Shown here: positions 1-64,000 of the stretch, in pieces
Position numbering within the stretch: position 1 is the first letter of the stretch
Layout: the number at the start of each line of letters is the position of its first letter
NCBI GenBank assembly: GCA_964610465.1
Contig: CAZSWA010000006.1
Coordinates: forward strand, 4,332-68,331
DNA from: an uncultured Gammaproteobacteria bacterium
GTDB lineage: Bacteria; Patescibacteriota; Microgenomatia; Levybacterales; UBA12049
DNA: 64,000 bases
Reading direction: 5' to 3'
Made by a program: the position numbers and the translations under genes
Notes under the pieces: model-generated
Database searches by the model: none
What the model saw: only the letters and a program-made list of their open reading frames with translations
What the model was told of the DNA's origin: nothing

Positions 1-624
1 GGAAATGCAGTTATCACAGGAGATTTTACTACTGAACAAGCACAGACATTGCAAATTCAACTCAATGCAGGTGCATTACCAGTTTCTCTTTCAGTGCTTC
101 AGCAGCAAGCAATTGGCGCAACGCTTGGACAGTCCTCTCTTGCCAAAAGTTTACTTGCCGGAACGTTGGGCTTTTTTATTATCGTAGTCTTTATGATAGT
201 ACTCTATGGCAGGCTTGGAGTAGTTGCCAGTTTTGCACTTGCGATATACACGTTATTAGTGCTTTCACTCTTTAGACTTATTCCGGTAACACTTACTTTG
301 GCTGGTATAGCAGGGTTTATTTTGTCAATTGGTATTGCAGTTGATGCAAATATCCTGATATTTGAACGTATGAAAGAAGAATTACGCAAAGGTAGACAGC
401 AAGGAATGGCAATTGATTTGGGATTTTCAAGAGCATGGCCTTCCATTCGGGATTCAAATATTTCAAGTCTTATCACAAGTTCTATCCTTTACTATTTTGG
501 TACTGGTATTGTGAGAGGATTTGCATTTACTTTGGCACTTGGTGTATTGGTTTCAATGTTTTCAGCAATTGTGGTAACAAGAACATTCTTGAGAGTATTT
601 TATAGAAATAATTCGAATAATTAG
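1..624 (+). CDS. secD: Protein-export membrane protein SecD (C-terminal part; 5' end lies outside window)
   Basis: Frame 1 from base 1 reads GNAVITGDFTTEQAQTLQIQLNAGALP..., continuous with ORF 49..624; multi-TM C-terminal SecD region; immediately followed by secF; stop TAG at 622-624. Confidence 0.85.
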   Translation, partial: GNAVITGDFTTEQAQTLQIQLNAGALPVSLSVLQQQAIGATLGQSSLAKSLLAGTLGFFIIVVFMIVLYGRLGVVASFALAIYTLLVLSLFRLIPVTLTLAGIAGFILSIGIAVDANILIFERMKEELRKGRQQGMAIDLGFSRAWPSIRDSNISSLITSSILYYFGTGIVRGFAFTLALGVLVSMFSAIVVTRTFLRVFYRNNSNN

Positions 625-627
625 AGT

Positions 628-1581
628 ATGTTAAACATTATTGGCAAGAAAAACTGGTATTTTTTAATTTCACTTCTGGTAATCATTCCAGGACTTATTT
701 CTGTTATGGTGTGGGGACTTAGGTTGTCTATTGATTTTACGGGCGGTTCCCGTATCACTTACATGTTTCAAAAACCAGTGGATGATAAAACGGTAGGTAT
801 CATAACCAATGCATACAAACAGGAGAAAATTGATGTGCCAACAGTTCAAAAGTCAGGTACAACTGTAATTTTCCGAACGAGTTCAATCAATGAAAAACAA
901 AACGCACAGGTAATAAATCGTTTTCAAAAATCAGTTGGAAGTTTCAAAATGGAGGAGTTTGAAACAGTAGGTCCAACTATTGGACAGGAAGTAACAGCCA
1001 ATGCACTTAAGGCACTTCTAGTTGCATCGCTTTTGATTGTGTTGTATATCGCATACGCATTTAGAAAAGTACCAAAACCAACTTCAAGCTGGAGGTTTGG
1101 AATTACTGCTATTATTGCACTTCTTCATGATGTGCTGGTACTTGTTGGACTTTTTTCAATCTTTGGACATTTCTTTGGAGTAGAAGTTGATAGTTTATTC
1201 CTTACTGCACTTCTAACTGTCATGGGTTTCTCAGTTCATGATACTATTGTCGTCTTTGATAGAATTCGGGAAAATCTCTTAAAAATAGGAGGAGTTTCCT
1301 TTCAGCAAATTGTCAATGATTCTATTCTTCAGACAATGGTTCGTTCTTTAAATACTTCTCTTACGGCACTTCTTGTCCTTTTCGCATTACTGCTTTTTGG
1401 AGGAGAAAGTACAAGATGGTTTGTTATAGCGTTACTTATCGGTATTACATCAGGCACGTATTCATCTATCTTTAATGCAGCACCGCTTCTTGTGGTATGG
1501 CATGAACTTGATGAGAAAAGAAAAGCCAAAAAAGCAGCAGCAACTTCTTCAAAAACCCTAGCGTATTCTTTGAGGAAATAA
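628..1581 (+). CDS. secF: Protein-export membrane protein SecF
   Basis: 317 aa, N-terminal TM, periplasmic domain, C-terminal 5-TM bundle typical of SecF; 4 nt after secD. Confidence 0.85.
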   Translation: MLNIIGKKNWYFLISLLVIIPGLISVMVWGLRLSIDFTGGSRITYMFQKPVDDKTVGIITNAYKQEKIDVPTVQKSGTTVIFRTSSINEKQNAQVINRFQKSVGSFKMEEFETVGPTIGQEVTANALKALLVASLLIVLYIAYAFRKVPKPTSSWRFGITAIIALLHDVLVLVGLFSIFGHFFGVEVDSLFLTALLTVMGFSVHDTIVVFDRIRENLLKIGGVSFQQIVNDSILQTMVRSLNTSLTALLVLFALLLFGGESTRWFVIALLIGITSGTYSSIFNAAPLLVVWHELDEKRKAKKAAATSSKTLAYSLRK

Positions 1582-1583
1582 GT

Positions 1584-2603
1584 TTAGATTAACTCGCTCA
1601 TCTTTTCTCCAATATCACTATATCCATCATGATTGGGATGAAGCCCATCACTACACACTAAGGAAGAATCTATTTTGTAATCAAACAAATTTACAAATGC
1701 TAAATTATTGGCATTTGCAGTTTTTATCATTGCCAAATCCAATTCTACCAGTGCATATAAGATAGAATCTTTAATTTCTTTATCTTTACCAGGAATATAG
1801 AGAGCAAGGCTTTCTTTTTTTTGGATATAATCTTGAGTACTTTGCAAAGTCATGATATTAGGAAGTAATGTAAGGATGACTCGTCCTTCGTGATTTGGGA
1901 GTTCATCTATCATATTTTCCAGATTGGCTTTATATTGTGTAATAGTATCAGTGATTTTTTTTGGTGCTCTTTCTTCAATATGAAAGAGAAAGTCAGAGTC
2001 TACTCCATCTGCCAGTTTAAAAAGGTCATTGGCTCCGACAGATACTAAATAAACAGGGTTTTCGACTTTTATAAGGTCATCATGTGCATTTTTTACGAGA
2101 TCGAGAACTTTAGCTGATGTTTTACCTCCTTGATATGTTCCTTTTATATCTGCTTCTTGTAGTTTTAGTCCTTTATTTTGAGCATTGTAAATGAAAGTAG
2201 TTATGATACCGATGTCATCAACTCTATGTCTTTTCCCTTGTTCATCTACTGCAGTATCATCTTGACATACGCCTTGCATAATACTGTCTCCAATACGGAC
2301 TATTTTATATTGAAGAGAAGGATTTAGCTGTATTTTTCTTGACTTAGCAGTCCTTACTTTATGAAGGTCAGTACCTTCTTTATCTGCGATTTGCGTTCTT
2401 AAATCATCAAAGCTTGAATGAGAATGAGATTCTTGATGCCCTGTACTACCGCGTATTTTATTTATTTCATACACAACGCCTGCTGCGGCAATAGCTCCTC
2501 CGAGACGTGCTGCTTTTCCAAAGAATTCCCGGCGGGAATAGGCAGGCGGTTTGGTTTCCTGAAATAAAACTAAGTCTTGAGTCCTTTCCTTTACAACTGT
2601 CAT
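1584..2603 (-). CDS. SGNH/GDSL-family hydrolase with Tat-like signal peptide
   Basis: RREFFGKAARLGGAIAAAG twin-arginine-like N-term; GDS block (VRIGDSIMQG), GxND block (VSVGANDL), DGLHPN block. Confidence 0.65.
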   Translation of the reverse strand: MTVVKERTQDLVLFQETKPPAYSRREFFGKAARLGGAIAAAGVVYEINKIRGSTGHQESHSHSSFDDLRTQIADKEGTDLHKVRTAKSRKIQLNPSLQYKIVRIGDSIMQGVCQDDTAVDEQGKRHRVDDIGIITTFIYNAQNKGLKLQEADIKGTYQGGKTSAKVLDLVKNAHDDLIKVENPVYLVSVGANDLFKLADGVDSDFLFHIEERAPKKITDTITQYKANLENMIDELPNHEGRVILTLLPNIMTLQSTQDYIQKKESLALYIPGKDKEIKDSILYALVELDLAMIKTANANNLAFVNLFDYKIDSSLVCSDGLHPNHDGYSDIGEKMSELI

Positions 2604-2755
2604 TACAATAATTATTCTTATTATAATCGTAACTTATTGATTTTCAATAACTAATCCTTTTTGCTCTGGTTTATATTACTTTCTTTTTGGTAACTACTTT
2701 ACAAATTTTTCTCAAAGTGCTAATCTGGCAAAGATAAAGCCTCTTTGCTAAAATT

Positions 2756-3727
2756 ATGGATGCGTTTACCACACACAAAGAATCAATAGATGATAAAGAA
2801 ATCCTTGACGCATATTCTCATGCAGTTATCAACGTTGTTGAAAAAGTAGGTCCGGCAGTTGTCAAAGTTGATGTTATACGCACCAATGGCAATCCATATC
2901 TTCAGGAGCAACAAGGATTGGGTTCGGGAGTTATCATAACGCCTGATGGATTTATGATAACCAATCATCATGTCATCGATGGAGCCAAAAAAATTGAAGT
3001 ATCTTTGACAAACGGTAAGAACTACAAAGCACAAATCATAGGAAAAGATGCGGCAACTGATACGGCGCTTTTGCGTTTGCCAACCAATGATTTACCCTTT
3101 GCAGAGTTTGGCAATTCAGACCGCATTAAAGTTGGACAGCTGGCAATTGCGATAGGCAATCCTCTTGGTTTCCAGAGCACTGTCTCAACAGGTGTTGTCT
3201 CAGCACTTGGAAGGTCACTTCGAAGCGACGCAGGAAGGCTTATTGAAAATGTTATCCAGACTGATGCATTATTAAATCCTGGTAATAGTGGTGGACCATT
3301 GGTTAATAGCAATGGACAAATTATTGGAATCAATACTGCAATGATTCCAATGGCACAGGGAATTGGTTTGGCAATTCCTTCCAATACAGTTTCCTGGGTA
3401 GTTAGTGAACTTCTCTCAAAAGGCAAAGTACAAAGAGCGTATCTTGGTATTTTGGGAAGAGGGCGGCCGCTTGAGAGGCAACTGCAGCGCTATTTTAAAT
3501 TAACCAATGACACCTGTGTTGAGATAATTCATGTGGAGCCAAAAAGTCCGTCCCGTGGACTTCTGCAAATAGGAGATTTTATTGTTGCATTAAATGGTCA
3601 GAAAGTAACCAGCATTGATGATTTGCACAAATATATGTCGCGCAAACCAGGAGGTACTCTTTTTAAGTTGACTATAGTGAGAGATTTTAAGAAGAGAAAT
3701 ATCTATATCACCGCAGGCGTAGCGTAA
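2756..3727 (+). CDS. HtrA/DegP-family trypsin-like serine protease with C-terminal PDZ domain
   Basis: Catalytic triad context TNHHV / DTALLRL / GNSGGPL; PDZ-like C-terminus. Confidence 0.85.
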   Translation: MDAFTTHKESIDDKEILDAYSHAVINVVEKVGPAVVKVDVIRTNGNPYLQEQQGLGSGVIITPDGFMITNHHVIDGAKKIEVSLTNGKNYKAQIIGKDAATDTALLRLPTNDLPFAEFGNSDRIKVGQLAIAIGNPLGFQSTVSTGVVSALGRSLRSDAGRLIENVIQTDALLNPGNSGGPLVNSNGQIIGINTAMIPMAQGIGLAIPSNTVSWVVSELLSKGKVQRAYLGILGRGRPLERQLQRYFKLTNDTCVEIIHVEPKSPSRGLLQIGDFIVALNGQKVTSIDDLHKYMSRKPGGTLFKLTIVRDFKKRNIYITAGVA

Positions 3728-3750
3728 ACAATATAGAGGTTAGCAATATT

Positions 3751-4263
3751 TTATTCTTCAAAATTCTTTTTAACTATTTTTAGACATTCTTCAATCGACA
3801 TCTTTTCTGTATCCAAATGAATGGTTCCTTCTATCGGATTTTCTATTACCTTTCTATATAACCCTTCAATTAACTCATCTCCCAGCGGTGGGAACCATCC
3901 TTCTTTCACTCCTTTTCTCGTTTTATCTCTAAGTTTTAATGTCTTAAGTGGACAGTCTAACTGATATACAATGACAGGAATATTTTTCTCTTGTGCTGCT
4001 GTAATAAAAGCATGAATATGCTCAGGTTTTTTAAAAATACCATCAACAATTACTGAAAATTTCCGATCAAGTATGTCTTTTAGGGCTACAAGAGCAGATT
4101 TATTCACATCATCCAGCGCAGAGTCTTGAAAATTAGAAAAAATACGCTTGAAGTTATCGATAGAAATCCATGCAACTTTTGTGTCATAGTCTCTTAAAAC
4201 TTCAGCTATCGTTGTTTTCCCGCTACATGATGTTCCTCGTAAAATTACTACTTTTTGTATCAT
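3751..4263 (-). CDS. P-loop NTPase / small-molecule kinase-like protein (AAA_33-like)
   Basis: Walker A ILRGTSCSGKTT near N-terminus, 170 aa. Confidence 0.45.
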   Translation of the reverse strand: MIQKVVILRGTSCSGKTTIAEVLRDYDTKVAWISIDNFKRIFSNFQDSALDDVNKSALVALKDILDRKFSVIVDGIFKKPEHIHAFITAAQEKNIPVIVYQLDCPLKTLKLRDKTRKGVKEGWFPPLGDELIEGLYRKVIENPIEGTIHLDTEKMSIEECLKIVKKNFEE

Positions 4264-4271
4264 GATGTGTA

Positions 4272-4592
4272 TTACACTTTTGTTTGCTCGGCCCAGGCGG
4301 CCATACTATCAAATACTTTTCTAAGTGATTCCCCTTTTTTGGTAAGACTGTATTCTACATGCAAGGGAACTTCCGCAAACACTTTTTTGGTAATAATACC
4401 TTCTTTCTCAAGTTCAGAAAGTCGTTCTGACAGAGTCTTGGGACTAATACCTGGAAGTGATCTTTGTAGTTCACCAAAACGTTTCTTGCCTTCACAAAGA
4501 TTGTGAAGGAGAAGCATTGTCCATTTGCTGCCGATAATCTTAAGTGTTTTGGCAACATTGCAGTTCGTATGTTCCTGATTTACTTTTTTCAT
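4272..4592 (-). CDS. HxlR-family winged-helix transcriptional regulator
   Basis: 106 aa; HxlR signature region CNVAKTLKIIGSKWTMLLLHNL...FGELQRSLPGISPKTLSERLSELE; divergent from the next gene. Confidence 0.75.
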   Translation of the reverse strand: MKKVNQEHTNCNVAKTLKIIGSKWTMLLLHNLCEGKKRFGELQRSLPGISPKTLSERLSELEKEGIITKKVFAEVPLHVEYSLTKKGESLRKVFDSMAAWAEQTKV

Positions 4593-4710
4593 AAATTTAT
4601 TTACTGCTTATAATTTGCTCGCAATTAATTATTCTTGTGAATTATTATATCATATACTTCATAAAATGTAAGTACTTTACAAAATGAAGTTGAACTGCTA
4701 ATATATTGTT

Positions 4711-5358
4711 ATGAACAAAACAACAGTTGTTCCATTAAAAACTTTACAAGATAAATGGACCACACTTGCTGATGGAAAAACTTTACAACAAACAGTAGAT
4801 GCGTTAGAACAAAATGGATTCCATACTATTGTCGTAGACAATGCTGAAGAAGCCAAACAAAAAGCATTAGAATTACTGCCCATTGGTTCACAGGTTTTTA
4901 CTATGACTTCCAAAACTCTTGAAAAAATCGGGCTTGCCCAAAAAATTCAAGAATCAGGTGAATATGATTCAGTAAAAAACGCGCTTACTAAATTGGATAG
5001 AAATACGCAAGGGAGAAAAATGCAAATACTGGGAAGCGCTCCGGAATATGCAGTGGGTAGTGTACATGCGGTAACTACTGATGGACACGTACTTATCGCG
5101 TCACGTTCAGGAAGCCAATTACCAGGATATGTGTATGGGGCAGACCATGTAATTTGGATAGTAAGTACACAAAAAATAGTAAAAAATATTGATGAGGGAA
5201 TAAAAAGAATTTATGAGCATGTATTACCGCTTGAGTCTCAAAGGGTAAGAGAAGTCTACGGTATGCCCGAAAGCAGTGTTGATAAATTACTTATATTCAA
5301 CAGAGAACGCCCGGGAAGAATAACAGTTATTCTGGTAAAAGAAAAGTTAGGCTTCTAA
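4711..5358 (+). CDS. LUD-domain (LutC/YkgG-like, DUF162) protein
   Basis: 215 aa; overall similarity in motif order to lactate-utilisation LutC family; modest certainty. Confidence 0.4.
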   Translation: MNKTTVVPLKTLQDKWTTLADGKTLQQTVDALEQNGFHTIVVDNAEEAKQKALELLPIGSQVFTMTSKTLEKIGLAQKIQESGEYDSVKNALTKLDRNTQGRKMQILGSAPEYAVGSVHAVTTDGHVLIASRSGSQLPGYVYGADHVIWIVSTQKIVKNIDEGIKRIYEHVLPLESQRVREVYGMPESSVDKLLIFNRERPGRITVILVKEKLGF

Positions 5359-5432
5359 ATACTTGTAAAATTAAATATTGTATTTATACAACTACTACAT
5401 TATAATCTCTTTATCTCAGTAGTATATAAAAA

Positions 5433-6806
5433 ATGGCAGCTGAAATAAGAGAACAATCAAATTATTCTTCAAGGTCCCCTCAAGAACTCATCCGTGCAAA
5501 AATAGAAACAGAACGTTTGGAAACGATACCTCTTGCTCATGTAAAAACAGAACATGCGTTAGTTGATGAATCTCACGCAAAAGATTTAGGAAACTCTATG
5601 AAGCAGAAAAGAGGACAAATATCTCCGATAGTCGTGAGAGCAAGAATGGAAGATAATGAAGTTGTATATGATGTAATAGATGGGTTCCATAGGACTGAAG
5701 GGAAAAAATTAAATGGGGATGAAAACATAAATGCTACTGTTGTATATAATTGTTCTGATGAAGAGATGTTTGATTTGAGAATACTCGCTGCAAGTTCTGT
5801 ACGTTCTGTTCAATATCCTCGTATTGCTCAATGGATTTCACGATCATTTGACCAAACACCATGGAAAGAAAAAGGTTTAAATGTAGCTCAAGCGTTTGGT
5901 ATCGCTGTAAATGATAGTGTAAAAACTCGAGGCATTGAATTAAATCCGGAAGAAATTGAAGACCTGAAAGAATGGGTGCAGGGGAAAACACAAAAATGGG
6001 GAAAAAGTATCGCTGGAACGTATCAAATTTTACGTGTTGTATCAAATGCTGATCCTGATCTTGTAAAGCAAGTACGAACCTCTGGAGGTGGAAAAGATAG
6101 AAACGGAAGAATTACACCTGCTCGCTTACAGACAGTAGTTGAACAGTTTCCTGGAGAAAAGAATTTTGAGACTCAAAGAGCAGTTCTTAAAGTAGTTGTT
6201 GAAAAAAGACTCTATGCAGAAGAAACTGCTCAACTGGTAAGAGATGTACAAAAACATATACAACCTGGTATGAGCGAGTCAGAAATTTATGAAGTTGCCA
6301 ATAACATTGTGATTACCCATCAGGTATTTCCTGAGAGAGATTCTCAAAAAGATGAATTGGGAGGATGGGATGCGTCAGTAGATGAATTTAGAGAGAAACC
6401 TCATAAAAAACGGACGAGGGCATCTGCAAAAATAATACAAGCTGAAGTAGTAGAAGAACTTCGAAAGCATAGGGATGAAAACAAGAGTCTAAGGAAAGAG
6501 AATGAAAGCTTAAAAACAAAAAATGCTATGCTGGAAGATAGATTGAGAGAACAAAAAGCAGGAACTGATACACTGGGTAGACTCGCTACTCGTATAACAG
6601 AATGGATAGAAACCGCGACATATCTTACAAAAAATGAAAGAGTATGTCTTGAAAGAGTATTTCTCATGCAGGAAAATATAGATGTCGTTGCAAGGTCCTT
6701 CAATATAGCTCCTATGCAGGTATCAAAATTTATACAGAGTGCTCTTTATAGGAAAGGTGTTGAAGAACTAGCAAAGCATAATCCATACTCTTCTCAAACT
6801 AATTAA
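5433..6806 (+). CDS. ParB-like nuclease (ParB/Srx) domain protein with coiled coil and C-terminal sigma-70 region-4-like HTH
   Basis: N-terminal ISPIVVRAR...VIDGFHRTEG (ParB N-domain DGxHR motif); heptad-rich segment KSLRKENESLKTKNAMLEDRLREQ; C-terminal LTKNERVCLERVFLMQENIDVVARSFNIAPMQVSKFIQSAL resembles sigma70_r4. Confidence 0.5.
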   Translation: MAAEIREQSNYSSRSPQELIRAKIETERLETIPLAHVKTEHALVDESHAKDLGNSMKQKRGQISPIVVRARMEDNEVVYDVIDGFHRTEGKKLNGDENINATVVYNCSDEEMFDLRILAASSVRSVQYPRIAQWISRSFDQTPWKEKGLNVAQAFGIAVNDSVKTRGIELNPEEIEDLKEWVQGKTQKWGKSIAGTYQILRVVSNADPDLVKQVRTSGGGKDRNGRITPARLQTVVEQFPGEKNFETQRAVLKVVVEKRLYAEETAQLVRDVQKHIQPGMSESEIYEVANNIVITHQVFPERDSQKDELGGWDASVDEFREKPHKKRTRASAKIIQAEVVEELRKHRDENKSLRKENESLKTKNAMLEDRLREQKAGTDTLGRLATRITEWIETATYLTKNERVCLERVFLMQENIDVVARSFNIAPMQVSKFIQSALYRKGVEELAKHNPYSSQTN

Positions 6807-6825
6807 AGTTTAATAGTTAGGACAA

Positions 6826-7284
6826 TTGATATCGTGGAATATGAAAAAATCCAAGATGAATAAACAGATTACAGTTATTGCAGGTGTGGTAATAAAAGAC
6901 AATAAAGTTTTAATGGTTTTGCGTAATGAAGAGGAGCAACCGGATGCGCATCTCAAATGGGAATTTCCTGGAGGCAAAGTTGATTTTAGCGAAACAATAG
7001 AAGAATCACTCGCAAGAGAATTTTTGGAAGAAACAGGGGTTGAGGTAAAAGTGAAGGAACTTTTGCCATTTGTCCAGACAAGCTATTGGAACTATGAATG
7101 GGGAACACAGCAAACTCTTTGTTTTGTATTTCTTTGTGAATTTATCAAACAGCATGCTGTTCCATTAGATCATCATGTAAAGAAAATTGAGTGGATTGAG
7201 ATTGAGAAAATAAAAGATTTAGCATCACTTCCCGGAACAAATGAGGTAATAGAGATTGTGAAGAAAGAATTGGCAATAAGTTAA
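6826..7284 (+). CDS. NUDIX hydrolase
   Basis: Nudix box GGKVDFSETIEESLAREFLEETGV. Confidence 0.8.
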   Translation: MISWNMKKSKMNKQITVIAGVVIKDNKVLMVLRNEEEQPDAHLKWEFPGGKVDFSETIEESLAREFLEETGVEVKVKELLPFVQTSYWNYEWGTQQTLCFVFLCEFIKQHAVPLDHHVKKIEWIEIEKIKDLASLPGTNEVIEIVKKELAIS

Positions 7285-7320
7285 TTTTTCACGAAGTCTC
7301 TCTCCTTTTAGGAGAAGGAA

Positions 7321-7776
7321 TTATGACTTACTTAGCTCCTCTTTCACAATCTTGCTTACCAGGCTTCCGTCTGCTTTACCTTTAACTTTAGGCATAAGAG
7401 CACCCATAACTTTGCCCATATCTTGAGGTGAGGAAGCACCTGTTTGCGTGATAGCATCTGCGACTAGCTTTTTTATTTCCTCTTCTCCCATTTGCTCAGG
7501 CATATATTTCTGAAGAATTGCAAGTTCTTTTTCTTCTTTCTCAGCTAAGTCTTTTCTTCCACCAGTGGTAAATTGTTCAATAGAATCTCTGTGCTGTTTG
7601 ACTTCTCTTTGGATTACTGTCATGACATCCTCGTCATTGGCTTCATAATTTGCTCCGGCTTTTTGGATTTCATAATAATTGATAGCTGATAAAAGCATGC
7701 GAAGCACAGAAGTTCTGGTCGTATCTTTGGCAAGCATGGATTGTTTGAGCTCGTCACGAAGTTGTTGCTTTAACAT
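7321..7776 (-). CDS. GatB/YqeY domain-containing protein
   Basis: 151 aa; typical YqeY N-terminus MLKQQLRDELKQSMLAKD..R..LRMLLSAI. Confidence 0.8.
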   Translation of the reverse strand: MLKQQLRDELKQSMLAKDTTRTSVLRMLLSAINYYEIQKAGANYEANDEDVMTVIQREVKQHRDSIEQFTTGGRKDLAEKEEKELAILQKYMPEQMGEEEIKKLVADAITQTGASSPQDMGKVMGALMPKVKGKADGSLVSKIVKEELSKS

Positions 7777-7869
7777 ATGAGTATTATAGCATTTTCGAAT
7801 GGGAGTTCACAGTTATTGGTTCACTGGAGATAAAACATTATTACTAATTGGACTGAAATGTCAACTAAA

Positions 7870-8259
7870 TTACTTCTTATCTTGTTTTGTTTGTTCTTGA
7901 TGTAGTGTCTGTTGTCCTGTGAATGGTCTGCCTCCATCATAGCCTTTGGTATGAAATTGTCTTCCTTCACCTTCAGATGTAATAGGCTTTCTTATACCCT
8001 TAGACCGCATATCATACTCCGCGTCAAAAATTCTAGTAATATCCCACTCAGGATTATTACCTTTTGCATGTTTTTCTAGGTTAGCAAACTCCTTATCATA
8101 TCTATCTTCTTCACCTTTGGACATATCTTCAATCCAATCATTAGCAGAACGTGCTATATAACCTTCAGGTATATTACCAGTAGCACCTGGAGGAGTAGGC
8201 GGTCTCTGTGCACGCTTTTTAGCAACTTGGTCATAGCTGCGTGGATTTCTTTCTGTCAT
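7870..8259 (-). CDS. Hypothetical protein (charged, no TM)
   Basis: 129-aa ORF with coding-like composition; no recognisable motif. Confidence 0.3.
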   Translation of the reverse strand: MTERNPRSYDQVAKKRAQRPPTPPGATGNIPEGYIARSANDWIEDMSKGEEDRYDKEFANLEKHAKGNNPEWDITRIFDAEYDMRSKGIRKPITSEGEGRQFHTKGYDGGRPFTGQQTLHQEQTKQDKK

Positions 8260-8301
8260 ACTATGAGCAATTATAGCCTATAAAGGCTAAGTGTTCAATA
8301 T

Positions 8302-9735
8302 TTACCTTTTTATTTTTTCTAATTCCGGTTGGAGTTCTTTTATTCTTTTGAGCAAATAGTCTCGATTATTTTTCTCCAAATCTTCATCCACTTCTTCAAA
8401 AAGTTTTTGTAAAATCCGGCCGATGATTGGTCCGGGTTTAATATCAAGCTCTTTCATAACATCATTGCCATCAACTACCAGATTTTTGATAGAAAAAGGT
8501 TCAGGAGCAAGTTGTTCTTCAAGCCGTTTTTTAAATAATTTAAGTCTCCAGCTTTCTGCAGTTTGAGTACCTCCACCAAGTCTGTCTCCAATGCGAAGTT
8601 CCATCATATCCTTCACATTTTCAACCCCAACGCGCCTTATAAACCTTCTGACCGCAGCATCAGTGATGTGCTCATCAACTGTAAACATATGCCATCTGAC
8701 AAGCGTCACGATTTTCTGTTTGTCTTTTCTGGAAAACCGTAATCTATCTGCTATCTCTGCAGCAATCTTTGCGCCTTCTATCTCGTGATTGTGGAAAATA
8801 ACATACCCATGCTCATCTGTTGCTGCAACTTTTGGCTTGCCGATGTCATGGATAAGTGCTGCCAAACGGACAACCGGGTCAGATGCTGGAGTAAATTTAA
8901 GAGAAAGAATATTGTGAGTGAAGACATCTGTTTTGTGATGTCTGCCAGGACGCTCCTGAGATACGTCAATACCTTCAAGAAGTTCCGGGATAATATAGTT
9001 TAAAAGTCCTGTATTTTTAAGAAGCATGATACCTTCATACGGATAGTTGCTTGTCAGGATTTTGAGTAACTCATCGTGGATTCTTTCTTTGGATATCTCA
9101 GAAAGAAGCCGCGCATCTTGTACAATTGCTTGAAATGTCCTCTCGTCAATGGTAAATCCAAGCTGTGTTGCTAGGCGAATCGCACGCATGAGACGAAGCG
9201 CATCTTCTTTAAATCTAAGATTTGGATCGCCGACTGCACGTAACACTTTATTTCTTATATCTTCCTGTCCATAGTAAGGGTCGATAAGGTGAGTGTGTAG
9301 TCGATTGTCTTCAGTACGCACCTCAAGCGCAATTGCGTTGATAGTAAAATCACGACGGGACAAATCTTCCTCAACTGTTTTGCCCCACTCAACCCCTGCG
9401 GGATGGCGTCTATCTTTATATTCTTTTTCAGTTCTATATGTAGTAATTTCAAGTACTTCACTTTTTTCTTGTGAGTCTGGCACGCCAAAATTCTCTAACG
9501 CTTCGGTTGGTAAACCTACCGTACCAAACTGATTATCATAAAAACCGCCAGGAAAAAGTTTGAGAATTTGTTCGGGTGTAGCATTGGTGGTAAAATCCCA
9601 GTCGCTTGTTGGTCTGCCAAGAATCAAATCTCTCACACATCCACCAACCAGATAAATTTGAAATCCAGCTTCATGAAATATTCTATTTACTTTTAGTACA
9701 TGTGCTGGAATACCTTCGACCATACCTTGTCCCAT
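8302..9735 (-). CDS. cca: CCA-adding tRNA nucleotidyltransferase with HD domain
   Basis: Head domain GGCVRDLILGRPTSDWDFTT; HD motif LAALIHDIGKP; 477 aa. Confidence 0.8.
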   Translation of the reverse strand: MGQGMVEGIPAHVLKVNRIFHEAGFQIYLVGGCVRDLILGRPTSDWDFTTNATPEQILKLFPGGFYDNQFGTVGLPTEALENFGVPDSQEKSEVLEITTYRTEKEYKDRRHPAGVEWGKTVEEDLSRRDFTINAIALEVRTEDNRLHTHLIDPYYGQEDIRNKVLRAVGDPNLRFKEDALRLMRAIRLATQLGFTIDERTFQAIVQDARLLSEISKERIHDELLKILTSNYPYEGIMLLKNTGLLNYIIPELLEGIDVSQERPGRHHKTDVFTHNILSLKFTPASDPVVRLAALIHDIGKPKVAATDEHGYVIFHNHEIEGAKIAAEIADRLRFSRKDKQKIVTLVRWHMFTVDEHITDAAVRRFIRRVGVENVKDMMELRIGDRLGGGTQTAESWRLKLFKKRLEEQLAPEPFSIKNLVVDGNDVMKELDIKPGPIIGRILQKLFEEVDEDLEKNNRDYLLKRIKELQPELEKIKR

Positions 9736-9772
9736 GCAGTGGGGTCTGCTATAGTATATCAGATAAAATCAT

Positions 9773-11482
9773 ATGAAAAAGTGGGAAATCTTAGAAGAAT
9801 CAAGAATTAAGAATCCTGCCAAGGGCGAGGCTCGCCAAAAGCGGCAAGAATTAAGAATAGAAAAAAATATAGAAATTCTACTTAAAAATAGGAGACTAAC
9901 AAGTCAAAAAGAAATTGATGAATTTCTACATCCAAGTCTTGATGAAATTACAGCAGAGAAGGTTGGGATAGATAAAAAACAACTGAAAAAAGCGTTGACG
10001 AGAATTAAAAAGGCGATGAAAGAGAAAGAGCAAATTGTAATCTTTGGTGACTATGATGTTGATGGAATTACTGCAACTGCAATTCTTTGGGAAACACTTA
10101 ATTCTATGAGTGCAACTGCTATTCCATATATCCCGAACAGATTTGAAGAAGGATATGGGCTTTCTGTCATTGGAATTACCAATCTTGAATCACAAATTAC
10201 CAACACAAAACTCATTATTACTGTGGATAACGGAATTGTTGCCAATGAAGCAGTGGATTTTGCCAATAGTCACGGGATAGATGTAATTATCACTGATCAT
10301 CACACTATTGGTGAGAAATTGCCAAACGCTCATGCGATTGTGCATACTACTAAATTGTGTGGAGCAGGAATTGCATATGCGGTTGCGCAAGAATTAAGAA
10401 TTAAGAATCAAGAATCAAGGAGTAAAGAAGAGGATAACCATTTGGAATTAGCTGCGTTGGGGACAGTTGCTGATTTGGTTCCATTGGTTGGTGCAAATCG
10501 GGCAATTGTGAAATTTGGCATAGAGAAACTAAATACAACAAGAAGATTTGGTCTTCTTGAACTCTACAAGCTTGCCGGTCTTAGAAGTAAGTTCGGAGTA
10601 TATGAAATAGGATATATCATTGGACCGCGTCTTAATGCAGCAGGAAGAATTGAAACAGCAATGGATAGTTTAAGACTTTTGTGTACCAGAAATCGGGAAA
10701 GAGCAGAAGAGCTTGCAGCCAAACTTGAGATTATCAATAAAGAAAGACAAATGCTCATGAAAGAATCAGCCGAACATGCCAAGCTATATGTGAAAACAAA
10801 TCAAACGACTATCAAAAAAATACTGGTTGTATCTCATGAATCATATCAAGAAGGAGTGATAGGGCTTATCGCAGGACGTTTAGTTGAGGAATTTTACCGT
10901 CCGACTATTATTATTTCCAAAAAAGAAAAAGTCAGCAAAGCCTCTGCCCGTTCAATTCATGGGTTTAATATTATTGAATTTTTGCGGGGTGCATCTGACT
11001 TTTTTGTCAATGTCGGTGGTCATCCAATGGCAGCAGGATTTACTGTAGAGACTGAGAAAATTGAATTATTGCAGCAAACGCTTGAGCAAATGGCAGAAAA
11101 TTTACTAAATGACGGACATTTTATACGGAACTTGCGGATTGATTGTGAAATTCCGCTTGTTTCTATTACCAATACGTTTTATAACAGTCTTCAGATTCTG
11201 GCTCCTTTTGGCATGAATAATCCAGAACCTGTTTTTGCAAGTAAAAAGGTAACTATTGAGGACATGAGACTTATGGGTAAAGAGCAACAGCATCTGCGTC
11301 TTAGTGTAAGTCAAGAAAATGCAGTATTTGAAGCAGTATGTTTTGGCATGGGAGAGCTTGGAACAAAACTTAAGATAGGAGACAAAATTGATATTGCATA
11401 CACAATAGATGAAAATAGCTGGAATGGAAATACAAAGTTACAACTGAAGGTGAAGGATATACAAACTCTGCAAGAAGACTAA
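9773..11482 (+). CDS. recJ: Single-stranded-DNA-specific exonuclease RecJ
   Basis: DHH motifs (GDYDVDGITATAIL, DHH), DHHA1 region, C-terminal OB-like domain; 569 aa. Confidence 0.85.
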   Translation: MKKWEILEESRIKNPAKGEARQKRQELRIEKNIEILLKNRRLTSQKEIDEFLHPSLDEITAEKVGIDKKQLKKALTRIKKAMKEKEQIVIFGDYDVDGITATAILWETLNSMSATAIPYIPNRFEEGYGLSVIGITNLESQITNTKLIITVDNGIVANEAVDFANSHGIDVIITDHHTIGEKLPNAHAIVHTTKLCGAGIAYAVAQELRIKNQESRSKEEDNHLELAALGTVADLVPLVGANRAIVKFGIEKLNTTRRFGLLELYKLAGLRSKFGVYEIGYIIGPRLNAAGRIETAMDSLRLLCTRNRERAEELAAKLEIINKERQMLMKESAEHAKLYVKTNQTTIKKILVVSHESYQEGVIGLIAGRLVEEFYRPTIIISKKEKVSKASARSIHGFNIIEFLRGASDFFVNVGGHPMAAGFTVETEKIELLQQTLEQMAENLLNDGHFIRNLRIDCEIPLVSITNTFYNSLQILAPFGMNNPEPVFASKKVTIEDMRLMGKEQQHLRLSVSQENAVFEAVCFGMGELGTKLKIGDKIDIAYTIDENSWNGNTKLQLKVKDIQTLQED

Positions 11483-11489
11483 GATATTT

Positions 11490-11918
11490 TTAGGATTCGT
11501 TTACAGCTTCTTTGGGATAAAAGTGATTATACACATGAGAAGCAGTTTTAAGCAAATCTATGCCATCCCTTTTCGCAGCAGAACGTACACCATTTGTTTT
11601 CGCAAGCCCTTCCTTTATATTTGTAATTCTTGCATCTAATGTGGCAATTAACTCTTGGAGATTGTTTCCACCTATATTACATTTTGAATAGACTTTTGTA
11701 TAGGCATCTCTTGCTCCTTGTAATGCTTGTTCTCCTACTGTGTCTAAGAGCATACCTGCAGTGCCTATAAGACCGTTGGGCAGCACTATTTCTGGTCGTT
11801 GTTTCTTTTCAGGAACAACAGTGCCTCTAAATACAACCTGTTCACCAATATCATTACTCCTTTCTAAAGGAGTTTGTTGTCTAGTTTCTTGAATTGGTGC
11901 TAAACTTTCTAACGCCAT
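11490..11918 (-). CDS. Hypothetical protein
   Basis: 142-aa ORF, second gene of a two-gene minus-strand unit; no motif recognised. Confidence 0.3.
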   Translation of the reverse strand: MALESLAPIQETRQQTPLERSNDIGEQVVFRGTVVPEKKQRPEIVLPNGLIGTAGMLLDTVGEQALQGARDAYTKVYSKCNIGGNNLQELIATLDARITNIKEGLAKTNGVRSAAKRDGIDLLKTASHVYNHFYPKEAVNES

Positions 11919-11924
11919 ATTATT

Positions 11925-12263
11925 TTATCTCTTTTCTCCGTATGGTTTGTGACGAGATGCGTGTAATTGTGCAGCTGTAAATATAAGGTTTTTTGCATAT
12001 ATTTTTGCCAAGCCAGCCCGTTCAGGTATTGCAAGATCATCTCTCGTTTTATTAACTTTGCGGTCTAATTCTGTCATTAATGGTCGTCTGTCACTTAGTT
12101 GAGGACAAACTTCTTTATATACTCTATTAAATTCTGACTGAGCTCTTCTAAGTATTGGTTCAGCTGTTTTAGGATCAGACAGAAGATCGTCAAATTTACC
12201 TTCTATTCTAACGAATCCTTCACTCATTGGTTGTTCTATATAATCTATTTTTTCTCTTTCCAT
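11925..12263 (-). CDS. Hypothetical protein
   Basis: 112-aa ORF; ATG at 12263 preceded by GAGGA RBS; structured leader upstream. Confidence 0.3.
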   Translation of the reverse strand: MEREKIDYIEQPMSEGFVRIEGKFDDLLSDPKTAEPILRRAQSEFNRVYKEVCPQLSDRRPLMTELDRKVNKTRDDLAIPERAGLAKIYAKNLIFTAAQLHASRHKPYGEKR

Positions 12264-12273
12264 ATTTTTTCCT

Positions 12274-12302
12274 CAAAAAAAATCTCCCATTTCTTGGGAG
12301 AT
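12274..12302 (-). terminator. Leader stem-loop plus U-tract (intrinsic-terminator-like attenuator) immediately 5' of the RBS of gene 11925..12263
   Basis: Minus strand reads ATCTCCCAAGAAATGGGAGAT (8-bp stem) followed by TTTTTTTT, then GAGGAAAAAATATG. Confidence 0.45.
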
Positions 12303-12511
12303 TGGTCTTTGTTCCTTTTGCGCCTTTACGCCATTACCAATCTCCCTCGCCCTTAAAGGGAAGGAGATGCATAATTCCAACGTATTGACACCAAAAATTT
12401 TTCATATGCCAAAAGATAGTATAAAACGCAATCACCATCTTGTCAAGCACAAGAAATCCATGTATCATATGCAGAGTAAGCGCAAGCTAAAAGCGTAAAA
12501 AAAAGGCTAAA

Positions 12512-13888
12512 ATGAATAGTATGAAACGAACACTAGCCAAAGATACAGCCTCAGAAGCGGGGAAGGAAATTCTCGTTGAGGGGTGGGTTCAGGCACGACG
12601 TGACCATGGAAAGCTCATATTTATTGATTTGAGGGATAGAAGCGGGCTTCTGCAAATTGTATTTAATCCAAAAGTCTCACAACAAGCCTATGAAACAGCC
12701 ATAAAGCTCCGGCCTGAGTTTATTGTTTCGATAAAAGGTAAAGTCAATCCCAGACCTGAACGGCTTATAAACCCCAAAATCGTAAGCGGTACTGTAGAGC
12801 TTGAGGCAATTGAGGCTACTATTATAAGTAGCGCCGAAACTCTGCCTTTTGACATGGGTGGAGAAGCGCTTAATCTTGAATTACCAACCCTTCTTGATTA
12901 CCGATCCCTTACCTTAAAACATGAAAAAGTCCGAAAGATATTTCTCATCCAGGCAGCACTTGCTGAAGAATTTAGAAAAGTCGCAAAATCTCTTGAGTGT
13001 GTTGAAATTTTTGTCCCAACCATTGCTGCTGGGGCTACAGAAGGCGGAGCTGAAGTATTTAAACTAGATTATTATGAGCATGAAGCATTTATGACGCAAA
13101 GCCCGCAGCTTTACAAGCAAATTATGGTAGCAGTGTTTGAGAGAGTATTTACCATTGCCAAAGCGTATCGTGCTGAACCATCAGTTACTACACGGCATTT
13201 ATCAGAAGCAACTCAAATGGATATTGAAATTGGATTTATCAGTAAGTTTGAAGAACTTTTGGATGTTTTAGAGTTGGTAGGAACGACCATGATAAAAAAT
13301 GTTTCTGAACAGTATGAAAATGTTCTTAAAGAATTTGGTGTTGAGAAGCCACTCGTTCCTCACAAAGTGCCAAGACTCACGTTAAGAGAAGCACAAGTAA
13401 TTGTTACAAAGCGTACAGGTCGTGACTTATCAAGAGAGAAAGATTTAAATCCCGAAGATGAGAAAGAAATATGCGCCTGGGCCAAGGAAGAGCATAAATC
13501 AGATTTTGTCACAATTACCCATTTCCCAACAAAAAAACGCGCATTTTATACTATGCCTGACCCCAAAGACCCAGAATACAGTTTAAGTTATGATTTACTC
13601 TTTCGAGGGCTTGAAATCTTAAGCGGCAGCCAACGTATTCATGACTACAACGAATTGGTTGAGATGATGAAGAAAAAAGGAGTAAACCCACAGACTTTTG
13701 GCATGTATCTTATGGCATTTAAGTATGGCATGCCGCCAGAAGGCGGGTTTTCATTTGGGCTGGAAAGACTTACAATGAAATTACTGGAATTGCAGAATGT
13801 ACGTGAGGCATCTCTTTTCCCACGGGATATGGAGCGTGTTGATGAAAGATTTTCAGTTACTGATAAAACTGCTACTAAAAATAAGTAA
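12512..13888 (+). CDS. aspS: Aspartyl-tRNA synthetase, short archaeal/eukaryal-type (possibly non-discriminating; AsnRS not fully excluded)
   Basis: Class II aaRS motifs: QSPQLYKQ, FRAEPS..TRHLSE, C-terminal GGFSFGLERL; 458 aa with no bacterial GAD insertion. Confidence 0.75.
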   Translation: MNSMKRTLAKDTASEAGKEILVEGWVQARRDHGKLIFIDLRDRSGLLQIVFNPKVSQQAYETAIKLRPEFIVSIKGKVNPRPERLINPKIVSGTVELEAIEATIISSAETLPFDMGGEALNLELPTLLDYRSLTLKHEKVRKIFLIQAALAEEFRKVAKSLECVEIFVPTIAAGATEGGAEVFKLDYYEHEAFMTQSPQLYKQIMVAVFERVFTIAKAYRAEPSVTTRHLSEATQMDIEIGFISKFEELLDVLELVGTTMIKNVSEQYENVLKEFGVEKPLVPHKVPRLTLREAQVIVTKRTGRDLSREKDLNPEDEKEICAWAKEEHKSDFVTITHFPTKKRAFYTMPDPKDPEYSLSYDLLFRGLEILSGSQRIHDYNELVEMMKKKGVNPQTFGMYLMAFKYGMPPEGGFSFGLERLTMKLLELQNVREASLFPRDMERVDERFSVTDKTATKNK

Positions 13889-14825
13889 AGAACTTATTTC
13901 ATATCTTAAACTTCTTGAAGAGGATATTCAGCTTGCGCTTGTTCCACTTATACTTTTGACTATTTTTATCATCATAAGTATTCTGAATGCAAACACAGAG
14001 TATCAGTTATATAGAAACAAACTTTTTCCGGTTGATGTGTCAACCAAGGTAAACCCTTATCCTATGACAAGCGGAATAATCAACCCACCTATTAGTGCAA
14101 AAGCTGCAATTGTCATGGATGATGCAACCCATGTAGTACTGTTTGAAAAAAATCCTGCTATCCGGTTTTCTATGGCATCAACAACCAAAATTATGACTGC
14201 ACTTGTCGCACTTGATTATTATAAAACAGACTCACTTCTAACTGTCAAAACCGCAACTATTGAGGGATCTCTTATAGGACTTCAAGTTGGGGAGACATTT
14301 CGGTTTAAGGACTTACTCTATGCGATGCTTCTGCCTTCTGCAAATGACGCTGCGATAGCAATTGCAGATAATTATCCGGGAGGATTGGAAGCATTTGTGA
14401 ATGAAATGAATGCAAAGGCGTTTAGTCTTCATCTTCTCAATACGCATTATGCAGATCCAGCAGGTCTTGATGATGATGGTAACTATACCACAGTTACAGA
14501 CCTTGCTCAGCTTGCGTCCTTTGCTGAACGAAATCCATTATTTGCCAAGGTTACTTCAACCAGACAAACAAGTATCTCAACTATTGACAATAGGAGACAA
14601 TTTATACTTTATAATCTTAATAAACTTTTGGGAACAAACGGGATTGATGGTATAAAAACGGGTACTACAGAAGGAGCAGGTGAAGTGTTGGTGACTTCTG
14701 AAGTTACCAGAGGTCATAGGTTTATCATTATTGTTATGAAAAGTGAAGATAGATTTCTTGATACGCTCTCAATTTTATCTGCTGTAAATAATACTATCGG
14801 CTATCTAACTCCCTTATATCCATAG
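13842..14825 (+). CDS. Serine-type D-Ala-D-Ala carboxypeptidase (peptidase S11, PBP5-like), membrane-anchored
   Basis: SxxK (ASTTK), SxN (SANDAA), KTG (KTGTT) motifs; N-terminal TM; start uncertain (ORF begins 13797 and overlaps aspS 3' end). Confidence 0.7.
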   Translation: MKDFQLLIKLLLKISKELISYLKLLEEDIQLALVPLILLTIFIIISILNANTEYQLYRNKLFPVDVSTKVNPYPMTSGIINPPISAKAAIVMDDATHVVLFEKNPAIRFSMASTTKIMTALVALDYYKTDSLLTVKTATIEGSLIGLQVGETFRFKDLLYAMLLPSANDAAIAIADNYPGGLEAFVNEMNAKAFSLHLLNTHYADPAGLDDDGNYTTVTDLAQLASFAERNPLFAKVTSTRQTSISTIDNRRQFILYNLNKLLGTNGIDGIKTGTTEGAGEVLVTSEVTRGHRFIIIVMKSEDRFLDTLSILSAVNNTIGYLTPLYP

Positions 14826-14876
14826 CATTTAGGAAAAGAAGTTAATAACTATAAGCTAAGTACTAAACGCTAGACG

Positions 14877-16034
14877 CTATTTTATCCATGCATCCTGAAT
14901 TGCTGATACATACGCAAAAAATCCGTTATCTCCTTCAAATACAATAACTGGCATGACATAATCCTGCAGAGTATTCCCAAGATAGTATGCTAAGAAAATA
15001 TTGGTTATATGTACATTGTTTGATGAACCATAGAAAGATGCAACATATCCTTTTCCGCTCTTCAGTTCTTCAAATGCTTGCTGAGCTGTTTTGATAGGGT
15101 AGGTTGCGTCTTTGGCAGCTCTATCTATTTTTTGGTGTGTATAATGTGCTTGTACCACAGTGGTATCATTATCTCCTGAGCCGACGAGAAAATTTATCGT
15201 TGAGTAAGGTGGATGAGGATAGAGAATTGGAATGTCCATTTTTATCTTTTGTGAGTCAGGACTGCTTAGCGTATGTTTTCCTGTATCAAGCGGATAAGTT
15301 AAATTGCTCTGATACATATCAACGCGTATGATATTGGCAGAGGATAAGCTGGTAGTTTGTACGAGTGTCCCGTTTTGTATTGCAAATAGTTGAGGATAGG
15401 TGAGATAATTAATATCTCTTGATGGGTTTGTTGTTTTGCTCAAATCAATATCGTCAGGGAATAATTCCATAGAATCAAGCAAAGCTTTACTTATTTTTAC
15501 AGCATTATCCTCATTATCAAGATGAAGCGCTGAGATAACAGATGGATATGTTAAAAATCTGGAATTCATAACAAAATTAAATGTTACAATGTTCATAATT
15601 ACCTGTCTATTCATGCCTTGCGGTTCATCCCATTCATAATTTGCATTGCCCAGAGAAGTTTCTGGTACCAAATGTCCTTGTGAATCAGTTATTCCAAGTG
15701 CAGACATTTTACTTTTCGTTTTATCAAGGTTTAGAAAATTTGCTTCAGGATGAATAATTGGATAGATATTAACTCTATCTACTAAGTCAGGGGGTTTTCC
15801 AGACAACGTATCAAGCGTATAAGTAAGTGGTGAAGTAGTAGCATTGGCAGGAAATGTAATTGCCGGGATTTTCCCGTAAAGAACATTTGGAGGGTCAGTT
15901 CTTGGAGGGTTGAGTGCATCAATGATAGTAAGAGTGACCTTATACAATATAAAAAGTAAAATAAGCGCAGTTATCCCAATAGCGCCGCCAATACTACCTT
16001 TTATTAAATATATTTGTGTCTGGTGGAGGGTCAT
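14877..16034 (-). CDS. Hypothetical membrane-anchored extracytoplasmic protein
   Basis: Long ORF (to 16136; start placed at MTLHQTQ to avoid gltX overlap); single N-terminal TM; no motif. Confidence 0.35.
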   Translation of the reverse strand: MTLHQTQIYLIKGSIGGAIGITALILLFILYKVTLTIIDALNPPRTDPPNVLYGKIPAITFPANATTSPLTYTLDTLSGKPPDLVDRVNIYPIIHPEANFLNLDKTKSKMSALGITDSQGHLVPETSLGNANYEWDEPQGMNRQVIMNIVTFNFVMNSRFLTYPSVISALHLDNEDNAVKISKALLDSMELFPDDIDLSKTTNPSRDINYLTYPQLFAIQNGTLVQTTSLSSANIIRVDMYQSNLTYPLDTGKHTLSSPDSQKIKMDIPILYPHPPYSTINFLVGSGDNDTTVVQAHYTHQKIDRAAKDATYPIKTAQQAFEELKSGKGYVASFYGSSNNVHITNIFLAYYLGNTLQDYVMPVIVFEGDNGFFAYVSAIQDAWIK

Positions 16035-16072
16035 ATCTTGAGTATAAGGGAAATTTGAAGTACAATGCAACC

Positions 16073-17476
16073 ATGGTACGAACACGAATGGCGCCAAGTC
16101 CAACAGGAGAATATCATATTGGACACATACGGACAATTTTGTATGATATAGCCTTTGCGAAGAAACATAAGGGCAAATTTATTATACGAATTGAAGACAC
16201 GGATAGAGGCCGATATGTGGAAGGTGCAATGGATAGAATTCTGGATGTGATTAAGGATTATGGATTTACATGGGATGAAGGTCCCCGGGTTGGCGGATCG
16301 TATGGTCCATATATCCAATCAGAGAGATTACCGATTTATAAAAAGTATGCATTAGAACTTGTTGATAAAAAAGCTGCATATTATTGCTTTTGTACTACGG
16401 AACGCTTGGAACAAATGCGTGAAGAACAAAAAAAGCGAGGAATTACTTCTCCCAAATACGATAAATTTTGTTTACGTCTGACACAAGAAGAGATAGAAAA
16501 AAATCTCAAAGAAGAGAAGCCATATGTTATACGACTCAACGTAGTTCCAGACAAGATAATCACTTTTGACGATGTGGTATTTGGCAAAATCAGCGTCAAC
16601 AGTAATGAGATTGATGATCAAATTCTTCTCAAGTCTGATGGATTTCCTACATATCATCTGGCAGTAGTGATAGATGATCATCTCATGGAAATAACTCACA
16701 TTCTTCGTGGTAATGATTGGTTGCCTTCAACACCAAAACATATCATATTGTATGATGCATTTGGGTGGGAATTGCCGACTTATATCCATCTTCCCAATCT
16801 CAAAGAACTGGGCAGTACGAAAAAACTTTCCAAACGATTTGGTCCTGTTTCTGCAAGAGAATTTTTGGATGCAGGATATTTGCCAGAAGCTATGATAAAT
16901 TTTCTCATGTTTTTGGGCTGGAATCCTGGAACAGAGAAAGAAATTTATTCCTTTGAAGAATTTGTAAAAGATTTTGATGTCCACAAAATCCATAAAACAG
17001 ATTTGGTGGCATTTAATCGTGAAAAACTTGACTGGATGAATGGGTATTATATTCAAAATATGCCTACAGAACAATTACTGGAAAGGCTCAAAACATTTTA
17101 TAACGCTGATGAAGACATGCAGAAATTTTTCCATCATAACAAATCATATCTTCTCTCTCTGGTAGAGCTTGCCAAAACTCGTATAAAGAGGCTTAAAGAA
17201 TTTAAAGATATCGTTCTTCCATCTGATACTCCTTTGTCAGATGAAGAGAAGAAAGTGGCTCACGTATTAAATAAAGAGTTCACCAAAATTTCTGATTGGA
17301 ACAAGGACACTATTCTTGCTGCTATGCGTGCGACATTCAAAACAACAAGTGCCAAAGGCAATATGCTCTACAAAATTCTCACAGGACGTGATAAAGGTTT
17401 ACCGCTTCCTGAAACCCTTACCCTTTTTGGAAAAGAAAAAACACTGGCAATGCTTAAAAAGCATATCACACAATGA
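16073..17476 (+). CDS. gltX: Glutamyl-tRNA synthetase
   Basis: HIGH motif PSPTGEYHIGH and KMSKS-like KLSKRFG; start placed at MVRTRMAPSPTG. Confidence 0.85.
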   Translation: MVRTRMAPSPTGEYHIGHIRTILYDIAFAKKHKGKFIIRIEDTDRGRYVEGAMDRILDVIKDYGFTWDEGPRVGGSYGPYIQSERLPIYKKYALELVDKKAAYYCFCTTERLEQMREEQKKRGITSPKYDKFCLRLTQEEIEKNLKEEKPYVIRLNVVPDKIITFDDVVFGKISVNSNEIDDQILLKSDGFPTYHLAVVIDDHLMEITHILRGNDWLPSTPKHIILYDAFGWELPTYIHLPNLKELGSTKKLSKRFGPVSAREFLDAGYLPEAMINFLMFLGWNPGTEKEIYSFEEFVKDFDVHKIHKTDLVAFNREKLDWMNGYYIQNMPTEQLLERLKTFYNADEDMQKFFHHNKSYLLSLVELAKTRIKRLKEFKDIVLPSDTPLSDEEKKVAHVLNKEFTKISDWNKDTILAAMRATFKTTSAKGNMLYKILTGRDKGLPLPETLTLFGKEKTLAMLKKHITQ

Positions 17477-18060
17477 GAAGTTTACAGATTGCCCACATAA
17501 TCTCAGTTCTTCTCAATCCATTAGTGGTACTTATACCTGTTCCTTATGTTCTTGTGTTTACTACATCAGGAGACTTTGTTTACGCATTTCACTGGGCAGT
17601 TTTTTCATGGGTGTTTCTTCTCGCATTGGTCGCGTTTGTACTTTTGGGAATAGAGCGGGGAGTTTTCAGCAACATTGATGTGTCTATCAAAGAACAGCGT
17701 CCTACACTTTACGTATTTTGTACCTTTGTCGCAGTGCTCTATATTACTACTTTGCACTTTTTACATGGACCAAACATTTTACTTATTACCACTCTTGGAA
17801 TTCTTGTTGGTATCCTCGTGATGTCAGTAGTGAACCAATTTGTTAAAGCCAGTGTGCATATGGCAACTATCGCATCGCTTCTTTTTGCTCTTATGATTTT
17901 ATACCATCAAATGATTGTAATATCTCTTGTGGTTATGCCACTCCTTGCTTGGGCAAGGATAAAAACCGGAAGACATAGTGCAACAGAAGTTCTTACTGGA
18001 GGAATCTTAGGAAGTTTGCTAACATTAGGTATATATCTCGCTTACAGATTATTTTTTTGA
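17473..18060 (+). CDS. PAP2-like (phosphatidic acid phosphatase type 2 superfamily) membrane protein
   Basis: 6 TM; weak KxxxxRP / SxH / RxxxxxHxxxE(D)-like motifs (KEQRP, SVHMA, GRHSATEVLTGG). Confidence 0.4.
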   Translation: MRSLQIAHIISVLLNPLVVLIPVPYVLVFTTSGDFVYAFHWAVFSWVFLLALVAFVLLGIERGVFSNIDVSIKEQRPTLYVFCTFVAVLYITTLHFLHGPNILLITTLGILVGILVMSVVNQFVKASVHMATIASLLFALMILYHQMIVISLVVMPLLAWARIKTGRHSATEVLTGGILGSLLTLGIYLAYRLFF

Positions 18061-18061
18061 T

Positions 18062-18436
18062 ATGCTGAATTTTAAGAAATTAAAGAAGTCATTTGGCTAT
18101 GCACTCACTGGTATATGGTATGCGCTCAAAAGTGATCAAAACTTACGCATTCATTTCGTAGTCGCCTATTTAGTCATCCTTGCAAGCATTTATTTCCATG
18201 TCAATCCATTTGAAATGGGAATTTTAGGTGTTATGATACTTCTTGTCATTACAACTGAAATGATAAACACTGCAATTGAAAAAATGGTTGATCTTATTAC
18301 AAAAGAACATCGTGAAGAAGCAAAGATTGCCAAAGATGTTTCGTCTGGAATGGTCCTCGTCACTGCAGTAGGTTCAGTGATTGTAGGAATTCTTATCTTT
18401 GTTCCTCATATTTTACAATTATTTCAAGTACAATAA
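18062..18436 (+). CDS. dgkA: Diacylglycerol kinase / undecaprenol kinase DgkA
   Basis: 124 aa, 3 TM; EMINTAIEKMVDLITKEHREEAKIAKD matches prokaryotic DgkA core. Confidence 0.75.
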   Translation: MLNFKKLKKSFGYALTGIWYALKSDQNLRIHFVVAYLVILASIYFHVNPFEMGILGVMILLVITTEMINTAIEKMVDLITKEHREEAKIAKDVSSGMVLVTAVGSVIVGILIFVPHILQLFQVQ

Positions 18437-18437
18437 T

Positions 18438-19742
18438 ATGCTACAAACTCTTAAACTCGACAATGGAATATCAGTCGTAACGTACAATATACCAGGGCTT
18501 CGGTCATTTCATCTTGGTATAAATGTCAAAGGCGGCTCCCTTGGAGAACCAAAAGAAAAAAGCGGCATTGCACATTTTATGGAACATATGCTGGTACAAG
18601 GTATTCCATCCTACAAAAATGCTGAAGAATTATCATCCTTTGTTGAAAGTATTGCAGGCAGTTATCGTGCTACCACGTCATTTCTTACTGTCGCCTTTTC
18701 TATTTTTGTCCCTATTTCTCATCTCGAAGACGCAGTGCAGATAGCAAGTGAAGTATTCTTCAAACCGCTTTTTCCTGAGGAAGCATTGGAAAAAGAACGC
18801 CATGCGGTTATTAATGAAATTAAACAGGATGAAGATGCTAAAACATTTAAAATAAATCAATTTTTCAAAAATGTCCGCTACACTAAAGAAAGTCCTCTTA
18901 AACTTCGAGTCGGCGGAACAATGGAGACAGTCCAAAAACTCACACGAGAAGATTTGGTTCAGTATTGGACCACTCATTTCCTTCCAGAAAACACCTATAT
19001 TTCAATTATCGGCAGTTTCAAAGATGAAGAACTACAAACAATACTTACCAAGTATTTTGGAGGCGTTAAAAGCTCACAACAATTTCAAGGATATCCAGAG
19101 CTTTCAAACAGCAAAGATTTATCAACCTATAAAGTTGCACTTCGAACAGATAAAGAGCTTAAAGTAAATTATCTTGATTTGACTTTTCCGTCACTTCCCT
19201 TAGATACGGATTTATTAACTCGCATCAAACAAAATATTGCTTTTATTATTCTTGGCAATCTTCGAAGCAGCAGATTGTTTAAATTACTTCGTTACCAGAA
19301 AGGATTGGTGTATGGAGTGTCAACAGGAGATGCAGCATTTCCGGGAACAGGCTATGGATATGTGAGTTCTGAAGTCGCATCTGAACACCTGGATGAAGTA
19401 TTGACGCTTATTGTACAGACACTTTCAGAGTACATGAAAAACGGCCCAATAAGTGAAGAAGTAGAAGTTACCAAAAATTATCTTTCCAACAACTGGCTTA
19501 TGGCATTTGACAATCCCTCATCAATCAGCAGCTGGATAAAAGGAGAACTTTTGTGGCGGGATAAAATCCGTTTGCCTGAGGAGTATATTGAACTTATCAA
19601 AGATATTACTCCCAAAGACTTGGTTAAAGTGATGCAAACGTATTGGGATATGAAGAATCTTAATCTTATTATCCAGGGACCGATTACAGATTCCAAAGAA
19701 CAGGTAGAGAAGTATACAGAGATGGTCAAAGACCTCAAATAG
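18438..19742 (+). CDS. M16-family (insulinase-like) zinc peptidase
   Basis: Inverted zinc motif HFMEHM (HxxEH); start placed at MLQTLKLDNG. Confidence 0.75.
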   Translation: MLQTLKLDNGISVVTYNIPGLRSFHLGINVKGGSLGEPKEKSGIAHFMEHMLVQGIPSYKNAEELSSFVESIAGSYRATTSFLTVAFSIFVPISHLEDAVQIASEVFFKPLFPEEALEKERHAVINEIKQDEDAKTFKINQFFKNVRYTKESPLKLRVGGTMETVQKLTREDLVQYWTTHFLPENTYISIIGSFKDEELQTILTKYFGGVKSSQQFQGYPELSNSKDLSTYKVALRTDKELKVNYLDLTFPSLPLDTDLLTRIKQNIAFIILGNLRSSRLFKLLRYQKGLVYGVSTGDAAFPGTGYGYVSSEVASEHLDEVLTLIVQTLSEYMKNGPISEEVEVTKNYLSNNWLMAFDNPSSISSWIKGELLWRDKIRLPEEYIELIKDITPKDLVKVMQTYWDMKNLNLIIQGPITDSKEQVEKYTEMVKDLK

Positions 19743-19884
19743 TCTATACATAGTCATACTGAGCCAAAGGTGAAGGACTCTTTCCCTATCATTTAGCATT
19801 ATCCTTTAGGGACTGAGGTAGCGAAGAATCTTTTTTGTGCACAAGCATTTGATTAAAAAATAAAAATGTCCTATAACTATCATC

Positions 19885-20835
19885 ATGTCTAAGGAATTAC
19901 CTTTTTCATTGAGAACAGGAGAAGTGGCTCCTAATAAAAGCAGAATCGGGTTTGATAGCTTATTAAAACTGGATAGAGTTGCAGATGGAGAAGCAGCTAG
20001 GATTGCTCTAGCAAAGGAAGGAGTTAGTGCGATATTCAAAGAAACCTCCGGTGGAATCCCCTTGAATGAAGATCTTCTACGAATGATAGGTTCTGACTAT
20101 ATTAAGCGTTGGGAACTTATATATTGTTCTATTGCGCCTTCAATGCTGATTATTGGAGGAGAAAAACCAGAAGAAGGAAGGCTTGAACTAGATGATGCAA
20201 CTGCAACTATTTTTCTAAATCGCCATGTTCATGCTGGTACAAACAATAAAGTAGTATTTTACTCTGCTCGTTTTGCAGATATTATTCCTGATACAAAAAC
20301 CATACTGGAATTTTCTTACGGTGATCCTGATATATCGAAAAGCAGAAAAAAAGAAATTCCATTTAGTTTCCGATTAAGTCATATTGGATTTTCTGTTTCT
20401 CCTAAAGAGTTACCAGAAGATCCTTCTCAATTATTAAGTGGTAGTGGCATTTATGTTGGACATGGTATAAAAAATACTTCTAATGGTCAAACCATCTATA
20501 CTCCATGTTACGAGACATTTCCAATGGATAGAGAAATAGATATATTATTTGATAATGAATTAGACTTTTATTCTGGTTCTGTTATCACAGAACGAATGAG
20601 AAAACGAACTGGAGAGGATAAGAGAATGTTACGGACAGAATATAATGAATGGGCAAGAAAACCGGAGCATGTTATCTATTTAGGTGGAGAACGTGAAAAT
20701 TCACATGATCCAGCAGGAGCATCAGGATTCTATTCACATGCTGATGAAGAACAAGTATGGTTTGGGAGAAATATACAAGATTTACGAGAAGGTATCTCCT
20801 GGAGAGTAAGTTTACCACAATTCTTGAAAAGATAG
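19885..20835 (+). CDS. Hypothetical protein (316 aa, soluble)
   Basis: Long ORF with coding-like composition; no recognisable domain. Confidence 0.35.
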   Translation: MSKELPFSLRTGEVAPNKSRIGFDSLLKLDRVADGEAARIALAKEGVSAIFKETSGGIPLNEDLLRMIGSDYIKRWELIYCSIAPSMLIIGGEKPEEGRLELDDATATIFLNRHVHAGTNNKVVFYSARFADIIPDTKTILEFSYGDPDISKSRKKEIPFSFRLSHIGFSVSPKELPEDPSQLLSGSGIYVGHGIKNTSNGQTIYTPCYETFPMDREIDILFDNELDFYSGSVITERMRKRTGEDKRMLRTEYNEWARKPEHVIYLGGERENSHDPAGASGFYSHADEEQVWFGRNIQDLREGISWRVSLPQFLKR

Positions 20836-20954
20836 TCTCCTTGACATTTATCCTATAGCTTGATAGTATTTCTCTGTACTTTAACATGTTGCGGTAGTGC
20901 GTTCTCGTAGTGCATTGTTTAGTTTTAACAACAGATAACACAAAGGAGAAGCAG

Positions 20955-21227
20955 GTGCCAGATTCCAACGACACGGTGAGAGTCAATTTGTTCAACGATG
21001 CGGTGCGCAATTTAAAGGCACATATCGATGAACAACGTCATCAAGGCGTGCAGATGTTTGACATCCCAGTCATCTTTCTCAAGCATGCGAATTTTTTCTT
21101 CGACGAAGACAGCCCTCTGTGCAGAGAGGTACTGCTTGAGTTGAAGCAGCTTTTCCTTAAGGAAGGGTTGACCATGGATGTGGTTCCTAACAAGGACCGT
21201 TCCTTGTTGCAGCTCGTACTGAACTAG
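20955..21227 (+). CDS. Hypothetical small protein (GTG start), possibly a divergent HicB-like paralogue
   Basis: AGGAGA RBS then GTG at 20955; shares short motif AVRNLK with the downstream HicB ORF; preceded by the same leader repeat. Confidence 0.3.
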   Translation: MPDSNDTVRVNLFNDAVRNLKAHIDEQRHQGVQMFDIPVIFLKHANFFFDEDSPLCREVLLELKQLFLKEGLTMDVVPNKDRSLLQLVLN

Positions 21228-21282
21228 TACATGTAGTGCGTTGTTTAGTTGAAAAAAACCGACAGCATGAAGGAGAGAGACA

Positions 21283-21489
21283 GTGCGTAGTTATCTCGCA
21301 GTGCTATGTCTAGAAGGTGATGTCTATGTAGCTGATTGTCCTCAGCTTGGGACTGTGAGTCAAGGACTTACCATCGAGGAAGCAGTTCGTAACCTCAAAG
21401 AGGCAACAGAAGTCTTTCTTGAATGTGCTCCAACTAGAGAGTCTAGAAAGGTGGTAATAACGACATTCGAAGTTGATACCGCAACATAG
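21283..21489 (+). CDS. hicB: HicB-family (UPF0150) antitoxin-like protein
   Basis: 68 aa; YLAVLCLEGDVYVADCPQLGTVSQGLTIEEAVRNLKEATEVFLE matches HicB N-domain consensus; GTG start with AGGAGA RBS. Confidence 0.7.
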   Translation: MRSYLAVLCLEGDVYVADCPQLGTVSQGLTIEEAVRNLKEATEVFLECAPTRESRKVVITTFEVDTAT

Positions 21490-21578
21490 AATTGCAATAT
21501 TTCCGGGATGGGAAGGAGTCACAATGCTGTGACAAAATTCCATTCCATCTTTGGAAAAGAGGGAAACCTCAACAATAA

Positions 21579-21605
21579 TCCCGCAGATAACCCTGCGGGA
21601 TTTTT
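21579..21605 (+). terminator. Rho-independent terminator after the HicB cassette
   Basis: TCCCGCAG-ATAAC-CCTGCGGGA followed by TTTTT. Confidence 0.5.
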
Positions 21606-21626
21606 CATATTTGCCTATCCAATGAA

Positions 21627-21896
21627 TTATTTTGAAAAACTAAGGAACAATGTGCTATAGAGAAGCGCGTCTTCAGCACGTTTTTTGAAATCTTTTTCTT
21701 CTGACAATTTTTCTACTTTTTTTACTAATTTTTTCATTGTCTGGGATAATGATAAGAAATCCAATTGTTTTTCTCTTTTTATTACTTCCTGCAAGAATCT
21801 ATCTGCCATTTGTATTGACCCTGAATGATACCCAATAGCAACACGTTTTAAATCAAGTGCTATCGTTTGTAATAGTGCATTATTGTTCATATACAT
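21627..21896 (-). CDS. Hypothetical protein
   Basis: ORF 21627..21926; start trimmed to MNNNALL to reduce overlap with the upstream gene. Confidence 0.25.
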   Translation of the reverse strand: MYMNNNALLQTIALDLKRVAIGYHSGSIQMADRFLQEVIKREKQLDFLSLSQTMKKLVKKVEKLSEEKDFKKRAEDALLYSTLFLSFSK

Positions 21897-22224
21897 TCTG
21901 GAAAAAAAACTTAGTGAGTTTTTCATATGTATATCTTAATTTGGTATCTTGTATTTCAATACTCGTATTCTTTTGTTGTGGACGAATATTGATAAATGAG
22001 TTAAAGTCTATTTCTTTCGTTTCCAGATTAATGCCGCCACCCCATATATCTTCCTGTTTTGAGCCTTCCTGCAGAAGAATCTTTTCAGAATCAGCATGTA
22101 AATCACACCCTGCGGAACAAATTCTATTTTTCATATCGATAACTGTTTTGATATATATATAATATTTCTCTGCAAGTTTTGTAATCTCTTTTTTTGTAAA
22201 AGGAGTTGTTTTTGTAATTATCAT
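21880..22224 (-). CDS. Hypothetical protein
   Basis: 114-aa ORF; no motif recognised. Confidence 0.3.
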   Translation of the reverse strand: MIITKTTPFTKKEITKLAEKYYIYIKTVIDMKNRICSAGCDLHADSEKILLQEGSKQEDIWGGGINLETKEIDFNSFINIRPQQKNTSIEIQDTKLRYTYEKLTKFFFQNVYEQ

Positions 22225-22571
22225 TTACTTATTATAACATCTATGAAAATGTTTCTTCCACGACATTGTACCATCTTTTAAAGATGTGTAAACCTAATCG
22301 TTAGGCATCTATTCGTGTCTTCATCCACATGATTTCTGATTCAACGCCAATCAGAATCTTCAGGTCTTCCCAGTCAAAACGAACGAGAGCATATTACTAT
22401 CTCTCAGGTATAATAGCGGGACAAGGCTTGTTTTGATCGTTTCTCATATGATCTGTTTTCTTTAAGAACTGTATACACAATGAGACCAGTTTTTCTCGCA
22501 AGCGCTACTATTGCCTTCTTTTTCCCGGTTCAATAACTTAGCCTGTCAACAAATTGCTTGAACTTCTTTTT

Positions 22572-23093
22572 TTACGTCAGTTCAGAAATTATTTCCAGCG
22601 CTTTTAAATATGTTTTGTGCCTTATGTTTTTTTTTGCTTCCTTTTTGGTAACCCATTTTGTCTCATTGAATTCTGTTAAGTCCACATGTACTTTTGTTGT
22701 TTGTAACAAATACCAACTATCATAATGAGCTTTGCAAGGTTGTCCGTCATTATGAATATACATAACAGAAAATAAAAATGGTTCATCAATTTCTTTCACA
22801 TCAATTCCTAACTCTTCTTTTGCTTCCCTTTTTACAGCATCTTTCAATAATTCTCCCTTTTCAATATGTCCGCCAGGAACTACCCATTGTTTTGCTTTTT
22901 TATGATGAACAATAAAAATTTCTTTTGTTTTTGGATTAAAGGGGATAAAGAAAACGCAGCAATGATATTCTGAATTTTCATTTTTTGTGAGCTTACCACT
23001 TTTAACTAATTGAAAAAAGTCTTTATATTCTTTTTGATTGAGAAAAAGCTGAGGGGTAATAAGGTGAGAAAGTTCGCTTGTCAAATTTTGCAT
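22572..23093 (-). CDS. NUDIX hydrolase
   Basis: Nudix box GGHIEKGELLKDAVKREAKEELGI. Confidence 0.75.
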   Translation of the reverse strand: MQNLTSELSHLITPQLFLNQKEYKDFFQLVKSGKLTKNENSEYHCCVFFIPFNPKTKEIFIVHHKKAKQWVVPGGHIEKGELLKDAVKREAKEELGIDVKEIDEPFLFSVMYIHNDGQPCKAHYDSWYLLQTTKVHVDLTEFNETKWVTKKEAKKNIRHKTYLKALEIISELT

Positions 23094-23164
23094 CTTCCAA
23101 TTATATCATTTGAAGCTAAAAGAGGATATTTAACCTTATTTCGGTCACAATTATTCCTATGCAG

Positions 23165-24085
23165 TTATTTTCCTTCGTAGGCTGTTTTTAATGCAGCGAT
23201 ATCAAATTTTTTCATAGGTAAAAATGCCTGGGTTACTCTCGCAATTTGTTCCGGAGTTCCTTTTTCCATCATCTCACCCATGGCAGTAGGTACAACCTGC
23301 CAGGAAACACCAAATTTGTCCTTTAACCAACCACATTGTTCCGATTCAGGAACTGCAGAAAGCTTTTCCCAATAATAATCTATTTCTTCCTGTGTTTTAC
23401 AGGGGACAATAAAAGAGATTGCTTCATTGAAAGAGAATTTGTGTTCTTTTGCGCTATCCATTGCTCCAAACTCCATACCTTCAAGCATGAAAGCAGCATA
23501 TTTTACAGTACCTTCTTTATCCGGTTCTTCTCCTTTGCCGTACTTTTGAAGAAAGAACGTTTTTGAGTTATTTCCGCCGGAGGCGAGATCTCGCCCTGGA
23601 CGGGCGGAGAATACTGATGTATAGAAATTGACCGCTTCTTCAGTTTTTCCACATACATTCCCAACAAACATAAGCACAGGAGTTATTGCCTGTTTAAATT
23701 CATTCTTTCCTGCATAAATCACTTGCCAGGAAAGACCATATTTATCTTGTATCCAGCCATATCGCTCACTAAATGGATAACTGTCAAGCGGCATCAAAAC
23801 CTTTCCACCTTCAGAAAGTTTTTTCCATATCGCATCGACTTCTTCCTTCGTTTTAAATTTTACATGGAATGAAATAGATGGATTAAACGTAAACAAAGGA
23901 CCGGCACTAATAGCCATAAATGGTTGGCCAGCAAGTACGAATGAAACGATATCAGTGTCACCTGAAGGAGTATTGTGAATGGTTGTTACACTGGTTACTT
24001 TTGAATCCGGCAATAAAGAGGTATAAAACTCACAAGCTTCTTTTGCTTCTTTATCAAACCATAAATGCGGGGTAATCTGTCTCAT
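23165..24085 (-). CDS. VOC-family protein with two tandem PhnB-like domains
   Basis: ITPHLWFD...EA.EFY at N-terminus, repeated as ITPVLMFVG...EAVNFY in second half. Confidence 0.6.
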
Positions 24086-24107
24086 AAATATATCTTCTTA
24101 TATTGTA

Positions 24108-24794
24108 TCATATTTTTCTTTGTATTCTATCTTTAATAATGTCCCCATCTGAAAGAGTAATGCCTCTATCTGCAAGCTTTGCATAATCCTCTTCATGAGT
24201 CACCATAACGATTGTTAAATTTTCCGTTTTATTCAATCTCAAAAATATATCTAAAATCGTTTTTGAAGATTGAGTATCAAGATTTGCAGTGGGTTCATCA
24301 GCAAAAAGTATCTTTGGGTTATGGGTAATTGCTCTGGCAATACTTACTCTTTGTTGTTGGCCGCCAGATAATTGACTTGGTAAATTGTCCAGTTTGTCTC
24401 CAAGTTCTACACGCTCGAGTGCATGCTTTGCCAGCTCTTTTGCTTTCGCAGTTTCAATTCCCTGCATTAAAAGTGGCAGCATTACATTTTCTCTAGCAGT
24501 AAGTGTGGATAAAAGCGCATATTCCTGGAAAATAAAACCAAAATTATCCCGTCGATAGATAACACACTTCTTATCATCAAGTGTGTCTACGTCCTGTCCA
24601 TCAATTATGATACTACCTTCAGTAGGTTTATCAAGAAGACTTATGTTGTAGAGCAACGTACTTTTTCCTGCTCCTGATTTCCCTGTTATTGCGAGAAATT
24701 GCCCGGTTGGTACTTCAAAAGTTAAGTTTTTTAACGCAATGAGTTCTGTGTCTCCCATATGAAATTTTCTTACTAAATTCTTAACAGTAATCAT
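24108..24794 (-). CDS. ABC transporter ATP-binding protein (MacB/LolD-type)
   Basis: Walker A GKSGAGKST, signature LSGGQQQRVSIARA, Walker B ILFADEPT. Confidence 0.85.
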   Translation of the reverse strand: MITVKNLVRKFHMGDTELIALKNLTFEVPTGQFLAITGKSGAGKSTLLYNISLLDKPTEGSIIIDGQDVDTLDDKKCVIYRRDNFGFIFQEYALLSTLTARENVMLPLLMQGIETAKAKELAKHALERVELGDKLDNLPSQLSGGQQQRVSIARAITHNPKILFADEPTANLDTQSSKTILDIFLRLNKTENLTIVMVTHEEDYAKLADRGITLSDGDIIKDRIQRKI

Positions 24795-24795
24795 A

Positions 24796-26067
24796 TTATC
24801 TTCCTAAAATTGCATCGAGCGTATTTTGTTTTGTTACAAGCCAGGCGGGAATAAATCCTGATATGAACGCAGTTATAATAAGAGCTATTCCATTTGGGAT
24901 GACATCACCCATACCAATTGCGAGTGTTGCGTTAATACTGGCAAAGTTAATAGGATGAATATCAAAATATGGTTTCAAAAGTCCTAAAATAAAAATAGTT
25001 GAAATGGTAATTCCGGAAATTGCATAAAAAAGAGATTGAAAAATGTAAGAGAGTTCTATTGCCCGGGCTGATATTCCTATGCCTTTTAAAATTCCAATAA
25101 ACTTCCGTCTGGTAATCGCGTTCACATAAATAACGATAAAAATAGTTACTGCACTTACCATAAGCGCAATTGCACCTACTAGATTTCCAAGTTTTCCTAG
25201 AGCCTGAATAATAGTATAAATACTGCTTGGTAACGCTTCAGTTGATGTCTCAACAATAACACCCTCATTTGGTGGTAAATTTTTTATCACATAATTTTTT
25301 GCTTCATCAGCCGATGCATGTGGAAGTAATCGTATCGCAATCTCGTTAGCATTTAGATTATTATTTTTGGTCATTTCTCTAAACGAAGGTTCAGTTATAT
25401 AAATCCTCGAATCAACAAAGACACTGTTTGTGGTAAATACCCCTTTTATCGTTACTTCTTTTTGTATACCATTAATTGTTAATCTTACTCGTGAACCGAC
25501 ATCAGCAGTCTCCAAAATTTTTGATCCAACAGCAAGCGCTGCTCCTCTTACTGTTGCATATTTTTTAATTAAGTTTGAACCAATTATTACTTCATTAGCA
25601 TCTGAAGGAGAAAGATATGTCCCAGCAACCATCGCATTTGATAATTGACTCATTTTCTCTTCTGCAAGAGGATCAATTCCTGCTACAGTTCCTGATGCGG
25701 ATTCTGAAAGATCTGTTACACGAAGTTTATTCTGATAATTATATTCTAAAATTCCAGCTGTAGTTTCTCGTACCGATACTGCCTTAACTGTAGGTAAACT
25801 TTTTGCAATAGTTACAATACTTGAGGTATCTTCGATAGTGTTTTTATTTGTCGCGGGAATGATAAAAATATCACCTGAATAGTATTGTGGGTACGTGCCG
25901 ATAGCTGATTTTGCAAAACCAATCAAAATCCCACCCAGAAAAAGCATGTTAAAAAATGTGAGGCTGATTACTAAAATAATAAGCGCAACAGTCCAGGGAT
26001 TACTCCGTTTTATATCTCTTACTGCCAGGAAAAACCCAACATAAAAAGAATTGTCTTTCCATATCAT
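24796..26067 (-). CDS. ABC transporter permease, FtsX-like (MacB-type)
   Basis: N-terminal TM, large extracytoplasmic domain, C-terminal 3-TM FtsX-like bundle; 1-nt gap to ATPase gene. Confidence 0.75.
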   Translation of the reverse strand: MIWKDNSFYVGFFLAVRDIKRSNPWTVALIILVISLTFFNMLFLGGILIGFAKSAIGTYPQYYSGDIFIIPATNKNTIEDTSSIVTIAKSLPTVKAVSVRETTAGILEYNYQNKLRVTDLSESASGTVAGIDPLAEEKMSQLSNAMVAGTYLSPSDANEVIIGSNLIKKYATVRGAALAVGSKILETADVGSRVRLTINGIQKEVTIKGVFTTNSVFVDSRIYITEPSFREMTKNNNLNANEIAIRLLPHASADEAKNYVIKNLPPNEGVIVETSTEALPSSIYTIIQALGKLGNLVGAIALMVSAVTIFIVIYVNAITRRKFIGILKGIGISARAIELSYIFQSLFYAISGITISTIFILGLLKPYFDIHPINFASINATLAIGMGDVIPNGIALIITAFISGFIPAWLVTKQNTLDAILGR

Positions 26068-26076
26068 AGTATTTAC

Positions 26077-27237
26077 TCAATCTGGATTGGTAACAATAAG
26101 TGTTCCTGACGGTAACCCATTCGTTACTTCTGTTTTTGTAACACCTTTTATCCCAATTGAGATTGGAAGTAACGTATGTGATTTTGCCTGTTCAACATAG
26201 TTCATACCATTTTTCATAATAACCGCGCTATTTGGTACATCAATGACATTATCGCGTCGTAATGTTTCAATGGTAATAAGAGCGGTCATATTAGGTTTAA
26301 TTACATCTGGCAAATCATTTGCTTTGATTCGAGCTGAGTAGGTTACAATTCCTTGATTTGCTGTTCCAACTGTTGCGATATTAGTAACAACTCCTTGAAA
26401 TGTTTTATCTTTCATGGCGTCAAAAACAATTTCTGCTTTTTGTCCTACGTTTACTCGTGCGGCATAATCTTCAGAAATATCAGCGGTTATATATGGATTA
26501 CCTAAATTTGCAATCAGTAAAACCGGTTGCACTTGTGTAGTTAATGATGACGTTTGTGCAGTAGTTGGTAATGGTGCAGTTACCTGGTTTCCCGTATTTA
26601 CAAGCAGGTTTACAATTGTTCCATTAGCTGGTGCAATAACTGTCGTGCTTTGGGTTTCACTATAGAGGAGATAAGCGTTAGCAAGTGTAGCTTGATCTTG
26701 GGCAATTATGCCTTGTTGATTTTTATAGTTTGCTTCTGCGGCAAGCCAATCTGCATTCTCTTCGATATATTTTGGGTCTGCTTTGTCTGAATCGCTTGGA
26801 TTTTGTATTCCTTTATCTTTTACAAATGTTTGGTTTGCTTGAAACATAAGACTTTGTAATGTATTTAATTTTGCCGTGTCAGCATTAATAGTTGTTTTTG
26901 CCAAGAGATAATTCGCATATGCTGCATTTTGCTGATCTTGTGTTGCACTGCTTTGAACATGAAAAAGTGGATCTCCTTTTTTTACTTCCTGACCATTTTC
27001 AACATACAACTCACTAATCGTACCATTCGTGGGAGAGGTTACTTGAATTTGTGAAGCAGTAGTATATGTTCCGCTTACTTGCACTGTATCTACAAGGTCT
27101 TCCTGTTTTACCATATATGTTAATTCTGTATTTGGTTTTTGTAAAAGGATAGTTCTTGCTACAAAGAAAAGAATAATTGCAAATAAAGGTATAAAAAAAA
27201 TCTTTCTTGCTTTAATAAAAGACAGAATATGATTCAT
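26077..27237 (-). CDS. HlyD/MacA-family periplasmic adaptor (membrane fusion) protein
   Basis: N-terminal TM, lipoyl-like hairpin segments, long coiled coil, beta-barrel C-terminus; upstream gene of efflux operon. Confidence 0.7.
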   Translation of the reverse strand: MNHILSFIKARKIFFIPLFAIILFFVARTILLQKPNTELTYMVKQEDLVDTVQVSGTYTTASQIQVTSPTNGTISELYVENGQEVKKGDPLFHVQSSATQDQQNAAYANYLLAKTTINADTAKLNTLQSLMFQANQTFVKDKGIQNPSDSDKADPKYIEENADWLAAEANYKNQQGIIAQDQATLANAYLLYSETQSTTVIAPANGTIVNLLVNTGNQVTAPLPTTAQTSSLTTQVQPVLLIANLGNPYITADISEDYAARVNVGQKAEIVFDAMKDKTFQGVVTNIATVGTANQGIVTYSARIKANDLPDVIKPNMTALITIETLRRDNVIDVPNSAVIMKNGMNYVEQAKSHTLLPISIGIKGVTKTEVTNGLPSGTLIVTNPD

Positions 27238-27439
27238 AGTACTGAACTAATTCAATCATATCAAATAATTAGATTCAATGATGCAAGGAGAAGAGAGTAG
27301 TATGAAAAGTTTGAAAGTAATTCTTCTGCGTGTATAATAGGAACCTTGCCAATTTAAAACTTAACTACGCAATTTTATTGTTTTAATAATTTCTGCAGGA
27401 CTTATGCCATCTCCTCTGACAAGGTAGGAAGTTTTTATA

Positions 27440-27805
27440 TTACTCAGCAGTACCAATATACTGTTTAATTTTATCTAATAAATCTTTCATATCAAATGGT
27501 TTTGCTAAAAAATCATCCGCGCCCGCTTCTTTGGCTGAAGTTTGTATATCACGGCTTGCTGAAACCATAATAATAGGAATATGCTTAGTAAAAGGATTCT
27601 TTTTTAAATACTTACAAATTTCTCGTCCATCTTCTCCTGACATCCAGATATCAAGTAGAAGTATATCAGGATACTCTTTCTCCATCTTATAAATTGTCTG
27701 TCCATCAAGGGTTGAATCCACTTCATATCCAAACTCTTCTAAAATAAGGGTTGTCGATTCTACAATAGCTGGATCATCATCAGCGATTAATATTTTTTTT
27801 GCCAT
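27440..27805 (-). CDS. Single-domain response regulator (CheY-like receiver)
   Basis: KILIADDD...LLDIWM...MVSA receiver motifs; 121 aa. Confidence 0.8.
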   Translation of the reverse strand: MAKKILIADDDPAIVESTTLILEEFGYEVDSTLDGQTIYKMEKEYPDILLLDIWMSGEDGREICKYLKKNPFTKHIPIIMVSASRDIQTSAKEAGADDFLAKPFDMKDLLDKIKQYIGTAE

Positions 27806-27871
27806 ATACTATCCTTTCATGTCAATTTACTAGTGAAATTGTAAAACAAATTTATGAAAACTCTGAAAGAG

Positions 27872-29494
27872 TTATTCATGTTTGATTTCTTCCTCAGCTT
27901 GTTGTGATAGGCTACCTTTCTTTTTCTTACCAGCTTTTTTTAATGGTAATGTGAAGCAGAAGGTTGAGCCTTTTCCTTCTATACTTTCTACCCATATTTT
28001 TCCACTCAAACGTTTAACAATTTCGCTTGAAATATATAATCCAAGACCAAGTCCAGGATACGTCTCTTTTCCTGGTCCACTTGCTCGAAAAAAACGCTCA
28101 AATACTTTATCTTGCTTATCTTTTGGTATGCCTACTCCAAAGTCTTGAACACAAAGTTTTATGCTTTCTTTTTCTACTGATGACCATATATGTATTTCTT
28201 TTGCATAGGGAGAATATTTTATTGCATTGGAGATGAGGTTATTAAGTACCTGACTAATACGTTCATGATCTGCATAAATAGTTTTGCCTGTTTTGCCTTT
28301 TTTTATCAGTACATGCTTATCTGTTGTTCGTTGCAATTCCTCAACTACCTCATCCACTAATTCATCAAATGAGAATTGCGCACTATTAAACTGCATTTTG
28401 CCTGATTCGATCTTGGTGATATCAAGCAAATCACCAATAAGGTTAGTTAATTTATCTACCTGTGCATCAAGCTTACCAATCAGTTCTGCTGCGTTTTGAT
28501 TCCCTTCTTTGGTGAATCGATGTTTTAACAACTGCGCGAATGATTTGATACTAGTTACTGGCGTTTTTAATTCATGACTTGCAATACCTAAAAACTCATC
28601 TTTTTGACGTTCCAAATGTTTTTCTTGGGTAATATCTCTTGCTATTTTAGAAGCTCCAATAACGTGCCCATCTTTATCTTTAATGGGTGAAACGGTAAGT
28701 GATATATCAATTCTCCTTCCATCCTTTGCCGTTCGAACTGTTTGAAAGTGATCTATACGCTTTCCTTGTCTAAGAGTGGTAAGGATTTCATCTTCTTGAT
28801 ATTGAAGTTCAAGCGGTATAATAGTTCGAATAGATTTACCAATTATCTCGTGTGCTTTATATCCAAAGATTTTTTCTGCACCTTTATTCCAAGTCATGAC
28901 AATACCGTCTAGATTTTTGCTAACAATTGCAACGTCAGATGATTCAACAATTGCTGCTAGTCTAAACTGTTCTTCCTGGGCTTTTAAAAAATATCCATGG
29001 AAGGTAAAAGCAACTTGAGAACCAATAGTATCAATAAATATGCTAAGTTTTTGTGAAAGCTCATAGATTTCATCTGCTGTTAATTTTTTTACCAGCCCTG
29101 TTTCTTCTAGTTTTTTCCATATTGCTTGTTTAAGATAGATCGATCCATTAACTAACTCTTCTATAGTTAGTCCCTTCTTGAGCGCTTCTTCTGCTATTTG
29201 CTTTCCAAACTTTCTTATTTCTTGCGAAGCCTTCTGTATATCTTTTGATTCTAGTGAGTTAGCAACCTTTTGAACAACTTTTATATGTTGTCCTTTAAAC
29301 TTTTTTAAATAGTCATTACGAAGACCTTTACTAGTTAAATACATTTTATGATAATGTGTTGCTTTATCTTCTATTTCCTCAGCATTATCAAGAAGAAATT
29401 GCTTAATCTTTAAAAACTTTGGCTGCAGGATTTTATCTTGAGACTTGCTTTTATCATTTAATTTTTGCATAACAAATATACGATAAAATACCAT
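27872..29494 (-). CDS. Sensor histidine kinase with PAS domain (cytoplasmic)
   Basis: PAS segment, HisKA H-box HELKTPVTSI, HATPase_c G-boxes (DFGVGI, GLGLGL); alternative start MQKLNDK at 29470. Confidence 0.8.
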   Translation of the reverse strand: MVFYRIFVMQKLNDKSKSQDKILQPKFLKIKQFLLDNAEEIEDKATHYHKMYLTSKGLRNDYLKKFKGQHIKVVQKVANSLESKDIQKASQEIRKFGKQIAEEALKKGLTIEELVNGSIYLKQAIWKKLEETGLVKKLTADEIYELSQKLSIFIDTIGSQVAFTFHGYFLKAQEEQFRLAAIVESSDVAIVSKNLDGIVMTWNKGAEKIFGYKAHEIIGKSIRTIIPLELQYQEDEILTTLRQGKRIDHFQTVRTAKDGRRIDISLTVSPIKDKDGHVIGASKIARDITQEKHLERQKDEFLGIASHELKTPVTSIKSFAQLLKHRFTKEGNQNAAELIGKLDAQVDKLTNLIGDLLDITKIESGKMQFNSAQFSFDELVDEVVEELQRTTDKHVLIKKGKTGKTIYADHERISQVLNNLISNAIKYSPYAKEIHIWSSVEKESIKLCVQDFGVGIPKDKQDKVFERFFRASGPGKETYPGLGLGLYISSEIVKRLSGKIWVESIEGKGSTFCFTLPLKKAGKKKKGSLSQQAEEEIKHE

Positions 29495-29727
29495 TGATTA
29501 TCGAAAACAAGTTTGATTATACGAAAAACAATGTGAGAATTGTGTAAGATGGGATACTATATTATGCCAGTTAATATTGTTGAACACATTTGAATTTCTT
29601 CGTTGTAAATAATATTGCTGAGTAAATTAAGGCGCTCTAATAGATCAAACACAGATTAAAAAAACGGAGATTGGCTGCGACATTAGAATCTATTTTATGA
29701 GTATTTAAATGTATTTCCTTGTAATTG

Positions 29728-29798
29728 CTGCGGAGCAGGGACTCGAACCCCAATAAACGGATCCAGATTCCGTTGTCCTACCATTAGACGACTCCGCA
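29728..29798 (-). tRNA. tRNA-Gln (anticodon CUG)
   Basis: Hand-folded cloverleaf: U1-A72 acceptor (7 bp), D stem GTCT/GGAC, anticodon stem ACGGA/TCCGT with loop ATCTGGA, T arm TGGGG-TTCGAGT-CCCTG, discriminator G; CCA not encoded. Confidence 0.8.
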
Positions 29799-30016
29799 AT
29801 GTTAACTTTTTTAAATTGTCAAAAACTTTTCCTTGAGTTTTTTCTCCTTCGGAGTTCGTTGTAGCCGCTATATGGCTTGATTTTCAATCACCGTCCCCTT
29901 ACACGACTCCGCACTATTTACCGCTTAATTGTACTAAAATCAGGCTGAAAAAGCGAGAACAGCTATAAAATAACAACTACTTTTCAACAATTGTAATTTT
30001 TGGTATAAGTATATTT

Positions 30017-30199
30017 ATGGCAGTAGAACGTTATCGACCAACGGAGAAACCTAAGAAAAAAACTATTGTTGATCCAGAAAAGCTTATAAAAGAAATGGAC
30101 GAATTAGAAATATTAGGAAAACGAGCACATCGTCTTGGTAGCGTTTCCCGGGATTTCACTCATACAAAACCTCGTCATAAAGCAAATAGAGGTTTTTAA
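30017..30199 (+). CDS. Hypothetical small basic protein
   Basis: 60-aa ORF, Lys/Arg-rich; no motif. Confidence 0.3.
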   Translation: MAVERYRPTEKPKKKTIVDPEKLIKEMDELEILGKRAHRLGSVSRDFTHTKPRHKANRGF

Positions 30200-30266
30200 A
30201 CCTTAGCTTCTTATAACCCATGCACTTTCTTTTTGTTTATCTTTATTTGCGTTATACTAATATAGT

Positions 30267-31085
30267 ATGAAGAACACTGTCGCAACAGAGAATATTCTTC
30301 AAATAACCAATCTCACTAAAAAATTCAAAGACTTTACTGCGGTGAATTCTATTTCATTTAATGTAAAAAAGGGAGAGATATTTGCTTTTTTAGGCCCAAA
30401 TGGAGCGGGGAAGTCGACCACAATAAAAATGCTGACAACACTTCTTCTTCCCACATCAGGAGAAATGATAATCAATGGCTACAACCCTGTGCAAGAACAA
30501 GATGAAGTAAGGAAATCATTTGGCATTGTGTTTCAGGATCCAAGTCTTGATGAAGAGCTTACAGCATATGAAAATATGGAATTTCATGGAGTTTTATATA
30601 AAGTACCTAAAGATTTACGAAAAAAAAGAATTCAAGAACTACTTATTATAGTTGATTTATGGGATAGAAAAGACCATTTGGTTAAAACTTTTTCAGGAGG
30701 TATGCGCCGAAGACTGGAAATTGCCAGAGGACTCCTGCATCATCCCAAAATCTTCTTTCTTGATGAACCAACTATTGGTCTTGATCCGCAAACACGAAAT
30801 CAAATGTGGTCATATATTGAAGATTTAAACAAAAAAGAAGGAATAACCGTTTTTTTTACTACGCATTATATGGAAGAAGCAGAACGGGTCGCACAAAGAA
30901 TTGCCATTATTGATAATGGACAAATAATTGCTCAAGGTACAGCAGATATGTTAAAAAAACAAACAAAAACGACCTCTTTGGAAGATGCATTTCTTGCCAT
31001 GACAGGACGCGCAATACGGGAAGAAGGAGCAAGCGCAGCAGAACATATGCGTATGAGCAGACAAATGTTTAGAGGAAGAAGATAA
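30267..31085 (+). CDS. ABC transporter ATP-binding protein (ABC-2 exporter type)
   Basis: Walker A GPNGAGKST, signature FSGGMRRRLEIARG, Walker B FFLDEPT. Confidence 0.85.
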   Translation: MKNTVATENILQITNLTKKFKDFTAVNSISFNVKKGEIFAFLGPNGAGKSTTIKMLTTLLLPTSGEMIINGYNPVQEQDEVRKSFGIVFQDPSLDEELTAYENMEFHGVLYKVPKDLRKKRIQELLIIVDLWDRKDHLVKTFSGGMRRRLEIARGLLHHPKIFFLDEPTIGLDPQTRNQMWSYIEDLNKKEGITVFFTTHYMEEAERVAQRIAIIDNGQIIAQGTADMLKKQTKTTSLEDAFLAMTGRAIREEGASAAEHMRMSRQMFRGRR

Positions 31086-31087
31086 TT

Positions 31088-31831
31088 ATGCAAGCAATTT
31101 ATATATTATGGCTTAGACAACTCAAACGATACATACGTTCCCGTTCTCGAATTATTGGTTCATTGGGACAGCCGGCATTGTTTTTGGTTGCTTTGGGATT
31201 TGGATTTGGTCCAATATTTCAGCGTGCAGGTGGAGGAAACTATATTAACTTTTTGGCTCCTGGCATTATTGCCCAGGGAATTTTGTTTACTGCAATTTTT
31301 TCAGGAATAGAACTCATATGGGATAGACAATTTGGATTTCTCAAAGAGACTCTTGTTGCTCCAGTATCAAGACTTGAAATAATGATAGGCAGAACTCTGG
31401 GGGGGGCCACCATTGCAACACTACAAGGAATTATTGTTTTTGTGTTAACTTTACTTATCGGCTTTCGGCCCTATATTTATTATCTGCCACTGGCAATTAT
31501 TATGATGTTTATTATTTCACTTTTATTCACTGCGCTTGGAACAGCAATTGCTTCTATGCTTGAAGATTTTCAAGGGTTTCAACTCATTATGAACTTTCTT
31601 GTAATGCCTTTGTTTTTTCTTTCCGGTTCGTTATTTCCGTTAACCGTTGCTCCTCAATTTCTTAAAATTATTTCAGATATTGATCCTCTCACCTATGGAG
31701 TTGACGGGTTGCGGGGAACACTTAGTGCTGTGTCACAATTTAGTCTCACTTTGGATATTACAATTTTGGCGGTCTTGACGATTATCCTGCTTTCTCTTGG
31801 AGCATACTTTTTCTCAAAAATTCAAATTTAG
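31088..31831 (+). CDS. ABC-2 family transporter permease
   Basis: 6 predicted TM; 2-nt gap to the ATPase. Confidence 0.7.
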   Translation: MQAIYILWLRQLKRYIRSRSRIIGSLGQPALFLVALGFGFGPIFQRAGGGNYINFLAPGIIAQGILFTAIFSGIELIWDRQFGFLKETLVAPVSRLEIMIGRTLGGATIATLQGIIVFVLTLLIGFRPYIYYLPLAIIMMFIISLLFTALGTAIASMLEDFQGFQLIMNFLVMPLFFLSGSLFPLTVAPQFLKIISDIDPLTYGVDGLRGTLSAVSQFSLTLDITILAVLTIILLSLGAYFFSKIQI

Positions 31832-31833
31832 TT

Positions 31834-32079
31834 ATGACATTTTTTGTCTATATTCTTGAATGTTCTGATAAAACATATTACATAGGATGTACCAATAATT
31901 TAGAGAAAAGATTTCATGAACACAATGCCTTAAAACGCGGTGCCCGTTATACAAAGATACGAAGACCTGTGATATTAAAATATTCAGAAAAATTTTCTAC
32001 TCTTCGTGATGCTAGAAGAAGGGAAAGTGAAATCAAAAAATGGAAAAGAGTACAAAAAGAAAAATTATGGAAAATATAA
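31834..32079 (+). CDS. GIY-YIG nuclease family protein (UPF0213-like)
   Basis: FFVYILECSDKTYYIGCTNNLEKRFHEHN. Confidence 0.75.
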   Translation: MTFFVYILECSDKTYYIGCTNNLEKRFHEHNALKRGARYTKIRRPVILKYSEKFSTLRDARRRESEIKKWKRVQKEKLWKI

Positions 32080-32121
32080 ATTGACTTTATTTTATATTTT
32101 TATTAGGCTTGATGTATATCA

Positions 32122-32427
32122 ATGAAACTGCCAAAAGAATTAACTACTGTTACTCGACTTTTCAAGACACTTGCGTTTATTCTGTTTATCAGTATGCCAA
32201 TTATTGCCTTCTTTTTGGACAGACAGTATCAACAAACAATAGATATCCAAGCAATGCAACAAAGTGTTTTATATACTCCAACACCTACAATTGAAAATAG
32301 TCAATCATCTTGTACTTCTGATGCTGATTGTCATAATGGTGCACGATGCATGGTAACAGGACCGCTTATCGCCAATCAGACTCCTCATAAAGTCTGTGTT
32401 CCAAGAGGTCAAGCAGTACCACTCTAA
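32122..32427 (+). CDS. Small secreted/membrane-anchored cysteine-rich hypothetical protein
   Basis: N-terminal hydrophobic segment; 6 Cys in the C-terminal half. Confidence 0.35.
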   Translation: MKLPKELTTVTRLFKTLAFILFISMPIIAFFLDRQYQQTIDIQAMQQSVLYTPTPTIENSQSSCTSDADCHNGARCMVTGPLIANQTPHKVCVPRGQAVPL

Positions 32428-32466
32428 AACCTTCCATAGATAATTCATTTCTGTTATACTAAATTA

Positions 32467-32829
32467 ATGCTATTTTTATTGGGACTTATTGTACTTGGAG
32501 TATTGGCTGGAATATTAAGCGGTCTTATAGGCATAGGAGGAGGAGTACTGATTGTTCCATCTCTTATTTTCTTTTTTGGATTTACTCAGAAAATTGCACA
32601 AGGCACAACGCTTGCACTGCTTGTTTTGCCAATTGGAATACTGGCTGCATGGACCTACTACAAACAAGGGTATGTAGACTTTCGAGTTGTTGCACTTATT
32701 ACGTTGGGTTTTATTGTCGGAGGATGGCTTGGTGCGCAATTTGCAACCAGAATTCCCAATGTTTTGTTAGCTAAGCTATTTGGTATCGTGCTTATATTAA
32801 TTGGTTTGAAGATGGTATTTTGGAAGTAA
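32467..32829 (+). CDS. TSUP/TauE-SafE-like half-size membrane protein (DUF81)
   Basis: 120 aa, 4 TM, Gly-rich LIGIGGGVLIVP motif. Confidence 0.55.
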   Translation: MLFLLGLIVLGVLAGILSGLIGIGGGVLIVPSLIFFFGFTQKIAQGTTLALLVLPIGILAAWTYYKQGYVDFRVVALITLGFIVGGWLGAQFATRIPNVLLAKLFGIVLILIGLKMVFWK

Positions 32830-32908
32830 TGCTTTATATAAAAATATTTTCATAATTCCTGTTTGTAATTCTTTTCCTTCTCCATGCTATAATCAATTTG
32901 TTTTTTTC

Positions 32909-33679
32909 ATGAAAAATCAGTTAAGAATTTGTACATGGAATATCCATTTCGGACACGAACTTCCCCTTATTCTCAAAATAATTAAAAAGTCAAAAGATTT
33001 TCAAAACATAGATTTACTTGCATTGCAAGAAACTTCAATACATAACGGCATTGACGATGCTTTGACAATTGCTCAGATACTTGGCAAGGAGTATGACTAT
33101 TTTCAAGTGAATGCACATTTGTTTAAAAAAATTCCACAAGCCAATGCACTTATCTGGAATACCAAAAGAATTATGGTTACAAAAAAAGAAAGTTTTTTTC
33201 TCCCGAAAGTATATCAAGGCAATATCTCACGACTTGAAAAAACGTTTTTCTTGTTTGTTCCGAAACAGCAGCGTAATAGTCTTGTTATTGAAGGAAAATT
33301 TAGTAAGAAAACAATTCGTATATATGTAAGTCATCTTGATGTGTTTGGTTTCGCTCATAAACGCGCACAACTCGCAACGGTTTTTCTGGATGAAAAAATA
33401 CGGGAAGAAGTTGATATGACTTTTATCGCAGGAGATTTTAATACCTTTAAATTTTATAAAAGACCAACCTGGCAATCGCTTGCTGATGATACTGCGCTTT
33501 ATGGATTTAAAGATATTACATCTGATATTATATGGACTTTTTTTCACCCCAAACTTCGGATGAGACAAAAACTTGACGCGATTTTTATAAAACCTCAGAA
33601 TCTTTCTTATACATCATGGAGTCTTGATATACCTGGCTCTGATCATATTCCTGTATTTGCCAATATAAATCTGCCATAG
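32909..33679 (+). CDS. Endonuclease/exonuclease/phosphatase (EEP) family protein
   Basis: N-terminal LRICTWNIHFG and C-terminal SDHIPV motifs. Confidence 0.7.
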   Translation: MKNQLRICTWNIHFGHELPLILKIIKKSKDFQNIDLLALQETSIHNGIDDALTIAQILGKEYDYFQVNAHLFKKIPQANALIWNTKRIMVTKKESFFLPKVYQGNISRLEKTFFLFVPKQQRNSLVIEGKFSKKTIRIYVSHLDVFGFAHKRAQLATVFLDEKIREEVDMTFIAGDFNTFKFYKRPTWQSLADDTALYGFKDITSDIIWTFFHPKLRMRQKLDAIFIKPQNLSYTSWSLDIPGSDHIPVFANINLP

Positions 33680-33750
33680 TACTGCCCGCTGTTGTTCCGC
33701 ACTTGTCGAATATCTTACGGTTGCGGAATCCAGGTTCCGTTTTCACGGGA

Positions 33751-35277
33751 ATGACAAAAAGTATGAAAAAAGAAAAAGGATTACTTATTCTCCATATCGA
33801 TGGGTTAAGCTTTAAAGCATTAGAAAGAGCATTGGAAAAAAACTATATGCCATTCACAAAAAAATTACTACAAAATGAGGAATATGAAATGCTTTCCTAT
33901 CGATGTGGTATTCCATCAACCACTCCATTTGTACAAGCGGGAATTATTTATGGCGACAATCAGGAAATTCCATCTTTTAACTGGTGGGATAAGCAATCAG
34001 GACTAAATGTTCATTTTGGATTGCAGTCAAGTTTTGGTAATGTGGCACATAAATATTTTTCTCATACAAAATCTCTTGCAGGATATGGAGCATGCATTGG
34101 GACATGCTTCCCCGGGAAAGCAAAAGAAACATTTGCACTTGCATATAGACGCCGTATCGCTGATGGAAGTTCGAAAACAATGAGAAGAGCACTTTTGTTT
34201 CATTGGATACGAAATCCGTTTCATATTATCGATTGGCTTTACAATTGTAGCTTGGTGTTGTTGAAGTTATTCATAGAAGTGATTTTTGCAACTTTTCAAG
34301 GCAGAAAAATTCCGCTTAAATATCTTGCCGGGAATCTTATGAACGAGTTTTTTTTACATCACTTAACCCGTTATGCAACTATGCTTGCAATGAAAAATAA
34401 TTATCCTGTTATTTACGCAGCGTTTTATGCATATGATGAAGTATCACATGCATTTGGACCTGAAGATCCATTTACAGAAAAAACACTTTTTCAAGTTGAT
34501 AAGACAATTCAATACCTAACAAAAAGAAGAACAGCTGAAGGATATTTGCCGAACAAACTGCTACTTTTTTTTGGACTTAAACCTAGATTTACACAAAGAG
34601 AGTATGAAGTCATAGTGCTTTCAGATCACGGACAAATACCAACGGTAAATTTCAAAACAAAAAATGGAAAACAAGTACATGAAATTATCGGTGAGTTTTT
34701 GCCAAATTATATTATTACAGACAAAACCGGAACAACCCACAAAAATAATGATAGATTCGATGGACATATTTTTATCACCTATTCTGGAGGATTAGCACAT
34801 CTTTATTTTACTGATATTTCCTGGCGTTTAAAATATAAGGAGATTCAGAAATATTTCCCAAAACTCCTGAGTAATATTCTTACTATAAAAGAAATAGAAG
34901 GAGTAATGATGAAAAATGAAAAAGGTATAGTGTTTCTTACCAAAAATAAAAAGTTTTACATCACAAAAAAACTTACAAAAGAGACAAAACAATTTTTGCA
35001 AAAATTTGATAATCCAGAAATTCTTGCAAAGCAATTACAGTTTTTAAATTCTTTTGAGAGAGCAGGAGATATTATCTTGTTTGGGAAATATGATAAGAAT
35101 ACGCAAATTAATTTTGAAGTACAATCAGGAGGACATGGTGGAATTGGAGGAGAACAAATGTTTCCATTTATTCTTGCAAGAAAACAGTGGAAAATTCCAG
35201 ACACTTCAATAGAAAGTGCTGTTGAAATGCACAAAGTACTCAAGATAATTAGAGAAAAACTTGTTAGTAAGAGATAA
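33751..35277 (+). CDS. Alkaline-phosphatase-superfamily nucleotide pyrophosphatase/phosphodiesterase (type I PDE)-like protein
   Basis: LILHIDGLSF metal-binding motif, VLSDHGQ, SGGHGGIGG; ORF begins 33703, start placed at MTKSMKKEKG. Confidence 0.65.
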   Translation: MTKSMKKEKGLLILHIDGLSFKALERALEKNYMPFTKKLLQNEEYEMLSYRCGIPSTTPFVQAGIIYGDNQEIPSFNWWDKQSGLNVHFGLQSSFGNVAHKYFSHTKSLAGYGACIGTCFPGKAKETFALAYRRRIADGSSKTMRRALLFHWIRNPFHIIDWLYNCSLVLLKLFIEVIFATFQGRKIPLKYLAGNLMNEFFLHHLTRYATMLAMKNNYPVIYAAFYAYDEVSHAFGPEDPFTEKTLFQVDKTIQYLTKRRTAEGYLPNKLLLFFGLKPRFTQREYEVIVLSDHGQIPTVNFKTKNGKQVHEIIGEFLPNYIITDKTGTTHKNNDRFDGHIFITYSGGLAHLYFTDISWRLKYKEIQKYFPKLLSNILTIKEIEGVMMKNEKGIVFLTKNKKFYITKKLTKETKQFLQKFDNPEILAKQLQFLNSFERAGDIILFGKYDKNTQINFEVQSGGHGGIGGEQMFPFILARKQWKIPDTSIESAVEMHKVLKIIREKLVSKR

Positions 35278-35281
35278 ATAG

Positions 35282-35809
35282 TTATTTATCTCTATAAATA
35301 TGATATTCAACTATATCTAAAATGTTATCTGACATATTTTGCTTTTTATATTCTGTCTTTGCGATTCCTCCTAACCATTCTGCTATTTTTCTACTTGCAA
35401 TATTCCTTTTATCAACAGGGTATTTTATATACTTGTAATGAATATTATTATCTAACCATTCTTTGATTGCAGTTACTGCTTCTCTGCCATATTTATGACC
35501 ATGAGCAGATTTTTTAATCCAAATGCCAAGCTCAGGCGTATCTGTATTAACTTTATGTGCTCCTCCACCTCCCAAAAATTCCTCAGTATTAATTTTGAGA
35601 ATAGTGACAGTAAGGTCTTCTCCTTTTAGCAATTTTTCTTGTGCAGTTTTAATAAATTGTAATGTATCATTGATATCTCTTGGTGGTTTGGGAAACATGT
35701 AGGTTGTTACTTCAGGTGTAAACTCATGAAATATTTTGTTAGCATATATTTCAGATACTGGTACTAACTCTAATCTCTTAGTTGTAATAGTTACGTTAGT
35801 TAAGTTCAT
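35282..35809 (-). CDS. GNAT-family N-acetyltransferase (RimJ/RimL-like)
   Basis: 175 aa; RLELVPVSEIYANKIFHEF N-terminus and acetyl-CoA-binding region. Confidence 0.75.
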   Translation of the reverse strand: MNLTNVTITTKRLELVPVSEIYANKIFHEFTPEVTTYMFPKPPRDINDTLQFIKTAQEKLLKGEDLTVTILKINTEEFLGGGGAHKVNTDTPELGIWIKKSAHGHKYGREAVTAIKEWLDNNIHYKYIKYPVDKRNIASRKIAEWLGGIAKTEYKKQNMSDNILDIVEYHIYRDK

Positions 35810-36061
35810 TCTAAAAAGATTATTATCTCTATCTTACTACTTTTTACAATTTTAAATAGGAAGGTTGATATTCTCGTCCAGGTAGTTCTTCTATCCGAAA
35901 CTGTAATCCTTTTGACTTTATTATATTCTGATAAACCGGGAAGCTGTCATAGCTCATCATCTTTTCTTTGTTCCCAAAATGAAAAGAATTCTCTTGTACC
36001 TTGTATTTCAGCTTTTGTCATTTGAATAGTATAGTAAAAGTAAGATTTTTTTTCAAAAAAA

Positions 36062-36814
36062 ATGTATAATGTTTGTGCTATGGAAATAAAAGATAAAGTT
36101 GTGATTGTGACGGGTGCGTCATCTGGCATAGGGAAAGCAACAGCAGAACTTTTTGCAAAAAAAGGTGCAAAGGTTGCGTTGGTTGCGCGAAGTAACGACA
36201 AACTTGAAGAGCTTGCAAAAAATTTCCCAGGGTCTTTGGTAGTGACAGATGATATGTCAAAAGAAGATGAAGTAAAAGCAATGGTTGCCAAAGTGTATAA
36301 ACATTTTGGCAGAATAGATATTCTAATAAACAATGCAGGTCAAGGGTATGATGCCTTAGTTGAGAAAATTAATAACAAAACATTTCATTATCTTTTTGAT
36401 TTAAACGTAGCAGGTGCTCTTATTGCTATGCAAGAAGTAATTCCAATTATGAGAAAACAAAAAGGAGGAGCAATTGTTAATATCAGTTCCGGTACTGCAC
36501 TTATGTATCTTCCTAAGATGAGTCCATATTCATCTCTCAAAAGAGCGTTGGTTGGAATTAGTTTAACAGCTCGTGAAGAACTAAAAAAAGATACCATCAA
36601 AGTAAGTGTGGTATATCCATATATCACAGAAACTGACTTTGAAAAAAATACCATCAAAGATTCACAAACTACATGGAGCGATGAAGAAGATGATAATTTT
36701 GAATTACCAAAAGGAGACAGTCCGAAATATGTTGCAAAAAAAATTCTTGAGGCAGTAACAAGTGGAGATGCGGAAGTATTTGCGCATGATTGGATGAAAA
36801 ACAGGAGAACATAA
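36062..36814 (+). CDS. SDR-family short-chain dehydrogenase/reductase
   Basis: TGASSGIGKATA Rossmann motif, NNAG, YxxxK (YSSLK); alternative start ATG 36080 (MEIKDK). Confidence 0.85.
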   Translation: MYNVCAMEIKDKVVIVTGASSGIGKATAELFAKKGAKVALVARSNDKLEELAKNFPGSLVVTDDMSKEDEVKAMVAKVYKHFGRIDILINNAGQGYDALVEKINNKTFHYLFDLNVAGALIAMQEVIPIMRKQKGGAIVNISSGTALMYLPKMSPYSSLKRALVGISLTAREELKKDTIKVSVVYPYITETDFEKNTIKDSQTTWSDEEDDNFELPKGDSPKYVAKKILEAVTSGDAEVFAHDWMKNRRT

Positions 36815-36864
36815 ATACCTATAGTATCTTGTTTCTTGCCAAAAGAAACTGTACAATAAAGAGC

Positions 36865-37572
36865 ATGTATCAAACAGATGTCCAAAAGCGCATGCTTGCT
36901 GCATACAATTTATTGACTGATTCTTCTTTCACACATGCTAAACTTGATGAAATAAGAACTCTTATTAAAGATATCAATCCTCGTCTTGATACTACACTTG
37001 AAAAGGTTTCACATGCGTTTTCAGAATATGAAAAAATCTCACAGGGAGAAATAATTGAACTAACAGCTGAACATTTACCCGAACAAACTGAAGAAGAAAA
37101 GAAACGCAAAAAGAAATTCTTATTTTTGTTCCAATCACTCAAAGATTTGCAGGGTGAAATAAAACGAGTGCAAAATGAATTAGAAAATAATTCCTCTTAT
37201 CGTTCTCCTCAAGAGCAAGTAAGGCGTTTTGGTAGACTTATTACTGGAGCAAAAGGAGCATTTGGTGTTGTTACCATAATTGCAGTTGCAATTGTTGGGT
37301 TTATGATAATTACCAATATTCATCAAACAAAACCTGCAGAAAAACAAGTGGCGGGAGCTGCAACAGGAAAAACATCGATAAAAGGAATCATTGTAAATGG
37401 CAAAAAAATTCCACTGGGTGCATTATATATTGGTTATGGTCCTGATTGTGATAGTCCACATTACCATGCTATAAATGAGAAAGCCCAAGCACTCGATGGA
37501 AGTATCGTGCAAGATCCTGGCGGATGCGGATTTGGAAGAGTCAAAGATGTAGCAGTTGTAGATATCCAATAA
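36865..37572 (+). CDS. Hypothetical membrane protein with coiled-coil region
   Basis: ORF from 36790; start placed at MYQTDVQ; one TM (VVTIIAVAIVGFMIITNI). Confidence 0.3.
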   Translation: MYQTDVQKRMLAAYNLLTDSSFTHAKLDEIRTLIKDINPRLDTTLEKVSHAFSEYEKISQGEIIELTAEHLPEQTEEEKKRKKKFLFLFQSLKDLQGEIKRVQNELENNSSYRSPQEQVRRFGRLITGAKGAFGVVTIIAVAIVGFMIITNIHQTKPAEKQVAGAATGKTSIKGIIVNGKKIPLGALYIGYGPDCDSPHYHAINEKAQALDGSIVQDPGGCGFGRVKDVAVVDIQ

Positions 37573-37617
37573 ACACCATTAATCTATTTGATTTTTAAAT
37601 TATTCTAATCATAGCTT

Positions 37618-38229
37618 ATGAACACTTATAAAAAAATATATAAACGCGATATAGAATTTCTCTTTGAAATTGGTAGTTTGCGGTTTATTCAACGTACATG
37701 GAAGCGTTTTTTAAATCTTGATGTAGAAAATCTTGCAGAACATCATTTGCGTGTAGTTTGGATTTCATTATATATTGCGAAATATGAGAAAGTAAAAAAT
37801 ACAGACAAAATAATGAAAATGGCATTACTTCATGATATCGCAGAAAGTAGGACTGGAGATGCTGACTATATTTCACGACAATATGTAACGAGAATGGAAG
37901 ATGTAGGAATTCATGATATGCTGGAAAATACAGCTCTTAAGGAAGAGTTTTTACAACTTTGGGAGGAGTATGAAAAAAAAGAGTCAATTGAAGCAAAAAT
38001 TGTCAAAGATGCAGATAATTTAGATGTTGATTTTGAAATAAAAGAACTTGAATCAAAAGGAAATCGTATAGTTGATGGGTGGAAGGAAAATAGAAAATTT
38101 ATAGCAGAAAATAAACTCTATACCGAAACGGCAAAACACATATGGAGTGAATTACAATCTGCAAATCCTCATAACTGGCATTATAAAGGAAGAAACCGTT
38201 TTAATAGTGGAGACCTAAAAAAGAAATAA
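37618..38229 (+). CDS. HD-domain hydrolase (YfbR-like 5'-deoxynucleotidase family)
   Basis: HHLRV...LLHDIAESRTGDADYISRQ. Confidence 0.7.
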   Translation: MNTYKKIYKRDIEFLFEIGSLRFIQRTWKRFLNLDVENLAEHHLRVVWISLYIAKYEKVKNTDKIMKMALLHDIAESRTGDADYISRQYVTRMEDVGIHDMLENTALKEEFLQLWEEYEKKESIEAKIVKDADNLDVDFEIKELESKGNRIVDGWKENRKFIAENKLYTETAKHIWSELQSANPHNWHYKGRNRFNSGDLKKK

Positions 38230-38246
38230 TAATCTAAAACCTCAAT

Positions 38247-38831
38247 TTATTTTTTCTGGCTGTGGGAGCGAAGAGCATTATACTCGTAATCCTGAATATT
38301 TGGTACATTATTGTAAACTTGTAACCAATTCGTTGCTATTTCTTTTTGCGCATTTGATAAGCTTATCGCACCATTGCAAACCTGTTCATGTAAATAATTT
38401 TCAACCATATCTTTTTCATGAAATCCGGGACGGGGTTCTGCAGCTTCCGGCCAGAGGTTGGCGATATCGTTTGATCCTCCAAGTTCAAGACTGATAAGAT
38501 GATCAATTTCATATTCACCTGTATGATGTGAGTAGATGCCATATTCTTGATATACTCCCTTTTTCTCTTCACTTGGAACATTTCTGATACTGGAACTATA
38601 TCCTGCAACGCAAATAGTTTGATGAATGTTGTACTGAGTAACTTGCATATCAGTAGCACCCGGAGTACAGGCACTATCAGGCAAACTATTATTGACTTGA
38701 CAACCTGAGATTTTGGTACGTAGACCAATTTGAGCGGGGAGTACTTGCTTGTTGATTTGATTGGTATTTTTATAGTAATAAAAGAAGGCAATAGCGACTA
38801 TAATAAAAAGCAAGAATATTAATTGTTTCAT
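38247..38831 (-). CDS. Signal-peptide-bearing HNH-family endonuclease
   Basis: N-terminal hydrophobic signal/anchor MKQLIFLLFIIVAIAFF; HNH core GEYEIDHLISLELGGSNDIANLWPE...FHEKD. Confidence 0.55.
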   Translation of the reverse strand: MKQLIFLLFIIVAIAFFYYYKNTNQINKQVLPAQIGLRTKISGCQVNNSLPDSACTPGATDMQVTQYNIHQTICVAGYSSSIRNVPSEEKKGVYQEYGIYSHHTGEYEIDHLISLELGGSNDIANLWPEAAEPRPGFHEKDMVENYLHEQVCNGAISLSNAQKEIATNWLQVYNNVPNIQDYEYNALRSHSQKK

Positions 38832-38875
38832 GAAGTATAATTATATATTATCGGGTAAAATAAATTAATGCAACT

Positions 38876-39319
38876 ATGCAAGCTGAACGTTTTACACTAA
38901 GAGCTGCCGCTTATCTATTACTTATAAAAGATAACAAGATCTTGATTATAAGGAGATATAACACTGGCTGGAGTGATGGGGAATATAGTCTAATAGCTGG
39001 ACATCTGGATGGTAATGAAACAGTATTGGAAAGTATGGTTCGTGAAGCGAATGAAGAAGCTGGAATTACAGTTAAGCCCACAGATTTACATATCATTCAT
39101 GTAATGCATCGAAAATCCATAGGTGAAGATTTAGAATATATAGATTTTTTTGTTAGTGCGGATAAATGGAAAGGCATACCAAGAATTACTGAAAAAGATA
39201 AATGTGATAATATGCAATGGGTTCCATTAAATAATCTCCCACAGAATGTTATTCCTCATGTAAAACAAGCAATATATAATTATAAAAACAAGATTGCGTT
39301 TTCGGAATTTGGATTTTAA
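38876..39319 (+). CDS. NUDIX hydrolase
   Basis: Nudix box GHLDGNETVLESMVREANEEAGI. Confidence 0.8.
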   Translation: MQAERFTLRAAAYLLLIKDNKILIIRRYNTGWSDGEYSLIAGHLDGNETVLESMVREANEEAGITVKPTDLHIIHVMHRKSIGEDLEYIDFFVSADKWKGIPRITEKDKCDNMQWVPLNNLPQNVIPHVKQAIYNYKNKIAFSEFGF

Positions 39320-39322
39320 TAT

Positions 39323-40063
39323 ATGCAAATAAAAGTTATTACATGGAACATATGGCGTGGCAAATATCTTGATGGAGTTATTGATTTCTTAAAAAGTAGT
39401 AATGCTGATATTATCGGGCTTCAGGAAATAATAGAAGATGAAAGTCTAACAAGTCGGGAGAACTTAGCACAAATTATTGCCAAATCACTTGGATATAATT
39501 ATGTATATTGTAAGGCTTTTACTACAGATAGACATATGCCTATATATGATATAGGGAATGCAATACTTAGCAAGTACGAAATACAAAATACCATGTGTAT
39601 AGAATTAAGCGGATTGAGCGATTACAAAAGTGATTCTACAACCGAACCCCGTAATGCAATAAAAGCTGAGATTACTATTAATAATAGAACACTTACTATT
39701 CTTAATACACATCTTGCATACTCTCATGAACTTAAGCCGTTTGAGCTTCGAACAAAACAAGTAGAAAAATTAATTCCACCTATCAAGTCACAAAATACTA
39801 TTTTAATGGGAGATTTTAATAGTATGTTGGAAAATGAAGAAATGAAAAGAATACAAGAAGTTATTCCCAATGCAGATACGAGTACAGAAAAACAGGCAAC
39901 ATGGAGTGTCTACCCAACTGATTATAAAGGATTTATAGTGAAAGGACTTGAATATAGAATTGATAATATTTTTGTAAGTAATGACATTCGTGTAGTCAAT
40001 TTTGCGATAGAAAGTTCAAGAGCTTCTGATCATCTCCCAATAAGTGTCCTTGTTGAAATATAG
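39323..40063 (+). CDS. Endonuclease/exonuclease/phosphatase (EEP) family protein
   Basis: IKVITWNIWRG N-terminus and SDHLPISV C-terminus. Confidence 0.75.
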   Translation: MQIKVITWNIWRGKYLDGVIDFLKSSNADIIGLQEIIEDESLTSRENLAQIIAKSLGYNYVYCKAFTTDRHMPIYDIGNAILSKYEIQNTMCIELSGLSDYKSDSTTEPRNAIKAEITINNRTLTILNTHLAYSHELKPFELRTKQVEKLIPPIKSQNTILMGDFNSMLENEEMKRIQEVIPNADTSTEKQATWSVYPTDYKGFIVKGLEYRIDNIFVSNDIRVVNFAIESSRASDHLPISVLVEI

Positions 40064-40067
40064 CGAT

Positions 40068-40673
40068 ATGAATCTTAGAGTAGTAAAACCAACTGATACT
40101 ATCCTCCGTACAAAATGCAGTCCAGTTTCAAAAAAAGAATTACGTACAAAAAACATGCAAAATCTTATAGATGAATTGCTTAATTTCGTATATGGCAGCA
40201 GTAATAAAGGAAAAGAAAGAATTACAAAAAAACCAATGACAGTTGGTTTATCTGTCAATCAAGTAGGTATTCCCAAAAGGATAGCAATTGTTGATTTGGC
40301 AATTGGTAAGAAAACCTACAATGATTTATATGTACTTATAAATCCTGAAATCTTGTGGCATTCAAAAACACTCATTGAAAAAAGTGAAGGATGTGTTAAC
40401 CTACCTAACGTCTGGGGATATGTAAAACGATATAAAAAAATAAAAATAAAAGCACTTGATAGATCTGGAAATGAATTAATCCTTATGCTTCAAGGATAGC
40501 CCGCAATACTACTGCAGCATGAGATAGGACATCTCAATGGAGAACTGTTTATAGACAAACTTGAAAATCCACAAAAAGCACATCTGGTAAAAACCGGAGA
40601 ATATAAAGCATATAAAAAAACTAAAAAAAGCTGGAACAAATACATTGATATCTCATCATTAATTAAAAAATAA
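40068..40673 (+). pseudogene. def: Peptide deformylase interrupted by a single in-frame TAG (40497-40499); motif III QHEIGHLNG lies downstream of the stop
   Basis: Motif I GLSVNQVG and motif II EGCVNLP are in ORF 40044..40499; same frame continues PAILLQHEIGHLNGELFIDKL... to TAA at 40671-40673. Confidence 0.7.
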
Positions 40674-40685
40674 TATCCTCAATGT

Positions 40686-40733
40686 TTCTTTCTTAATCCT
40701 TACCGTTTTTTGGTTATTCTCTTATTGATAAGT
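40686..40733 (+). repeat. ~46-nt direct repeat, copy 1 (upstream of KGG gene)
   Basis: tctttcttaatccttaccgttttttggttattctcttattgataa vs copy 2 at 41039; ~85% identical. Confidence 0.5.
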
Positions 40734-40780
40734 CTTAGGATGAGACTAAACTAGATTAGTTAAAAGGGGGTGATAATAAT

Positions 40781-40957
40781 ATGGCACAAAAAGGAAATGG
40801 CAGAGGATTTGCCTCAATGGATCCTGATAAACAACGACAAATTGCAAGTAAAGGCGGAAGAGCAGCTCATTCAAAAGGTACAGCCCATGAATGGACAAGC
40901 GATGAAGCACGTGAAGCAGGTCGTAAAGGTGGACGCGCAAGACAGAAAAGTAGATAA
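40781..40957 (+). CDS. KGG-repeat stress-induced protein (YciG/Con-10-like)
   Basis: MAQKGNGRGFASMDPDKQRQIASKGGRAAHSKG...GRKGGRARQKSR; AAAGGGGGTGA RBS; frame differs from ORF-track entry 40770..41030. Confidence 0.7.
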   Translation: MAQKGNGRGFASMDPDKQRQIASKGGRAAHSKGTAHEWTSDEAREAGRKGGRARQKSR

Positions 40958-40986
40958 AAGCAAGTCTTACGTAAAGCAACAGAAAA

Positions 40987-41016
40987 ATATCCCTGTCCTT
41001 CAGGGATATTTTTTTA
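40987..41016 (+). terminator. Rho-independent terminator
   Basis: 9-bp stem ATATCCCTG/CAGGGATAT, 5-nt loop, then TTTTTTT. Confidence 0.7.
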
Positions 41017-41038
41017 GAATTTGCAACTGATAGTACAG

Positions 41039-41086
41039 TTCTTTCTCAATCCTTACGTTATTTTGGTTATTCTCTCATTCATAAAC
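41039..41086 (+). repeat. ~46-nt direct repeat, copy 2
   Basis: ttctttctcaatccttacgttattttggttattctctcattcataaa. Confidence 0.5.
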
Positions 41087-41240
41087 AGTAAGCTAACTCT
41101 AGTATCATGAATATCTCAAATATGTTTGTTTATAAAAAAGAAACTCCTGGCAAAGGCATCGAAAGTCTACGATATTGCGATATCACTTGCTATTTAAATT
41201 TTAGAAAAAATAGAGGGAAGCGAGGTGAGACACGCTTATT

Positions 41241-41492
41241 ATGAACATTTTGTCATGGATTTTTTTTGGTTTAATAGTTGGAATAATAGCAAATGCAATT
41301 GATCCACAACCAGCGCGCGGAGGATTACTCGGTGCAATATTGCTGGGAGTTGTTGGAGCTCTTGTTGGAGGTTTTCTTGCCAATTTAATATTTGGTATTA
41401 CGGTAACAGGATTTAATTTAACATCCTTCTTGATAGCAGTTGCTGGTTCACTGATATTACTCTTTATAGGCAGAGCTATAAGAAGAGTATAA
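41241..41492 (+). CDS. GlsB/YeaQ/YmgE-family stress-response membrane protein
   Basis: 83 aa, Gly-rich TM helices GGLLGAILLGVVGALVGGFLANLIFG. Confidence 0.8.
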   Translation: MNILSWIFFGLIVGIIANAIDPQPARGGLLGAILLGVVGALVGGFLANLIFGITVTGFNLTSFLIAVAGSLILLFIGRAIRRV

Positions 41493-41503
41493 AAATAGAA
41501 CAG

Positions 41504-41549
41504 GGTATGGATGGATGCAAGCAAGCATGAGCACATCTATCCATACCCA
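41504..41549 (+). terminator. Long GC-rich stem-loop after glsB-like gene (terminator-like, weak U-tract)
   Basis: GGGTATGGATGGATG ... CATCTATCCATACCC, 15-bp stem. Confidence 0.4.
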
Positions 41550-41606
41550 TTTGGGGTAAAGGAATTTTAGTTTAAAAAATAATCAAGGAAAGCGAGGTGA
41601 TAAAAG

Positions 41607-41903
41607 ATGGAACATAATTATCGAGATAGGAATGGAGTAAATCCAGTAACAGCAGGTTTTGTAGGTATTGTGCTAGGAGCTGCGGGTGCAGTAGCAGTTC
41701 TTTTATCAGATGAAGAAATAAGAAAAAAAGCAACAAAACGATATCATCAATTAAAAAAGAATCTGAGCGATTGGAGTGATGAAAATTTAAAAGAACTCAA
41801 AGATGAGAAGAAAGCGATTAAAGAGAGAGTACGAGAGAAAGCAAGTAATGTAATGGAATCTGAAATAGTTGATGAGGGAAAAATTGAGGAGAAGAAAGAA
41901 TAA
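41607..41903 (+). CDS. YtxH-like small membrane-anchored coiled-coil protein (putative stress protein)
   Basis: N-terminal GFVGIVLGAAGAVAVLL then charged helical tail; leader shares motif with glsB-like gene. Confidence 0.35.
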   Translation: MEHNYRDRNGVNPVTAGFVGIVLGAAGAVAVLLSDEEIRKKATKRYHQLKKNLSDWSDENLKELKDEKKAIKERVREKASNVMESEIVDEGKIEEKKE

Positions 41904-41916
41904 ATTATTCAATCAC

Positions 41917-42603
41917 CTATAAGGAATAATCAAGTGTTGAGTGTTCTTGAGAAATAAATAGAATTTCTTCTTCCAGTTTTTTAATATTTCTTAACAATAA
42001 GAATTTCCCTTCCCGTGCCACAAAACCGGCTTTTTCTAACTTTTTCATCTCAAGTGATGTAGTTTCTCTTGTAATTCCAACAAGGGTTGCAATATCTTTA
42101 TGTGTAAGCGGGACTTTGAAAATAATACTATCTCCCTGTTCTTCACCAAAACGTTTTGCACAGATAAGTAATGTTGCTGCGACTTTTATGTAGGCATTAC
42201 TGCATACGAGATATTCCATTCTTGAAAGAAATCCATCAAACCGTACTAGAAGACGCGATGTGAGATCTTCATATACATCAGGATTATCTTTTATAAAATG
42301 CAGAAATTGTTCTTGTGGGGCGCTCCAGAGTTCAAGCGGAGTTATCGCTTCAAGATAATATGGATTGGTAATATTATTCATTCCATACGTAAGCGGAAAA
42401 AAATCATCAGGTTTAAGTATTGTTAAAGTAAGTTCTTCTCCTTGTTCTGAAAGTCTATATACTCGTACATATCCGCTTTTGATAAAAAATACGCTTGAGG
42501 AATTATCGTTAGCATGGAGAATCATACTGCGTTTTTTATATTTGAGGAGTTTATATTTTTGAAAAAATAAATTAATCTTAGATACCGAATTAAGTATCAA
42601 CAT
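41917..42603 (-). CDS. Crp/Fnr-family transcriptional regulator
   Basis: cNMP-binding beta-roll region plus C-terminal HTH (HKDIATLVGITRETTSLEMKKLE). Confidence 0.8.
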   Translation of the reverse strand: MLILNSVSKINLFFQKYKLLKYKKRSMILHANDNSSSVFFIKSGYVRVYRLSEQGEELTLTILKPDDFFPLTYGMNNITNPYYLEAITPLELWSAPQEQFLHFIKDNPDVYEDLTSRLLVRFDGFLSRMEYLVCSNAYIKVAATLLICAKRFGEEQGDSIIFKVPLTHKDIATLVGITRETTSLEMKKLEKAGFVAREGKFLLLRNIKKLEEEILFISQEHSTLDYSL

Positions 42604-42742
42604 ACTGTTTTCTCTAATCTTGTGTAATGCATCTTACAGACACGACATCATAATAAAATAAAAAAGCTGTAAGAAAAGTATAAGAAGGTATAAATATACA
42701 TATTGCATCCATAGGATTTTCTGATAAGATAATGAACACAAT

Positions 42743-43915
42743 ATGGATAATGTCATAGAAAAGATATATAACTGTACTTTAAAATTATTAGCATCTACAG
42801 ATACAAAAGAGTTATACAAATCAATTGTTGTGGAAGGAAAAGAACTGGTAAATGCAGAATTCGGATCAATTTATCTAGACAATAACGATACCTTTTCTTT
42901 AGCATATAGTTCATTACCATTTCTCAATAAATTTAAATTAAGACGTAATGGATTTGTACAAAAAACCTTTCAGACAAGGAAAATTGTTATTCTTCATGAG
43001 AAAGACATACTAAAAATACGGCCTGCCTTAGGTCGAAAAGCGATGCAGTCAGTAATTATGATCCCATTGTCCTATGTAAATAAATCAATTGGTGTGCTTT
43101 GTTTTAATTCTTCAAAGCAGGAACATTTTTCGGATAATGAGTTACATATATTAAAACTTTTTGGATCAATTGCCAGTCTCGCAATTACCAAAGCACACCA
43201 TCTTGATTCAGCAAAAAACGCCATAGAAATTAGAGATAGATTTATATCTCTTGCCTCTCATGAGCTAAGAACTCCTTTAACTTCTATTAACGGATATATT
43301 CAGCTTCTCTATGCGAAACTTGCAAATAAAGGTACTTCTGAATCCCGTTGGGTAGAAGAATTGTATAAAGAAAATATAAGACTGACAACCTTAATTAAAG
43401 AACTTTTAGATGTGAATAGAATAAAACAAGGTCAATTACACTTTGTTCTTAAAGAAGTAAATATTTTAGAGCTACTAGAAAAAGCAATAAAATTGATACA
43501 CGCCAATTATTCTGAAAGAGATGTCCAATTTAAAAACTTAGTAAAACAGAAAAATACTGTATTGGTCATTGGAGACTATGAGAAATTGCTTGATATTTTG
43601 AATGCGCTTCTCAATAACGCAGTAAAATTTTCTCCTCCTCATTCAAAAATAGTAGTAGCTATTGAATTAAAGGATCGTACAATTTTTATCCATATTAAAG
43701 ATAAAGGAAAAGGTATTCCCAAAAAAGATATTCCCAAAATTTTTGAAGGATTCTATAAACATAATATAGAACAATATAAAGAAGGAATGGGAGTCGGGTT
43801 GTTACTTGCAAAACATATTATTGAGTATCATAAAGGGAAATTGAGCATTATTTCAGAAGAAAATAAAGGGACAACAATTACAATAGAACTTCCGTCAATT
43901 CAATATACTCATTAA
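42743..43915 (+). CDS. GAF-domain sensor histidine kinase (soluble)
   Basis: GAF-like N-half, H-box HELRTPLTSINGYIQLL, HATPase_c (KDKGKGIP, GMGVGL). Confidence 0.8.
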   Translation: MDNVIEKIYNCTLKLLASTDTKELYKSIVVEGKELVNAEFGSIYLDNNDTFSLAYSSLPFLNKFKLRRNGFVQKTFQTRKIVILHEKDILKIRPALGRKAMQSVIMIPLSYVNKSIGVLCFNSSKQEHFSDNELHILKLFGSIASLAITKAHHLDSAKNAIEIRDRFISLASHELRTPLTSINGYIQLLYAKLANKGTSESRWVEELYKENIRLTTLIKELLDVNRIKQGQLHFVLKEVNILELLEKAIKLIHANYSERDVQFKNLVKQKNTVLVIGDYEKLLDILNALLNNAVKFSPPHSKIVVAIELKDRTIFIHIKDKGKGIPKKDIPKIFEGFYKHNIEQYKEGMGVGLLLAKHIIEYHKGKLSIISEENKGTTITIELPSIQYTH

Positions 43916-43946
43916 TCTATTGATTTAAACTCAACAATGCATTAGC

Positions 43947-45563
43947 ATGATAAATAGCTTCATGAAAAGGAATTCAGGATTTACACTTATAGAACTTCTT
44001 ATAGTAATAGCAGTGTTATCTGTTATTTTGATATCTGTAATATTTTTTATGAATCCATTAGAAAATTTTGCAAAATCCCGTGATGCAGGAAGAATCAGTG
44101 AAGTAAATGAACTTGGAAGCGCTATCACAAGATTTATGACAAAAGGAAATTCTTCATATCCTATGTCTACACCAAACTGGCAGTCAACTATTCTTAAGGC
44201 AAATGCTGAGATAGCTGCTCCAATACAATCTACAGGAAGCAAATCATGTAACGCTGGCAACAATGAAGGTAATATTTGTTATATTTCAACAGGAGTTGAT
44301 GCAATTATCTGGACAAACGCAGAATCAAAAGCTGCTGCAATTATTGCTCAATGTCAACCAAATCAAGTTCCAGTGATTGCCTGGATAGCGTCTCAAGGCA
44401 GAACCGGATATACTTGTCTTGCAAATACTACTGCTGTTCCTTCTTCTGATGCCGCCAATAATATGTTTGATACTATTGTGTTATCTACTCCTAGTATAGT
44501 CATCGTATCAAATCAGCCGACTCCAACTCCTACTTCTACTCCATCAGGAGGAAGTATTATCATAATTTCATCATCAACAACTCCAAGCCCTACTCCTGTC
44601 AACAGAAATTATTACCCGGCTAATATCGATTTTCCTGCTTCAGGTGCTTATGGTCAGTATAGTCAAGCTGCTTTAAACAATCTAGGAATAAATGGGATAG
44701 ATATAAATATGAATTGGGTTGATGTAGAACCACAACAGGGAGTATATAACTTTGGACCAATTGACCAGGAAATAACAACATGGGTACAAGCGGGAAAGGA
44801 ATTTACTCTTGTCGTTCGTTATATTGCAGATACGGGTACCTGTACAGGTACACAATACATGCCACAATGGGAGATACAGCGCATTCCTCATTTTTGCGAT
44901 ACCTTAAAAGGAACTATAATTCCAAATTACTTTGATCAAACCTTTATCACCGATTTGGAAACATTTGTAAAAGCAATTGGCAGTCATTTTACCCAGAGTC
45001 CTTATAAAGCTAATTTAGCATATATTCGTGTTGGGTTAGGAGTAGCAGGAGAAGGATTCCCTATTTTTTCTTTAACAAGTAATCCTGATTGGTCACAACT
45101 TATAGCATATGGATATACTCCAGCTAGCTGGAGAGATTGGCAAAGAGCACGTATGGCCACTTTCAAAGCAGCATTTCCCTGGACAAAAGTTATTTATCCT
45201 ATTAATGTACAAGGTACAACTGATCCTGCCAACGGATTACCTTTACAGGTTTCTCAAGCTTATTGGGCCGCGGCAAATGGATTAGGAATTGGGTCTCAAA
45301 CTTTGTCACCAGGTTTTACCTATGCACAAATTAATACTATTGCTGCTTATATCAATAAAAATTATCCTGGGACTTACATCCAGTTTCAAACTAAAACAGG
45401 CGTAAATAGTAGTTCTACAGTTCAAGGAGATATACAAACAGCTCAAAACTATGGCGCAAGAAGTATTGAGTGGTATGAGAATGTTGTTGGGAACAATTCT
45501 TATACGCCTTTATTTCAGCAGTGGCAACAGTATGTGAACACAACATATGGGACAATGCCTTAA
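43947..45563 (+). CDS. Type IV pilin-like protein with Thr/Pro-rich linker and C-terminal glycoside-hydrolase-like TIM-barrel domain
   Basis: Prepilin signal KRNSG|FTLIELLIVIAVLSVIL (Gly-1, Phe+1, Glu+5); linker QPTPTPTSTPSGG...TTPSPTPV; C-domain motif NWVDVEPQQGVYNFGPIDQEI resembles GH5/GH42 family. Confidence 0.6.
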   Translation: MINSFMKRNSGFTLIELLIVIAVLSVILISVIFFMNPLENFAKSRDAGRISEVNELGSAITRFMTKGNSSYPMSTPNWQSTILKANAEIAAPIQSTGSKSCNAGNNEGNICYISTGVDAIIWTNAESKAAAIIAQCQPNQVPVIAWIASQGRTGYTCLANTTAVPSSDAANNMFDTIVLSTPSIVIVSNQPTPTPTSTPSGGSIIIISSSTTPSPTPVNRNYYPANIDFPASGAYGQYSQAALNNLGINGIDINMNWVDVEPQQGVYNFGPIDQEITTWVQAGKEFTLVVRYIADTGTCTGTQYMPQWEIQRIPHFCDTLKGTIIPNYFDQTFITDLETFVKAIGSHFTQSPYKANLAYIRVGLGVAGEGFPIFSLTSNPDWSQLIAYGYTPASWRDWQRARMATFKAAFPWTKVIYPINVQGTTDPANGLPLQVSQAYWAAANGLGIGSQTLSPGFTYAQINTIAAYINKNYPGTYIQFQTKTGVNSSSTVQGDIQTAQNYGARSIEWYENVVGNNSYTPLFQQWQQYVNTTYGTMP

Positions 45564-45573
45564 GCAAAGTTTC

Positions 45574-46245
45574 TTATTCTTTGATGACGTAGCCGAATCC
45601 ACGTACAGAGTGAAGGAGTTTTTTGGGATAGCCATTGTCAATTTTTTTTCTGAGGTAGCCCATGTAGACATCAACTACTCTGGTTTCTACTTCTGAGGAG
45701 TACAGCCAGATTCTACTTAAGATCATTTCTCGTGTTAATATTCTTCCTTTGTTACTCATTAAGTACTGAAGAAGTTTAAACTCCTGGGGAGTAAGTTGAA
45801 TAAGTTTTCCAGAGCGTTTAACCTCTAAGGTTTTATTATCTAACTCTAAATCATCAACTTTGAGCGTTGCATTGGTATCTCCTTGTTTTCTTAGCCTTGC
45901 TTTAATACGAGCTAAGAATTCATCAGCAACAAAAGGTTTGGTCATGTAATCATCAGCACCAAGGTTTAAGCCTTGAACAATATCATTGATGGAGTCTTTG
46001 GCAGTAAGAATGATGATAGGCAGGTCTTTATGTTTTTTTCTGATTTCCTGACACACTGCTTCACCACTCATGTTAGGAAGACCTAAATCAAGAACCACCA
46101 CATCCGGGTCTCCTTTTTTAAAGTATTCTAAAGCTTGAATACCATCTCCTACTGTATGCACAGCATACCCATTATCCAGCAACAACTCCTTCAAATACTT
46201 CTGCAATCCCTTATCATCTTCCACTACAAGTATTGTATGTACCAT
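45574..46245 (-). CDS. OmpR/PhoB-family response regulator (receiver + winged helix), copy A
   Basis: LVVEDD..., LDLGLP, TAKD receiver motifs; C-terminal wHTH VDVYMGYLRKK; ORF extends to 46284, start placed at MVHTILVVEDD. Confidence 0.85.
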   Translation of the reverse strand: MVHTILVVEDDKGLQKYLKELLLDNGYAVHTVGDGIQALEYFKKGDPDVVVLDLGLPNMSGEAVCQEIRKKHKDLPIIILTAKDSINDIVQGLNLGADDYMTKPFVADEFLARIKARLRKQGDTNATLKVDDLELDNKTLEVKRSGKLIQLTPQEFKLLQYLMSNKGRILTREMILSRIWLYSSEVETRVVDVYMGYLRKKIDNGYPKKLLHSVRGFGYVIKE

Positions 46246-46247
46246 AA
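45577..46247. repeat. Direct repeat A (~670 bp), near-identical to 50617..51287
   Basis: Sequence lines 45601-46227 match 50641-51267 base for base on inspection; boundaries approximate. Confidence 0.8.
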
Positions 46248-46402
46248 GTGCCCAAATTATAACAATATTTGTCCAGATTCTCAAAGGGGAAAATAAGAAA
46301 TGCGAAATAACCCTATATAAAATGTAAGAGTTTTGCTGCCGCGCTTGACTTCTCTTACCAATAGTTGTAGATTCTCTTACAATATTCTAATATTTAAATC
46401 AT

Positions 46403-47716
46403 ATGGATACTTACTCTTTACGAAACATGATTTATCAATCTATCCTAGAGCTTGCAACAGAAGAAGGAATAAATGCCTCCGGGAAAGAAGAAATATATGG
46501 ATGTATCTTTGGAAGAGATAGTTTTGTCACTATCCTTAAGATAATGAAATCACTTTCCAACACCAATTCAGCACCTTTTATTGAGACGCAATTACTTCTT
46601 GATATCTGCAGACGTTCACTTTTAACTCTTGTTCAGCTTCAAGGAAAAGAAACCAATATTGAAAGTGGAGAAGAACCTGGTAAATTTATCCATGAATACA
46701 GGAAAGAAAAATACGAAAGATTGGTCAATCGACCTGTCAAACCATGGTATCTCTATCCGGATAAAATTTTGCGTAATTATGACTCCATAGATTCTACACC
46801 TCTTGGACTTATTGCACTTTATAGATATTGGAATATAACTAAAGATGATACCTTTTTGCTACAAGTGTTACCAGCAGTTGAGTCTGGACTTAACTGGATT
46901 ATTACTTACGGAGATAAAGATAAAGATGGACTTATTGAGTATGAACTTCATAAAGAGAGAAAACATGGAGGATTGGTAGTACAATCCTGGACTGACTCTC
47001 ATGAATCAATTACTCAAGCTGATGGAAGATTTCCTGATTATCCAATCGCACCGGTTGAAGCACAAGGATATGCGTGGCTTGCTCTTAAACTCTGGTCTGA
47101 TTTTTATGCTGATACTTCCAGAAATTATGCCAAAACTGAAAATTTCGCTCACAAACTGGCAACTCAGGCAGAGCTCATGAAAAAACGATTTAATGAAATA
47201 TTTCTTTATGAGGATGAAGAACTGCTTTTCCCGGCTCAAGCACTTGACGGGAGCAAAAATCAATTACGCACAGTGACAGGGAATTCACTCCTTCTGCTTT
47301 GGGCGACATACTATAATAATGGTAAGTCCGAGTCAATTCTTGATGATACATTTATTCCTGATTTGGTGAAGCGTTCCTTTATGGATGATTTGTTTGACTC
47401 AGAAGCGGGTATCCGTACAATGAGTACAAAGGCTGCAACCTATATTTCAGGGCAAAATTCATACCATAATGGCAGTTTCTGGCCAAAGCTCAATGGTATG
47501 GTACATGAAGGACTTACAAACTGGAATTATTTGAAAGAAGCAGAGCATCTCAAAGAAGCAACCCTTAAACCTATTCAGTACTTTGGTACACCAATAGAAC
47601 TTTATGTGAAAGGAGAAAATGGAAACTATCTGCCATTTCGTAACTCTGCAGGCCGTGAAGGATGCAGGCAACAAGCCTGGTCAGCAGCTGTCGCCCTTGA
47701 TCTTCTAACCCTATAA
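46403..47716 (+). CDS. Amylo-alpha-1,6-glucosidase / glycogen-debranching-enzyme C-domain-like six-hairpin glycosidase
   Basis: GCIFGRDS motif near N-terminus and QAWSAA near C-terminus, as in GDE_C family. Confidence 0.55.
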   Translation: MDTYSLRNMIYQSILELATEEGINASGKEEIYGCIFGRDSFVTILKIMKSLSNTNSAPFIETQLLLDICRRSLLTLVQLQGKETNIESGEEPGKFIHEYRKEKYERLVNRPVKPWYLYPDKILRNYDSIDSTPLGLIALYRYWNITKDDTFLLQVLPAVESGLNWIITYGDKDKDGLIEYELHKERKHGGLVVQSWTDSHESITQADGRFPDYPIAPVEAQGYAWLALKLWSDFYADTSRNYAKTENFAHKLATQAELMKKRFNEIFLYEDEELLFPAQALDGSKNQLRTVTGNSLLLLWATYYNNGKSESILDDTFIPDLVKRSFMDDLFDSEAGIRTMSTKAATYISGQNSYHNGSFWPKLNGMVHEGLTNWNYLKEAEHLKEATLKPIQYFGTPIELYVKGENGNYLPFRNSAGREGCRQQAWSAAVALDLLTL

Positions 47717-47845
47717 CATTATAATTAACCTCAACTTAGTAGGAAACTTTGTCAGGTTTTAGTCATAGTTGTCAAGCATAATGGTCAAGGTGTTTCTACA
47801 ATTGCGATAATAATAGTATTAGTAAGGTAAATTACATCTTGTAGT

Positions 47846-50605
47846 ATGATAATAGAAGGTGATAGAAGACCTGATAATGGTTCTATCCATAACCAAAAAA
47901 TTCCCTTTGACACTCCTAAAATAGGAGATCCTCATGGAGAAGTTTCTGGTAGGATAGGATTTACAGAGTTGCAGCAACTCTATCAAGCTCCAAAAGAATC
48001 CCGTGAAGTAAAATCTCCAACAGGAAAAGAGTGGATGTTTGTAGTGGAAGGATATACTCCGGAAGATTCAATAGAAGAAGAACGAAGAGAAAGACTCCTG
48101 GCATTAGGAAACGGAAATTTTACGATTGAACAAAAAGGTATAGATGGTTCAATACATATGGTATATCAAAAAGGTTTTTACATGCGTAACTCGGAGTCAG
48201 AATCTTCTGATTCAAGTCCTGTTGCTGCTGCGTTTAATATCGCAGGTTTTGGACTCCATATCAATAACGGTGAGCATTTAAATCCACGTACTTCTGATTT
48301 ATCTGACATAAAGAGAGAATATGACTTACGTCATGCAACTCTTACCACTTCGTATACATGGCATGAGCATGATAAAGGTCAGGAAAGAAAAACTGATGTA
48401 GAAATTGAATTATTTGTGAGTCAAACAGACCCAAATATCATTGCAAGAAAAATAACACTTAAGCCAAATTATAATGGTTCGCTGACAGTGAAAATGGGTA
48501 TTGAAGGGAACGCAGATAATGGTGGTATAGATTTTGTTGAAGAAGCACAGACAGAAGAAGTAGATGCTAAGATAACCCATTATAGTGCAAAAGCAAGATC
48601 ACATACTGAAGTATCAAAACCCAAAGATATTGCAATCGCACATAAAATAGATACCAATAGTGATGATATACAAAGAAAAATACTGCATGAAAATAGAAGC
48701 ATACACCAGGATATTACTGTAGCTGAAGCAAAAGCAGGTCAACCGTTGGTATTTGAAGAAATTATCAGTCTGCATACGAGTGTTGACCAAAAGTATGGAG
48801 ATAAATTTGGATGTACACCAGGAGAAGCTGCAATAGCTGAAATTAAAGAGGTAAAAAATTATGATGAGCTTAAAAAAGCTCATATAAAAGCCTGGGATAC
48901 AATTTGGGAAGATTCTGAACTTGAAGTAGAAGGTGACCCTGAAGTTGTATTTGCGCATCATTTTAACCGTTCACATTCCTTACAAGATGAACGAGAAGGT
49001 TATGATGAAGGCAGCACTGGAGCAAAGTTTAATCCTAAGCCGAGAAAAGGGTATGGTAGGCGCTCATTTCATGATGATAGATATCGAGCCCATAAAAAAC
49101 CTGAACTTTTAGAAACACACTTAAACTTCCGAATGAAATTAATGGAAGCAGCAAGAAAAAAAGCCAAGAGAACCCTATATGATTTTCGAATGAGAACAGC
49201 AACAACAGATGAAGAACGGGCAAAAGCAGAAACGCTTTATCACTCAAACATTGATGAAGGAATCCATTTGCCCTGGGAAGCATACTCTCCACCAGAGGAC
49301 GGAGAAGACCCAGAAGGCGGTCCAAAATGGATAATAAATGCTAAAGGAGAAAAAGTTGAAGTAGAAGCACTAGAAGAAGAAATTCATATTAATGCTGCAT
49401 TTGTACGGCAGATAGTGGAGCTCTATCATATGACAGGAGATAAAGAAAAACTCAGGAAATTTGCTCCATTTATTTTGGAATCAGCAAGATTCTATTCACT
49501 TCGTGGTTCTGAAGATGGAGTATATCGTGGAGTTATGGGTACTAATGAATACCATCCTCATGTGGATAATAATGGTTTAACCCAGACATATAGTAAATAT
49601 ACTATTGATAAAGCGCTTTGGTTATTGCAAGAAGGAATTGTCACAGATGAACAAATAAAAGAATTACATCTTACACAAGAAGAACTAGATAAATGGGAAG
49701 ATATGAGACAAAAAATTCATATTCCTCTTAATACAAAGACAATGATACTTAGTGCATTTGATGGGTATGAAGAAAAACAACATATTGATTTAAACTCGCC
49801 AGAGTATAAAGGTGTTGTTGGAATGGATAGTTTTCTTCTAAAAAAAGGGATACATGTGAGAGACACTGATGTTATTAAACAACCTGATGCAACACTTGTA
49901 TTACGGGAACTTTATTATGATTTTCTCAATCTTCTTTCACCTGAACAACTTAAGGAATTACGATTGAATAATCCTGGAAAATCAGATAATGAGATAATGG
50001 CTCTTATTTTTAAGACCAATCAGAAGTACTATAGAGAACATACGTGTCATGGTTCATCTCTCTCTCCAAATGAAAATGTGATAGCAGATCTTTTGGCTGG
50101 TGAAGATCCAAATACTGTATTTGAAACATACAAAGAGACTATTGCTATGGATGTATCACACAAGAATACTCATAACACACAAGACGGGTTACATAGTGGA
50201 AATATAAATGCAGCAGAAAAAGCTTTAGATGAAGGCTATGGAGGTGTTACAATAAATAAAGACGGTATTCATATGATACCAAGACTTCCTGATGCTAGTA
50301 AAATCTCAGTTATTCGAAGTACTGAATATTATAATGGAAATAAAGTAGGGATTGAAGTAAATCAAAATACAAATAAAATTACTGCAACTGCACTGGAATT
50401 TGCGCAAGGTGAAGAAGGAAGTGTGCCTGTATACTTAAATGGCAATTTTATATCCCTTTCAAGGGAGCATCGAACTGAATCAGTTGCACTTAAAGATACA
50501 GCTCAAGAACAACAGGAAAAAACAATTTTCTCTTCTACGCCGAAATTACCACAATTTTCACTTCCTCAACAACCTATATTTAATGGACAAACCTACGCTC
50601 AATAA
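47846..50605 (+). CDS. Glycoside hydrolase family 65-like protein (disaccharide phosphorylase family) with large charged insertion
   Basis: GH65 N-domain signature EWMFVVEGYTPEDSIEEERRERLLALGNGNF; 919 aa with Lys/Arg/Glu-rich insert around residues 380-470. Confidence 0.55.
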   Translation: MIIEGDRRPDNGSIHNQKIPFDTPKIGDPHGEVSGRIGFTELQQLYQAPKESREVKSPTGKEWMFVVEGYTPEDSIEEERRERLLALGNGNFTIEQKGIDGSIHMVYQKGFYMRNSESESSDSSPVAAAFNIAGFGLHINNGEHLNPRTSDLSDIKREYDLRHATLTTSYTWHEHDKGQERKTDVEIELFVSQTDPNIIARKITLKPNYNGSLTVKMGIEGNADNGGIDFVEEAQTEEVDAKITHYSAKARSHTEVSKPKDIAIAHKIDTNSDDIQRKILHENRSIHQDITVAEAKAGQPLVFEEIISLHTSVDQKYGDKFGCTPGEAAIAEIKEVKNYDELKKAHIKAWDTIWEDSELEVEGDPEVVFAHHFNRSHSLQDEREGYDEGSTGAKFNPKPRKGYGRRSFHDDRYRAHKKPELLETHLNFRMKLMEAARKKAKRTLYDFRMRTATTDEERAKAETLYHSNIDEGIHLPWEAYSPPEDGEDPEGGPKWIINAKGEKVEVEALEEEIHINAAFVRQIVELYHMTGDKEKLRKFAPFILESARFYSLRGSEDGVYRGVMGTNEYHPHVDNNGLTQTYSKYTIDKALWLLQEGIVTDEQIKELHLTQEELDKWEDMRQKIHIPLNTKTMILSAFDGYEEKQHIDLNSPEYKGVVGMDSFLLKKGIHVRDTDVIKQPDATLVLRELYYDFLNLLSPEQLKELRLNNPGKSDNEIMALIFKTNQKYYREHTCHGSSLSPNENVIADLLAGEDPNTVFETYKETIAMDVSHKNTHNTQDGLHSGNINAAEKALDEGYGGVTINKDGIHMIPRLPDASKISVIRSTEYYNGNKVGIEVNQNTNKITATALEFAQGEEGSVPVYLNGNFISLSREHRTESVALKDTAQEQQEKTIFSSTPKLPQFSLPQQPIFNGQTYAQ

Positions 50606-51285
50606 TTACTTTTACTCTCTTTGATGACGTAGCCGAATCCACGTACAGAGTGAAGGAGTTTTTTGGGATAGCCATTGTCAATTTTTTTTCTGAGGTAGCC
50701 CATGTAGACATCAACTACTCTGGTTTCTACTTCTGAGGAGTACAGCCAGATTCTACTTAAGATCATTTCTCGTGTTAATATTCTTCCTTTGTTACTCATT
50801 AAGTACTGAAGAAGTTTAAACTCCTGGGGAGTAAGTTGAATAAGTTTTCCAGAGCGTTTAACCTCTAAGGTTTTATTATCTAACTCTAAATCATCAACTT
50901 TGAGCGTTGCATTGGTATCTCCTTGTTTTCTTAGCCTTGCTTTAATACGAGCTAAGAATTCATCAGCAACAAAAGGTTTGGTCATGTAATCATCAGCACC
51001 AAGGTTTAAGCCTTGAACAATATCATTGATGGAGTCTTTGGCAGTAAGAATGATGATAGGCAGGTCTTTATGTTTTTTTCTGATTTCCTGACACACTGCT
51101 TCACCACTCATGTTAGGAAGACCTAAATCAAGAACCACCACATCCGGGTCTCCTTTTTTAAAGTATTCTAAAGCTTGAATACCATCTCCTACTGTATGCA
51201 CAGCATACCCATTATCCAGCAACAACTCCTTCAAATACTTCTGCAATCCCTTATCATCTTCCACTACCAATGTAGTATTTACCAT
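50599..51285 (-). CDS. OmpR/PhoB-family response regulator, copy B
   Basis: Protein identical to copy A from residue 6 onward except for the C-terminal extension SKSNY. Confidence 0.85.
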   Translation of the reverse strand: MVNTTLVVEDDKGLQKYLKELLLDNGYAVHTVGDGIQALEYFKKGDPDVVVLDLGLPNMSGEAVCQEIRKKHKDLPIIILTAKDSINDIVQGLNLGADDYMTKPFVADEFLARIKARLRKQGDTNATLKVDDLELDNKTLEVKRSGKLIQLTPQEFKLLQYLMSNKGRILTREMILSRIWLYSSEVETRVVDVYMGYLRKKIDNGYPKKLLHSVRGFGYVIKESKSNY

Positions 51286-51287
51286 TA
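50617..51287. repeat. Direct repeat B (~670 bp)
   Basis: See repeat A. Confidence 0.8.
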
Positions 51288-51486
51288 CTCGAAATTATAA
51301 CAAATAAATAGAGACTTACAAGAGAAATGATACATTTCTTGCAATCTTATTACAGAAAGTAAGAGATTTATTACCAAATTATCATACTAGCTCTTCTGTT
51401 TTACAGAAAGCACTGATAATAGAAAGAAAATGTACTATGTTTTTACATATTTCTTACGCTCTAATAGTTGCATTTTTACAAAAAAC

Positions 51487-51514
51487 TTGACAAAATAAAA
51501 TATTTTGGTATAAT
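51487..51514 (+). promoter_or_regulatory. Sigma-70-type promoter upstream of the GH18 gene
   Basis: TTGACA -35, 16-nt spacer, TGgTATAAT extended -10; about 80 nt upstream of ATG 51593. Confidence 0.45.
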
Positions 51515-51592
51515 TCGCCCCAAGTCCTTCGGTTTTATTCTTAACATATTATCTTTAACAATCAAAATCAGTTATTCCTAAATAAATAACTT

Positions 51593-52951
51593 ATGGATTT
51601 GAAACTGCCCGGTTATAGACAAAAACAATTTATACGATTCTTACAACAAAACGGTACTTCCACAAGTGCATATAAGAAAAAAAGCCTACTAGTCTCTCTT
51701 GAATACATTTGGGCATTTCTCATTTGTGCATTTACGCTTCTCACACTTCTTCTTTTTTATGTCCCAATGACCCATACAAACAAAAGTAAATTTGTTTCAC
51801 CAATGGTTCTCGACTGGAAAAAGACTAATCTTAAACCACTTACCCAAAGTAAAAAAGGATATGAAGTATTTGGATTTGCACCCTATTGGACAATTAATAA
51901 ACTTGATAATGTTGATTTTAGTACATTGACCACTTTTTCTTACTTTGGCGTACCAGTTGATGCATATGGTAATTTGCAAAGAGATGATCAAGGGTATCTT
52001 ACATTTATAAGTGATAAGGCAAGTGATATCTTCAAAAAAGCTCATGCAACAAATACTAGAGTTGTCTTGACTGTTACCCAAATGGATAATTATTCTATTG
52101 CGTCTCTTCTTGATAATCCTGATGCACAAGCTAACGCGATTTCCCAAATAGTAACTGAAGTAAAAAATCGCGGTATCGATGGAGTAAACGTGGATTTTGA
52201 ATATGTAGGCGATCCAGGAGACGGATATCGTACAGAGTTTACCAATTTTGTGAGTAACTTAACTGATAAGCTGCATCAGCAAGTACCAAACTCAAAAGTA
52301 ACAGTATCTGTATATGCTCTTTCAGTACGCGATCCAAAACTCTACAATATTGCAAGTCTTGCAAAACATACGGACGGAATTTTTATGATGGCTTATGATT
52401 TTGCAGGAGTTGGTGCTGACAATGCGATGCCTACTGCCCCATTATATGGATACAATCAAGGAAAATATCCATATGATGTATCAACTGCGGTAAATGATTT
52501 TCTTAAAGTAATGCCATCTGAAAAACTCATTCTTGGAGTCCCGTATTATGGATATAACTATCTGGTTTATCAACCTCAAGTAAATAGCCAAACGCTTCCC
52601 TATTGGACATGGAAAGGTCAGCCAATGACACAGACATATTCTATCGCACAAGATGATATCCAGCCAACCATGGATGGTGTTGACGCGTATACCACTGGTT
52701 GGGATGCTGTAGGGGATGTAGGATACAAAGCCTATCATGATACGTATAACGATACCTGGAGAATGATATTTGTAGAAGATACCAAATCACTGGGGATGAA
52801 ATATGACTTCGCAAAAAATAAAAATCTTGCTGGAATAGGAATTTGGGCTCTTGGATTTGATGATGGTAAAAAGGAACTATGGGCATTATTACGACAAAAA
52901 TTCGGAGAGAAATTAGCTGATAGCAGAGGAGCAAACTATGGAACAAATTGA
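51593..52951 (+). CDS. Glycoside hydrolase family 18 (chitinase-like) protein, membrane-anchored
   Basis: N-terminal TM; catalytic motif DGVNVDFEY (DxxDxDxE). Confidence 0.7.
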   Translation: MDLKLPGYRQKQFIRFLQQNGTSTSAYKKKSLLVSLEYIWAFLICAFTLLTLLLFYVPMTHTNKSKFVSPMVLDWKKTNLKPLTQSKKGYEVFGFAPYWTINKLDNVDFSTLTTFSYFGVPVDAYGNLQRDDQGYLTFISDKASDIFKKAHATNTRVVLTVTQMDNYSIASLLDNPDAQANAISQIVTEVKNRGIDGVNVDFEYVGDPGDGYRTEFTNFVSNLTDKLHQQVPNSKVTVSVYALSVRDPKLYNIASLAKHTDGIFMMAYDFAGVGADNAMPTAPLYGYNQGKYPYDVSTAVNDFLKVMPSEKLILGVPYYGYNYLVYQPQVNSQTLPYWTWKGQPMTQTYSIAQDDIQPTMDGVDAYTTGWDAVGDVGYKAYHDTYNDTWRMIFVEDTKSLGMKYDFAKNKNLAGIGIWALGFDDGKKELWALLRQKFGEKLADSRGANYGTN

Positions 52952-54032
52952 AAAGATCTTACAAATAATTGAAGAGAATATCTCATTTTCACCTTTTCAA
53001 ATACGTATTTTTATCGGTACCTGCACTGCCATGTTTATCATGGTAGTATTGCAACATTTGGGTATTCAATCTCCGCTTAGGTTACAAAAATTAATTTCAC
53101 CAATTACTAAAAAAACAGATATTTTTATGACAATTCGTCAAAAACTTGATGGGAAACCTACTCAATATAAATTGCATGGACAATCATCACTTATCCAAAG
53201 CACATACGCTGCTTCAGATTACGATTCAGCCAATTCATATGCAGTGATAGATTTTGATTCAGGGAATGTTCTTGCACAGAAAGATATCAGTAAAAAAATT
53301 TCTATTGCCTCTCTCACTAAGCTTATGACTGCTGTTGTGGCACTTGATCTCACATCACCTGATGAGGTTTTTACCGTTACTCCGACTGCTGCAAATATGC
53401 CTCCCACAAAACTTGGACTTACTCCTGGTGAAAAATTAACACTTTATGAATTATTGCATGGTGCACTTATGACATCTGCCAATGATGCAGCAGAGGAGAT
53501 AAAAGATGGAATTAATCAAAAATATAACTCTGATATTTTTGTACGGGCAATGAATGAAAAAGCACAATTTTTAGGACTCAAAAACTCTAACTTTACCAAC
53601 CCGCAAGGACTTGATTGGGGCGATAATTATAGTAGCGTAGAGGATTTGGCAATACTTACAAATTATGCATTTACCAATTATCCTTTAATTTCAGAGATTG
53701 TCCAAAAAGATTTCCAGCATTTTGCAGCCAATGAAAACCACCCTCAAATGGATTTAAACAATTGGAACGGGTTGTTGGATGTATATCCAGATACAAAAGG
53801 AGTAAAGATAGGCAATACCAGAGCTGCCGGATATACCACAATTGCATTGTCTAACAGGGGAGGAAAAAGAATACTTGCAGTAGTACTAGGTGCTCCCGGA
53901 ATTTTACAAAGGGATCTATGGGCATCTGAACTTTTGGATTTGGGATACCAAAAGACGTTAAACCTTGATCCCATAAATATAACAGAGAGTCAACTAAAAG
54001 AAAAATATAACAGTTGGCAGTATTGGAATTAA
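52938..54032 (+). CDS. Serine-type D-Ala-D-Ala carboxypeptidase (peptidase S11), second paralogue
   Basis: SxxK (ASLTK), SxN (SANDAA), K(T/I)G (KIGNT); overlaps GH18 gene by 14 nt. Confidence 0.7.
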   Translation: MEQIEKILQIIEENISFSPFQIRIFIGTCTAMFIMVVLQHLGIQSPLRLQKLISPITKKTDIFMTIRQKLDGKPTQYKLHGQSSLIQSTYAASDYDSANSYAVIDFDSGNVLAQKDISKKISIASLTKLMTAVVALDLTSPDEVFTVTPTAANMPPTKLGLTPGEKLTLYELLHGALMTSANDAAEEIKDGINQKYNSDIFVRAMNEKAQFLGLKNSNFTNPQGLDWGDNYSSVEDLAILTNYAFTNYPLISEIVQKDFQHFAANENHPQMDLNNWNGLLDVYPDTKGVKIGNTRAAGYTTIALSNRGGKRILAVVLGAPGILQRDLWASELLDLGYQKTLNLDPINITESQLKEKYNSWQYWN

Positions 54033-54281
54033 AACTTTGTAAATAATCAAAAGATTTGAAAGGTGGTGAAGATTGATGAAGGAGTTTATAAGAAGATTGA
54101 TTAGTATATTTGGAAGAAAACCAGCCTACGCGCCAGTACGAGTGAGATAGTTTTTTTGCTTTTTTTACATTTTCCTCATGTGATATCTTCTATTATCTTG
54201 TATTCTCAAGATAAATCTTACAAATTTTTTTCAATTCCTTTACAAAGTAAACAGTATTGTATAGGTATACTTTTCACAAAA

Positions 54282-56423
54282 ATGAAACACCTAACTGCTC
54301 TTATCTATCCATACAAAACTGAACTATTAATTTCTTCAATAGCAATACTCGGTTTTGTGTTATTTATTCCTGTGTTTACCTATGTCTATTTTGCCAATGA
54401 TTTAAAAAGTAAAGATGCAATCATGAACAGGAATAATACAGGGATTATTTTAACTGATAGAAATAACAAACCATTTTTTACGTTTTATCAAGCAAAATAT
54501 ACAAGTTCTGTTTCCCTTTCTCAAATACCGGCGTTTGTGCAGGAAGCGGTTATTGCCTCAGAAGATAAAGATTTTTATCATCACTCAGGATTCTCATTCG
54601 TATCAATTATTCGTGCTTCATTATATGATTTGCTTCATCAGGATGTAAGTTATGGCGGCTCTACAATTACTCAGCAATTAGTAAAAAATGCCCTGTTAAA
54701 TTCCAATAAAAATTTTTTGCGAAAATATCAAGAACTGGTACTTGCACAAGAAATTGAAAGACGGTATAGCAAACAAGAGATTCTGGAAATGTATTTGAAT
54801 TCCGTATATCTTGGAGAAGGAGCATTTGGAGTTGATAATGCCGCACTCACTTATTTTGGCAAGCATGCAAAAGACCTCACTCTTGCACAAACAAGTTTTT
54901 TGGCTGCAATTCTCCCATCACCTTCAACTTTGTCTCCTTTTACTGGAAGTATTTTACAAGCAAAAGTGAGGCAAAGGATAGTTCTTGAAAAAATGTATGA
55001 GCAAAACTACATTAACAAATATCAAGAATTGCAGGCAGAAAAAGAACAGCTTACTTTTAATAATTCTAATCAAGATATCAATTCCTATGCTCCGCATTTT
55101 GCGCTCATGGTTCGGGACGAGCTTATAAAAAAATATGGTGAGGAATATATTTCCCGCTCAGGATTTCGAGTACGAACTACACTAGATCTTGAGAAACAAA
55201 AAGTTGCAGAACAAGCGGTCAAAAAACAAGTCACAAATCTCGCTCTCGATAATGTATCAAACGGCGCAGCGGTTGCAATTGATCCAAAAACCGGAGAAAT
55301 ACTTGCGCTTGTTGGGAGTACCAACTGGTATGATAATAAATTTGGCAAAATGAATCTGGCTACTACCCCTCGTTCTGTTGGTTCTTCCTTTAAACCTATC
55401 GTGTACTCGGCAGCTTTTGAAGAACATCTCATTACCCCTGCGACACTACTTCATGATGTGCCAACGGTATTTCCCGGAGGATATGCTCCTCTTGATTATG
55501 ATAGAAAATTTAGAGGAAGTGTAACAGTACGACGGGCATTATCAAATTCTCTCAATGTTCCAGCAGTTGAAGTAATGACAAAAGTAGGTTTACCTAACGC
55601 TCTTGCAATGGCAAAGAGACTTGGTGTCACATCACTTGGTGATCCATCAAACTACGGTTTGTCTCTTGTTCTTGGCACAGGTGAAGTTCCTCTTGTTGAG
55701 CTTACTGATGCTTATGCTGTTTTTGCCAACAATGGAATACATAATCAACCAGTAACAATACTTGATATTTATAATAAATACAATACAAAAGTGTATTACT
55801 ACAAACCAAAACCTCAGCAAGTGCTAAGTCCGGCTGTTGCATTTCTTATCTCATTAATTCTTTCTGATAACAACGCACGGGCTGAAGAATTTGGAAATTT
55901 GTTAACTATTTCACGGCCTGCTGCGGTTAAAACGGGTACGGCAGAGGATTATAAAGATGCATTAACTATCGGCTATACTCCAAGTCTTGTCGTTGGAGTA
56001 TGGGTTGGCAACAATGATAATAGCGTGATGGATAGTGTTGCAGGTTCCCTTGGGGCTGCGCCAATTTGGAAAGATATGATGGAAAATTATTTAGCAAATA
56101 CGATAGTTGAAAATTTTTCTCCGCCATCAGATATTGTACAAGCAAATGTTTGTGGCAATGGAACTGTAATACGAGATGGAAACAGAATATCATACGGTCA
56201 GACAGAGTATTTTATAAAAGGTACACAGCCTATCAATACTTTTTGTACTGTAGCTCCAAGAATTGCATTTCCAAATGGGGTAATTCCATCTCAGCAGCCT
56301 TTTCCAAATTACCAAAATCAAAGTCCAGATACCCAAAATATTGGTAAGGAAATACAAAAAAGAATACATGAGGAAATAAAGCAAACAGAACAAGCCAGAA
56401 AAACCAATGCTATATCTGAATAA
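54282..56423 (+). CDS. Class A penicillin-binding protein (bifunctional transglycosylase/transpeptidase, PBP1A family)
   Basis: GT51 motifs EDKDFYHHSGF, GGSTITQQLVKN; transpeptidase SVGSSFKP, SNS, KTGT; start placed at MKHLTAL. Confidence 0.85.
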   Translation: MKHLTALIYPYKTELLISSIAILGFVLFIPVFTYVYFANDLKSKDAIMNRNNTGIILTDRNNKPFFTFYQAKYTSSVSLSQIPAFVQEAVIASEDKDFYHHSGFSFVSIIRASLYDLLHQDVSYGGSTITQQLVKNALLNSNKNFLRKYQELVLAQEIERRYSKQEILEMYLNSVYLGEGAFGVDNAALTYFGKHAKDLTLAQTSFLAAILPSPSTLSPFTGSILQAKVRQRIVLEKMYEQNYINKYQELQAEKEQLTFNNSNQDINSYAPHFALMVRDELIKKYGEEYISRSGFRVRTTLDLEKQKVAEQAVKKQVTNLALDNVSNGAAVAIDPKTGEILALVGSTNWYDNKFGKMNLATTPRSVGSSFKPIVYSAAFEEHLITPATLLHDVPTVFPGGYAPLDYDRKFRGSVTVRRALSNSLNVPAVEVMTKVGLPNALAMAKRLGVTSLGDPSNYGLSLVLGTGEVPLVELTDAYAVFANNGIHNQPVTILDIYNKYNTKVYYYKPKPQQVLSPAVAFLISLILSDNNARAEEFGNLLTISRPAAVKTGTAEDYKDALTIGYTPSLVVGVWVGNNDNSVMDSVAGSLGAAPIWKDMMENYLANTIVENFSPPSDIVQANVCGNGTVIRDGNRISYGQTEYFIKGTQPINTFCTVAPRIAFPNGVIPSQQPFPNYQNQSPDTQNIGKEIQKRIHEEIKQTEQARKTNAISE

Positions 56424-56514
56424 TTATTGCTACTCTTACAATCCATTCTATTAGAATACGTATTGACAAGTTTCCGCTAATATTATTAGATGAATATAGT
56501 AGTATTTTCCTGCC

Positions 56515-57465
56515 ATGGATACAAATGATAAAAGCGCTATTCCAAACCAAGAACCACGAGTTCAGCCAAATAACACTTTACCCAACAATACTGTTCCACT
56601 AGCTTCGACTCCAGCACAACCGGTAGCTTCAACACCCCCTCCACCTGTTTCCTCACAGCACAAAAGTAATTACTCTACCGCATTTGTTATTATTTTTCTC
56701 ATTTGTGCTTTTCTTAGCGGTCTTATTCTAGCAATGGTATTTTTCCAAAACGAACTGCAAAAACTCAACGCTGCAAAACCATCGGCAAGTAGTACATCAT
56801 CTATTTCCAAAACTGTAATTGTTGGTACTGACGCAACAGCTCCGCCTATGGAATCGGTGAATAAACAAGGAGGGTTAATAGGATATGATATTGATTTAGG
56901 ATATCGTTTAGCCAATGAAATGGGGGTAAAAGCTGAGTTTAAAAACATTCCCTGGGATAATATATTTCAGGCACTTTTGGATAAGAAAATTGACATGATT
57001 ATATCTTCAGTTACTATTACTGACGAAAGAAAACAAAAATATGCATTTTCAGATTCATATATAAATGCAGGACAGGTTATCGTTTCAAGGAAAGATCATC
57101 CGTATAAAACTACAGCAGAACTTATGGGTAAGAAGCTATCTGTTCAAAAAGGGACAACGGATGAAAAAGAAGCATTAACACTTACAAATCCTAATCTTGT
57201 AGTAAGTTTCAGTGATTTTGTTGATGCGACAAAAGCTTTAGCCAATGGGCAAGTAGATGCGATGATATCTGATCTTACATTTGCAAAAGGATTTATCAGT
57301 GAATACGATAATTTAAAAATTACGAGTGATCCTTTCACCAATGAATATTATGGAGTAGTTATGAGAAAAGAAAATAAAGATCTTCTAAAAAAAGTAAACG
57401 ATGCGTTAAATATTTTACAGGTAAACGGCGTACTCACAGACTTAAAACAGAAATGGCTCAATTAG
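56515..57465 (+). CDS. Membrane-anchored amino-acid ABC-type substrate-binding protein (SBP_bac_3 family)
   Basis: Low-complexity N-terminus and TM, then VIVGTDATAPPMESV...GYDIDLG...IDMIISSVTIT.. Confidence 0.7.
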   Translation: MDTNDKSAIPNQEPRVQPNNTLPNNTVPLASTPAQPVASTPPPPVSSQHKSNYSTAFVIIFLICAFLSGLILAMVFFQNELQKLNAAKPSASSTSSISKTVIVGTDATAPPMESVNKQGGLIGYDIDLGYRLANEMGVKAEFKNIPWDNIFQALLDKKIDMIISSVTITDERKQKYAFSDSYINAGQVIVSRKDHPYKTTAELMGKKLSVQKGTTDEKEALTLTNPNLVVSFSDFVDATKALANGQVDAMISDLTFAKGFISEYDNLKITSDPFTNEYYGVVMRKENKDLLKKVNDALNILQVNGVLTDLKQKWLN

Positions 57466-57481
57466 GAGACACAATAAATGA

Positions 57482-59761
57482 ATGAAATTCTCAATACGTA
57501 CAAAGTTACTTATCGGTTTTGCATTGCTTCTTACGTTATCCTCGTTAATCCAGACATTTTCCTTTAGTATCACACGGGATTATATTTATTCACAAATCAG
57601 TAACTCACAATTAAACGAGGCAAATAAAGGTGCTAATACAATACAGGCATTTTTTAAGAATTTAAGTTCTATTAACTTCGGCCTTGCACATACATATAAA
57701 GAGAATATTTCTACCCCAAGCGCCTCAAGTAGCTCAAATTTTGTCTATATTAATGAATATACTATAAAGAATAATGATCACATCAAGAAAATTTCCTATC
57801 TTACTCCTGCAGGACGTGAACTATATAAATTTGATGAGCATGGGCAGATGTCACAAGATCAGCTTAACTATGAATTATTTACTGAAGAATTTAAGTCAGC
57901 AGCTTCAGGCAAAACAACTATTTCAAAAGTATATTATCTCGATAAGGAATTAGGTCCTCATATAGATATATTTACTCCCATTTTTCTCAATAATACTGTT
58001 TCGGCTGTTATTAAAATGCAGATTAGCCTGGAAAATTTAAGGCTTACTCTTGCCGATATAAAAGTCGGAGACAACGGGTATGTATATGTAGTAGACGAAA
58101 AAGGGAGACTTATTGCGCATCCATCACAACAATTCCTGTCGCAAAGACCTAATCTATCTAAAAGAAAAGTTATCACAGCAGCTTTGCAAGGCAAAGAATT
58201 ACCAAGGGCGGCTGAGGTTTATAAAGATGAAAAAAATACTATCGTAGCTGCAAAAGCAGTAAAAATTTCGGGAATAAACTGGGTAGTTGTTTTTGAACAA
58301 CCTATATCTGAAGTATATGGTTTTCTGGATTTTACCAGAAACCTATTTATTTTTACTCTCATATCTTCAAGTTTACTACTCCTCTTGATTGCTCTTTTTA
58401 TTAGTGAAAATTTAACTCGATCGATAAGAACACTAGAAAAAGCTACTACATTACTTGAAAAAGGAATGCTTGATAAACCAATTAATATCAAGACAGGGGA
58501 CGAGATTGAATCATTAGCCGAATCATTTAATTTAATGACATATAACTTGCTGCAATGGGAAAATTCTCTAAAAAAAGAAAAGCGGGAAATGGAAATCCTG
58601 CTTCAATCATTAACAGATGGAGTAATAGCACTTGACCAGAATTTTACTATACTTCTTTTTAATAACGCGGCCGAAAAAATAACAGGCTTAGCTGCAAAAG
58701 CAGTTATATCACGAAAAATAGATGAGGTGTTGTATTTATATATGAACGACAAAAGGATACAACTCTCTACGTCAGATATCACTTCTCAAGAATTTGAGAA
58801 AAAATTACTTGAAAAAGGGTTAAATTTTATGAATCTAAACGGGAAAAAAATATCTATCTCTGTTACCATCTCTCCTCTTTTGTTTGATGATAAAACACAT
58901 TCTGGATGGATAATGACTTTTCGTGATACCACAAAAGATGCAGAACTTGAAGAAATGAAAATAGACTTCGTCTCAATGGCTGCACATGAATTGCGTACAC
59001 CTCTTACTGCTATCAGAGGATACGCCTCTCTTTTGCTGGAGGTAAGCACGAAACTCACTGATGAAGAGAGAGATTATGTAAAACGATTAATTATTAACAG
59101 TGAAAACTTAGCCAGTCTTATTGATAATTTACTCAATGTTTCAAAGATTGAACGAAATCAATTCAATATTGTAAAAGCTCCACTGGATTTAGCAGAAATT
59201 ATAAAAAGTATAGTCGAAGGATTAAAAGAACTAGCCAAAACAAAAAGCCAAACACTTGAGCTCAATATTCCTAATGATAAACTTCCTATAGTCATGGCTG
59301 ATAAATTCCGTATTAGTCAGGTAATAGCAAATCTTGTTTCTAATGCACTTAATTATACTCCTGAGAAGGGTAAGATAATAGTAACCGTTGATATACGAGG
59401 AGATTATTTACAAGTGGCAGTAGCTGATAACGGACGCGGAATTCCAAAAGATGCGATTCCAAAATTGTTTACCAAATTCTTCCGTGTAGCAGGGAAATTA
59501 GAACAAGGAAGTAAAGGCACAGGGCTTGGGCTCTTTATCTCACGCTCAATAATTGATATGCATAGAGGAAAAATTTGGGTAGAAAGTGAAGAAGGGAAAG
59601 GCACAACATTTACCTTTGTTTTACCTCTTGCAAAACCCGAAGAAATAGCAGAATATCAAGAACAAAAAGGGAAAACTACCTTGACTGGTCAGCACACACC
59701 AGGTATTATTAATAGAGATTTAAATACAATAACAACAAAAGAGGTTGATAAAACAATATAA
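57482..59761 (+). CDS. Sensor histidine kinase with extracytoplasmic Cache-like domain, HAMP, PAS, HisKA and HATPase
   Basis: Two TMs flank a ~270-aa periplasmic domain; H-box HELRTPLTAIRGY; G-boxes DNGRGIP, GTGLGL. Confidence 0.8.
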   Translation: MKFSIRTKLLIGFALLLTLSSLIQTFSFSITRDYIYSQISNSQLNEANKGANTIQAFFKNLSSINFGLAHTYKENISTPSASSSSNFVYINEYTIKNNDHIKKISYLTPAGRELYKFDEHGQMSQDQLNYELFTEEFKSAASGKTTISKVYYLDKELGPHIDIFTPIFLNNTVSAVIKMQISLENLRLTLADIKVGDNGYVYVVDEKGRLIAHPSQQFLSQRPNLSKRKVITAALQGKELPRAAEVYKDEKNTIVAAKAVKISGINWVVVFEQPISEVYGFLDFTRNLFIFTLISSSLLLLLIALFISENLTRSIRTLEKATTLLEKGMLDKPINIKTGDEIESLAESFNLMTYNLLQWENSLKKEKREMEILLQSLTDGVIALDQNFTILLFNNAAEKITGLAAKAVISRKIDEVLYLYMNDKRIQLSTSDITSQEFEKKLLEKGLNFMNLNGKKISISVTISPLLFDDKTHSGWIMTFRDTTKDAELEEMKIDFVSMAAHELRTPLTAIRGYASLLLEVSTKLTDEERDYVKRLIINSENLASLIDNLLNVSKIERNQFNIVKAPLDLAEIIKSIVEGLKELAKTKSQTLELNIPNDKLPIVMADKFRISQVIANLVSNALNYTPEKGKIIVTVDIRGDYLQVAVADNGRGIPKDAIPKLFTKFFRVAGKLEQGSKGTGLGLFISRSIIDMHRGKIWVESEEGKGTTFTFVLPLAKPEEIAEYQEQKGKTTLTGQHTPGIINRDLNTITTKEVDKTI

Positions 59762-59762
59762 G

Positions 59763-60161
59763 ATGAAAAAAATTTTATTAGCAGAAGATGATTTTTTTAT
59801 TAGAGATATCTATAAAAGAATTTTTGTAAATGGTGGCTATGAGGTTGATGTTGCTGAAGATGGCGAAATTACATTGAATAAGCTGAAAGCCCAGCCTTAT
59901 GATCTAGTATTGCTTGATATCATGATGCCAAAAGTCACGGGGATTGATGTACTAAAAACATGTAAAGCATTTGATTCTCCAATAAAGAATATCCCTATTT
60001 TCCTCATTACTAACTTGGGTCAAGAAAGTATTATAAAAGAGGCATTTAGACTAGGCGCAAATGGATATTTCTTAAAGGCTCAACTGACTCCACAACAAAT
60101 TCTTGCAGAAATAAATGCTTTTTTTGAGAATAAAGAAAATCCTAATGCACCTATTACATAG
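59763..60161 (+). CDS. Single-domain response regulator (CheY-like)
   Basis: KILLAEDD, LLDIMMP, receiver fold; starts 2 nt after the kinase stop. Confidence 0.8.
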   Translation: MKKILLAEDDFFIRDIYKRIFVNGGYEVDVAEDGEITLNKLKAQPYDLVLLDIMMPKVTGIDVLKTCKAFDSPIKNIPIFLITNLGQESIIKEAFRLGANGYFLKAQLTPQQILAEINAFFENKENPNAPIT

Positions 60162-60401
60162 AATCATTTACCACCTATTAAACCATAGAAAATCATTGAA
60201 AGATTATGCAGCAAGCATTCTCGATATCTGTACGCCTTTTTTTCGGTAGCAAATTCCAAGAAATTCAAGCTGAAGAGTCACTTCTCATAAAAACTATTGT
60301 GCGACATAACCTACAGGAACGAAATTTATTCTCCACTAAGTTTGACCGGTACCCCATATACTAAGACAATATTCTGAGATAATTTGAGAGAATAAAGATA
60401 T

Positions 60402-61056
60402 ATGGGGTTTGTAAAAGTAACACCAAAAGAGATAAGAGATGAAATTCTTGCGAAAGTAAAAGCGGGAGAAAGAGTCGCGGCTCTTGTAAAGCAGTATGGA
60501 CTATCTGATAGAATAATTTATGGATGGCTGCATAAAACCACAGGAGAAGGAACTGTTTCCATATGATTTATGGGTTTCAGACGTAAGTTTTCTAAAATTT
60601 CAAGGAAGATTCTGGTATTTAGTAACCATTGAAGAGATTGTAAACAGAAGGATTATTGGAGCGCATGTTGGCAAAAAACATGATAGGTATTTAGTATTAA
60701 CCGCTGTAAAAGAAGTCCTCATTCAAACAAAAGAAGCTCCTTCAATTTTTCATTCTGATCAAGGCACAGAATTTATGGCAGAGGAGGTAACTTCCTTTTT
60801 GAAAAACTTAGGAACTCAAATTTCAGCCTCTGACAAAGCAAGTTCCTGGCAAAACGGCTATCAAGAAAGTTTCTTTGGACGCTTTAAAGATGAAATTGGA
60901 GATATAAATCGCTTTGACACTATTGGAGAATTAATTGAAGAAATTTATCTGCATATCCACTATTACAATACTCAAAGAATTTATACCGCATTAGAAATGC
61001 CACCCGCCGTTTACGCAAATGCTCTCAGAGCATTGTCGGAAAAAATGGGTACTTGA
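60402..61056 (+). mobile_element. Degenerate IS3-family insertion-sequence remnant (truncated OrfA HTH plus frameshifted OrfB integrase-core fragment)
   Basis: OrfA' 60402..60566 MGFVKVTPKEIRDEILAKVKAGERVAALVKQYGLSDRIIYGWLHK (HTH), no leucine zipper or frameshift window; no terminal inverted repeats recognised by eye. Confidence 0.7.
60520..61056 (+). pseudogene. IS3-family transposase OrfB (rve integrase core) fragment
   Basis: DLWVSDVSFLKF..., HSDQGTEF, NGYQESFFGRFKDE = DDE catalytic-core region. Confidence 0.65.
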
Positions 61057-61475
61057 CACACGGGCGACGAGGACAGTTATTCCCTTCCATGCGCCAGCCA
61101 GGTACGGGGATGTTTCGGAAAGCGGACATGCTGAGAGAGGCGCCAAAAGGTGACGACGTACGGCTCTATGTTGAGTTGTTGCGCCGTGCGCATCGTCGCG
61201 AGACGGGAGGATCGCTTCCTCATCCAGCCAAGTGTCTATGCGTCGCTGTGCCTGCTCGAGGCTGGCGTTCCACACCTTTGGATATACGAGCAGATGTCCC
61301 ACCCCAATCGCGGAAATCGCCGAAGTGGCCGATGTCCTGAATGGCTACATCGTGAAGAGCCCATGCGCTCAGGCCGACGGCGATGCTGAAGATCTTCTTG
61401 GGCTCAGGGAGCGGGCGGGAATGACAATGGGGGATGACAGGAATCTTGTTCTGGAAGAGATTTTTACTTATTATC
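61057..61475. other. ~420-bp high-GC (roughly 55-60%) segment of foreign composition between the IS remnant and purA
   Basis: Abrupt compositional shift; overlapping ORFs in five frames (61053..61340+, 61150..61389+, 61232..61483+, 61220..61486-, 60991..61302-) as expected for high-GC DNA. Confidence 0.5.
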
Positions 61476-62816
61476 TTACCTAACAATTATCGCATTTCTC
61501 TGCGGCCCTGTAGAAATATATGTAACCTTTAAATTTGTTTGTTTTTCTACCTCTTCAATATATTTTTTTGCAAGAGGAGGTAAATCAGCATATTTTTTTA
61601 TCCCTTTTAGTGATTGCTGCCAGCCTTTGAGTGTTTTATATACGGGTTGTATTTCTGCAAGGAGTAGTTCATTGACTTCATAATATGATACTTTCTTGCC
61701 TTTATAGAGGTAGCCTGTACAAATTTTAATTTCTTTAAAAGTATCAAGTACATCAATTTTGGTAATGGCAATTCCTGTAAATCCACATATTTGTCCGGCA
61801 AATCTCACAAGCTCTGCATCAAACCAGCCGCATCTTCGTGGTCTTCCGGTAGTAGTTCCATACTCTGCTCCAATTTTACGAAGGCTTTCTCCTGTATCAT
61901 CAAATAATTCAGTCGGGAAAGGTCCTGCACCAACCCGTGTCGTATAGGCTTTCACGACACCTATCACATCATCAATGTATTTGGGAGGAATACCGGCTCC
62001 TGCATTGAGTCCGCCTGGTACTACATTTGATGCAGTGACATAGGGATACGTGCCCCAATCATTGTCCAGAAATAATGCATGTGCGCCTTCAATCAGAATA
62101 GATTTATTTTGAGAAAGCGCTTTTTGAATAAAGGGATATGGTTCTTTGATGTAGGGAAGTAGTTTTTTGCGGAAGCCAAAAAATATATCTTCAATTTCTT
62201 TTTGGTTGAATTGTTGCTCAGCAAAGGTGGCAATAATTTTATTTTTGACTGATGAATGTTTGCGAAAAGGAAATAAATTTTCTTTGTTACTTAGTGCACT
62301 TATAATCTTATTTTTTATCGCGAGTTGCGTTGAAAGCTTTTCTGAGAAGTGCTTTTTATCCAGAAGATCAAAAAGTCGTATGCCGTTATAACTTACCTTA
62401 TCAGCATAGGTTGGTCCAATTCCGCGGCCGGTTGTTCCTGTTTTGGCTTTGCCTTTGGCTTCCTCATAGAGTTTGTCCAGTATTTTGTGGTAGGGCATAA
62501 TGATATGACAGCGTGGAGAAATAAAAAGTCTGTCTTTAAGGTCAATTCCAGCTTTTGTAAGTATCTCTATCTCTGAGATAAGTACTTCAAGATCCAAAAT
62601 AACGCCATTGCAAATATATGCTTTTATTTTGGGAGCAAATATACCTGATGGAATAAGATGCATGGGGAATTTGCCATACTCATTGACAACTGTATGTCCT
62701 GCGTTGTTGCCTCCATGAAATCTGAGAGTCACATCTGAAGATGTTGAGATGAAATCAATTATTTTCCCTTTGCCTTCGTCTCCCCATTGAGAGCCAATAA
62801 CAAGTGTGACTGCCAT
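61476..62816 (-). CDS. purA: Adenylosuccinate synthetase
   Basis: N-terminal GSQWGDEGKGKI P-loop; 446 aa. Confidence 0.9.
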   Translation of the reverse strand: MAVTLVIGSQWGDEGKGKIIDFISTSSDVTLRFHGGNNAGHTVVNEYGKFPMHLIPSGIFAPKIKAYICNGVILDLEVLISEIEILTKAGIDLKDRLFISPRCHIIMPYHKILDKLYEEAKGKAKTGTTGRGIGPTYADKVSYNGIRLFDLLDKKHFSEKLSTQLAIKNKIISALSNKENLFPFRKHSSVKNKIIATFAEQQFNQKEIEDIFFGFRKKLLPYIKEPYPFIQKALSQNKSILIEGAHALFLDNDWGTYPYVTASNVVPGGLNAGAGIPPKYIDDVIGVVKAYTTRVGAGPFPTELFDDTGESLRKIGAEYGTTTGRPRRCGWFDAELVRFAGQICGFTGIAITKIDVLDTFKEIKICTGYLYKGKKVSYYEVNELLLAEIQPVYKTLKGWQQSLKGIKKYADLPPLAKKYIEEVEKQTNLKVTYISTGPQRNAIIVR

Positions 62817-62900
62817 TTTACAGCTTAAGTTTAGACTAGCTTATTGATAAAAGCAATAAGTATTTAATAACTACAAATAGGAATTAAAAATATATAACTG

Positions 62901-63158
62901 TTATTCTCTAACAGGTTTTGATTCTCTAACAGGCTTTGTGGAAAAGTAAACCATTTGTTCTTGACTATTTCCTGCAATTTCTGCTTTTGATAAATCTCTC
63001 ACAATATTAGTTCTGTTCTCACGTGTTACCTCTGATGCAAATACCCCTCTGATTACTCTCCCTGATAATTCTTGTCTATCTCTTCCATGAAACTTATTGT
63101 GCAGTTCACTTACATCAAGTATTTGGGAACTAAATCTTACTTTTCCATAATTTTTCAA
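62901..63158 (-). CDS. Hypothetical small protein (non-ATG start)
   Basis: 85-aa ORF starting at TTG; frame open upstream to a stop at ~63228. Confidence 0.3.
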   Translation of the reverse strand: MKNYGKVRFSSQILDVSELHNKFHGRDRQELSGRVIRGVFASEVTRENRTNIVRDLSKAEIAGNSQEQMVYFSTKPVRESKPVRE

Positions 63159-63273
63159 AATATCCTTTGCTTCCTCAATCTTATCCTGAGGGCAAACAAA
63201 TTCAAAACGATTCTATTTTAGCTGTTCATTCGAGATATCATTATTTATAAATTTTTTCAGTTCTAATTATAAC

Positions 63274-63666
63274 TTACTCTTCGAAAATGAAGGTATAGCT
63301 TATTTCTCTTCTTCTTGGGCCATCGAGTTCTACAAGTACTATTCTTTGCCAGGTGCCAAGGACGAGTTTTCCATCTTGTACAGGAATAGTAAGTGATGCG
63401 CCGATAAGAGATGAAAGAATATGATAGGTTACATGGGACGGGTTGTGCGGATGACGATAATGAAGCTTTGGCATCATTGCCTCAAACGCATCAAGCATAT
63501 CGAGGTCTGTTCCCGGATCTAAATCAGCAGTAGTCAGAGCAGCTGTAGTATGTTTTACAAAGAGTATACAGATACCATTTTCTTGATTTTCGATTTCGTT
63601 TTCAATCGTATGAGTAATATCAAGGATTTGTTTCTTCTTCTGGGTTGAGATTGTTACTGTTTTCAT
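63274..63666 (-). CDS. YjbQ-family (UPF0047) protein
   Basis: FVKHTTAALTTADLDPGTDLDM ... HILSSLIGASLTIPV matches YjbQ family. Confidence 0.75.
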   Translation of the reverse strand: MKTVTISTQKKKQILDITHTIENEIENQENGICILFVKHTTAALTTADLDPGTDLDMLDAFEAMMPKLHYRHPHNPSHVTYHILSSLIGASLTIPVQDGKLVLGTWQRIVLVELDGPRRREISYTFIFEE

Positions 63667-63832
63667 TTAGATAATTATATCAAAGAATTTTTATGCAATT
63701 CTTACAGTATTTTTATTGTATTTACAATAATCAATTGTACGATGGTTTAGATATTACTCAGTATTTACTATGAAGTTATTTTTATTGAGAGAATTTTACT
63801 ATTTTAGATTAGTAGTCAATCAAGGAAAGGGG

Positions 63833-63882
63833 GCTGGACTTTGCGAAGTCCAGCATCCCTTCCAATCTCTTGATTGGAAGGG
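63833..63882 (+). promoter_or_regulatory. Two tandem GC-rich stem-loops in the 5' leader; the second overlaps the RBS of the downstream gene
   Basis: SL1 GCTGGACTT-tgcg-AAGTCCAGC (9 bp); SL2 CCCTTCCAAT-ctcttg-ATTGGAAGGG (10 bp), whose 3' arm runs into GGGAGGTGA RBS. Confidence 0.35.
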
Positions 63883-63893
63883 AGGTGACATGG

Positions 63894-64000
63894 ATGATTA
63901 GAACAGCAGTAGTTGCAGGAATTGTATTTGCTCTGTCATTATTTGCAGCCGGAGCAGTTGCATTTGGACAAACGTCAACATCAACACCATCTCCAAGTCC
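63894..64000 (+). CDS. Secreted/exported protein, N-terminal fragment (continues beyond window)
   Basis: MIRTAVVAGIVFALSLFAAGAVAFGQTSTSTPSPS = signal-peptide-like; track lists 63896..64000. Confidence 0.4.
   Translation, partial: MIRTAVVAGIVFALSLFAAGAVAFGQTSTSTPSPS

Follow-up and report, generated by a model that had tools for sequence, protein, structure and literature searches.

A chromosomal ParB-like protein with a leucine zipper and a sigma-70 region-4-like tail from Microgenomates-group CPR bacteria: a candidate nucleotide-gated DNA-binding regulator

The locus

The gene considered here is a complete open reading frame at positions 5433–6806 (+ strand) of a 64,000-nucleotide stretch of DNA, which in its whole length is called the window below. 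The frame starts with ATG and encodes a protein of 457 residues that is identical to a 457-aa ParB-like product present in one public assembly. From the N- to the C-terminus, it consists of a ParB-like N-terminal domain (NTD), a ParB-type DNA-binding domain (DBD) with a helix-turn-helix (HTH), an acidic linker, a leucine zipper and an HTH that resembles region 4 of sigma-70 factors (sigma-4).

The immediate flanks of the gene are a LUD-domain protein upstream and a NUDIX hydrolase downstream. SecD/F-like genes, a GDSL hydrolase, HtrA (2756–3727), a small kinase and an HxlR regulator are also found in the window, as are YqeY, the CCA-adding enzyme, RecJ and AspRS and, at a greater distance, GluRS, PBP1, histidine kinases and PurA. 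Since these neighbours are housekeeping genes, the window can be regarded as ordinary chromosome. It contains no sigma gene (tblastn) and no second copy of the family. In the interval between YqeY and the CCA-adding enzyme there is a Lys/Glu-rich ORF of 129 aa (7870–8259, − strand) with no Pfam match.

Upstream of the ParB-like gene lies an AT-rich intergenic region (5359–5432, + strand), presumed to be the promoter, which holds the palindrome TTGTATTTATACAA (5378–5391). A scan for consensus promoters and terminators gave sites at a frequency not above the shuffled-sequence count, and no promoter was called at 5359–5432; nor does this region have any motif in common with the orthologues. Another palindrome, AGAATAACAGTTATTCT, is perfect over 17 bp (5317–5333) and lies within the 3′ end of the LUD-domain gene, with its end 100 bp before the ATG. 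The window contains it a single time, and nothing equivalent is found upstream of the orthologues. In the search for a cognate DNA site, no palindrome turned out to be repeated within the 64-kb window or common to the regions 5′ of 24 orthologues, and the search for local direct and inverted repeats gave nothing convincing. A footprint comparison of the loci L001, L005 and L007 yielded only a promoter-like TTGCTT...TATAAT, common to L005 and L007.

Domain architecture

The Pfam scan of the protein returned coiled-coil noise only, with ParBc not matched, and when the family HMM was run against the PDB sequences (HMMER), the tail matched GerE, NarL and FliA while ParB was never matched. Structure prediction and fold search were therefore needed. 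The AlphaFold model, for which a 40-sequence alignment (called A1) was the input, has a mean pLDDT of 84.8, with disorder limited to residues 303–338.

The N-domain (5505–5792, + strand; residues ~25–120) has the alpha/beta fold of the ParB/Srx superfamily and is better conserved in the family (0.69) than any other part. It is followed by the ParB-type helical HTH DBD (5793–6317, + strand; residues ~121–295), which was located by both Foldseek and hhalign. With Foldseek, the model matches ParB, Noc and KorB chains best (E values of 3e-6 to 1e-4), and the ~250 aligned columns cover the NTD and the HTH-DBD. In hhalign, residues 43–276 correspond to residues 41–219 of B. subtilis Spo0J, recognition helix included, such that WGKSIAGTYQILRVV of our protein falls on the ParB/Spo0J recognition helix GKSRPHIANHLRLL. 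The Spo0J query sequence was checked and is identical to PDB 6sdk at residues 21–218, and with a CPR ParB as the target the register is identical. At the sequence level the similarity between the family and ParB is weak, the hhalign E values being just 1.6e-4 to 0.015. Compared to its ParB counterpart the HTH is extended, with extra residues at ~135–185.

An earlier note on this DNA, made from the sequence alone, had stated that the HTH is missing from the usual ParB position, which is contradicted by the extent of both the Foldseek and the hhalign alignments. As the ParB-type HTH is in its usual position, the protein can be described as a full ParB-like core (NTD and DBD) in which the C-terminal dimerisation domain has been swapped for a zipper and a sigma-4 module.

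The core is connected to this C-terminal part by a disordered linker (6318–6443, + strand; residues ~296–337; pLDDT <50 at 303–338). Across the family the linker measures 13–101 aa, with a median of 58, and is ~25% acidic. The leucine-zipper-like coiled coil comes next (6444–6614, + strand; residues ~338–394). Its heptads are regular, with L353, L360 and L367 in one core position and N350, N357 and N364 in the other, and a near-invariant W391-W392 is found at its end. Leucine and asparagine at the core positions of the heptads is the pattern of the GCN4-type dimeric zipper.

The last element is the sigma-70 region-4-like HTH (6615–6782, + strand; residues ~395–450, YLTxxER...), in which E402 is invariant in alignment A1. 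By both fold and alignment, the C-terminal ~55 residues correspond to region 4 of sigma-70; the match of the tail to GerE/NarL (family HMM against the PDB sequences) is weaker, with E values of 0.0044–0.03. Sigma70_r2 has no match in the protein or its relatives, and the sigma-like part is restricted to residues ~395–450. With neither region 2 nor region 3, the protein is thus not a sigma factor. The combination of a ParB/Srx N-domain, a coiled coil and a sigma-4 module proposed in the earlier note is in this way borne out by modelling and alignment, and the sequence strings quoted there could all be located (residues 64–71, 81–90, 351–374 and 398–433).

Nucleotide pocket

The pocket of the ParB-CTPase fold is built from the C-motif, a helix and a loop that make the base contacts, together with box II (GxxR) and box III (PMC12704722). 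The equivalent of the C-motif (box I) is found at 5568–5648 (+ strand; residues 46–72) and is composed of the helix HAKDLGNSMKQK, the loop RGQISP and the strand IVVRAR; H48, L52 and Q62 in it are invariant in alignment A1. Box II, the P-motif, is D83-G84-F85-H86-R87 (5679–5693, + strand), which hhalign aligns with the GERR of ParB. Among 113 family members G84 and R87 never vary, and conservation is at least 90% at H48, Q62, D83 and H86. F85 stands where GERR has its Glu, and the family has Phe or Tyr at this position. The stretch equivalent to box III, YNCSDEEMFDLRILAASSVRSVQYPR (5745–5822, + strand; residues 105–130), is conserved but lacks the E-N-x-Q-R of ParB. Nowhere is the family more conserved than in the C-motif equivalent (HAxxLGxSMxxxRGQxSPIxVRAR) and the box II DGFHR. 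The GxxRxxA motif that the earlier note proposed to look for as a sign of CTP binding reads G84-F-H-R87-T-E-G90: the GxxR part is there and does not vary in the family, and Gly usually takes the place of the last Ala.

Judged from these conserved positions, it is very likely that the family has retained nucleotide binding. Box II of sulfiredoxin reads GCHR. The ATP-binding ParB-fold proteins carry GQHR, GEHR and GEHR at this place (PMC12704722), and since box II of the present family likewise reads G-x-H-R, the bound nucleotide would be at least as likely to be ATP as CTP. It is important to note that NTP specificity is not predictable from sequence, AF3 likewise being no predictor, and that 17 of the 28 purified ParB-fold proteins in the 2025 screen bound no NTP in vitro (PMC12704722). 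ParT is an example of a ParB-like protein that is independent of CTP (PMC12260392).

In the alignment, the places of the canonical CTPase motifs QPR, GERR and ENxQR are taken in the family by TE-ALID, DGFHR and AASSVR. The catalytic positions were here set from the mutants of M. xanthus ParB in the PDB, where Q52 corresponds to the Gln in QPR and E93 to the Glu in GERR. Canonical hydrolysis has therefore probably been lost or become slow, and because the QPR Gln, the GERR Glu and ENxQR are all missing, a switch based on this pocket would probably be slow or operate by binding only.

Family and distribution

A word-indexed search gave 85 homologues, and the exhaustive profile search found 624 representatives of 50%-identity clusters at E≤1e-3, 354 of them at E≤1e-30. 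At this identity level the family thus comprises no fewer than 354 clusters. Among the matches listed, most span the family profile nearly end to end. The relatives are annotated solely as 'hypothetical protein' or 'ParB/Sulfiredoxin domain-containing protein', and the named sources all belong to the Microgenomates group of the CPR (Daviesbacteria, Curtissbacteria, Roizmanbacteria, Shapirobacteria, Gottesmanbacteria and Levyibacteriota). One locus labelled 'uncultured Gammaproteobacteria' (L008) matches a Daviesbacteria contig (L024), with 100% identity over 7.8 kb and 99.9–100% over 11.4 kb, and this label at least is wrong. Because of this match, the non-CPR labels of other loci from metagenome-assembled genomes (L014–L016, L020, L023 and perhaps L007, 'Limnocylindrales') are suspect and probably unreliable as well. 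The phage and plasmid collections contain no relatives of the protein (tblastn), and the viral fold library yields generic ParB folds only; a mobile-element origin was rejected on these grounds.

The NTD and the DBD are present in all 177 collected members, and the sigma-4 module of the family in 122 of them. In P0072, P0075 and P0147 the sigma-4 module is replaced by an OmpR-type winged helix (Trans_reg_C, above the Pfam cut-off). The tail of P0175 has a weak GerE match, and the other members with no sigma-4 module are fragments or have unassigned tails. That a conserved ParB-like core is combined with interchangeable DNA-binding ends of transcription factors argues that the job of the tail is to bind DNA or promoters. 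Both putative recognition helices vary within the family, and the DNA-contacting positions of sigma-4 are not conserved, which is compatible with either non-specific binding or diverse specificities.

Gene neighbourhoods of the family

The survey of the neighbours of homologues that the earlier note had recommended covers 26 non-redundant loci. Housekeeping genes flank the family gene in variable combinations, and a gene of the sigma-70 family is the one recurrent neighbour, directly adjoining the family gene in 7 of the 26 loci. The pairs are convergent in L001:8001–10145, L005:7962–10070, L007:9944–12010 and L012:57–2245, where the two genes overlap by 4 bp or are no more than 10 bp apart. 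In L018:9024–11266, L022:8367–11341 and L023:5275–8476 both genes are on the same strand with the sigma gene upstream, and here the gap is at most 5 bp or the overlap 1 bp. The sigma factors of the same-strand pairs are primary-like, and those of the convergent pairs are alternative ones of ~260 aa. All seven family genes that adjoin a sigma gene encode a sigma-4 tail. Among the 323 other genes in 22 clustered loci there are eight sigma genes, seven of which adjoin the family gene; a hypergeometric test with no correction for relatedness gives P 2.4e-6. As these seven go back to about four lineages that are independent of each other, the actual significance is lower, yet real. Together with the swapped transcription-factor tails, this adjacency lends indirect support, at the level of gene order and sequence, to a possible effect on transcription.

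As a separate observation, the 511-aa primary-like sigma factor at L023:5275–6810 seems to contain two tandem copies of region 4 (one with ILELRYGLRDGCCYSLEDTARIIGITPKNVWQIEGKALKRL and a second). In another locus (L025:7344–8693), a family gene with a sigma-4-like tail (profile 26–447) has a 4-bp overlap with a downstream gene for a 449-aa Xre-type HTH_3 protein, suggesting that it shares an operon with the gene of a second DNA-binding protein.

L004 has an island-like context, the only one that resembles defence, and is an exception among the loci. It encodes two tandem paralogues of 498 and 491 aa (8077–11045) with a 4-bp overlap, directly downstream of a CD-NTase_C/Cap15 (CBASS-like) pair (neighbours 6335–7905); a 1464-aa protein, a serine recombinase and a Fic protein are also nearby.

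Relation to partition ParB and Noc

No ORF with a KGGxGK[ST] Walker A motif, as expected for ParA, was found in the 64-kb window or in the 27 loci, and there is no ParA among the annotated neighbours. The ParA-binding motif of partition ParB, LG-R/K-GL (PMC12704722), is likewise absent from the N-terminus MAAEIREQSNYSSRSPQELIRAKIETERLE and from the family consensus. The best NCBIfam match is Noc (TIGR04285), with 25.7 bits against a cut-off of 315 and over residues 44–114 only.

Two loci encode a canonical ParB of 276 aa (L017:419–1249 and L015:3610–4440, − strand), with NPLQPR, GERRWRA and ENVQR, at a distance of 6–9 kb from the family gene. It matches the ParBs of the PDB at E 1e-44. It is convergent with a signal-peptidase-like gene, and ribosomal-protein-like and FtsW/RodA-like genes lie on its opposite side. 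As no ParA is adjacent, this canonical ParB looks like an orphan chromosomal one in Curtissbacteria-type genomes. The possibility that the family protein is the partition ParB orthologue of its genome was ruled out, since the canonical GERR ParB coexists with it in two genomes (L015 and L017), ParA is absent from the surroundings, and QPR, the GERR Glu and ENxQR are missing. The view of the earlier note that this is not a standard chromosomal ParB or Noc holds on the same evidence and on the low Noc score.

We have also considered that the protein might be a ParA-independent organiser of the chromosome, i.e. a second centromere-binding, SMC-loading or nucleoid-occlusion paralogue, related to ParB much like Noc to Spo0J, in which the sigma-4 module is an extra domain for DNA binding or bridging. 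The full ParB NTD and DBD core would fit such a role, as would a gene that is chromosomal, usually single-copy and located among housekeeping genes, and also the fact that Noc is the top NCBIfam match and that canonical parB is nearby in L015 and L017. The neighbourhood of spo0J in Firmicutes is origin-proximal and near rpsF-ssb-rpsR, and related gene orders do occur in the family. In L026:1951–5911 the family gene is directly upstream of ychF-rpsF-ssb-rpsR, and in L027:2335–7407 it is close to rpsF-ssb-rpsR; CtpB and HtrA proteases are found near the family gene in both, and HtrA in the window too. However, synteny with rpsF/ssb is limited to 3 of the 27 loci and is for this reason only a weak lead to ParB orthology. 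The Noc score is far below the cut-off, ParA and LG-R/K-GL are absent, and so are the hydrolysis residues that ParB needs for its recycling. In addition, the exchange of OmpR-type and sigma-4 tails and the adjacency of sigma genes favour a role in transcription. Chromosome organisation is on balance an unlikely function, although it deserves to be kept in mind.

Proposed function

The most likely role is that of a nucleotide-switched gene regulator, because the nucleotide pocket and the DNA-binding domain are kept and the tail consists of a zipper and a module of the sigma-factor type. In somewhat wider terms, we are inclined, by a little more than an even judgement, to regard the protein as a divergent chromosomal ParB paralogue, characteristic of the Microgenomates CPR, that acts as a dimeric nucleotide-gated DNA-binding regulator of transcription or of the nucleoid, of the KorB/VirB/BisD/Noc kind. 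One of the two guesses in the earlier note, a nucleotide-dependent transcription factor, is in line with this predicted role.

In the mechanism we propose, the zipper would stand in for the C-terminal dimerisation domain of ParB and pair two chains, and DNA would be bound by the central HTH together with the sigma-4 modules of the pair. Nucleotide binding in the N-domains would gate their self-association and hence the DNA-bound state, like in KorB, VirB, BisD and Noc. By means of its sigma-4 or OmpR-type module, the dimer could be anchored at promoters (−35-like DNA) or contact RNA polymerase. The output would be control of transcription or of local nucleoid structure, and the protein would take part in neither plasmid or chromosome partition nor DNA cleavage.

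Another option is that the ParB/Srx domain is catalytic (nuclease, ATPase, kinase or nucleotidyl-transfer activity; compare Srx, SerK/SbnI and the ParB-fold toxins) and that the HTHs deliver this enzyme to DNA or to a protein. An NTD of such extreme conservation, with its H-R box, could be expected in this case. However, the enzymes of the same fold lack the ParB HTH and the dimerisation module (PMC12704722), while the present protein aligns with ParB across both NTD and DBD, and the box III position has no metal-binding acidic cluster. Furthermore, a mobile-element or defence context is absent from 25 of the 26 loci. Membership in a PADLOC defence system was rejected, as the single match is a 14.8-bit HTH one over the coiled coil and sigma-4, and the tandem paralogues P0035 and P0047 give none. 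An enzymatic function is thus improbable, and the other guess of the earlier note, a regulated nuclease with a possible place in defence, gains no support from the PADLOC result, the housekeeping neighbours and the lack of phage and plasmid relatives.

Finally, an antagonist or mimic of sigma factors, whose sigma-4 would dock on the beta-flap of RNA polymerase (RNAP) or on an anti-sigma or sigma partner while the ParB part tethers the complex to DNA, is very improbable: the OmpR-type winged helix of some members would not bind the beta-flap alike, and the adjoining sigma factors belong to different groups (primary-like versus ~260-aa alternative).

Returning to the nucleotide-switched regulator, a more specific version can be imagined, in which a ParB-type nucleotide-gated clamp with a sigma-4 of its own is like a single-chain fusion of KorB with KorA, its promoter 'latch'. 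Such a clamp would load or slide on DNA and then stop at −35-type promoter elements, or hand them over, or else contact the beta-flap of RNAP. This version is speculative and we consider it rather doubtful. If it were true, global control of transcription would be coupled to ATP or CTP levels and tied to sigma factors in the genome-reduced CPR bacteria.

Much current work concerns NTP switches of the ParB fold that operate beyond chromosome partition (KorB, VirB, BisD, Noc and the 2025 survey), and the present family is a large, lineage-wide chromosomal branch of this fold (at least 354 clusters), whose genes often have that of a sigma factor next to them. The ParB DNA-clamp core is retained in full, with a G-x-H-R box, the hydrolysis residues dropped and the ends of transcription factors. 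Recognisable regulators are few in CPR bacteria, so that a conserved nucleotide-gated one would be informative, and the family is a natural test of how ATP/CTP specificity and the logic of the clamp are rewired in the ParB fold. Despite the uncultured source, a protein of ~50 kDa with a high-confidence model outside the linker should be amenable to in vitro assays.

Comparison with known systems

The literature search found no description of the CPR ParB-like/sigma-4 family. The earlier note did not recognise the architecture, which is not wholly without precedent: fusions of the ParB-CTPase fold with Sigma70 are listed in the fold-wide survey of December 2025 (Kaljevic et al., PNAS 2025, PMC12704722). 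ParB-fold/Sigma70 fusions have thus already been catalogued, and the CPR family adds another form.

One of the catalogued fusions, the phage protein uvig_297896_22, binds ATP, and its GxxR R→A mutant lost binding (PMC12704722). It combines, like the CPR family, a ParB-CTPase fold with a domain of the sigma-70 type, and its box II, G-E-H-R, has H-R in common with G-F-H-R. It is of phage origin, however, and was rejected as a member of the same family: with its first 125 aa, hhalign gives E 0.076 and a probability of 0.7% over 43 columns that include box I–II only. The relation is thus at the level of fold and motif.

Sulfiredoxin, SerK and SbnI differ from the family in having neither an HTH DBD nor a dimerising tail, and nothing in the ParB-like family points to a Ser or Cys substrate. 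The likeness to sigma-70 region 4 is confined to the C-terminal ~55 residues, as is the weaker match to the LuxR/GerE HTH effectors.

With canonical ParB/Spo0J and Noc, the family shares the two-domain core and the order of its domains, and Noc is a precedent for a second chromosomal ParB paralogue that has acquired a new function and coexists with ParB. The family differs from both in having no ParA, LG-R/K-GL, QPR or ENxQR, in its box II, which is GFHR and not GERR, and in its C-terminus.

The proposed role has its parallels in the nucleotide-gated ParB-like regulators KorB (PMC11790492), VirB (PMC10770331) and BisD (PMC12409273). These have GERR-type CTP pockets and are encoded by plasmids or an ICE (KorB by the RK2 plasmid, VirB in Shigella and BisD by ICEclc), whereas in the present family the box is DGFHR, QPR and ENxQR are absent, the genes are found on CPR chromosomes and the proteins end in a zipper and a sigma-4 tail. 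The general scheme of these regulators, that is, a ParB NTD, an HTH DBD and a dimerisation module that work independently of ParA, is predicted to be the one that the family follows.

What the first reader, a model, noticed from the sequence alone, without database searches (positions are those of the whole stretch)
20836..21610. Higher-GC mini-island carrying an orphan HicB-like antitoxin and an unknown upstream partner, each with a copy of an operator-like leader and no HicA
The region is visibly more GC-rich than its surroundings. It contains two GTG-initiated small ORFs with AGGAGA ribosome-binding sites. The second (21283..21489) is a clear HicB/UPF0150 N-domain protein. The first (20955..21227, 91 aa) is unrecognised, but shares the short motif AVRNLK with the HicB ORF, so it may be a diverged HicB-like paralogue. 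Each ORF is preceded by the same motif TAGTGCGTTGTTTAGTT (20884..20924, where it is partially tandem-duplicated, and 21229..21250), suggesting a duplicated operator/promoter. A terminator closes the cassette at 21579..21605. No HicA-like (YcfA) toxin ORF is found in any frame, so the cognate toxin is either the unknown protein, lost, or novel.
Basis: partly seen in the sequence, partly recalled or inferred. Interest (0 to 1): 0.55.

Follow-up and report, generated by a model that had tools for sequence, protein, structure and literature searches.

The report
Orphan HicB antitoxin plus unknown gene
A small two-gene operon in a candidate-phyla-radiation bacterium encodes a short HicB antitoxin that has no HicA toxin gene, preceded by a species-unique 90-residue gene carrying a copy of the hicB leader. 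It is a fairly ordinary decayed toxin-antitoxin locus with one unexplained passenger.

Summary
Region 20836-21610 is a compositional outlier (GC 0.455, window mean 0.358). It has one sigma-70-like promoter, two GTG-started ORFs behind AAGGAGA sites, a repeated leader box and an intrinsic terminator.

ORF2 (68 aa) is a short HicB without a DNA-binding domain (Gerdes "Class 2"). This rests on a profile match to solved structures, a predicted beta-beta-beta-alpha fold, and 62 of 74 close relatives having hicA immediately downstream. No HicA or HicA remnant exists anywhere in the 64-kb window. Twelve of 74 relatives are also orphans, and others show hicA decay in progress.

ORF1 (90 aa) has no homologue among 1.84 billion representative proteins. 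It still looks coding: codon-position GC differs strongly (p = 3.5e-8), it has a good ribosome-binding site, and it gives a moderately confident alpha/beta model. Its GC3 of 0.615 (host 0.26 +/- 0.04) suggests foreign DNA. It is acidic, unlike HicA.

Its resemblance to HicB is six to nine residues (p about 0.02) and is not established homology. The leader duplication is real, but only the first copy has a promoter, and this HicB has no DNA-binding domain. The "duplicated operator" reading is therefore unsupported.

Verdict: orphan antitoxin plus an ORFan. Interest is low to moderate.

The parts
20841..20869 (+). Sigma-70-like promoter: TTGACA, 17-nt spacer, TG-extended TAGTAT. The inferred transcription start is near 20877.
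   Evidence: Best site in the consensus scan, 10 of 12 matches with TG. It lies 5 nt after the stop of the upstream 316-aa gene.
20877..20954 (+). Leader 1 (5' UTR of ORF1). It contains the palindrome AACATGTT, a partial box GTAGTGCGTT (20894-20903), the full box GTAGTGCATTGTTTAGTT (20907-20924) and the ribosome-binding site AAGGAGA (20943-20949).
   Evidence: It has no fold more stable than shuffled sequence (z = -0.39).
20955..21227 (+). ORF1: GTG start, 90 aa, acidic (pI 5.2), found nowhere else. Predicted order of elements is alpha-beta-alpha-beta-beta.
   Evidence: No homologue was found. It matched no family or solved structure. GC at codon positions 1/2/3 is 0.57/0.22/0.615, chi-square p = 3.5e-8. 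The AlphaFold2 model has pLDDT 67.9. It is absent from the 15-billion-protein collection in all three start variants tested.
21228..21282 (+). Leader 2 (spacer between the two genes). It contains the palindrome TACATGTA overlapping the ORF1 stop, the box GTAGTGCGTTGTTTAGTT (21233-21250) and the ribosome-binding site AAGGAGA (21270-21276).
   Evidence: It is homologous to leader 1 over about 52 nt, including the ribosome-binding site and GTGC. No promoter-like site precedes it. It has no stable fold.
21283..21489 (+). hicB: a 68-aa HicB antitoxin consisting only of the partial RNase H (HicA-binding) domain, with no DNA-binding domain.
   Evidence: Relatives are 52-67% identical and mostly followed by hicA. 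The profile matches PDB 2YZT (E = 6e-6) and HicB 6G1C/6G1N. AlphaFold2 predicts beta-beta-beta-alpha. Top Foldseek matches are 2YZT and HicB. All 20 invariant columns of the five-sequence alignment, of which this protein is one row, are by definition kept here.
21500..21570 (+). Structured 3' UTR: a 58-nt imperfect hairpin (21500-21557) and a small hairpin (21559-21570). They occupy the position where relatives carry hicA.
   Evidence: Folding 21488-21612 gives z = -6.5, with 0 of 200 shuffles as stable. The element is unique in the window. It has no significant Rfam match: nothing at gathering score, and only far-sub-threshold matches that overlap the terminator, not this hairpin.
21577..21610 (+). 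Intrinsic terminator: a 10-bp stem with 6 G-C pairs and a 6-nt loop, followed by a T run.

Best explanation
The region is one small operon: promoter, 78-nt leader, ORF1, 55-nt spacer, hicB, structured 3' UTR, terminator.

hicB encodes a short HicB antitoxin of the kind that lacks a DNA-binding domain and normally sits just upstream of, and overlapping, its hicA toxin gene (Gerdes Class 2, hicBA order). Here hicA is absent. A unique hairpin and a terminator lie where hicA would be, so this is an orphan antitoxin. The protein keeps the family's conserved residues, so it is probably still functional. By inference, it neutralises HicA toxins made elsewhere in the genome or brought in by mobile elements (an 'anti-addiction' or immunity role).

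ORF1 is probably a real gene confined to this lineage and of foreign origin, given its G+C-rich third codon positions. It shares with hicB a roughly 52-nt copy of the 5' leader, including the ribosome-binding site and GTG start. Both genes are therefore inferred to be transcribed from one promoter and translated from near-identical initiation regions.

The conserved 18-nt box is most simply a retained part of that duplicated initiation region. It could also be a cis-regulatory site for an unknown factor.

Shown: the anatomy, the HicB identity, the absence of HicA, the coding signature and uniqueness of ORF1, and the leader duplication.

Inferred: co-transcription, trans-acting antitoxin function, and foreign origin of ORF1. 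The function of ORF1 is unknown.
For: HicB identity:
- Homologues are 55-67% identical.
- In L001-L006 and L011 the homologue is followed by an overlapping PF07927 HicA gene.
- Among 74 metagenomic relatives with enough downstream sequence, 57 have a separate hicA immediately downstream and 5 more carry hicA in the same stop-free frame as hicB, giving 62 of 74.
- The profile matches PDB 2YZT and HicB structures.
- AlphaFold2 predicts beta-beta-beta-alpha, and the top fold matches are 2YZT, 6G1C and 6G1N.

No DNA-binding domain: the protein is 68 aa and has only the N-terminal fold. Class 2 is described in PMC10865869.

hicA absence: the family HicA profile finds nothing in the window, and the six-frame Pfam scan finds only HicB.

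Orphan state and decay are common in this subfamily:
- 12 of 74 relatives lack hicA.
- Several of these sit in a conserved context between a DNA polymerase III delta'-like gene and an enoyl-CoA hydratase-like gene. These neighbour names are read from the ORF translations and were not tested against a family library.
- hicA is frameshifted in L007.
- hicA N-terminal stubs are fused to other ORFs in L087 and L122.

Operon: there is a single promoter-like site, no promoter before leader 2, and one strong terminator.

ORF1 is coding:
- GC differs strongly by codon position (p = 3.5e-8).
- The stop-free run is 109 codons (p about 0.026).
- AAGGAGA lies 5 nt before the GTG.
- The model has pLDDT 67.9 with defined alpha/beta elements.

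ORF1 is foreign and unique:
- GC3 is 0.615, against 0.259 +/- 0.042 (maximum 0.346) for 50 long ORFs.
- No homologue was found.

Leader duplication.
Against: - ORF1 has no homologue anywhere and was not called as a gene in the source records, although both of its neighbours were. There is no conservation evidence that it is translated.
- The single-sequence model is only moderately confident and matches no fold consistently.
- A recent foreign origin for ORF1 does not explain how it acquired a copy of the resident hicB leader.
- The G+C-rich third positions could instead reflect selection for RNA structure (ORF1 RNA z = -3.3).
- Only 64 kb of the genome is visible, so 'orphan' means no hicA in cis.
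- No empty-site comparison was possible. The nearest genomes share only 57% identity in the neighbouring M16 peptidase, and gene order downstream is not conserved.
Confidence: 0.5

Rival explanations
1. Toxin swap. ORF1 is a new toxin or effector unrelated to HicA that has replaced HicA as the partner of this HicB. The locus would then be a working two-gene toxin-antitoxin module with the toxin gene first, and the shared leader box would balance expression of the two genes.
For: - The two genes form a tight operon with one promoter and one terminator.
- Their initiation regions are near-identical.
- hicB is intact and conserved although hicA is absent.
- ORF1 appears to be coding.
- Toxin-first order is the classical hicAB arrangement (PMC10865869).
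Against: - ORF1 is acidic (pI 5.18, charge -4), like antitoxins. The HicA consensus has pI 9.85.
- It matches no toxin family, defence family or toxin fold.
- None of 80 hicB relatives has an ORF1-like neighbour.
- Orphan hicB genes are kept in 12 of 74 relatives without any such partner, so no partner is needed to explain why hicB is retained.
Confidence: 0.15
2. Tandem-duplicated antitoxin. Leader plus hicB duplicated in tandem. The upstream copy then lost its first 17 codons (strands beta1 and beta2) and diverged into ORF1. ORF1 would be a HicB-derived paralogue that keeps the HicA-contacting helix.
For: - The leader duplication includes the ribosome-binding site and start codon.
- AVRNLK is identical in both proteins although every one of the six codons differs at the third position.
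- The motif lies in HicB helix alpha1, which packs on HicA (PMC10865869).
- BLASTP gives E = 0.019, and the profile score has p about 0.017.
- Both proteins are acidic.
- A tandem hicB duplication exists in relative L087.
Against: - Similarity is limited to 6-9 residues, and hhalign probability is 7.8%.
- Against the HicB profile ORF1 scores only 1.5 bits.
- The predicted ORF1 topology lacks the three-strand sheet, and no HicB structure appears among its fold matches.
- GC3 is 0.615 in ORF1 and 0.29 in hicB, which is hard to reconcile with duplication in place.
Confidence: 0.15
3. ORF1 is not translated. The 20877-21282 stretch would be a long structured 5' leader or remnant DNA in front of hicB, and the open frame would be incidental.
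For: - No homologue exists in about 15 billion predicted proteins, and ORF1 itself was not called as a gene.
- The RNA is more structured than shuffled sequence (z = -3.3 for ORF1; z = -7 for the whole transcript, based on 20 shuffles).
- G+C-rich non-coding stretches in A+T-rich genomes are often structured RNAs (general knowledge).
Against: - GC differs strongly by codon position in the ORF1 frame (chi-square p = 3.5e-8).
- A canonical ribosome-binding site sits at the correct distance from the start.
- The reverse-strand frame is open but has no start codon near its beginning.
- There is no significant Rfam match.
- In 200-nt windows, ORF1 z-scores (about -2) are not far outside those of neighbouring genes.
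- No other sequences exist with which to test covariation.
Confidence: 0.15

Closest known systems
Class 2 hicBA modules (Gerdes 2024, mBio, PMC10865869): compact operons with a 60-90 aa HicB lacking a DNA-binding domain, followed by hicA
   Same: [quoted passage not shown] It is 52-67% identical to hicB genes that are followed by an overlapping hicA in 62 of 74 relatives.
   Different: There is no hicA; a hairpin and terminator sit in its place. An extra unrelated gene lies upstream in the same operon, behind a copy of the hicB leader.
Solitary (orphan) antitoxin genes, for example the solitary hicB genes noted in a Methanosarcina barkeri defence island (PMC10865869)
   Same: An intact antitoxin gene is kept without an adjacent toxin. 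Twelve of 74 relatives of this hicB are also orphans, and some of those sit in a conserved chromosomal context.
   Different: This one is co-transcribed with a gene found nowhere else. No defence island, transposase or other toxin-antitoxin gene is adjacent.
TTHA1756 of Thermus thermophilus (PDB 2YZT), a stand-alone 67-aa UPF0150/HicB-like protein
   Same: It is the best sequence-profile match (E = 6.4e-6) and the best fold match (probability 1.00, TM 0.63). It has the same length and single-domain architecture.
   Different: It shares about 29% identity. Its function is also uncharacterised, so it adds nothing on mechanism.
Classical hicAB of E. coli K-12 and Burkholderia pseudomallei (Classes 3 and 4)
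   Same: The HicB N-terminal domain has the same fold, and the conserved helix alpha1 motif (EEAxxNLKEA) is the part that packs on HicA. The gene order of an unknown gene first and hicB second resembles hicA-hicB.
   Different: Classical HicB carries a C-terminal helix-turn-helix or ribbon-helix-helix domain that binds palindromic operators and represses its own operon. The protein here has no such domain. The upstream gene is not a HicA.

Membership tests
HicB antitoxin (partial RNase H fold; Pfam HicB_lk_antitox / UPF0150) | N-terminal beta-beta-beta-alpha(-beta) partial RNase H fold | tested here: met
   The AlphaFold2 model has strands 7-11, 14-19 and 24-28 and helix 31-48, with pLDDT above 90 over residues 11-40. 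The C-terminal beta4 strand is not resolved. Top Foldseek matches are 2YZT, HicB 6G1C/6G1N and 3K6Q.
HicB antitoxin (partial RNase H fold; Pfam HicB_lk_antitox / UPF0150) | Sequence match to the curated family model at its gathering score | tested here: not met
   PF15919 scores 17.0 bits against a cut-off of 27. PF21748 scores 16.8 bits against 27.3. The match is compensated by a family profile that hits 2YZT at E = 6.4e-6 and HicB chains at E = 0.005-0.02, and by PHROG 497 'HicB-like' at E = 4e-4.
HicB antitoxin (partial RNase H fold; Pfam HicB_lk_antitox / UPF0150) | Close homologues encoded next to a HicA toxin gene | tested here: met
   62 of 74 relatives at 52-63% identity have hicA immediately downstream or fused. 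L001-L006 and L011 do as well.
hicBA type II toxin-antitoxin module | A HicA (PF07927) toxin gene adjacent to hicB | tested here: not met
   A 75-sequence HicA profile gives no hit in any frame of the 64-kb window. The six-frame Pfam scan of 20700-21750 shows only HicB. DNA alignment of the segment downstream of hicB to hicA is no better than shuffled sequence.
hicBA type II toxin-antitoxin module | Antitoxin neutralises toxin by direct binding | not testable with these tools
   This needs co-expression or binding assays, or multimer structure prediction.
Classical HicB autoregulator (Classes 3 and 4) | C-terminal helix-turn-helix or ribbon-helix-helix DNA-binding domain acting on palindromic operators | tested here: not met
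   The protein ends at residue 68, about 20 residues after helix alpha1, leaving no room for a DNA-binding domain. The repeated box is not a palindrome; only short ACATGT-centred 8-nt palindromes are nearby.
ORF1 as a HicB paralogue | Significant sequence or profile similarity to HicB | tested here: inconclusive
   BLASTP gives E = 0.019 over 9 residues. hhalign gives probability 7.8%. The 81-sequence profile gives 1.5 bits, with 34 of 2000 shuffles as good.
ORF1 as a HicB paralogue | Partial RNase H fold | tested here: not met
ORF1 as HicA or any known toxin or defence protein | Match to Pfam, NCBIfam, PADLOC, PHROGs, PDB or the HicA profile | tested here: not met
   There were no hits. ORF1 is acidic (pI 5.18), whereas the HicA consensus has pI 9.85.
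Horizontally acquired genomic island | Atypical composition relative to the host | tested here: met
   GC is +3.2 sd and trinucleotide deviation is z = +3.4. The third-position signal is confined to ORF1 (GC3 0.615). hicB's GC3 of 0.29 is host-like.
Horizontally acquired genomic island | Mobility hallmarks (integrase, flanking repeats, tRNA target) or an empty site in relatives | tested here: inconclusive
   No flanking direct repeats were found. No integrase or tRNA gene is nearby; the only tRNA is at 29.7 kb. The closest genomes (57% identical M16 peptidase) conserve gene order upstream but not downstream, so no empty site could be examined.

The most novel reading that the evidence does not exclude
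ORF1 is a previously unseen toxin or effector unrelated to HicA that has taken HicA's place as partner of a HicB lacking a DNA-binding domain. The 18-nt box present in both leaders would then be a post-transcriptional control site that keeps the two proteins in balance. That would offer a testable answer to how HicB modules without DNA-binding domains are regulated.
Probability: 0.1. Interest if true: 0.6.

Novelty: new member of a known kind. Interest (0 to 1): 0.3.

Why it matters
Taken at face value, this is one more example of toxin loss that leaves a conserved orphan antitoxin. It fits the view that antitoxins can persist alone, for instance as protection against incoming toxin-antitoxin elements.

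Two points have modest wider interest. First, Gerdes (2024) flagged as an open question how HicB modules without a DNA-binding domain are regulated. A conserved leader box duplicated in front of both genes is a concrete, small element to test. Second, ORF1 shows a foreign, codon-atypical gene being placed in an existing operon behind a copy of the resident translation-initiation region. Automated gene callers skipped it.

If ORF1 proved to be a HicB-neutralised toxin, it would define a new toxin family. Nothing found here favours that.

Tried and rejected
1. hicA remnant downstream of hicB. A three-way MAFFT alignment and the string TTTCCGGGA looked suggestive. Pairwise local alignment was no better than shuffled sequence, with 953 and 220 of 1000 shuffles as good. 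A family HicA profile scored the segment at about -2 bits. Rejected.

2. Homologues of ORF1. None were found by:
- the word-indexed search of 5.8 billion proteins;
- exhaustive phmmer against 1.84 billion representatives;
- pattern and tblastn scans of metagenome and viral contigs, which can seed only on near-identical relatives;
- tblastn against 80 hicB loci;
- Pfam, NCBIfam, PADLOC, PHROGs and PDB sequence searches.

4. Leader as a structured RNA. Both leaders fold no better than shuffled sequence, and there is no Rfam match.

5. Leader box elsewhere. It is absent from all hicB relatives. The match at 43.9 kb is a chance hit in the gap between a gene read from its translation as a histidine kinase and one read as a pilin-like gene (neither was checked against a family library).

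6. Third, inverted copy of the box at 21634-21660, which would make terminal inverted repeats. Its score is reached by 0.34% of window segments, so it is not significant.

7. Cassette DNA in plasmid and phage collections. No match.

8. Source contig and empty-site comparison. Exact-protein look-ups for hicB and both flanking genes found no record. The nearest genomes are too distant.

9. The 316-aa upstream neighbour as a clue. It is itself found nowhere else.
Full report
**1. What is in the sequence**

The 20836-21610 region reaches GC 0.455 in 650-nt windows. The window mean is 0.358 with sd 0.030, and only 60.6-61.3 kb is richer. Its trinucleotide composition ranks 8th of 633 windows for deviation (z = +3.4).

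The layout is as follows.
- The upstream 316-aa gene stops at 20835.
- Five bases later comes the best sigma-70-like site in the area: TTGACA, 17 nt, TG-extended TAGTAT, at 20841-20869.
- A leader of about 78 nt follows.
- ORF1 runs 20955-21227 (GTG start, 90 aa), with AAGGAGA ending 5 nt before the start.
- A 55-nt spacer follows.
- ORF2 runs 21283-21489 (GTG start, 68 aa), with AAGGAGA ending 6 nt before the start.
- An 87-nt 3' region follows.
- A strong intrinsic terminator lies at 21577-21602, followed by a T run.

No promoter-like site precedes ORF2, and no convincing terminator separates the two ORFs. The simplest reading is one two-gene operon. This is an inference.

**2. The repeated leader**

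The box GTAGTGCATTGTTTAGTT (20907-20924) recurs as GTAGTGCGTTGTTTAGTT (21233-21250), matching in 17 of 18 bases. A partial third copy, GTAGTGCGTT, lies at 20894-20903. Similarity continues for about 52 nt through the ribosome-binding site into GTGC (local alignment z = 9.2; 1 of 2000 dinucleotide shuffles as good). AGTGC occurs 5 times within about 420 nt here, against 38 times in the whole 64 kb.

The A/T-rich core also finds an equally good but meaningless match at 43.9 kb, in the gap between two genes. I read these from their translations as a histidine kinase and a pilin-like gene; neither was checked against a family library. The case for a real duplication therefore rests on the near-perfect box and its matching position before both start codons.

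Neither leader folds better than shuffled sequence. The box is absent from 80 loci carrying hicB relatives. An apparent inverted copy just past the terminator (21634-21660) is not significant.

**3. ORF2 is a HicB without a DNA-binding domain**

Direct Pfam evidence is below threshold (17 bits, cut-off 27). The assignment is nevertheless firm, for these reasons.
- Five homologues at 55-67% identity were found.
- One of them is followed by an overlapping PF07927 HicA gene in six independent contigs. Another relative, L011, shows the same.
- A five-sequence profile hits PDB 2YZT (TTHA1756, 67 aa) at E = 6.4e-6 and HicB chains 6G1C, 6G1N and 9SVK at E = 0.005-0.02.
- AlphaFold2 predicts beta(7-11)-beta(14-19)-beta(24-28)-alpha(31-48). 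The best fold matches are 2YZT, HicB and another antitoxin, 3K6Q.

The protein ends about 20 residues after helix alpha1, so it has no DNA-binding domain. This matches Gerdes' Class 2: hicBA gene order, HicB of 60-90 aa, no DNA-binding domain. That class is untested experimentally, and how it is regulated is an acknowledged open question (PMC10865869).

**4. HicA is absent, and that is not rare in this subfamily**

A metagenome scan returned 80 loci with relatives at 52-63% identity, out of at least 518. Of the 74 with at least 200 nt downstream, 57 have a separate hicA immediately downstream. Five more carry hicA in the same stop-free frame as hicB. Twelve (16%) have none.

Several of the orphans share a conserved context between a DNA polymerase III delta'-like gene and an enoyl-CoA hydratase-like gene, which indicates that the orphan hicB is retained. 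These neighbour names are my reading of the ORF translations and were not tested against a family library. Other loci show decay in progress:
- a frameshifted hicA in L007;
- a hicA N-terminal stub fused to a second hicB copy in L087;
- a hicA stub fused to an ORF I read as ddl-like in L122.

A HicA profile built from 75 of these neighbouring genes finds nothing in any frame of the 64-kb window. That includes the segment after hicB. A six-frame Pfam scan of 20700-21750 finds only HicB.

I first suspected a hicA stub after the hicB stop codon. It failed the shuffle tests and the profile test, so I reject it.

What lies there instead is a unique, strongly structured element: a 58-nt hairpin, a small hairpin and the terminator (z = -6.5). 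It has no significant Rfam match. Nothing reaches gathering score, and the only low-scoring matches overlap the terminator rather than the hairpin.

**5. ORF1**

No homologue was found anywhere.
- The word-indexed search of 5.8 billion proteins did not even find ORF1 itself.
- An exhaustive phmmer search of 1.84 billion representatives gave zero hits at E up to 0.001.
- Metagenome and viral scans gave nothing. These can seed only on near-identical relatives.
- Family libraries and PDB sequences gave nothing.

None of three possible start variants is in the 15-billion-protein collection, although both neighbouring genes from the same 71.8-kb NCBI contig are there. The gene callers therefore skipped ORF1.

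It nevertheless looks coding.
- GC at codon positions 1/2/3 is 0.57/0.22/0.615 (chi-square p = 3.5e-8).
- The stop-free run of 109 codons is unusual for this composition (p about 0.026).
- The ribosome-binding site geometry is canonical.
- A single-sequence AlphaFold2 model gives pLDDT 67.9, with helix 4-29, strand 34-38, helix 54-69 and strands 74-78 and 84-89.

Fold searches give only weak, mutually inconsistent matches.

ORF1's GC3 of 0.615 lies far outside the host range. Fifty long ORFs average 0.259 +/- 0.042, with a maximum of 0.346. This probably explains why gene callers rejected it, and it points to recent foreign origin. hicB's GC3 of 0.29 is host-like; its higher GC comes from positions 1 and 2. 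The 'island' is therefore made of two compositionally different parts.

ORF1 RNA is somewhat more structured than expected (z = -3.3; about -2 in 200-nt windows). A role for RNA structure in raising GC3 cannot be excluded.

**6. Is ORF1 a HicB paralogue or a toxin?**

The shared AVRNLK lies in HicB helix alpha1, the helix that packs on HicA (PMC10865869). All six codons differ at the third position between the two genes. With gaps of 17 and 1 codons, ORF1 residues 7-21 can be aligned by eye to HicB residues 24-39.

The statistics are only borderline:
- BLASTP E = 0.019;
- hhalign probability 7.8%;
- 1.5 bits against an 81-sequence HicB profile, with 34 of 2000 shuffles as good.

The predicted topology lacks HicB's three-strand sheet. 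Homology is therefore possible but not shown.

As a toxin candidate, ORF1 is unpromising. It has pI 5.18 and net charge -4, like antitoxins. The HicA consensus has pI 9.85. It matches no toxin or defence family.

**7. Most likely mechanism**

The steps that are shown are the anatomy, the HicB identity, the absence of HicA, the coding signature and uniqueness of ORF1, and the leader duplication.

The inferred steps are these. One promoter drives a two-gene transcript that ends at the terminator. Both genes use near-identical initiation regions. HicB, lacking a cis-encoded toxin and a DNA-binding domain, acts in trans against HicA toxins encoded elsewhere or arriving on mobile elements. ORF1 is a recently acquired passenger gene of unknown function that shares a copy of the hicB leader.

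The 18-nt box is most simply a retained part of that duplicated initiation region. Its near-perfect conservation, compared with its more diverged flanks, leaves room for a cis-regulatory role. HicB itself is unlikely to be the binder.

**8. Context**

The window comes from a candidate-phyla-radiation bacterium. The neighbouring M16 peptidase is 57% identical to one in a Candidatus Levyibacteriota genome assembled from a metagenome. By my reading of the ORF translations, the upstream gene order is gltX, a membrane protein gene, a diacylglycerol kinase gene and the M16 peptidase gene, and it is conserved there. Everything downstream of M16 differs. The cassette therefore lies in a variable region, and no empty-site comparison was possible. 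The 316-aa upstream gene is also found nowhere else. The cassette has no match in the plasmid or phage collections.

**9. Verdict**

This is an orphan Class 2 HicB antitoxin, a known kind of object, with a unique co-transcribed gene and a duplicated leader as unexplained extras. I rate the novelty as a new member of a known kind and the interest at about 0.3. The most novel reading not excluded is that ORF1 is a new HicB-neutralised toxin and the leader box is a post-transcriptional control site. I give that about a 10% chance.

Noticed in passing
window 60520-61476: This is the most compositionally deviant part of the window, with GC up to 0.50. ORF 60520-61056 is an N-terminally truncated IS3-type transposase (Pfam rve, E = 2.4e-14). 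The adjacent 61056-61476 has no credible ORF, no Pfam hit and no Rfam match even at E up to 1.
   Followed up: partly
window 19885-20835 (+): The 316-aa gene immediately upstream of the cassette is found nowhere else. Only its own sequence is present among 5.8 billion proteins. It has no Pfam, NCBIfam or PADLOC hit and only a weak PHROG match (E = 0.017). Its GC3 is host-like (0.19). No terminator separates it from the cassette promoter.
   Followed up: partly
window 21500-21557 (+): A unique 58-nt imperfect hairpin lies between the hicB stop codon and the terminator. Folding 21488-21612 gives z = -6.5. It occupies the position where relatives carry hicA. Its function is unknown; it might stabilise the mRNA or be a 3'UTR-derived small RNA.
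   Followed up: partly
L103, L108, L109, L114, L131 (hicB match coordinates): In five metagenomic relatives, hicB and hicA lie in one stop-free reading frame. This suggests fused HicB-HicA proteins, comparable to Gerdes' fused classes.
   Followed up: no
L087 3185-3430; L122 2375-3373; L007 1264-1495: These loci show stages of hicA decay. In L087 a HicA N-terminus (MPPKLPRVSGG) is fused to a second, tandem hicB copy. In L122 a HicA N-terminus is fused to an ORF I read as D-Ala-D-Ala ligase-like (not checked against a family library). In L007 hicA is frameshifted.
   Followed up: partly
L088, L099, L119, L130, L137, L145: Orphan hicB genes sit in a conserved chromosomal context, between genes I read from their translations as DNA polymerase III delta'-like and enoyl-CoA hydratase-like (not checked against a family library). 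This holds across several related metagenomic genomes and implies long-term retention of the antitoxin without a cis toxin.
   Followed up: no
window 20886-20896 and 21477-21487: A perfect 11-nt inverted repeat (ATGTTGCGGTA / TACCGCAACAT) could pair the 5' leader with the 3' end of hicB within the transcript. About 0.1 such repeats are expected by chance in 1 kb, so it may be coincidental.
   Followed up: no
window 21282-21310: The first codons of hicB (AGTGCGTAGTT, then CAGTGCTATGT) resemble the leader box AGTGCGTTGTT. The box may therefore have arisen by serial duplication of the hicB 5' end.
   Followed up: no

Follow-up and report, generated by a model that had tools for sequence, protein, structure and literature searches.

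The question raised by this locus is whether a peptide deformylase gene (def) interrupted by one in-frame TAG codon is broken in the cells that carry it, intact there and misreported by the assembly, or expressed through read-through of the stop. The gene lies in a window of 64,000 nucleotides (64 kb), the whole stretch of DNA analyzed here, and its parts and nearest neighbors are listed in Table 1. A real and very recent TGG-to-TAG nonsense mutation that inactivated an accessory def is the explanation that we favor, with modest confidence.

Table 1. Positions of the interrupted def gene and of the two genes preceding it, numbered within the window.
Feature	Position	Strand	Content
NUDIX hydrolase gene	38876-39319	+	PF00293; upstream of def
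Endonuclease/exonuclease/phosphatase-family gene	39323-40063	+	PF03372, 1-225 of 225; stop TAG 40061-40063
def 5' part, codons 1-143	40068-40496	+	VGLSVNQVG (motif I); EGCVNLP (motif II, with the Cys metal ligand)
In-frame TAG, codon 144	40497-40499	+	Changed base is the A at 40498
def 3' part, codons 145-201	40500-40670	+	Motif III (QHEIGH) and the conserved C-terminal extension
TAA, normal end of def	40671-40673	+	Homologues end within a few residues

The first-pass annotation had described an ORF at 40044..40499 that carries motifs I and II and ends at TAG. Both motifs and the TAG were recovered, but the start had to be moved: GTG 40044 overlaps the gene upstream of def, and ATG 40068 agrees with the starts of homologues and with tblastn, so that the predicted product is 143 rather than 151 amino acids long and is identical to an entry in the public protein collection (P0002). 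Beyond the TAG, the frame had been reported to continue for 57 codons and to encode motif III, and this was borne out by the sequence, by its translation (PAILLQHEIGHLNGELFIDKL...), and by a match to PF01327 that runs across the stop. The residues flanking the stop are LMLQG-X-PAILLQHEIGHLNGELFIDK, where X is the TAG position. The catalytic residues encoded in the frame are Gly60, Gln65, Cys109, His151, Glu152, and His155; in the family alignment, Q65, E107, and C109 never vary and G60 hardly does. The QHEIGH of motif III, which comprises two His ligands and the catalytic Glu, is coded at 40515-40532, so that the DNA contains it but the predicted product does not. The truncated protein had been expected to lack the catalytic metal ligands; the two histidines are indeed lost, together with the catalytic glutamate, but the cysteine ligand of motif II is kept.

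Searches against domain profiles placed both sides of the stop in the same protein. Across the whole frame, PF01327 was matched from profile position 3 to 155 of 156 (E = 8.6e-40); when the stop was written as X, the score was 136.3 bits (cutoff 22.8). The N-terminal part alone matched positions 3-128 (E = 1e-27), and the C-terminal part of 57 amino acids alone matched positions 131-155 (E = 1.5e-5). With W at the stop, TIGR00079 gave 115.8 against a cutoff of 103.95. The repaired frame is therefore above both curated cut-offs and would be assigned to the peptide deformylase family. An open frame of 57 codons after a stop has a probability of about 0.014 from base composition alone, a figure that the homology across the stop makes irrelevant. 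Separate translation of the 3' part was ruled out, since no in-frame ATG, GTG, or TTG was found in the 57 codons after the stop. An AAGGA immediately 5' of the TAG is part of the Gln-Gly codons. The gene should best be annotated as a def pseudogene or a possible sequencing error, and not as a deformylase of 143 amino acids.

The ancestral state of the interrupted codon was sought among homologues, a comparison that the first-pass annotation had proposed. A homology search returned 188 proteins at E <= 1e-10, nearly all of about 200 amino acids, 50-69% identical, and from uncultured bacteria; the few named ones belonged to Levybacteria, Daviesbacteria, and Saccharimonadia. An alignment was made of 38 full-length relatives from Levybacteria-like CPR bacteria, with identities of 49-69%. 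At the position of the stop, 37 of these have Trp, within the motif G-W-P-A-I-L-L-Q-H-E, and the remaining one has Arg; a stop at codon 144 was found in none of the 38. TGG being the only codon for Trp, a single G>A transition at base 40498 is enough to turn the family state into the TAG. Such a change runs the way that AT mutation pressure would push, and the GC content of the window is 31-40%. In alignments with PDB structures, a Tyr or Leu that immediately precedes 'PAIV(F)QHEIDH' stands opposite the stop, at a position that corresponds to Leu125 of the E. coli enzyme, a residue of the S1' pocket.

Short matches from the homology search were inspected for truncation at the same codon, and none was truncated there. 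P0090 and P0112, both from short contigs, are missing the N terminus; the gene of P0110 is intact but its start was mis-called; and in P0113 the interrupting TAG occupies another codon. When metagenome contigs were searched with the repaired protein, four distant matches (34-36%) were obtained, and no close relative or near-identical strain for comparison at the TAG was found in the JGI metagenomes. Genome contigs searched with the family alignment gave, among the matches listed, distant deformylases only (29-45% identity). The homologues share the motifs GLSANQ, EGCVNLP, and GWPAILLQHE and a conserved C-terminal extension of about 35 amino acids with invariant Ala171 and Trp189. They form a distinct family of type-2-like deformylases of about 200 amino acids in Levybacteria-like, Saccharimonadia-like, and related CPR bacteria. 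This family appears to be undescribed in the literature searched, where nothing specific was found on def with in-frame stops or on def in CPR bacteria. Its recognition, outside the priA-def-fmt arrangement, is a mildly useful by-product of this analysis.

Compared with intact orthologues, the gene has a single disabling lesion, the TGG>TAG change at W144. The columns that are invariant 3' of the stop (L148, Q150, H151, E152, H155, A171, and W189) are all intact. At the 77 columns conserved in at least 85% of the family, only three deviations were observed, all conservative (A63V, V127I, and V195I), which is a typical count for a family member. The nearest homologue is 69% identical and synonymous sites are saturated, so conservation of the N- and C-terminal parts of the protein was compared in place of dN/dS. 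The ratio of downstream to upstream identity to the family was 1.10, within the range of 0.94-1.17 for intact members. No sign of relaxed constraint, in the form of extra lesions or lost conserved residues, was found in def. Conservation of the downstream part at the level of the upstream part implies that the change is very recent, or is not real, or is tolerated through residual translation. These three cannot be separated by sequence alone, and the complete lack of secondary decay would also fit a gene that still functions.

The meaning of TAG in the window was examined in a greedy, non-overlapping set of 69 ORFs, which gave 90% coding. The stops in this set were 48 TAA, 12 TAG, and 9 TGA. 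TAG also terminates 11 ORFs besides def, one of them the gene that is separated from the def ATG by 4 nt, and those that were scanned match Pfam domains to their ends (for example PF03372 1-225/225, PF01061 2-209/211, and PF00768). The ORF that ends with the TAG at 622-624, previously named secD, was confirmed by a match to SecD_SecF_C and is followed by secF from 628. In Pfam scans of about 60 window ORFs, full-length domain matches were obtained and no other gene broken by a frameshift or a stop was seen; nor was another in-frame TAG found in a recognizable gene of the window. The standard code is thus used here, TAG is a working terminator, the assembly is clean, and the stop in def is isolated. 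The search for a suppressor tRNA(CUA) that had been suggested was negative across the 64 kb, where a single tRNA gene, for an ordinary tRNA-Gln(CUG), was found at 29727-29798.

Two other places in the window were considered as split genes and rejected. At 21271-21828 there appears to be an unrelated small ORF, and 32122-32829 holds two intervening stops, a small secreted-type ORF, and a half-size TauE gene. The small ORF at 21271-21489 (+) resembles a HicB-type antitoxin by eye (...YVADCPQLGTVSQGLTIEEAVRNLKEATEVFLE), has no NCBIfam match, and sits beside a DUF5674 gene in a poorly coding stretch (about 20900-21900). The gene at 32467-32829 (+) encodes a half-size (120 aa) membrane protein of the TauE/SafE family that covers only positions 129-237 of the 237-position profile; the small Cys-rich ORF in front of it, at 32122-32427, is unrelated. 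Additionally, the sole match of a 178-aa ORF at 60520-61056 (+) is to the integrase core (rve, rve_3) of DDE transposases; the ORF is small by comparison with a complete IS transposase and is probably an IS remnant. The region 60000-62000 has a GC content of 0.405, the maximum of the window.

The neighborhood of def and of its relatives bears on whether the gene is dispensable. The NUDIX gene, the endonuclease/exonuclease/phosphatase-family gene, and def, which starts 4 nt after the stop of the latter, probably form one operon, and stress or accessory genes (HD, KGG, transglycosylase-associated, YtxH, and Crp) surround it. Neither a second def nor fmt was found within the 64-kb window. Across five loci (the window, L085, L088, L089, and L090), members of the family of about 200 amino acids have differing accessory neighborhoods, and fmt adjoins def in none of them. 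One such homologue, P0024, is encoded on the 1.32-Mb contig CAZDOJ010000001.1 of GCA_964507055.1. The canonical short def of similar metagenomes encodes 148-159 amino acids and lies in priA-def-fmt (loci L091 and L092), as is seen for P0115 (159 aa, 44% identical).

One of these relatives appears to have decayed. A divergent homologue of about 200 amino acids with 53% identity, at 2060-2695 of the L089 locus (a 44-kb Logan contig of SRR30024182), is split by an in-frame TAG at 2264-2266 ('RVRY*GMAVNQFG'), just before motif I and at a different codon from that of the window. Three contigs carry a record of its C-terminal product, and TAG serves as the terminator of other genes in the locus. Conserved columns deviate at nine places in this copy, W144R and changes in motif II among them. 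By its sequence it looks like a decaying pseudogene. Since this copy is broken and apparently decayed, the family can be lost. The neighborhoods, together with this decayed homologue, suggest that the window def is an accessory, dispensable paralogue and that a housekeeping def likely lies elsewhere in the genome.

The organism itself is known from one sampling. The window's aspartyl-tRNA synthetase is 70-80% identical to its best matches; few of these carry names, and the majority of those that do are from Patescibacteria or Levybacteria. Clustered at 90% identity, ten window proteins remain singletons, and both NCBI and Logan list each of them on a contig of 71,808 bp. Because no close relative was found, there is no independent strain for comparison at the TAG. 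The gene content of the window includes three NUDIX genes (6826-7284, 22572-23093, and 38876-39319) and two genes of the endonuclease/exonuclease/phosphatase family (32909-33679 and 39323-40063). The window also encodes four response regulators and three histidine kinases, whose sensors are of the PAS, GAF, or Cache type, at 27440-29494, 42743-43915, 45574-46284, 50599-51285, and 57482-60161, along with a Crp-family regulator at 41917-42603. Two-component signaling is unusually abundant for a small-genome CPR bacterium.

Under the favored explanation, a G>A transition would have turned the TGG of Trp-144 into TAG in the def of a Levybacteria-like member of the Patescibacteria. Release factor 1 would end translation there, leaving a product of 143 residues that keeps motifs I and II, has no His-Glu-x-x-His helix, and would be incapable of metal binding or deformylation; the 57 codons downstream would have no start of their own. 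The mutation would be very young, as the rest of the gene is undecayed. The cell would tolerate the loss because this def of about 200 amino acids is an accessory copy outside priA-def-fmt, with a housekeeping def probably present elsewhere. We infer that the mutation is real in the cells, rather than a base-call artefact, and that the second def exists. If the window def were the only one and fmt were present, a null allele would be strongly deleterious.

Of the explanations offered in the first-pass annotation, a nonsense pseudogene and a sequencing error both fit a single G>A step from TGG in a gene with no other lesion, and we consider the second of them possible, at clearly less than an even chance. 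Cells would then carry TGG and a functional def, and the TAG would come from a base-call, consensus, or assembly artefact or from a minority variant fixed in the consensus. The sole defect is indeed a single-base substitution, with conserved residues intact on both sides and no downstream relaxation, and the base has no independent confirmation in an organism sampled once, with ten singleton clusters at 90% and no close relative in JGI. On the minus strand, moreover, the changed base directly follows GGGC; this context has been described as prone to Illumina sequence-specific errors, which is a lead and not a test. Set against this are the cleanness of the rest of the window, where about 60 ORFs have full-length domains without frameshifts or stops, and the rarity of consensus substitution errors at normal coverage. 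The same 143-aa product is also recorded from two sources, NCBI and Logan, which faintly suggests that two assemblies agree and that the TAG is not peculiar to one of them, although both probably drew on the same reads.

Translation past a real stop was judged less probable in each of its forms. An unlikely one is a leaky stop, where near-cognate tRNAs (Gln, Tyr, or Trp) would give low, unprogrammed read-through of UAG, making the gene a 'pseudo-pseudogene'. Trace amounts of enzyme would sustain purifying selection, and the 57 downstream codons are perfectly preserved; a very young mutation or an error explains that preservation equally well. The base after the TAG is C, as in three of the 12 TAG-ended ORFs (def included), and C after UAG is the weakest context for RF1 in E. 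coli, again as a lead only. No stimulatory RNA structure was found: the minimum free energy of the segment 40490-40590 is -12 kcal/mol, shuffled sequences average -14.6 (z +0.93), and 168 of the 200 shuffles are as stable or more so. Moreover, homologues in the PDB have Tyr or Leu at the site, and insertion of Gln might give an inactive enzyme. That a near-cognate tRNA, or a suppressor tRNA whose gene lies elsewhere, reads a real UAG at Trp-144 often enough for an active full-length deformylase to be made is very improbable; if true, termination efficiency would set the expression of the accessory def, and the TAG of L089 would hint at a recurring feature of the family. Programmed recoding by a suppressor tRNA(CUA), pyrrolysine machinery, or a regulated read-through signal, which the first-pass annotation had also raised, did not hold up and is similarly far from probable. 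In its favor are simply the open frame beyond the stop, the essential catalytic motif encoded there, and the in-frame TAG of a second, divergent family member in L089. That TAG, however, is at another codon of a copy with nine deviations, in a locus where TAG ends other genes, and the stop of the window is conserved in none of 38 homologues. There is also no 3' RNA structure, no tRNA beyond tRNA-Gln(CUG) in the window, and no Pfam match to a Pyl gene among the scanned window ORFs, and TAG is the normal stop of 11 neighboring ORFs, including the gene 4 nt upstream. A genome-wide reassignment of UAG to sense, already thought unlikely at the outset, has nothing in its favor beyond the single in-frame TAG; it is refuted for the window by the 11 other TAG-ended ORFs, those scanned being domain-complete, and is close to negligible for the genome.

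The recent nonsense allele that we favor is an ordinary event, as is a consensus error in def, and all likely readings of the locus are ordinary. As it stands, the stop matters little, being one broken gene among about 69 ORFs of a metagenome-assembled contig. It would matter only if fmt were present and this were the sole def of the genome, in which case a CPR bacterium would depend on read-through of UAG for an essential enzyme or live without deformylation.

Among known systems, the window def is closest in form to bacterial peptide deformylases of PF01327 and TIGR00079, all three motifs of which it encodes. An insertion preceding motif I is shared with the type 2 enzymes of Gram-positive bacteria, and the alignment with two of these, from S. 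aureus (1lmh) and B. cereus (PDF2, 2okl), extends from end to end. It differs in the interruption of its frame at codon 144, and its family has Trp where the deformylases in the PDB have Tyr or Leu. The family also differs from known deformylases in the Ser-Ala-Asn of motif I, the Val-Asn of motif II, the conserved C-terminal extension of about 35 residues, and a location away from fmt. With the pseudo-pseudogenes of Salmonella, whose in-frame stops are reported to allow translation at a low level (PMC9122581), the window def would share a trace of full-length protein if any is made. Ordinary nonsense pseudogenes and null alleles provide a nearer parallel: the premature stop arises in one step, the direction is AT-biased, and other genes are unaffected. 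Unlike ordinary nonsense pseudogenes, the window def has no decay, and in this it is indistinguishable from an error or a recent polymorphism. In Bacillus subtilis, either def or ykrB can be deleted, but not both. Two def types likewise occur in CPR-type metagenomes, and if they co-occur in one genome, as is supposed here, one copy would be dispensable.

Follow-up and report, generated by a model that had tools for sequence, protein, structure and literature searches.

General stress regulons of Firmicutes and Enterobacteria include several families of small proteins, as exemplified by the sigma-B regulon of B. subtilis (gsiB, ytxH), the RpoS regulon of E. coli (yciG, ymgE/yeaQ) and gls24-glsB of Enterococcus. 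Regulators of the OmpR/PhoB family bind heptamers with an 11-bp period, and Pho-box-type promoters (E. coli PhoB; M. tuberculosis PhoP) contain two such 7-bp direct repeats with 4 bp between them, followed by weaker in-phase repeats toward a -10 box at fixed distance and no -35 box. To our knowledge, bacteria of the candidate phyla radiation (CPR) have revealed hardly anything of their transcriptional regulation so far, because they are uncultured.

We analyzed a locus within a 64-kb window, by which we mean the whole stretch of DNA studied, together with the loci of relatives (L numbers), which were collected via their GlsB homologues. The three families that are co-regulated in the stress regulons of Firmicutes and Enterobacteria (KGG repeat, GlsB/YeaQ/YmgE and YtxH) also occur together here. 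In contrast to those systems, a sigma-B-type promoter is absent, control is apparently exerted by a two-component system and a direct-repeat operator, and the genes are clustered and syntenic across a CPR lineage. Two 46-nt repeats in the cluster are, in our favored reading of the sequence, probably paralogous copies of a conserved activator-dependent promoter under two-component control. As seen in 64 kb of the source genome and in the loci of relatives, the regulon is new, and comes from a lineage that has been little studied, but the type of mechanism is already familiar. What it offers is a specific cis-regulatory motif under strong conservation, a kinase/regulator pair as candidate controller and a defined core target set, all of which are testable.

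Gene content and conservation of the cluster

The full gene order is KGG, GlsB, YtxH-like, Crp/Fnr (- strand), GAF histidine kinase, OmpR-type regulator (- strand) and glycosidase. The trio of small genes at its start had been recognized in the first-pass annotation and is borne out by profile searches, with KGG and GlsB above their Pfam cut-offs and YtxH below. The gene for the KGG-repeat stress protein (40781-40957, + strand, 58 aa) matches PF10685 at E = 5e-16 with 59 bits against a cut-off of 20.4, and its orthologues are 74-80% identical. It is followed by the gene for a GlsB/YeaQ/YmgE (Transgly_assoc) membrane protein (41241-41492, + strand, 83 aa), which scores 45.5 for PF04226 against a cut-off of 25.3 and for which 640 homologues were found, the top ones being 87% identical. 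The third gene (41607-41903, + strand, 98 aa) encodes a YtxH-like small membrane-anchored protein whose PF12732 score of 30.3 bits lies under the cut-off of 37.5; E<=0.01 is reached by 4 of 7 orthologues, and a homologue search returned only the query protein itself. Convergent with ytxH lies a gene for a Crp/Fnr-family regulator with cNMP_binding and HTH_Crp_2 domains (41917-42603, - strand). Exact-sequence look-ups of this protein and of the YtxH-like protein gave no record.

KGG, GlsB and the sensor kinase (GAF-HisKA-HATPase; 42743-43915, + strand) are kept together in every relative with enough sequence, the kinase gene being the one most consistently linked to the cluster. Most relatives also keep the YtxH-like, Crp/Fnr, OmpR-type regulator and glycosidase genes.

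A conserved direct-repeat element upstream of the stress genes

The ~46-nt direct repeat that had been reported to bracket the KGG gene and its terminator was confirmed. Its copies at 40686-40731 and 41039-41084 are 87% identical and 353 nt apart, and neither half of the repeat has further sites in the 64-kb window; the observed counts of the two half-patterns were reached in 8/100 and 1/100 shuffles, respectively. The repeat forms the core of a ~56-nt element, TTCTTTC-N4-TCCTTAC-N15-CTCTyA-N11-TAnnnT, with invariant spacing. The KGG element (40686-40741, + strand, PWM score 71.7) comprises TTCTTTC at 40686-40692, TCCTTAC at 40697-40703, CTCT at 40719-40722 and a -10-like TAGGAT at 40736-40741. 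In case of the glsB-ytxH element (41039-41094, + strand, PWM score 64.2), the repeats lie at 41039-41045 and 41050-41056, CTCT at 41072-41075 and the -10-like TAAGCT at 41089-41094.

The two 7-nt direct repeats have an 11-bp period, and weaker in-phase repeats extend from them toward the -10. In nearly all sites, including those without CTCT, the -10-like TAnnnT follows exactly 32 nt past TTAC. No TTGACA-like hexamer was found 17 nt upstream of TAnnnT and no dyad or inverted repeat within the conserved element, which thus differs from the canonical TTGACA-N17-TATAAT promoters present elsewhere in these genomes. Direct repeats at a fixed 32-nt distance from a -10-like hexamer, lacking a -35, a dyad and RNA structure, fit an activator-dependent promoter. 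The placement of the element agrees with this: its start adjoins the upstream gene or terminator and its end lies ~20-45 nt from the Shine-Dalgarno (SD) sequence, which argues that it is the promoter, with predicted coordinates and a putative -10. The distance from the element to the ATG is ~75-110 nt in relatives. The glsB element starts ~20 nt past the end of the KGG terminator, leaving no space for another promoter.

Compared with Pho-box-type promoters, the element shares the two 7-bp repeats with 4 bp between them and the 11-bp period and the weaker in-phase repeats, and a cognate-type regulator and kinase are encoded beside the targets. With TAnnnT as the putative -10, it would also share the missing -35 and the fixed -10 distance. 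However, the heptamers TTCTTTC/TCCTTAC are unlike CTGTCAT or TCACAGC, the strong repeats would lie further upstream than in the classical pho box (~-62 to -45), and the putative operator precedes genes for stress proteins, not phosphate genes.

All Levybacteria-like relatives examined have the element, ungapped, upstream of KGG, and most of them also have it upstream of glsB; both copies occur in L001, L002, L006, L007, L010, L012 and L106. An ungapped alignment of 14 sites from 8 genomes has an information content of ~50 bits, and aligned sites reach PWM scores of 46-72 compared with a maximum of 5.6 in 20 window shuffles. Across 18 aligned sites TTCTTTC-N4-TCCTTAC is nearly invariant, the upstream heptamer being as conserved as the downstream one, and conservation is restricted to the motif blocks while spacers vary. 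A relaxed two-repeat pattern yielded 31 matches in 247 kb of related loci versus 0.08 expected. A metagenome scan added ~14 true sites, which precede KGG, glsB, small-protein genes and a REC-only gene that has Lon behind it; the remaining ~68 matches are chance, cleanly set apart by their score at unconstrained positions. The exact pattern of the repeat core had 0 matches in GTDB representative genomes, which means that these include neither the source genome nor its closest kin.

The proposal of a co-regulated gene set with a recurring cis element stands in so far as the element recurs in relatives and, as a variant, twice more in the window. One variant precedes the Crp/Fnr gene (42686-42631, - strand; TTCTTAT-ACTT-TTCTTAC, 32 nt, -10-like TAAGAT at 42636-42631), as it also does in L006, L007, L008 and L106; the Crp/Fnr gene is thus, on this sequence evidence, a likely member of the regulon. 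The other, a weaker fourth element (63688-63743, + strand; TTTTTAT-GCAA-TTCTTAC, 32 nt, -10-like TACGAT at 63738-63743), lies upstream of a gene for a small secreted Thr/Pro/Ser-rich protein (63880-64000 including its SD, + strand), which has the SD GGGAGGTGA at 63880-63888 and an ATG at 63894 and continues past the window; homologues of this gene in L008, L010 and L112 likewise have AAAGGAGGTGA upstream. Altogether, variants precede Crp/Fnr, REC-only regulator, glycosidase, glycosyltransferase and small secreted protein genes, and in these variants the two heptamers and the 32-nt spacing up to TAnnnT are retained.

A weak PWM-like site upstream of the glycosidase gene in the window (46339-46400) was not counted as a member, being in fact a canonical TTGACT-N17-TAGATT promoter; a single reversed half-site, TGTAAGA, precedes this promoter. 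Weaker matches with two mismatches at 29533, 51336, 51440, 35820 and 46293 were set aside, because no -10 stands at +32 or the match is ambiguous.

Candidate regulator and competing explanations

The element is most likely activated by the neighboring two-component system, and we infer that the conserved OmpR/PhoB-family response regulator next door, RR1 (45574-46284, - strand; Response_reg and Trans_reg_C domains), is the best candidate trans-factor. The grounds for linking element and regulator are two, adjacency and motif architecture. RR1 orthologues are 81-88% identical while the kinase is only 40-49% identical in the same genomes, and the kinase-regulator pair adjoins the cluster in L007, L008, L009, L010, L012, L106 and L145. 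The closest solved structure to RR1 is M. tuberculosis PhoP (E = 1.8e-50), with PrrA, MtrA and RegX3 also near. The window further contains RR2 (50599-51285, - strand), a second copy of RR1 with 98-99% identity, and two more kinase/regulator pairs at 27440-29494 and 57482-60161. In L002, the element is present and the OmpR-type regulator is absent within 5 kb.

In the proposed mechanism, the GAF histidine kinase would phosphorylate the OmpR-type regulator, which would then bind the two 7-bp repeats head-to-tail. A start site ~7 nt past the -10 would put the heptamers at ~-62 to -45, with the weaker in-phase repeats reaching ~-23, and, once bound, the regulator would bring the housekeeping RNA polymerase to this promoter with its -10 but no -35. 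Predicted outputs are a monocistronic, terminator-ended KGG mRNA, a glsB-ytxH mRNA with an intercistronic stem-loop, a crp-like mRNA that would constitute a second regulatory tier, and the mRNA of the secreted small protein. CTCTyA, strongly conserved at ~-29 to -24, is not accounted for by a simple two-repeat operator and could instead be a sigma contact.

In another reading, which we regard as unlikely, an alternative (stress) sigma factor would use the element as its promoter, with TCCTTAC as -35 and CTCTyA as -10, 15 nt apart, and no response regulator involved. In its favor, TCCTTAC and CTCT show strong conservation and always stand 15 nt apart, and the same three families depend on sigma-B or RpoS in Bacillus and E. 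coli. On the other hand, CTCT is missing from the sites of the Crp/Fnr, glycosyltransferase, glycosidase and secreted-protein genes, which retain the heptamers and TAnnnT at +32, and TTCTTTC, located 11 bp upstream, is conserved equally with the supposed -35. The first-pass annotation had also considered an alternative sigma factor, a suggestion that finds no counterpart in gene content: scanned ORFs of the 64-kb window include no sigma or anti-sigma gene, and no Rsb genes lie nearby. The AAC-type ECF motif is absent and the sigma-B consensus does not occur in the cluster; the pattern GTTTWW-N12-15-GGGWAW has 2 window matches, both outside the cluster, and none in the upstream regions of relatives that were read. 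Control by the adjacent Crp/Fnr-family regulator, the other controller suggested initially, is less probable still. Its gene and ytxH converge not only in the window, but also in L001, L006, L007, L009, L010 and L106; on the other side, L002, L008, L012, L142 and L145 have the element without an adjacent Crp/Fnr gene. Crp/Fnr proteins bind dyad-symmetric sites, whereas the element consists of direct repeats without an inverted repeat: CRP/FNR dyads of the TGTGA-N6-TCACA or TTGAT-N4-ATCAA type are not found in it, and the sole palindrome (41171-41184) is unconserved and lies in a window-specific leader. Since the element sits in the Crp/Fnr gene's own promoter and has no dyad, Crp/Fnr looks like a target, not the regulator.

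It is very improbable that the repeats are MITE-like or are recombination scars left where the KGG unit was inserted or duplicated, a possibility raised earlier; two copies, 87% identical, do bracket KGG and its terminator. Like MITEs and REP-like repeats, the element is short (~46 nt), intergenic and present in more than one copy, and copies within a genome are somewhat more alike than orthologous ones (on average 0.52 versus 0.45 at unconstrained positions, with 0.59-0.69 in the window, L012 and L106); this excess is modest and absent in some genomes, and in these sequences it hints at occasional gene conversion. Unlike such repeats, the element has no terminal inverted repeats, no fold and no dispersed copies, and its position and orientation are conserved at orthologous promoters. 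Both copies are found at orthologous places in each relative that shares this gene order. Copies are located only at promoters, with the true metagenome sites all upstream of stress-type genes, conservation confined to motif blocks, no exact match among GTDB representatives and 10 matches in a viral-contig scan that are all chance and in coding sequence. We give equally little credence to the repeat being a transcribed RNA element, i.e. a structured 5' leader, riboswitch or small RNA. The repeat is conserved non-coding sequence upstream of small genes, as such an element could be, but no Rfam family fits the repeat (at gathering and permissive thresholds the whole window gave only a tRNA elsewhere, plus chance terminator matches), both strands of the copies fold with z-scores of -0.2 to +0.8, RNAalifold predicted 0 consensus pairs in 18 sequences, and the glsB copy starts shortly after the KGG terminator. 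An activator-dependent promoter under two-component control remains our preferred reading of the repeats.

Transcript ends and ribosome-binding sites

Both hairpins of the cluster had been annotated as terminators, which holds for one of them. The hairpin downstream of KGG (40983-41020, + strand) has a perfect 13-bp stem at 40983-41013 followed by a T-run and is thus like an intrinsic (Rho-independent) terminator, and an equivalent terminator was present in 7/7 genomes folded. The glsB-ytxH intercistronic hairpin (41503-41548, + strand) is strong, with 15-bp arms and z = -4.5, but is followed by ATTTGGGG and lacks a U-tract, and therefore is not a canonical terminator. A homologous hairpin exists in L106 and analogous ones of other sequence in L006, L008 and L145; overall, the glsB-ytxH gap holds a hairpin without U-tract in 5/9 genomes and a short spacer in the rest. 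Because a separate promoter element for ytxH is missing from every genome and the gene is preceded by such a hairpin or spacer, it is probably co-transcribed with glsB.

The regions upstream of glsB and ytxH (41192-41228 and 41564-41600) are 78% identical without gaps, and GGAAAGCGAGGTGA occurs with <=2 mismatches only at these two sites. Their gapped local alignment outscores 2000/2000 shuffles; with the SD part removed, 49/2000 shuffles reach the score, indicating that most of the shared signal is the ribosome-binding region. The leader AATTTTAG...GGAAAGCGAGGTGA, previously read as a regulon signal, is accordingly better described as essentially an extended SD, and it is absent from relatives, which have AAAGGAGGTGA; the 46-nt repeat is what carries the regulon signal.

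The similar GGTGA-type ribosome-binding sites noted earlier are real on all three genes and differ from the general ribosome-binding site of the window. KGG carries the extended SD GGGGGTGA (40766-40773, + strand, duplex -18.6 kcal/mol), while the extended SD regions of glsB (GGGAAGCGAGGTGA, 41215-41228, + strand, -17.2 kcal/mol) and of the ytxH-like gene (GGAAAGCGAGGTGA, 41587-41600, + strand, -19.8 kcal/mol) form the 3' ends of the shared motifs. These energies refer to a bacterial 16S 3' tail of the standard E. coli type, which is assumed for this organism, as its rRNA lies outside the window, and reading the sites as SDs presumes an intact 16S 3' tail ...GATCACCTCCTTTCT. The loss of the anti-SD that PMC9297842 reports concerns only a subgroup within Parcubacteria. 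The stress-gene SDs, which would pair with 8-13 nt of the assumed tail, stand out with -17 to -20 kcal/mol versus -9.4 or weaker for 60 other genes, and the same outlier pattern is seen in ~250 kb of relatives.

Most genes of the window have no SD, and in many of its genes a -10 box lies 3-14 nt ahead of the start codon; very long SDs occur only on these stress genes and on the secreted small protein. Long SDs in so SD-poor a window should mean strong, SD-dependent translation of the stress mRNAs. In SD-poor genomes such as those of Bacteroidota, most genes likewise lack an SD and a handful have a very strong one, but the SD-bearing genes here are a stress regulon and not, for example, ribosomal-protein genes. 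One may speculate, with considerable doubt, that in this CPR lineage with mostly SD-less or leaderless mRNAs a stress/dormancy regulon is doubly marked, by a direct-repeat two-component promoter and by 8-13-nt SDs, and so switches protective proteins to SD-dependent translation. If true, KGG, GlsB, YtxH and the secreted Thr/Pro-rich peptide would be translated efficiently while bulk leaderless translation is shut down. The confinement of strong SDs to stress genes in the window may help in studying how such organisms divide translation initiation between modes.

The region upstream of glsB further has a lineage-specific extra leader of ~100 nt (41096-41191, + strand) that is absent from relatives and without significant similarity to the neighboring units. 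Within this leader lie the palindrome GATATTGCGATATC at 41171-41184 and the greater part of a 45-aa uORF (41107-41244).

The stress-gene cluster and its upstream element

We confirmed the three small genes in a row recognized by the first-pass annotation, which encode a KGG-repeat protein (40781-40957), a GlsB/YeaQ/YmgE (Transgly_assoc) membrane protein (41241-41492) and a YtxH-like protein (41607-41903), the last scoring slightly under the Pfam gathering cut-off, with 4 of 7 orthologues matching. After the YtxH-like gene, a convergent Crp/Fnr-family gene is found on the minus strand (41917-42603), followed by a GAF-HisKA-HATPase kinase gene (42743-43915). RR1, an OmpR/PhoB-family response regulator (45574-46284, minus strand), is parted from the kinase by a pilin-like gene (43947-45563, plus strand) whose 538-aa product has an N-terminal methylation motif of the prepilin type. 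This gene is probably an insertion in the window because kinase and regulator genes adjoin each other in relatives.

The window's own proteins were found on a single NCBI contig only, and many GlsB homologues were detected at 70-87% identity. Related loci comprised the contigs of GlsB homologues and those from a scan of GTDB representative genomes; they are labelled Candidatus Levy(i)bacteriota, some Saccharimonadales or mislabelled "Gammaproteobacteria". From these labels, the most probable source of the window is a Levybacteria-like organism within the Patescibacteria (CPR). Their common gene order is KGG, GlsB, (YtxH-like), Crp/Fnr (minus), GAF kinase, OmpR-type regulator (minus) and MGH1-like glycosidase. 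KGG, GlsB and the kinase are present in all relatives with enough sequence, the remaining genes in most. In locus L012, KGG and glsB have a REC-only response-regulator gene between them, facing the other way (9488-9838, minus strand), and the units are thus separable, each keeping its own promoter element.

The direct repeat of about 46 nt is real (40686-40731 and 41039-41084, 87% identical, nowhere else in the window) and forms the core of an element found 5' of KGG in every relative and 5' of glsB in most. Fourteen sites from 8 genomes align gap-free as a.TTCTTTCt.AaTCCTTAC-N15-CTCTyA-N11-TAnnnT, carrying ~50 bits of information with variable positions between the blocks. PWM scores were 46-72 compared with at most 5.6 for shuffled windows, and a relaxed two-heptamer pattern gave 31 matches in 247 kb of related loci where 0.08 were expected. 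A metagenome scan in which only the 18 most conserved bases were fixed yielded 82 loci, which a score over the unconstrained positions then separated cleanly into ~14 true sites and chance matches in coding sequence. The true sites are found 5' of KGG in 8 loci (in one of them the gene is KGG-like) and otherwise 5' of glsB, of a REC-only regulator with Lon behind it, and of small unknown proteins.

The relaxed pattern also brought out a second site class, TTCTTAT-N4-TTCTTAC, which precedes the window's Crp/Fnr gene (42686-42669, minus strand) and its counterparts in L006, L007, L008 and L106, as well as a REC-only gene in L140. The glycosidase gene of L009 and L010 and a GT4 glycosyltransferase of L002 likewise have full or variant sites 5' of them, and a fourth, weaker site of the window (63688-63705) precedes the gene of a small secreted Thr/Pro-rich protein. 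The element is a new regulon motif, familiar in kind, in an understudied lineage. The earlier proposal of a regulon is supported by this recurrence before stress-type genes, although the signal and the likely regulator differ from those proposed.

Predicted promoter architecture and candidate regulator

The element starts ~12-20 nt past the preceding gene or terminator and ends ~20-45 nt before the KGG Shine-Dalgarno (SD) sequence, which leaves no room for a second promoter. In nearly all sites, CTCT-less ones included, a -10-like TAnnnT is located exactly 32 nt past the second heptamer, with no TTGACA-like hexamer 17 nt upstream of it; canonical TTGACA-N17-TATAAT promoters precede other genes in these genomes. 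No RNA structure was detected in the element (single-sequence z-scores of about 0; 0 pairs by RNAalifold for 18 sequences), nor any match to Rfam families. From its sequence and placement, we infer that the element is the promoter of its downstream genes, with TAnnnT as predicted -10.

Of the hairpins previously taken as terminators, the one at 40983-41013 is a proper terminator with its T-run, and a canonical terminator follows KGG in 7/7 genomes folded. The hairpin at 41503-41548 is very stable (z = -4.5) but has no U-tract; an intercistronic glsB-ytxH hairpin lacking a U-tract is present in 5/9 genomes. No promoter element of its own was found for ytxH in any genome compared.

Conservation is highest in two 7-nt direct repeats, which have an 11-bp period and are followed by weaker in-phase repeats (TTTTGGT, CTCTTAT). 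OmpR/PhoB-family winged-helix regulators use such direct-repeat architecture at pho-box-type promoters without a -35. A gene for such a regulator neighbours the cluster, as does the GAF kinase gene; the regulator's cross-genome identity is 81-88%, compared with 40-49% for the kinase and 53-72% for Crp/Fnr. The closest solved relatives of RR1 are M. tuberculosis PhoP, PrrA, MtrA and RegX3. Based on the repeat architecture and the adjacent conserved regulator with its kinase, we propose two-component control, in which the pair would activate KGG as a monocistronic unit, glsB-ytxH as an operon, and the crp-like regulator plus a few other genes.

An alternative sigma factor recognizing the element could account for the strongly conserved CTCTyA block. 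This reading is doubtful, however, since sites lacking CTCT still have both heptamers and the hexamer at +32, the upstream heptamer is just as conserved, the sigma-B consensus is absent from the cluster, and a scan of window ORFs found no sigma gene. The Crp/Fnr protein, earlier suggested as cluster regulator, is likewise unlikely to bind the element, which has no dyad, also occurs in loci without a neighbouring crp gene and precedes crp itself. We further reject the idea that the repeats are a MITE or mark insertion of the KGG unit, as the element is conserved in position and shows neither inverted termini nor dispersed copies in the window, in GTDB representative genomes (exact matches) or in viral contigs (chance matches only). 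Copies within one genome are slightly more alike at free positions than orthologous copies (0.52 versus 0.45), hence the repeat-like appearance, at 87% identity, of the pair in the window; occasional gene conversion may explain this excess.

Shine-Dalgarno use and leaders

The similarity noted upstream of glsB and ytxH is real (41192-41228 and 41564-41600). Most of its statistical weight is due to the ribosome-binding part: the alignment score was reached by 0/2000 shuffles with this part and by 49/2000 without it. AAAGG(A/G)GGTGA precedes all three genes in relatives, the window having GGAAAGCGAGGTGA (twice) and AAAAGGGGGTGA. Assuming the standard bacterial 16S 3' tail rather than this organism's own, the stress-gene SDs complement 8-13 nt, with predicted duplexes of -17 to -20 kcal/mol versus -9.4 for the best among the other 60 window genes, most of which show no SD whatsoever. 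GAGGTGA occurs just four times in 64 kb. Over the ~250 kb of sequence from related loci, such strong SDs are found almost only before KGG, GlsB, YtxH-like and the small secreted protein; the window's own gene for the last, at 63894, has both the promoter variant and GGGAGGTGA. Less frequent detection of the anti-SD is reported only for a subgroup within Parcubacteria (PMC9297842). Given this and the rarity of SDs elsewhere, the shared ribosome-binding site is more than a trivial property of the whole genome. It marks the stress gene set a second time, its functional meaning being speculative, and would add to the regulon motif a translational twist of predicted strong SDs on the same genes. 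In 16/61 window genes, a TATAAT close to consensus ends 3-14 nt ahead of the start codon (9% at random positions), which suggests that many window mRNAs are leaderless or very short-leadered.

The window's glsB has ~100 nt of additional leader (within 41096-41244, plus strand) missing in relatives and without resemblance to neighbouring sequence. It contains a palindrome, GATATTGCGATATC (41171-41184), and a 45-aa uORF (41107-41244) whose ATG lies ~13 nt past the predicted -10 and whose stop overlaps the glsB ATG (ATGA).

Neighbouring genes

The glycosidase (MGH1-like/GDE_C) promoter contains a conserved TGTAAGA(A/G)-N13-15-GCTTGACT (window 46323-46351, plus strand; L001 ~7733-7765; L002 ~8830-8860), in which TGTAAGA(A/G) is a single element half-site, reversed, upstream of a canonical -35; L009 and L010 have the full direct-repeat element in its place. 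At 27440-29494 (minus strand), the genes of a PAS histidine kinase and of a REC-only regulator make up an operon with just a two-mismatch element match, ATCTTACACAATTCTCAC, directly upstream (29533-29550, minus strand); REC-only orthologues in L112 and L140 have the stress element upstream.

Upstream of KGG, the peptide deformylase gene (40044-40673, plus strand) carries one in-frame TAG at 40497-40499 (…LMLQG*PAILLQHEIGHL…). Pfam Pep_deformylase matches both halves, with the HExxH motif downstream of the TAG, and the gene could be a pseudogene, or the TAG could stem from a sequencing error or be read through.

RR2 (50599-51285, minus strand), 5 kb beyond RR1, is 98-99% identical to it in protein, and over a 300-nt segment, repeated 5,040 nt apart, the DNA of the two genes is 100% identical. 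As the regulator gene is single-copy in relatives, the pair arose either by recent duplication or as an artefact of assembly. Between the two copies lie the genes of the MGH1-like glycosidase and of a GH65 phosphorylase, which together with GH18 make up a carbohydrate-active run (46403-52951) that may tie compatible-solute or glycan turnover to the stress locus.
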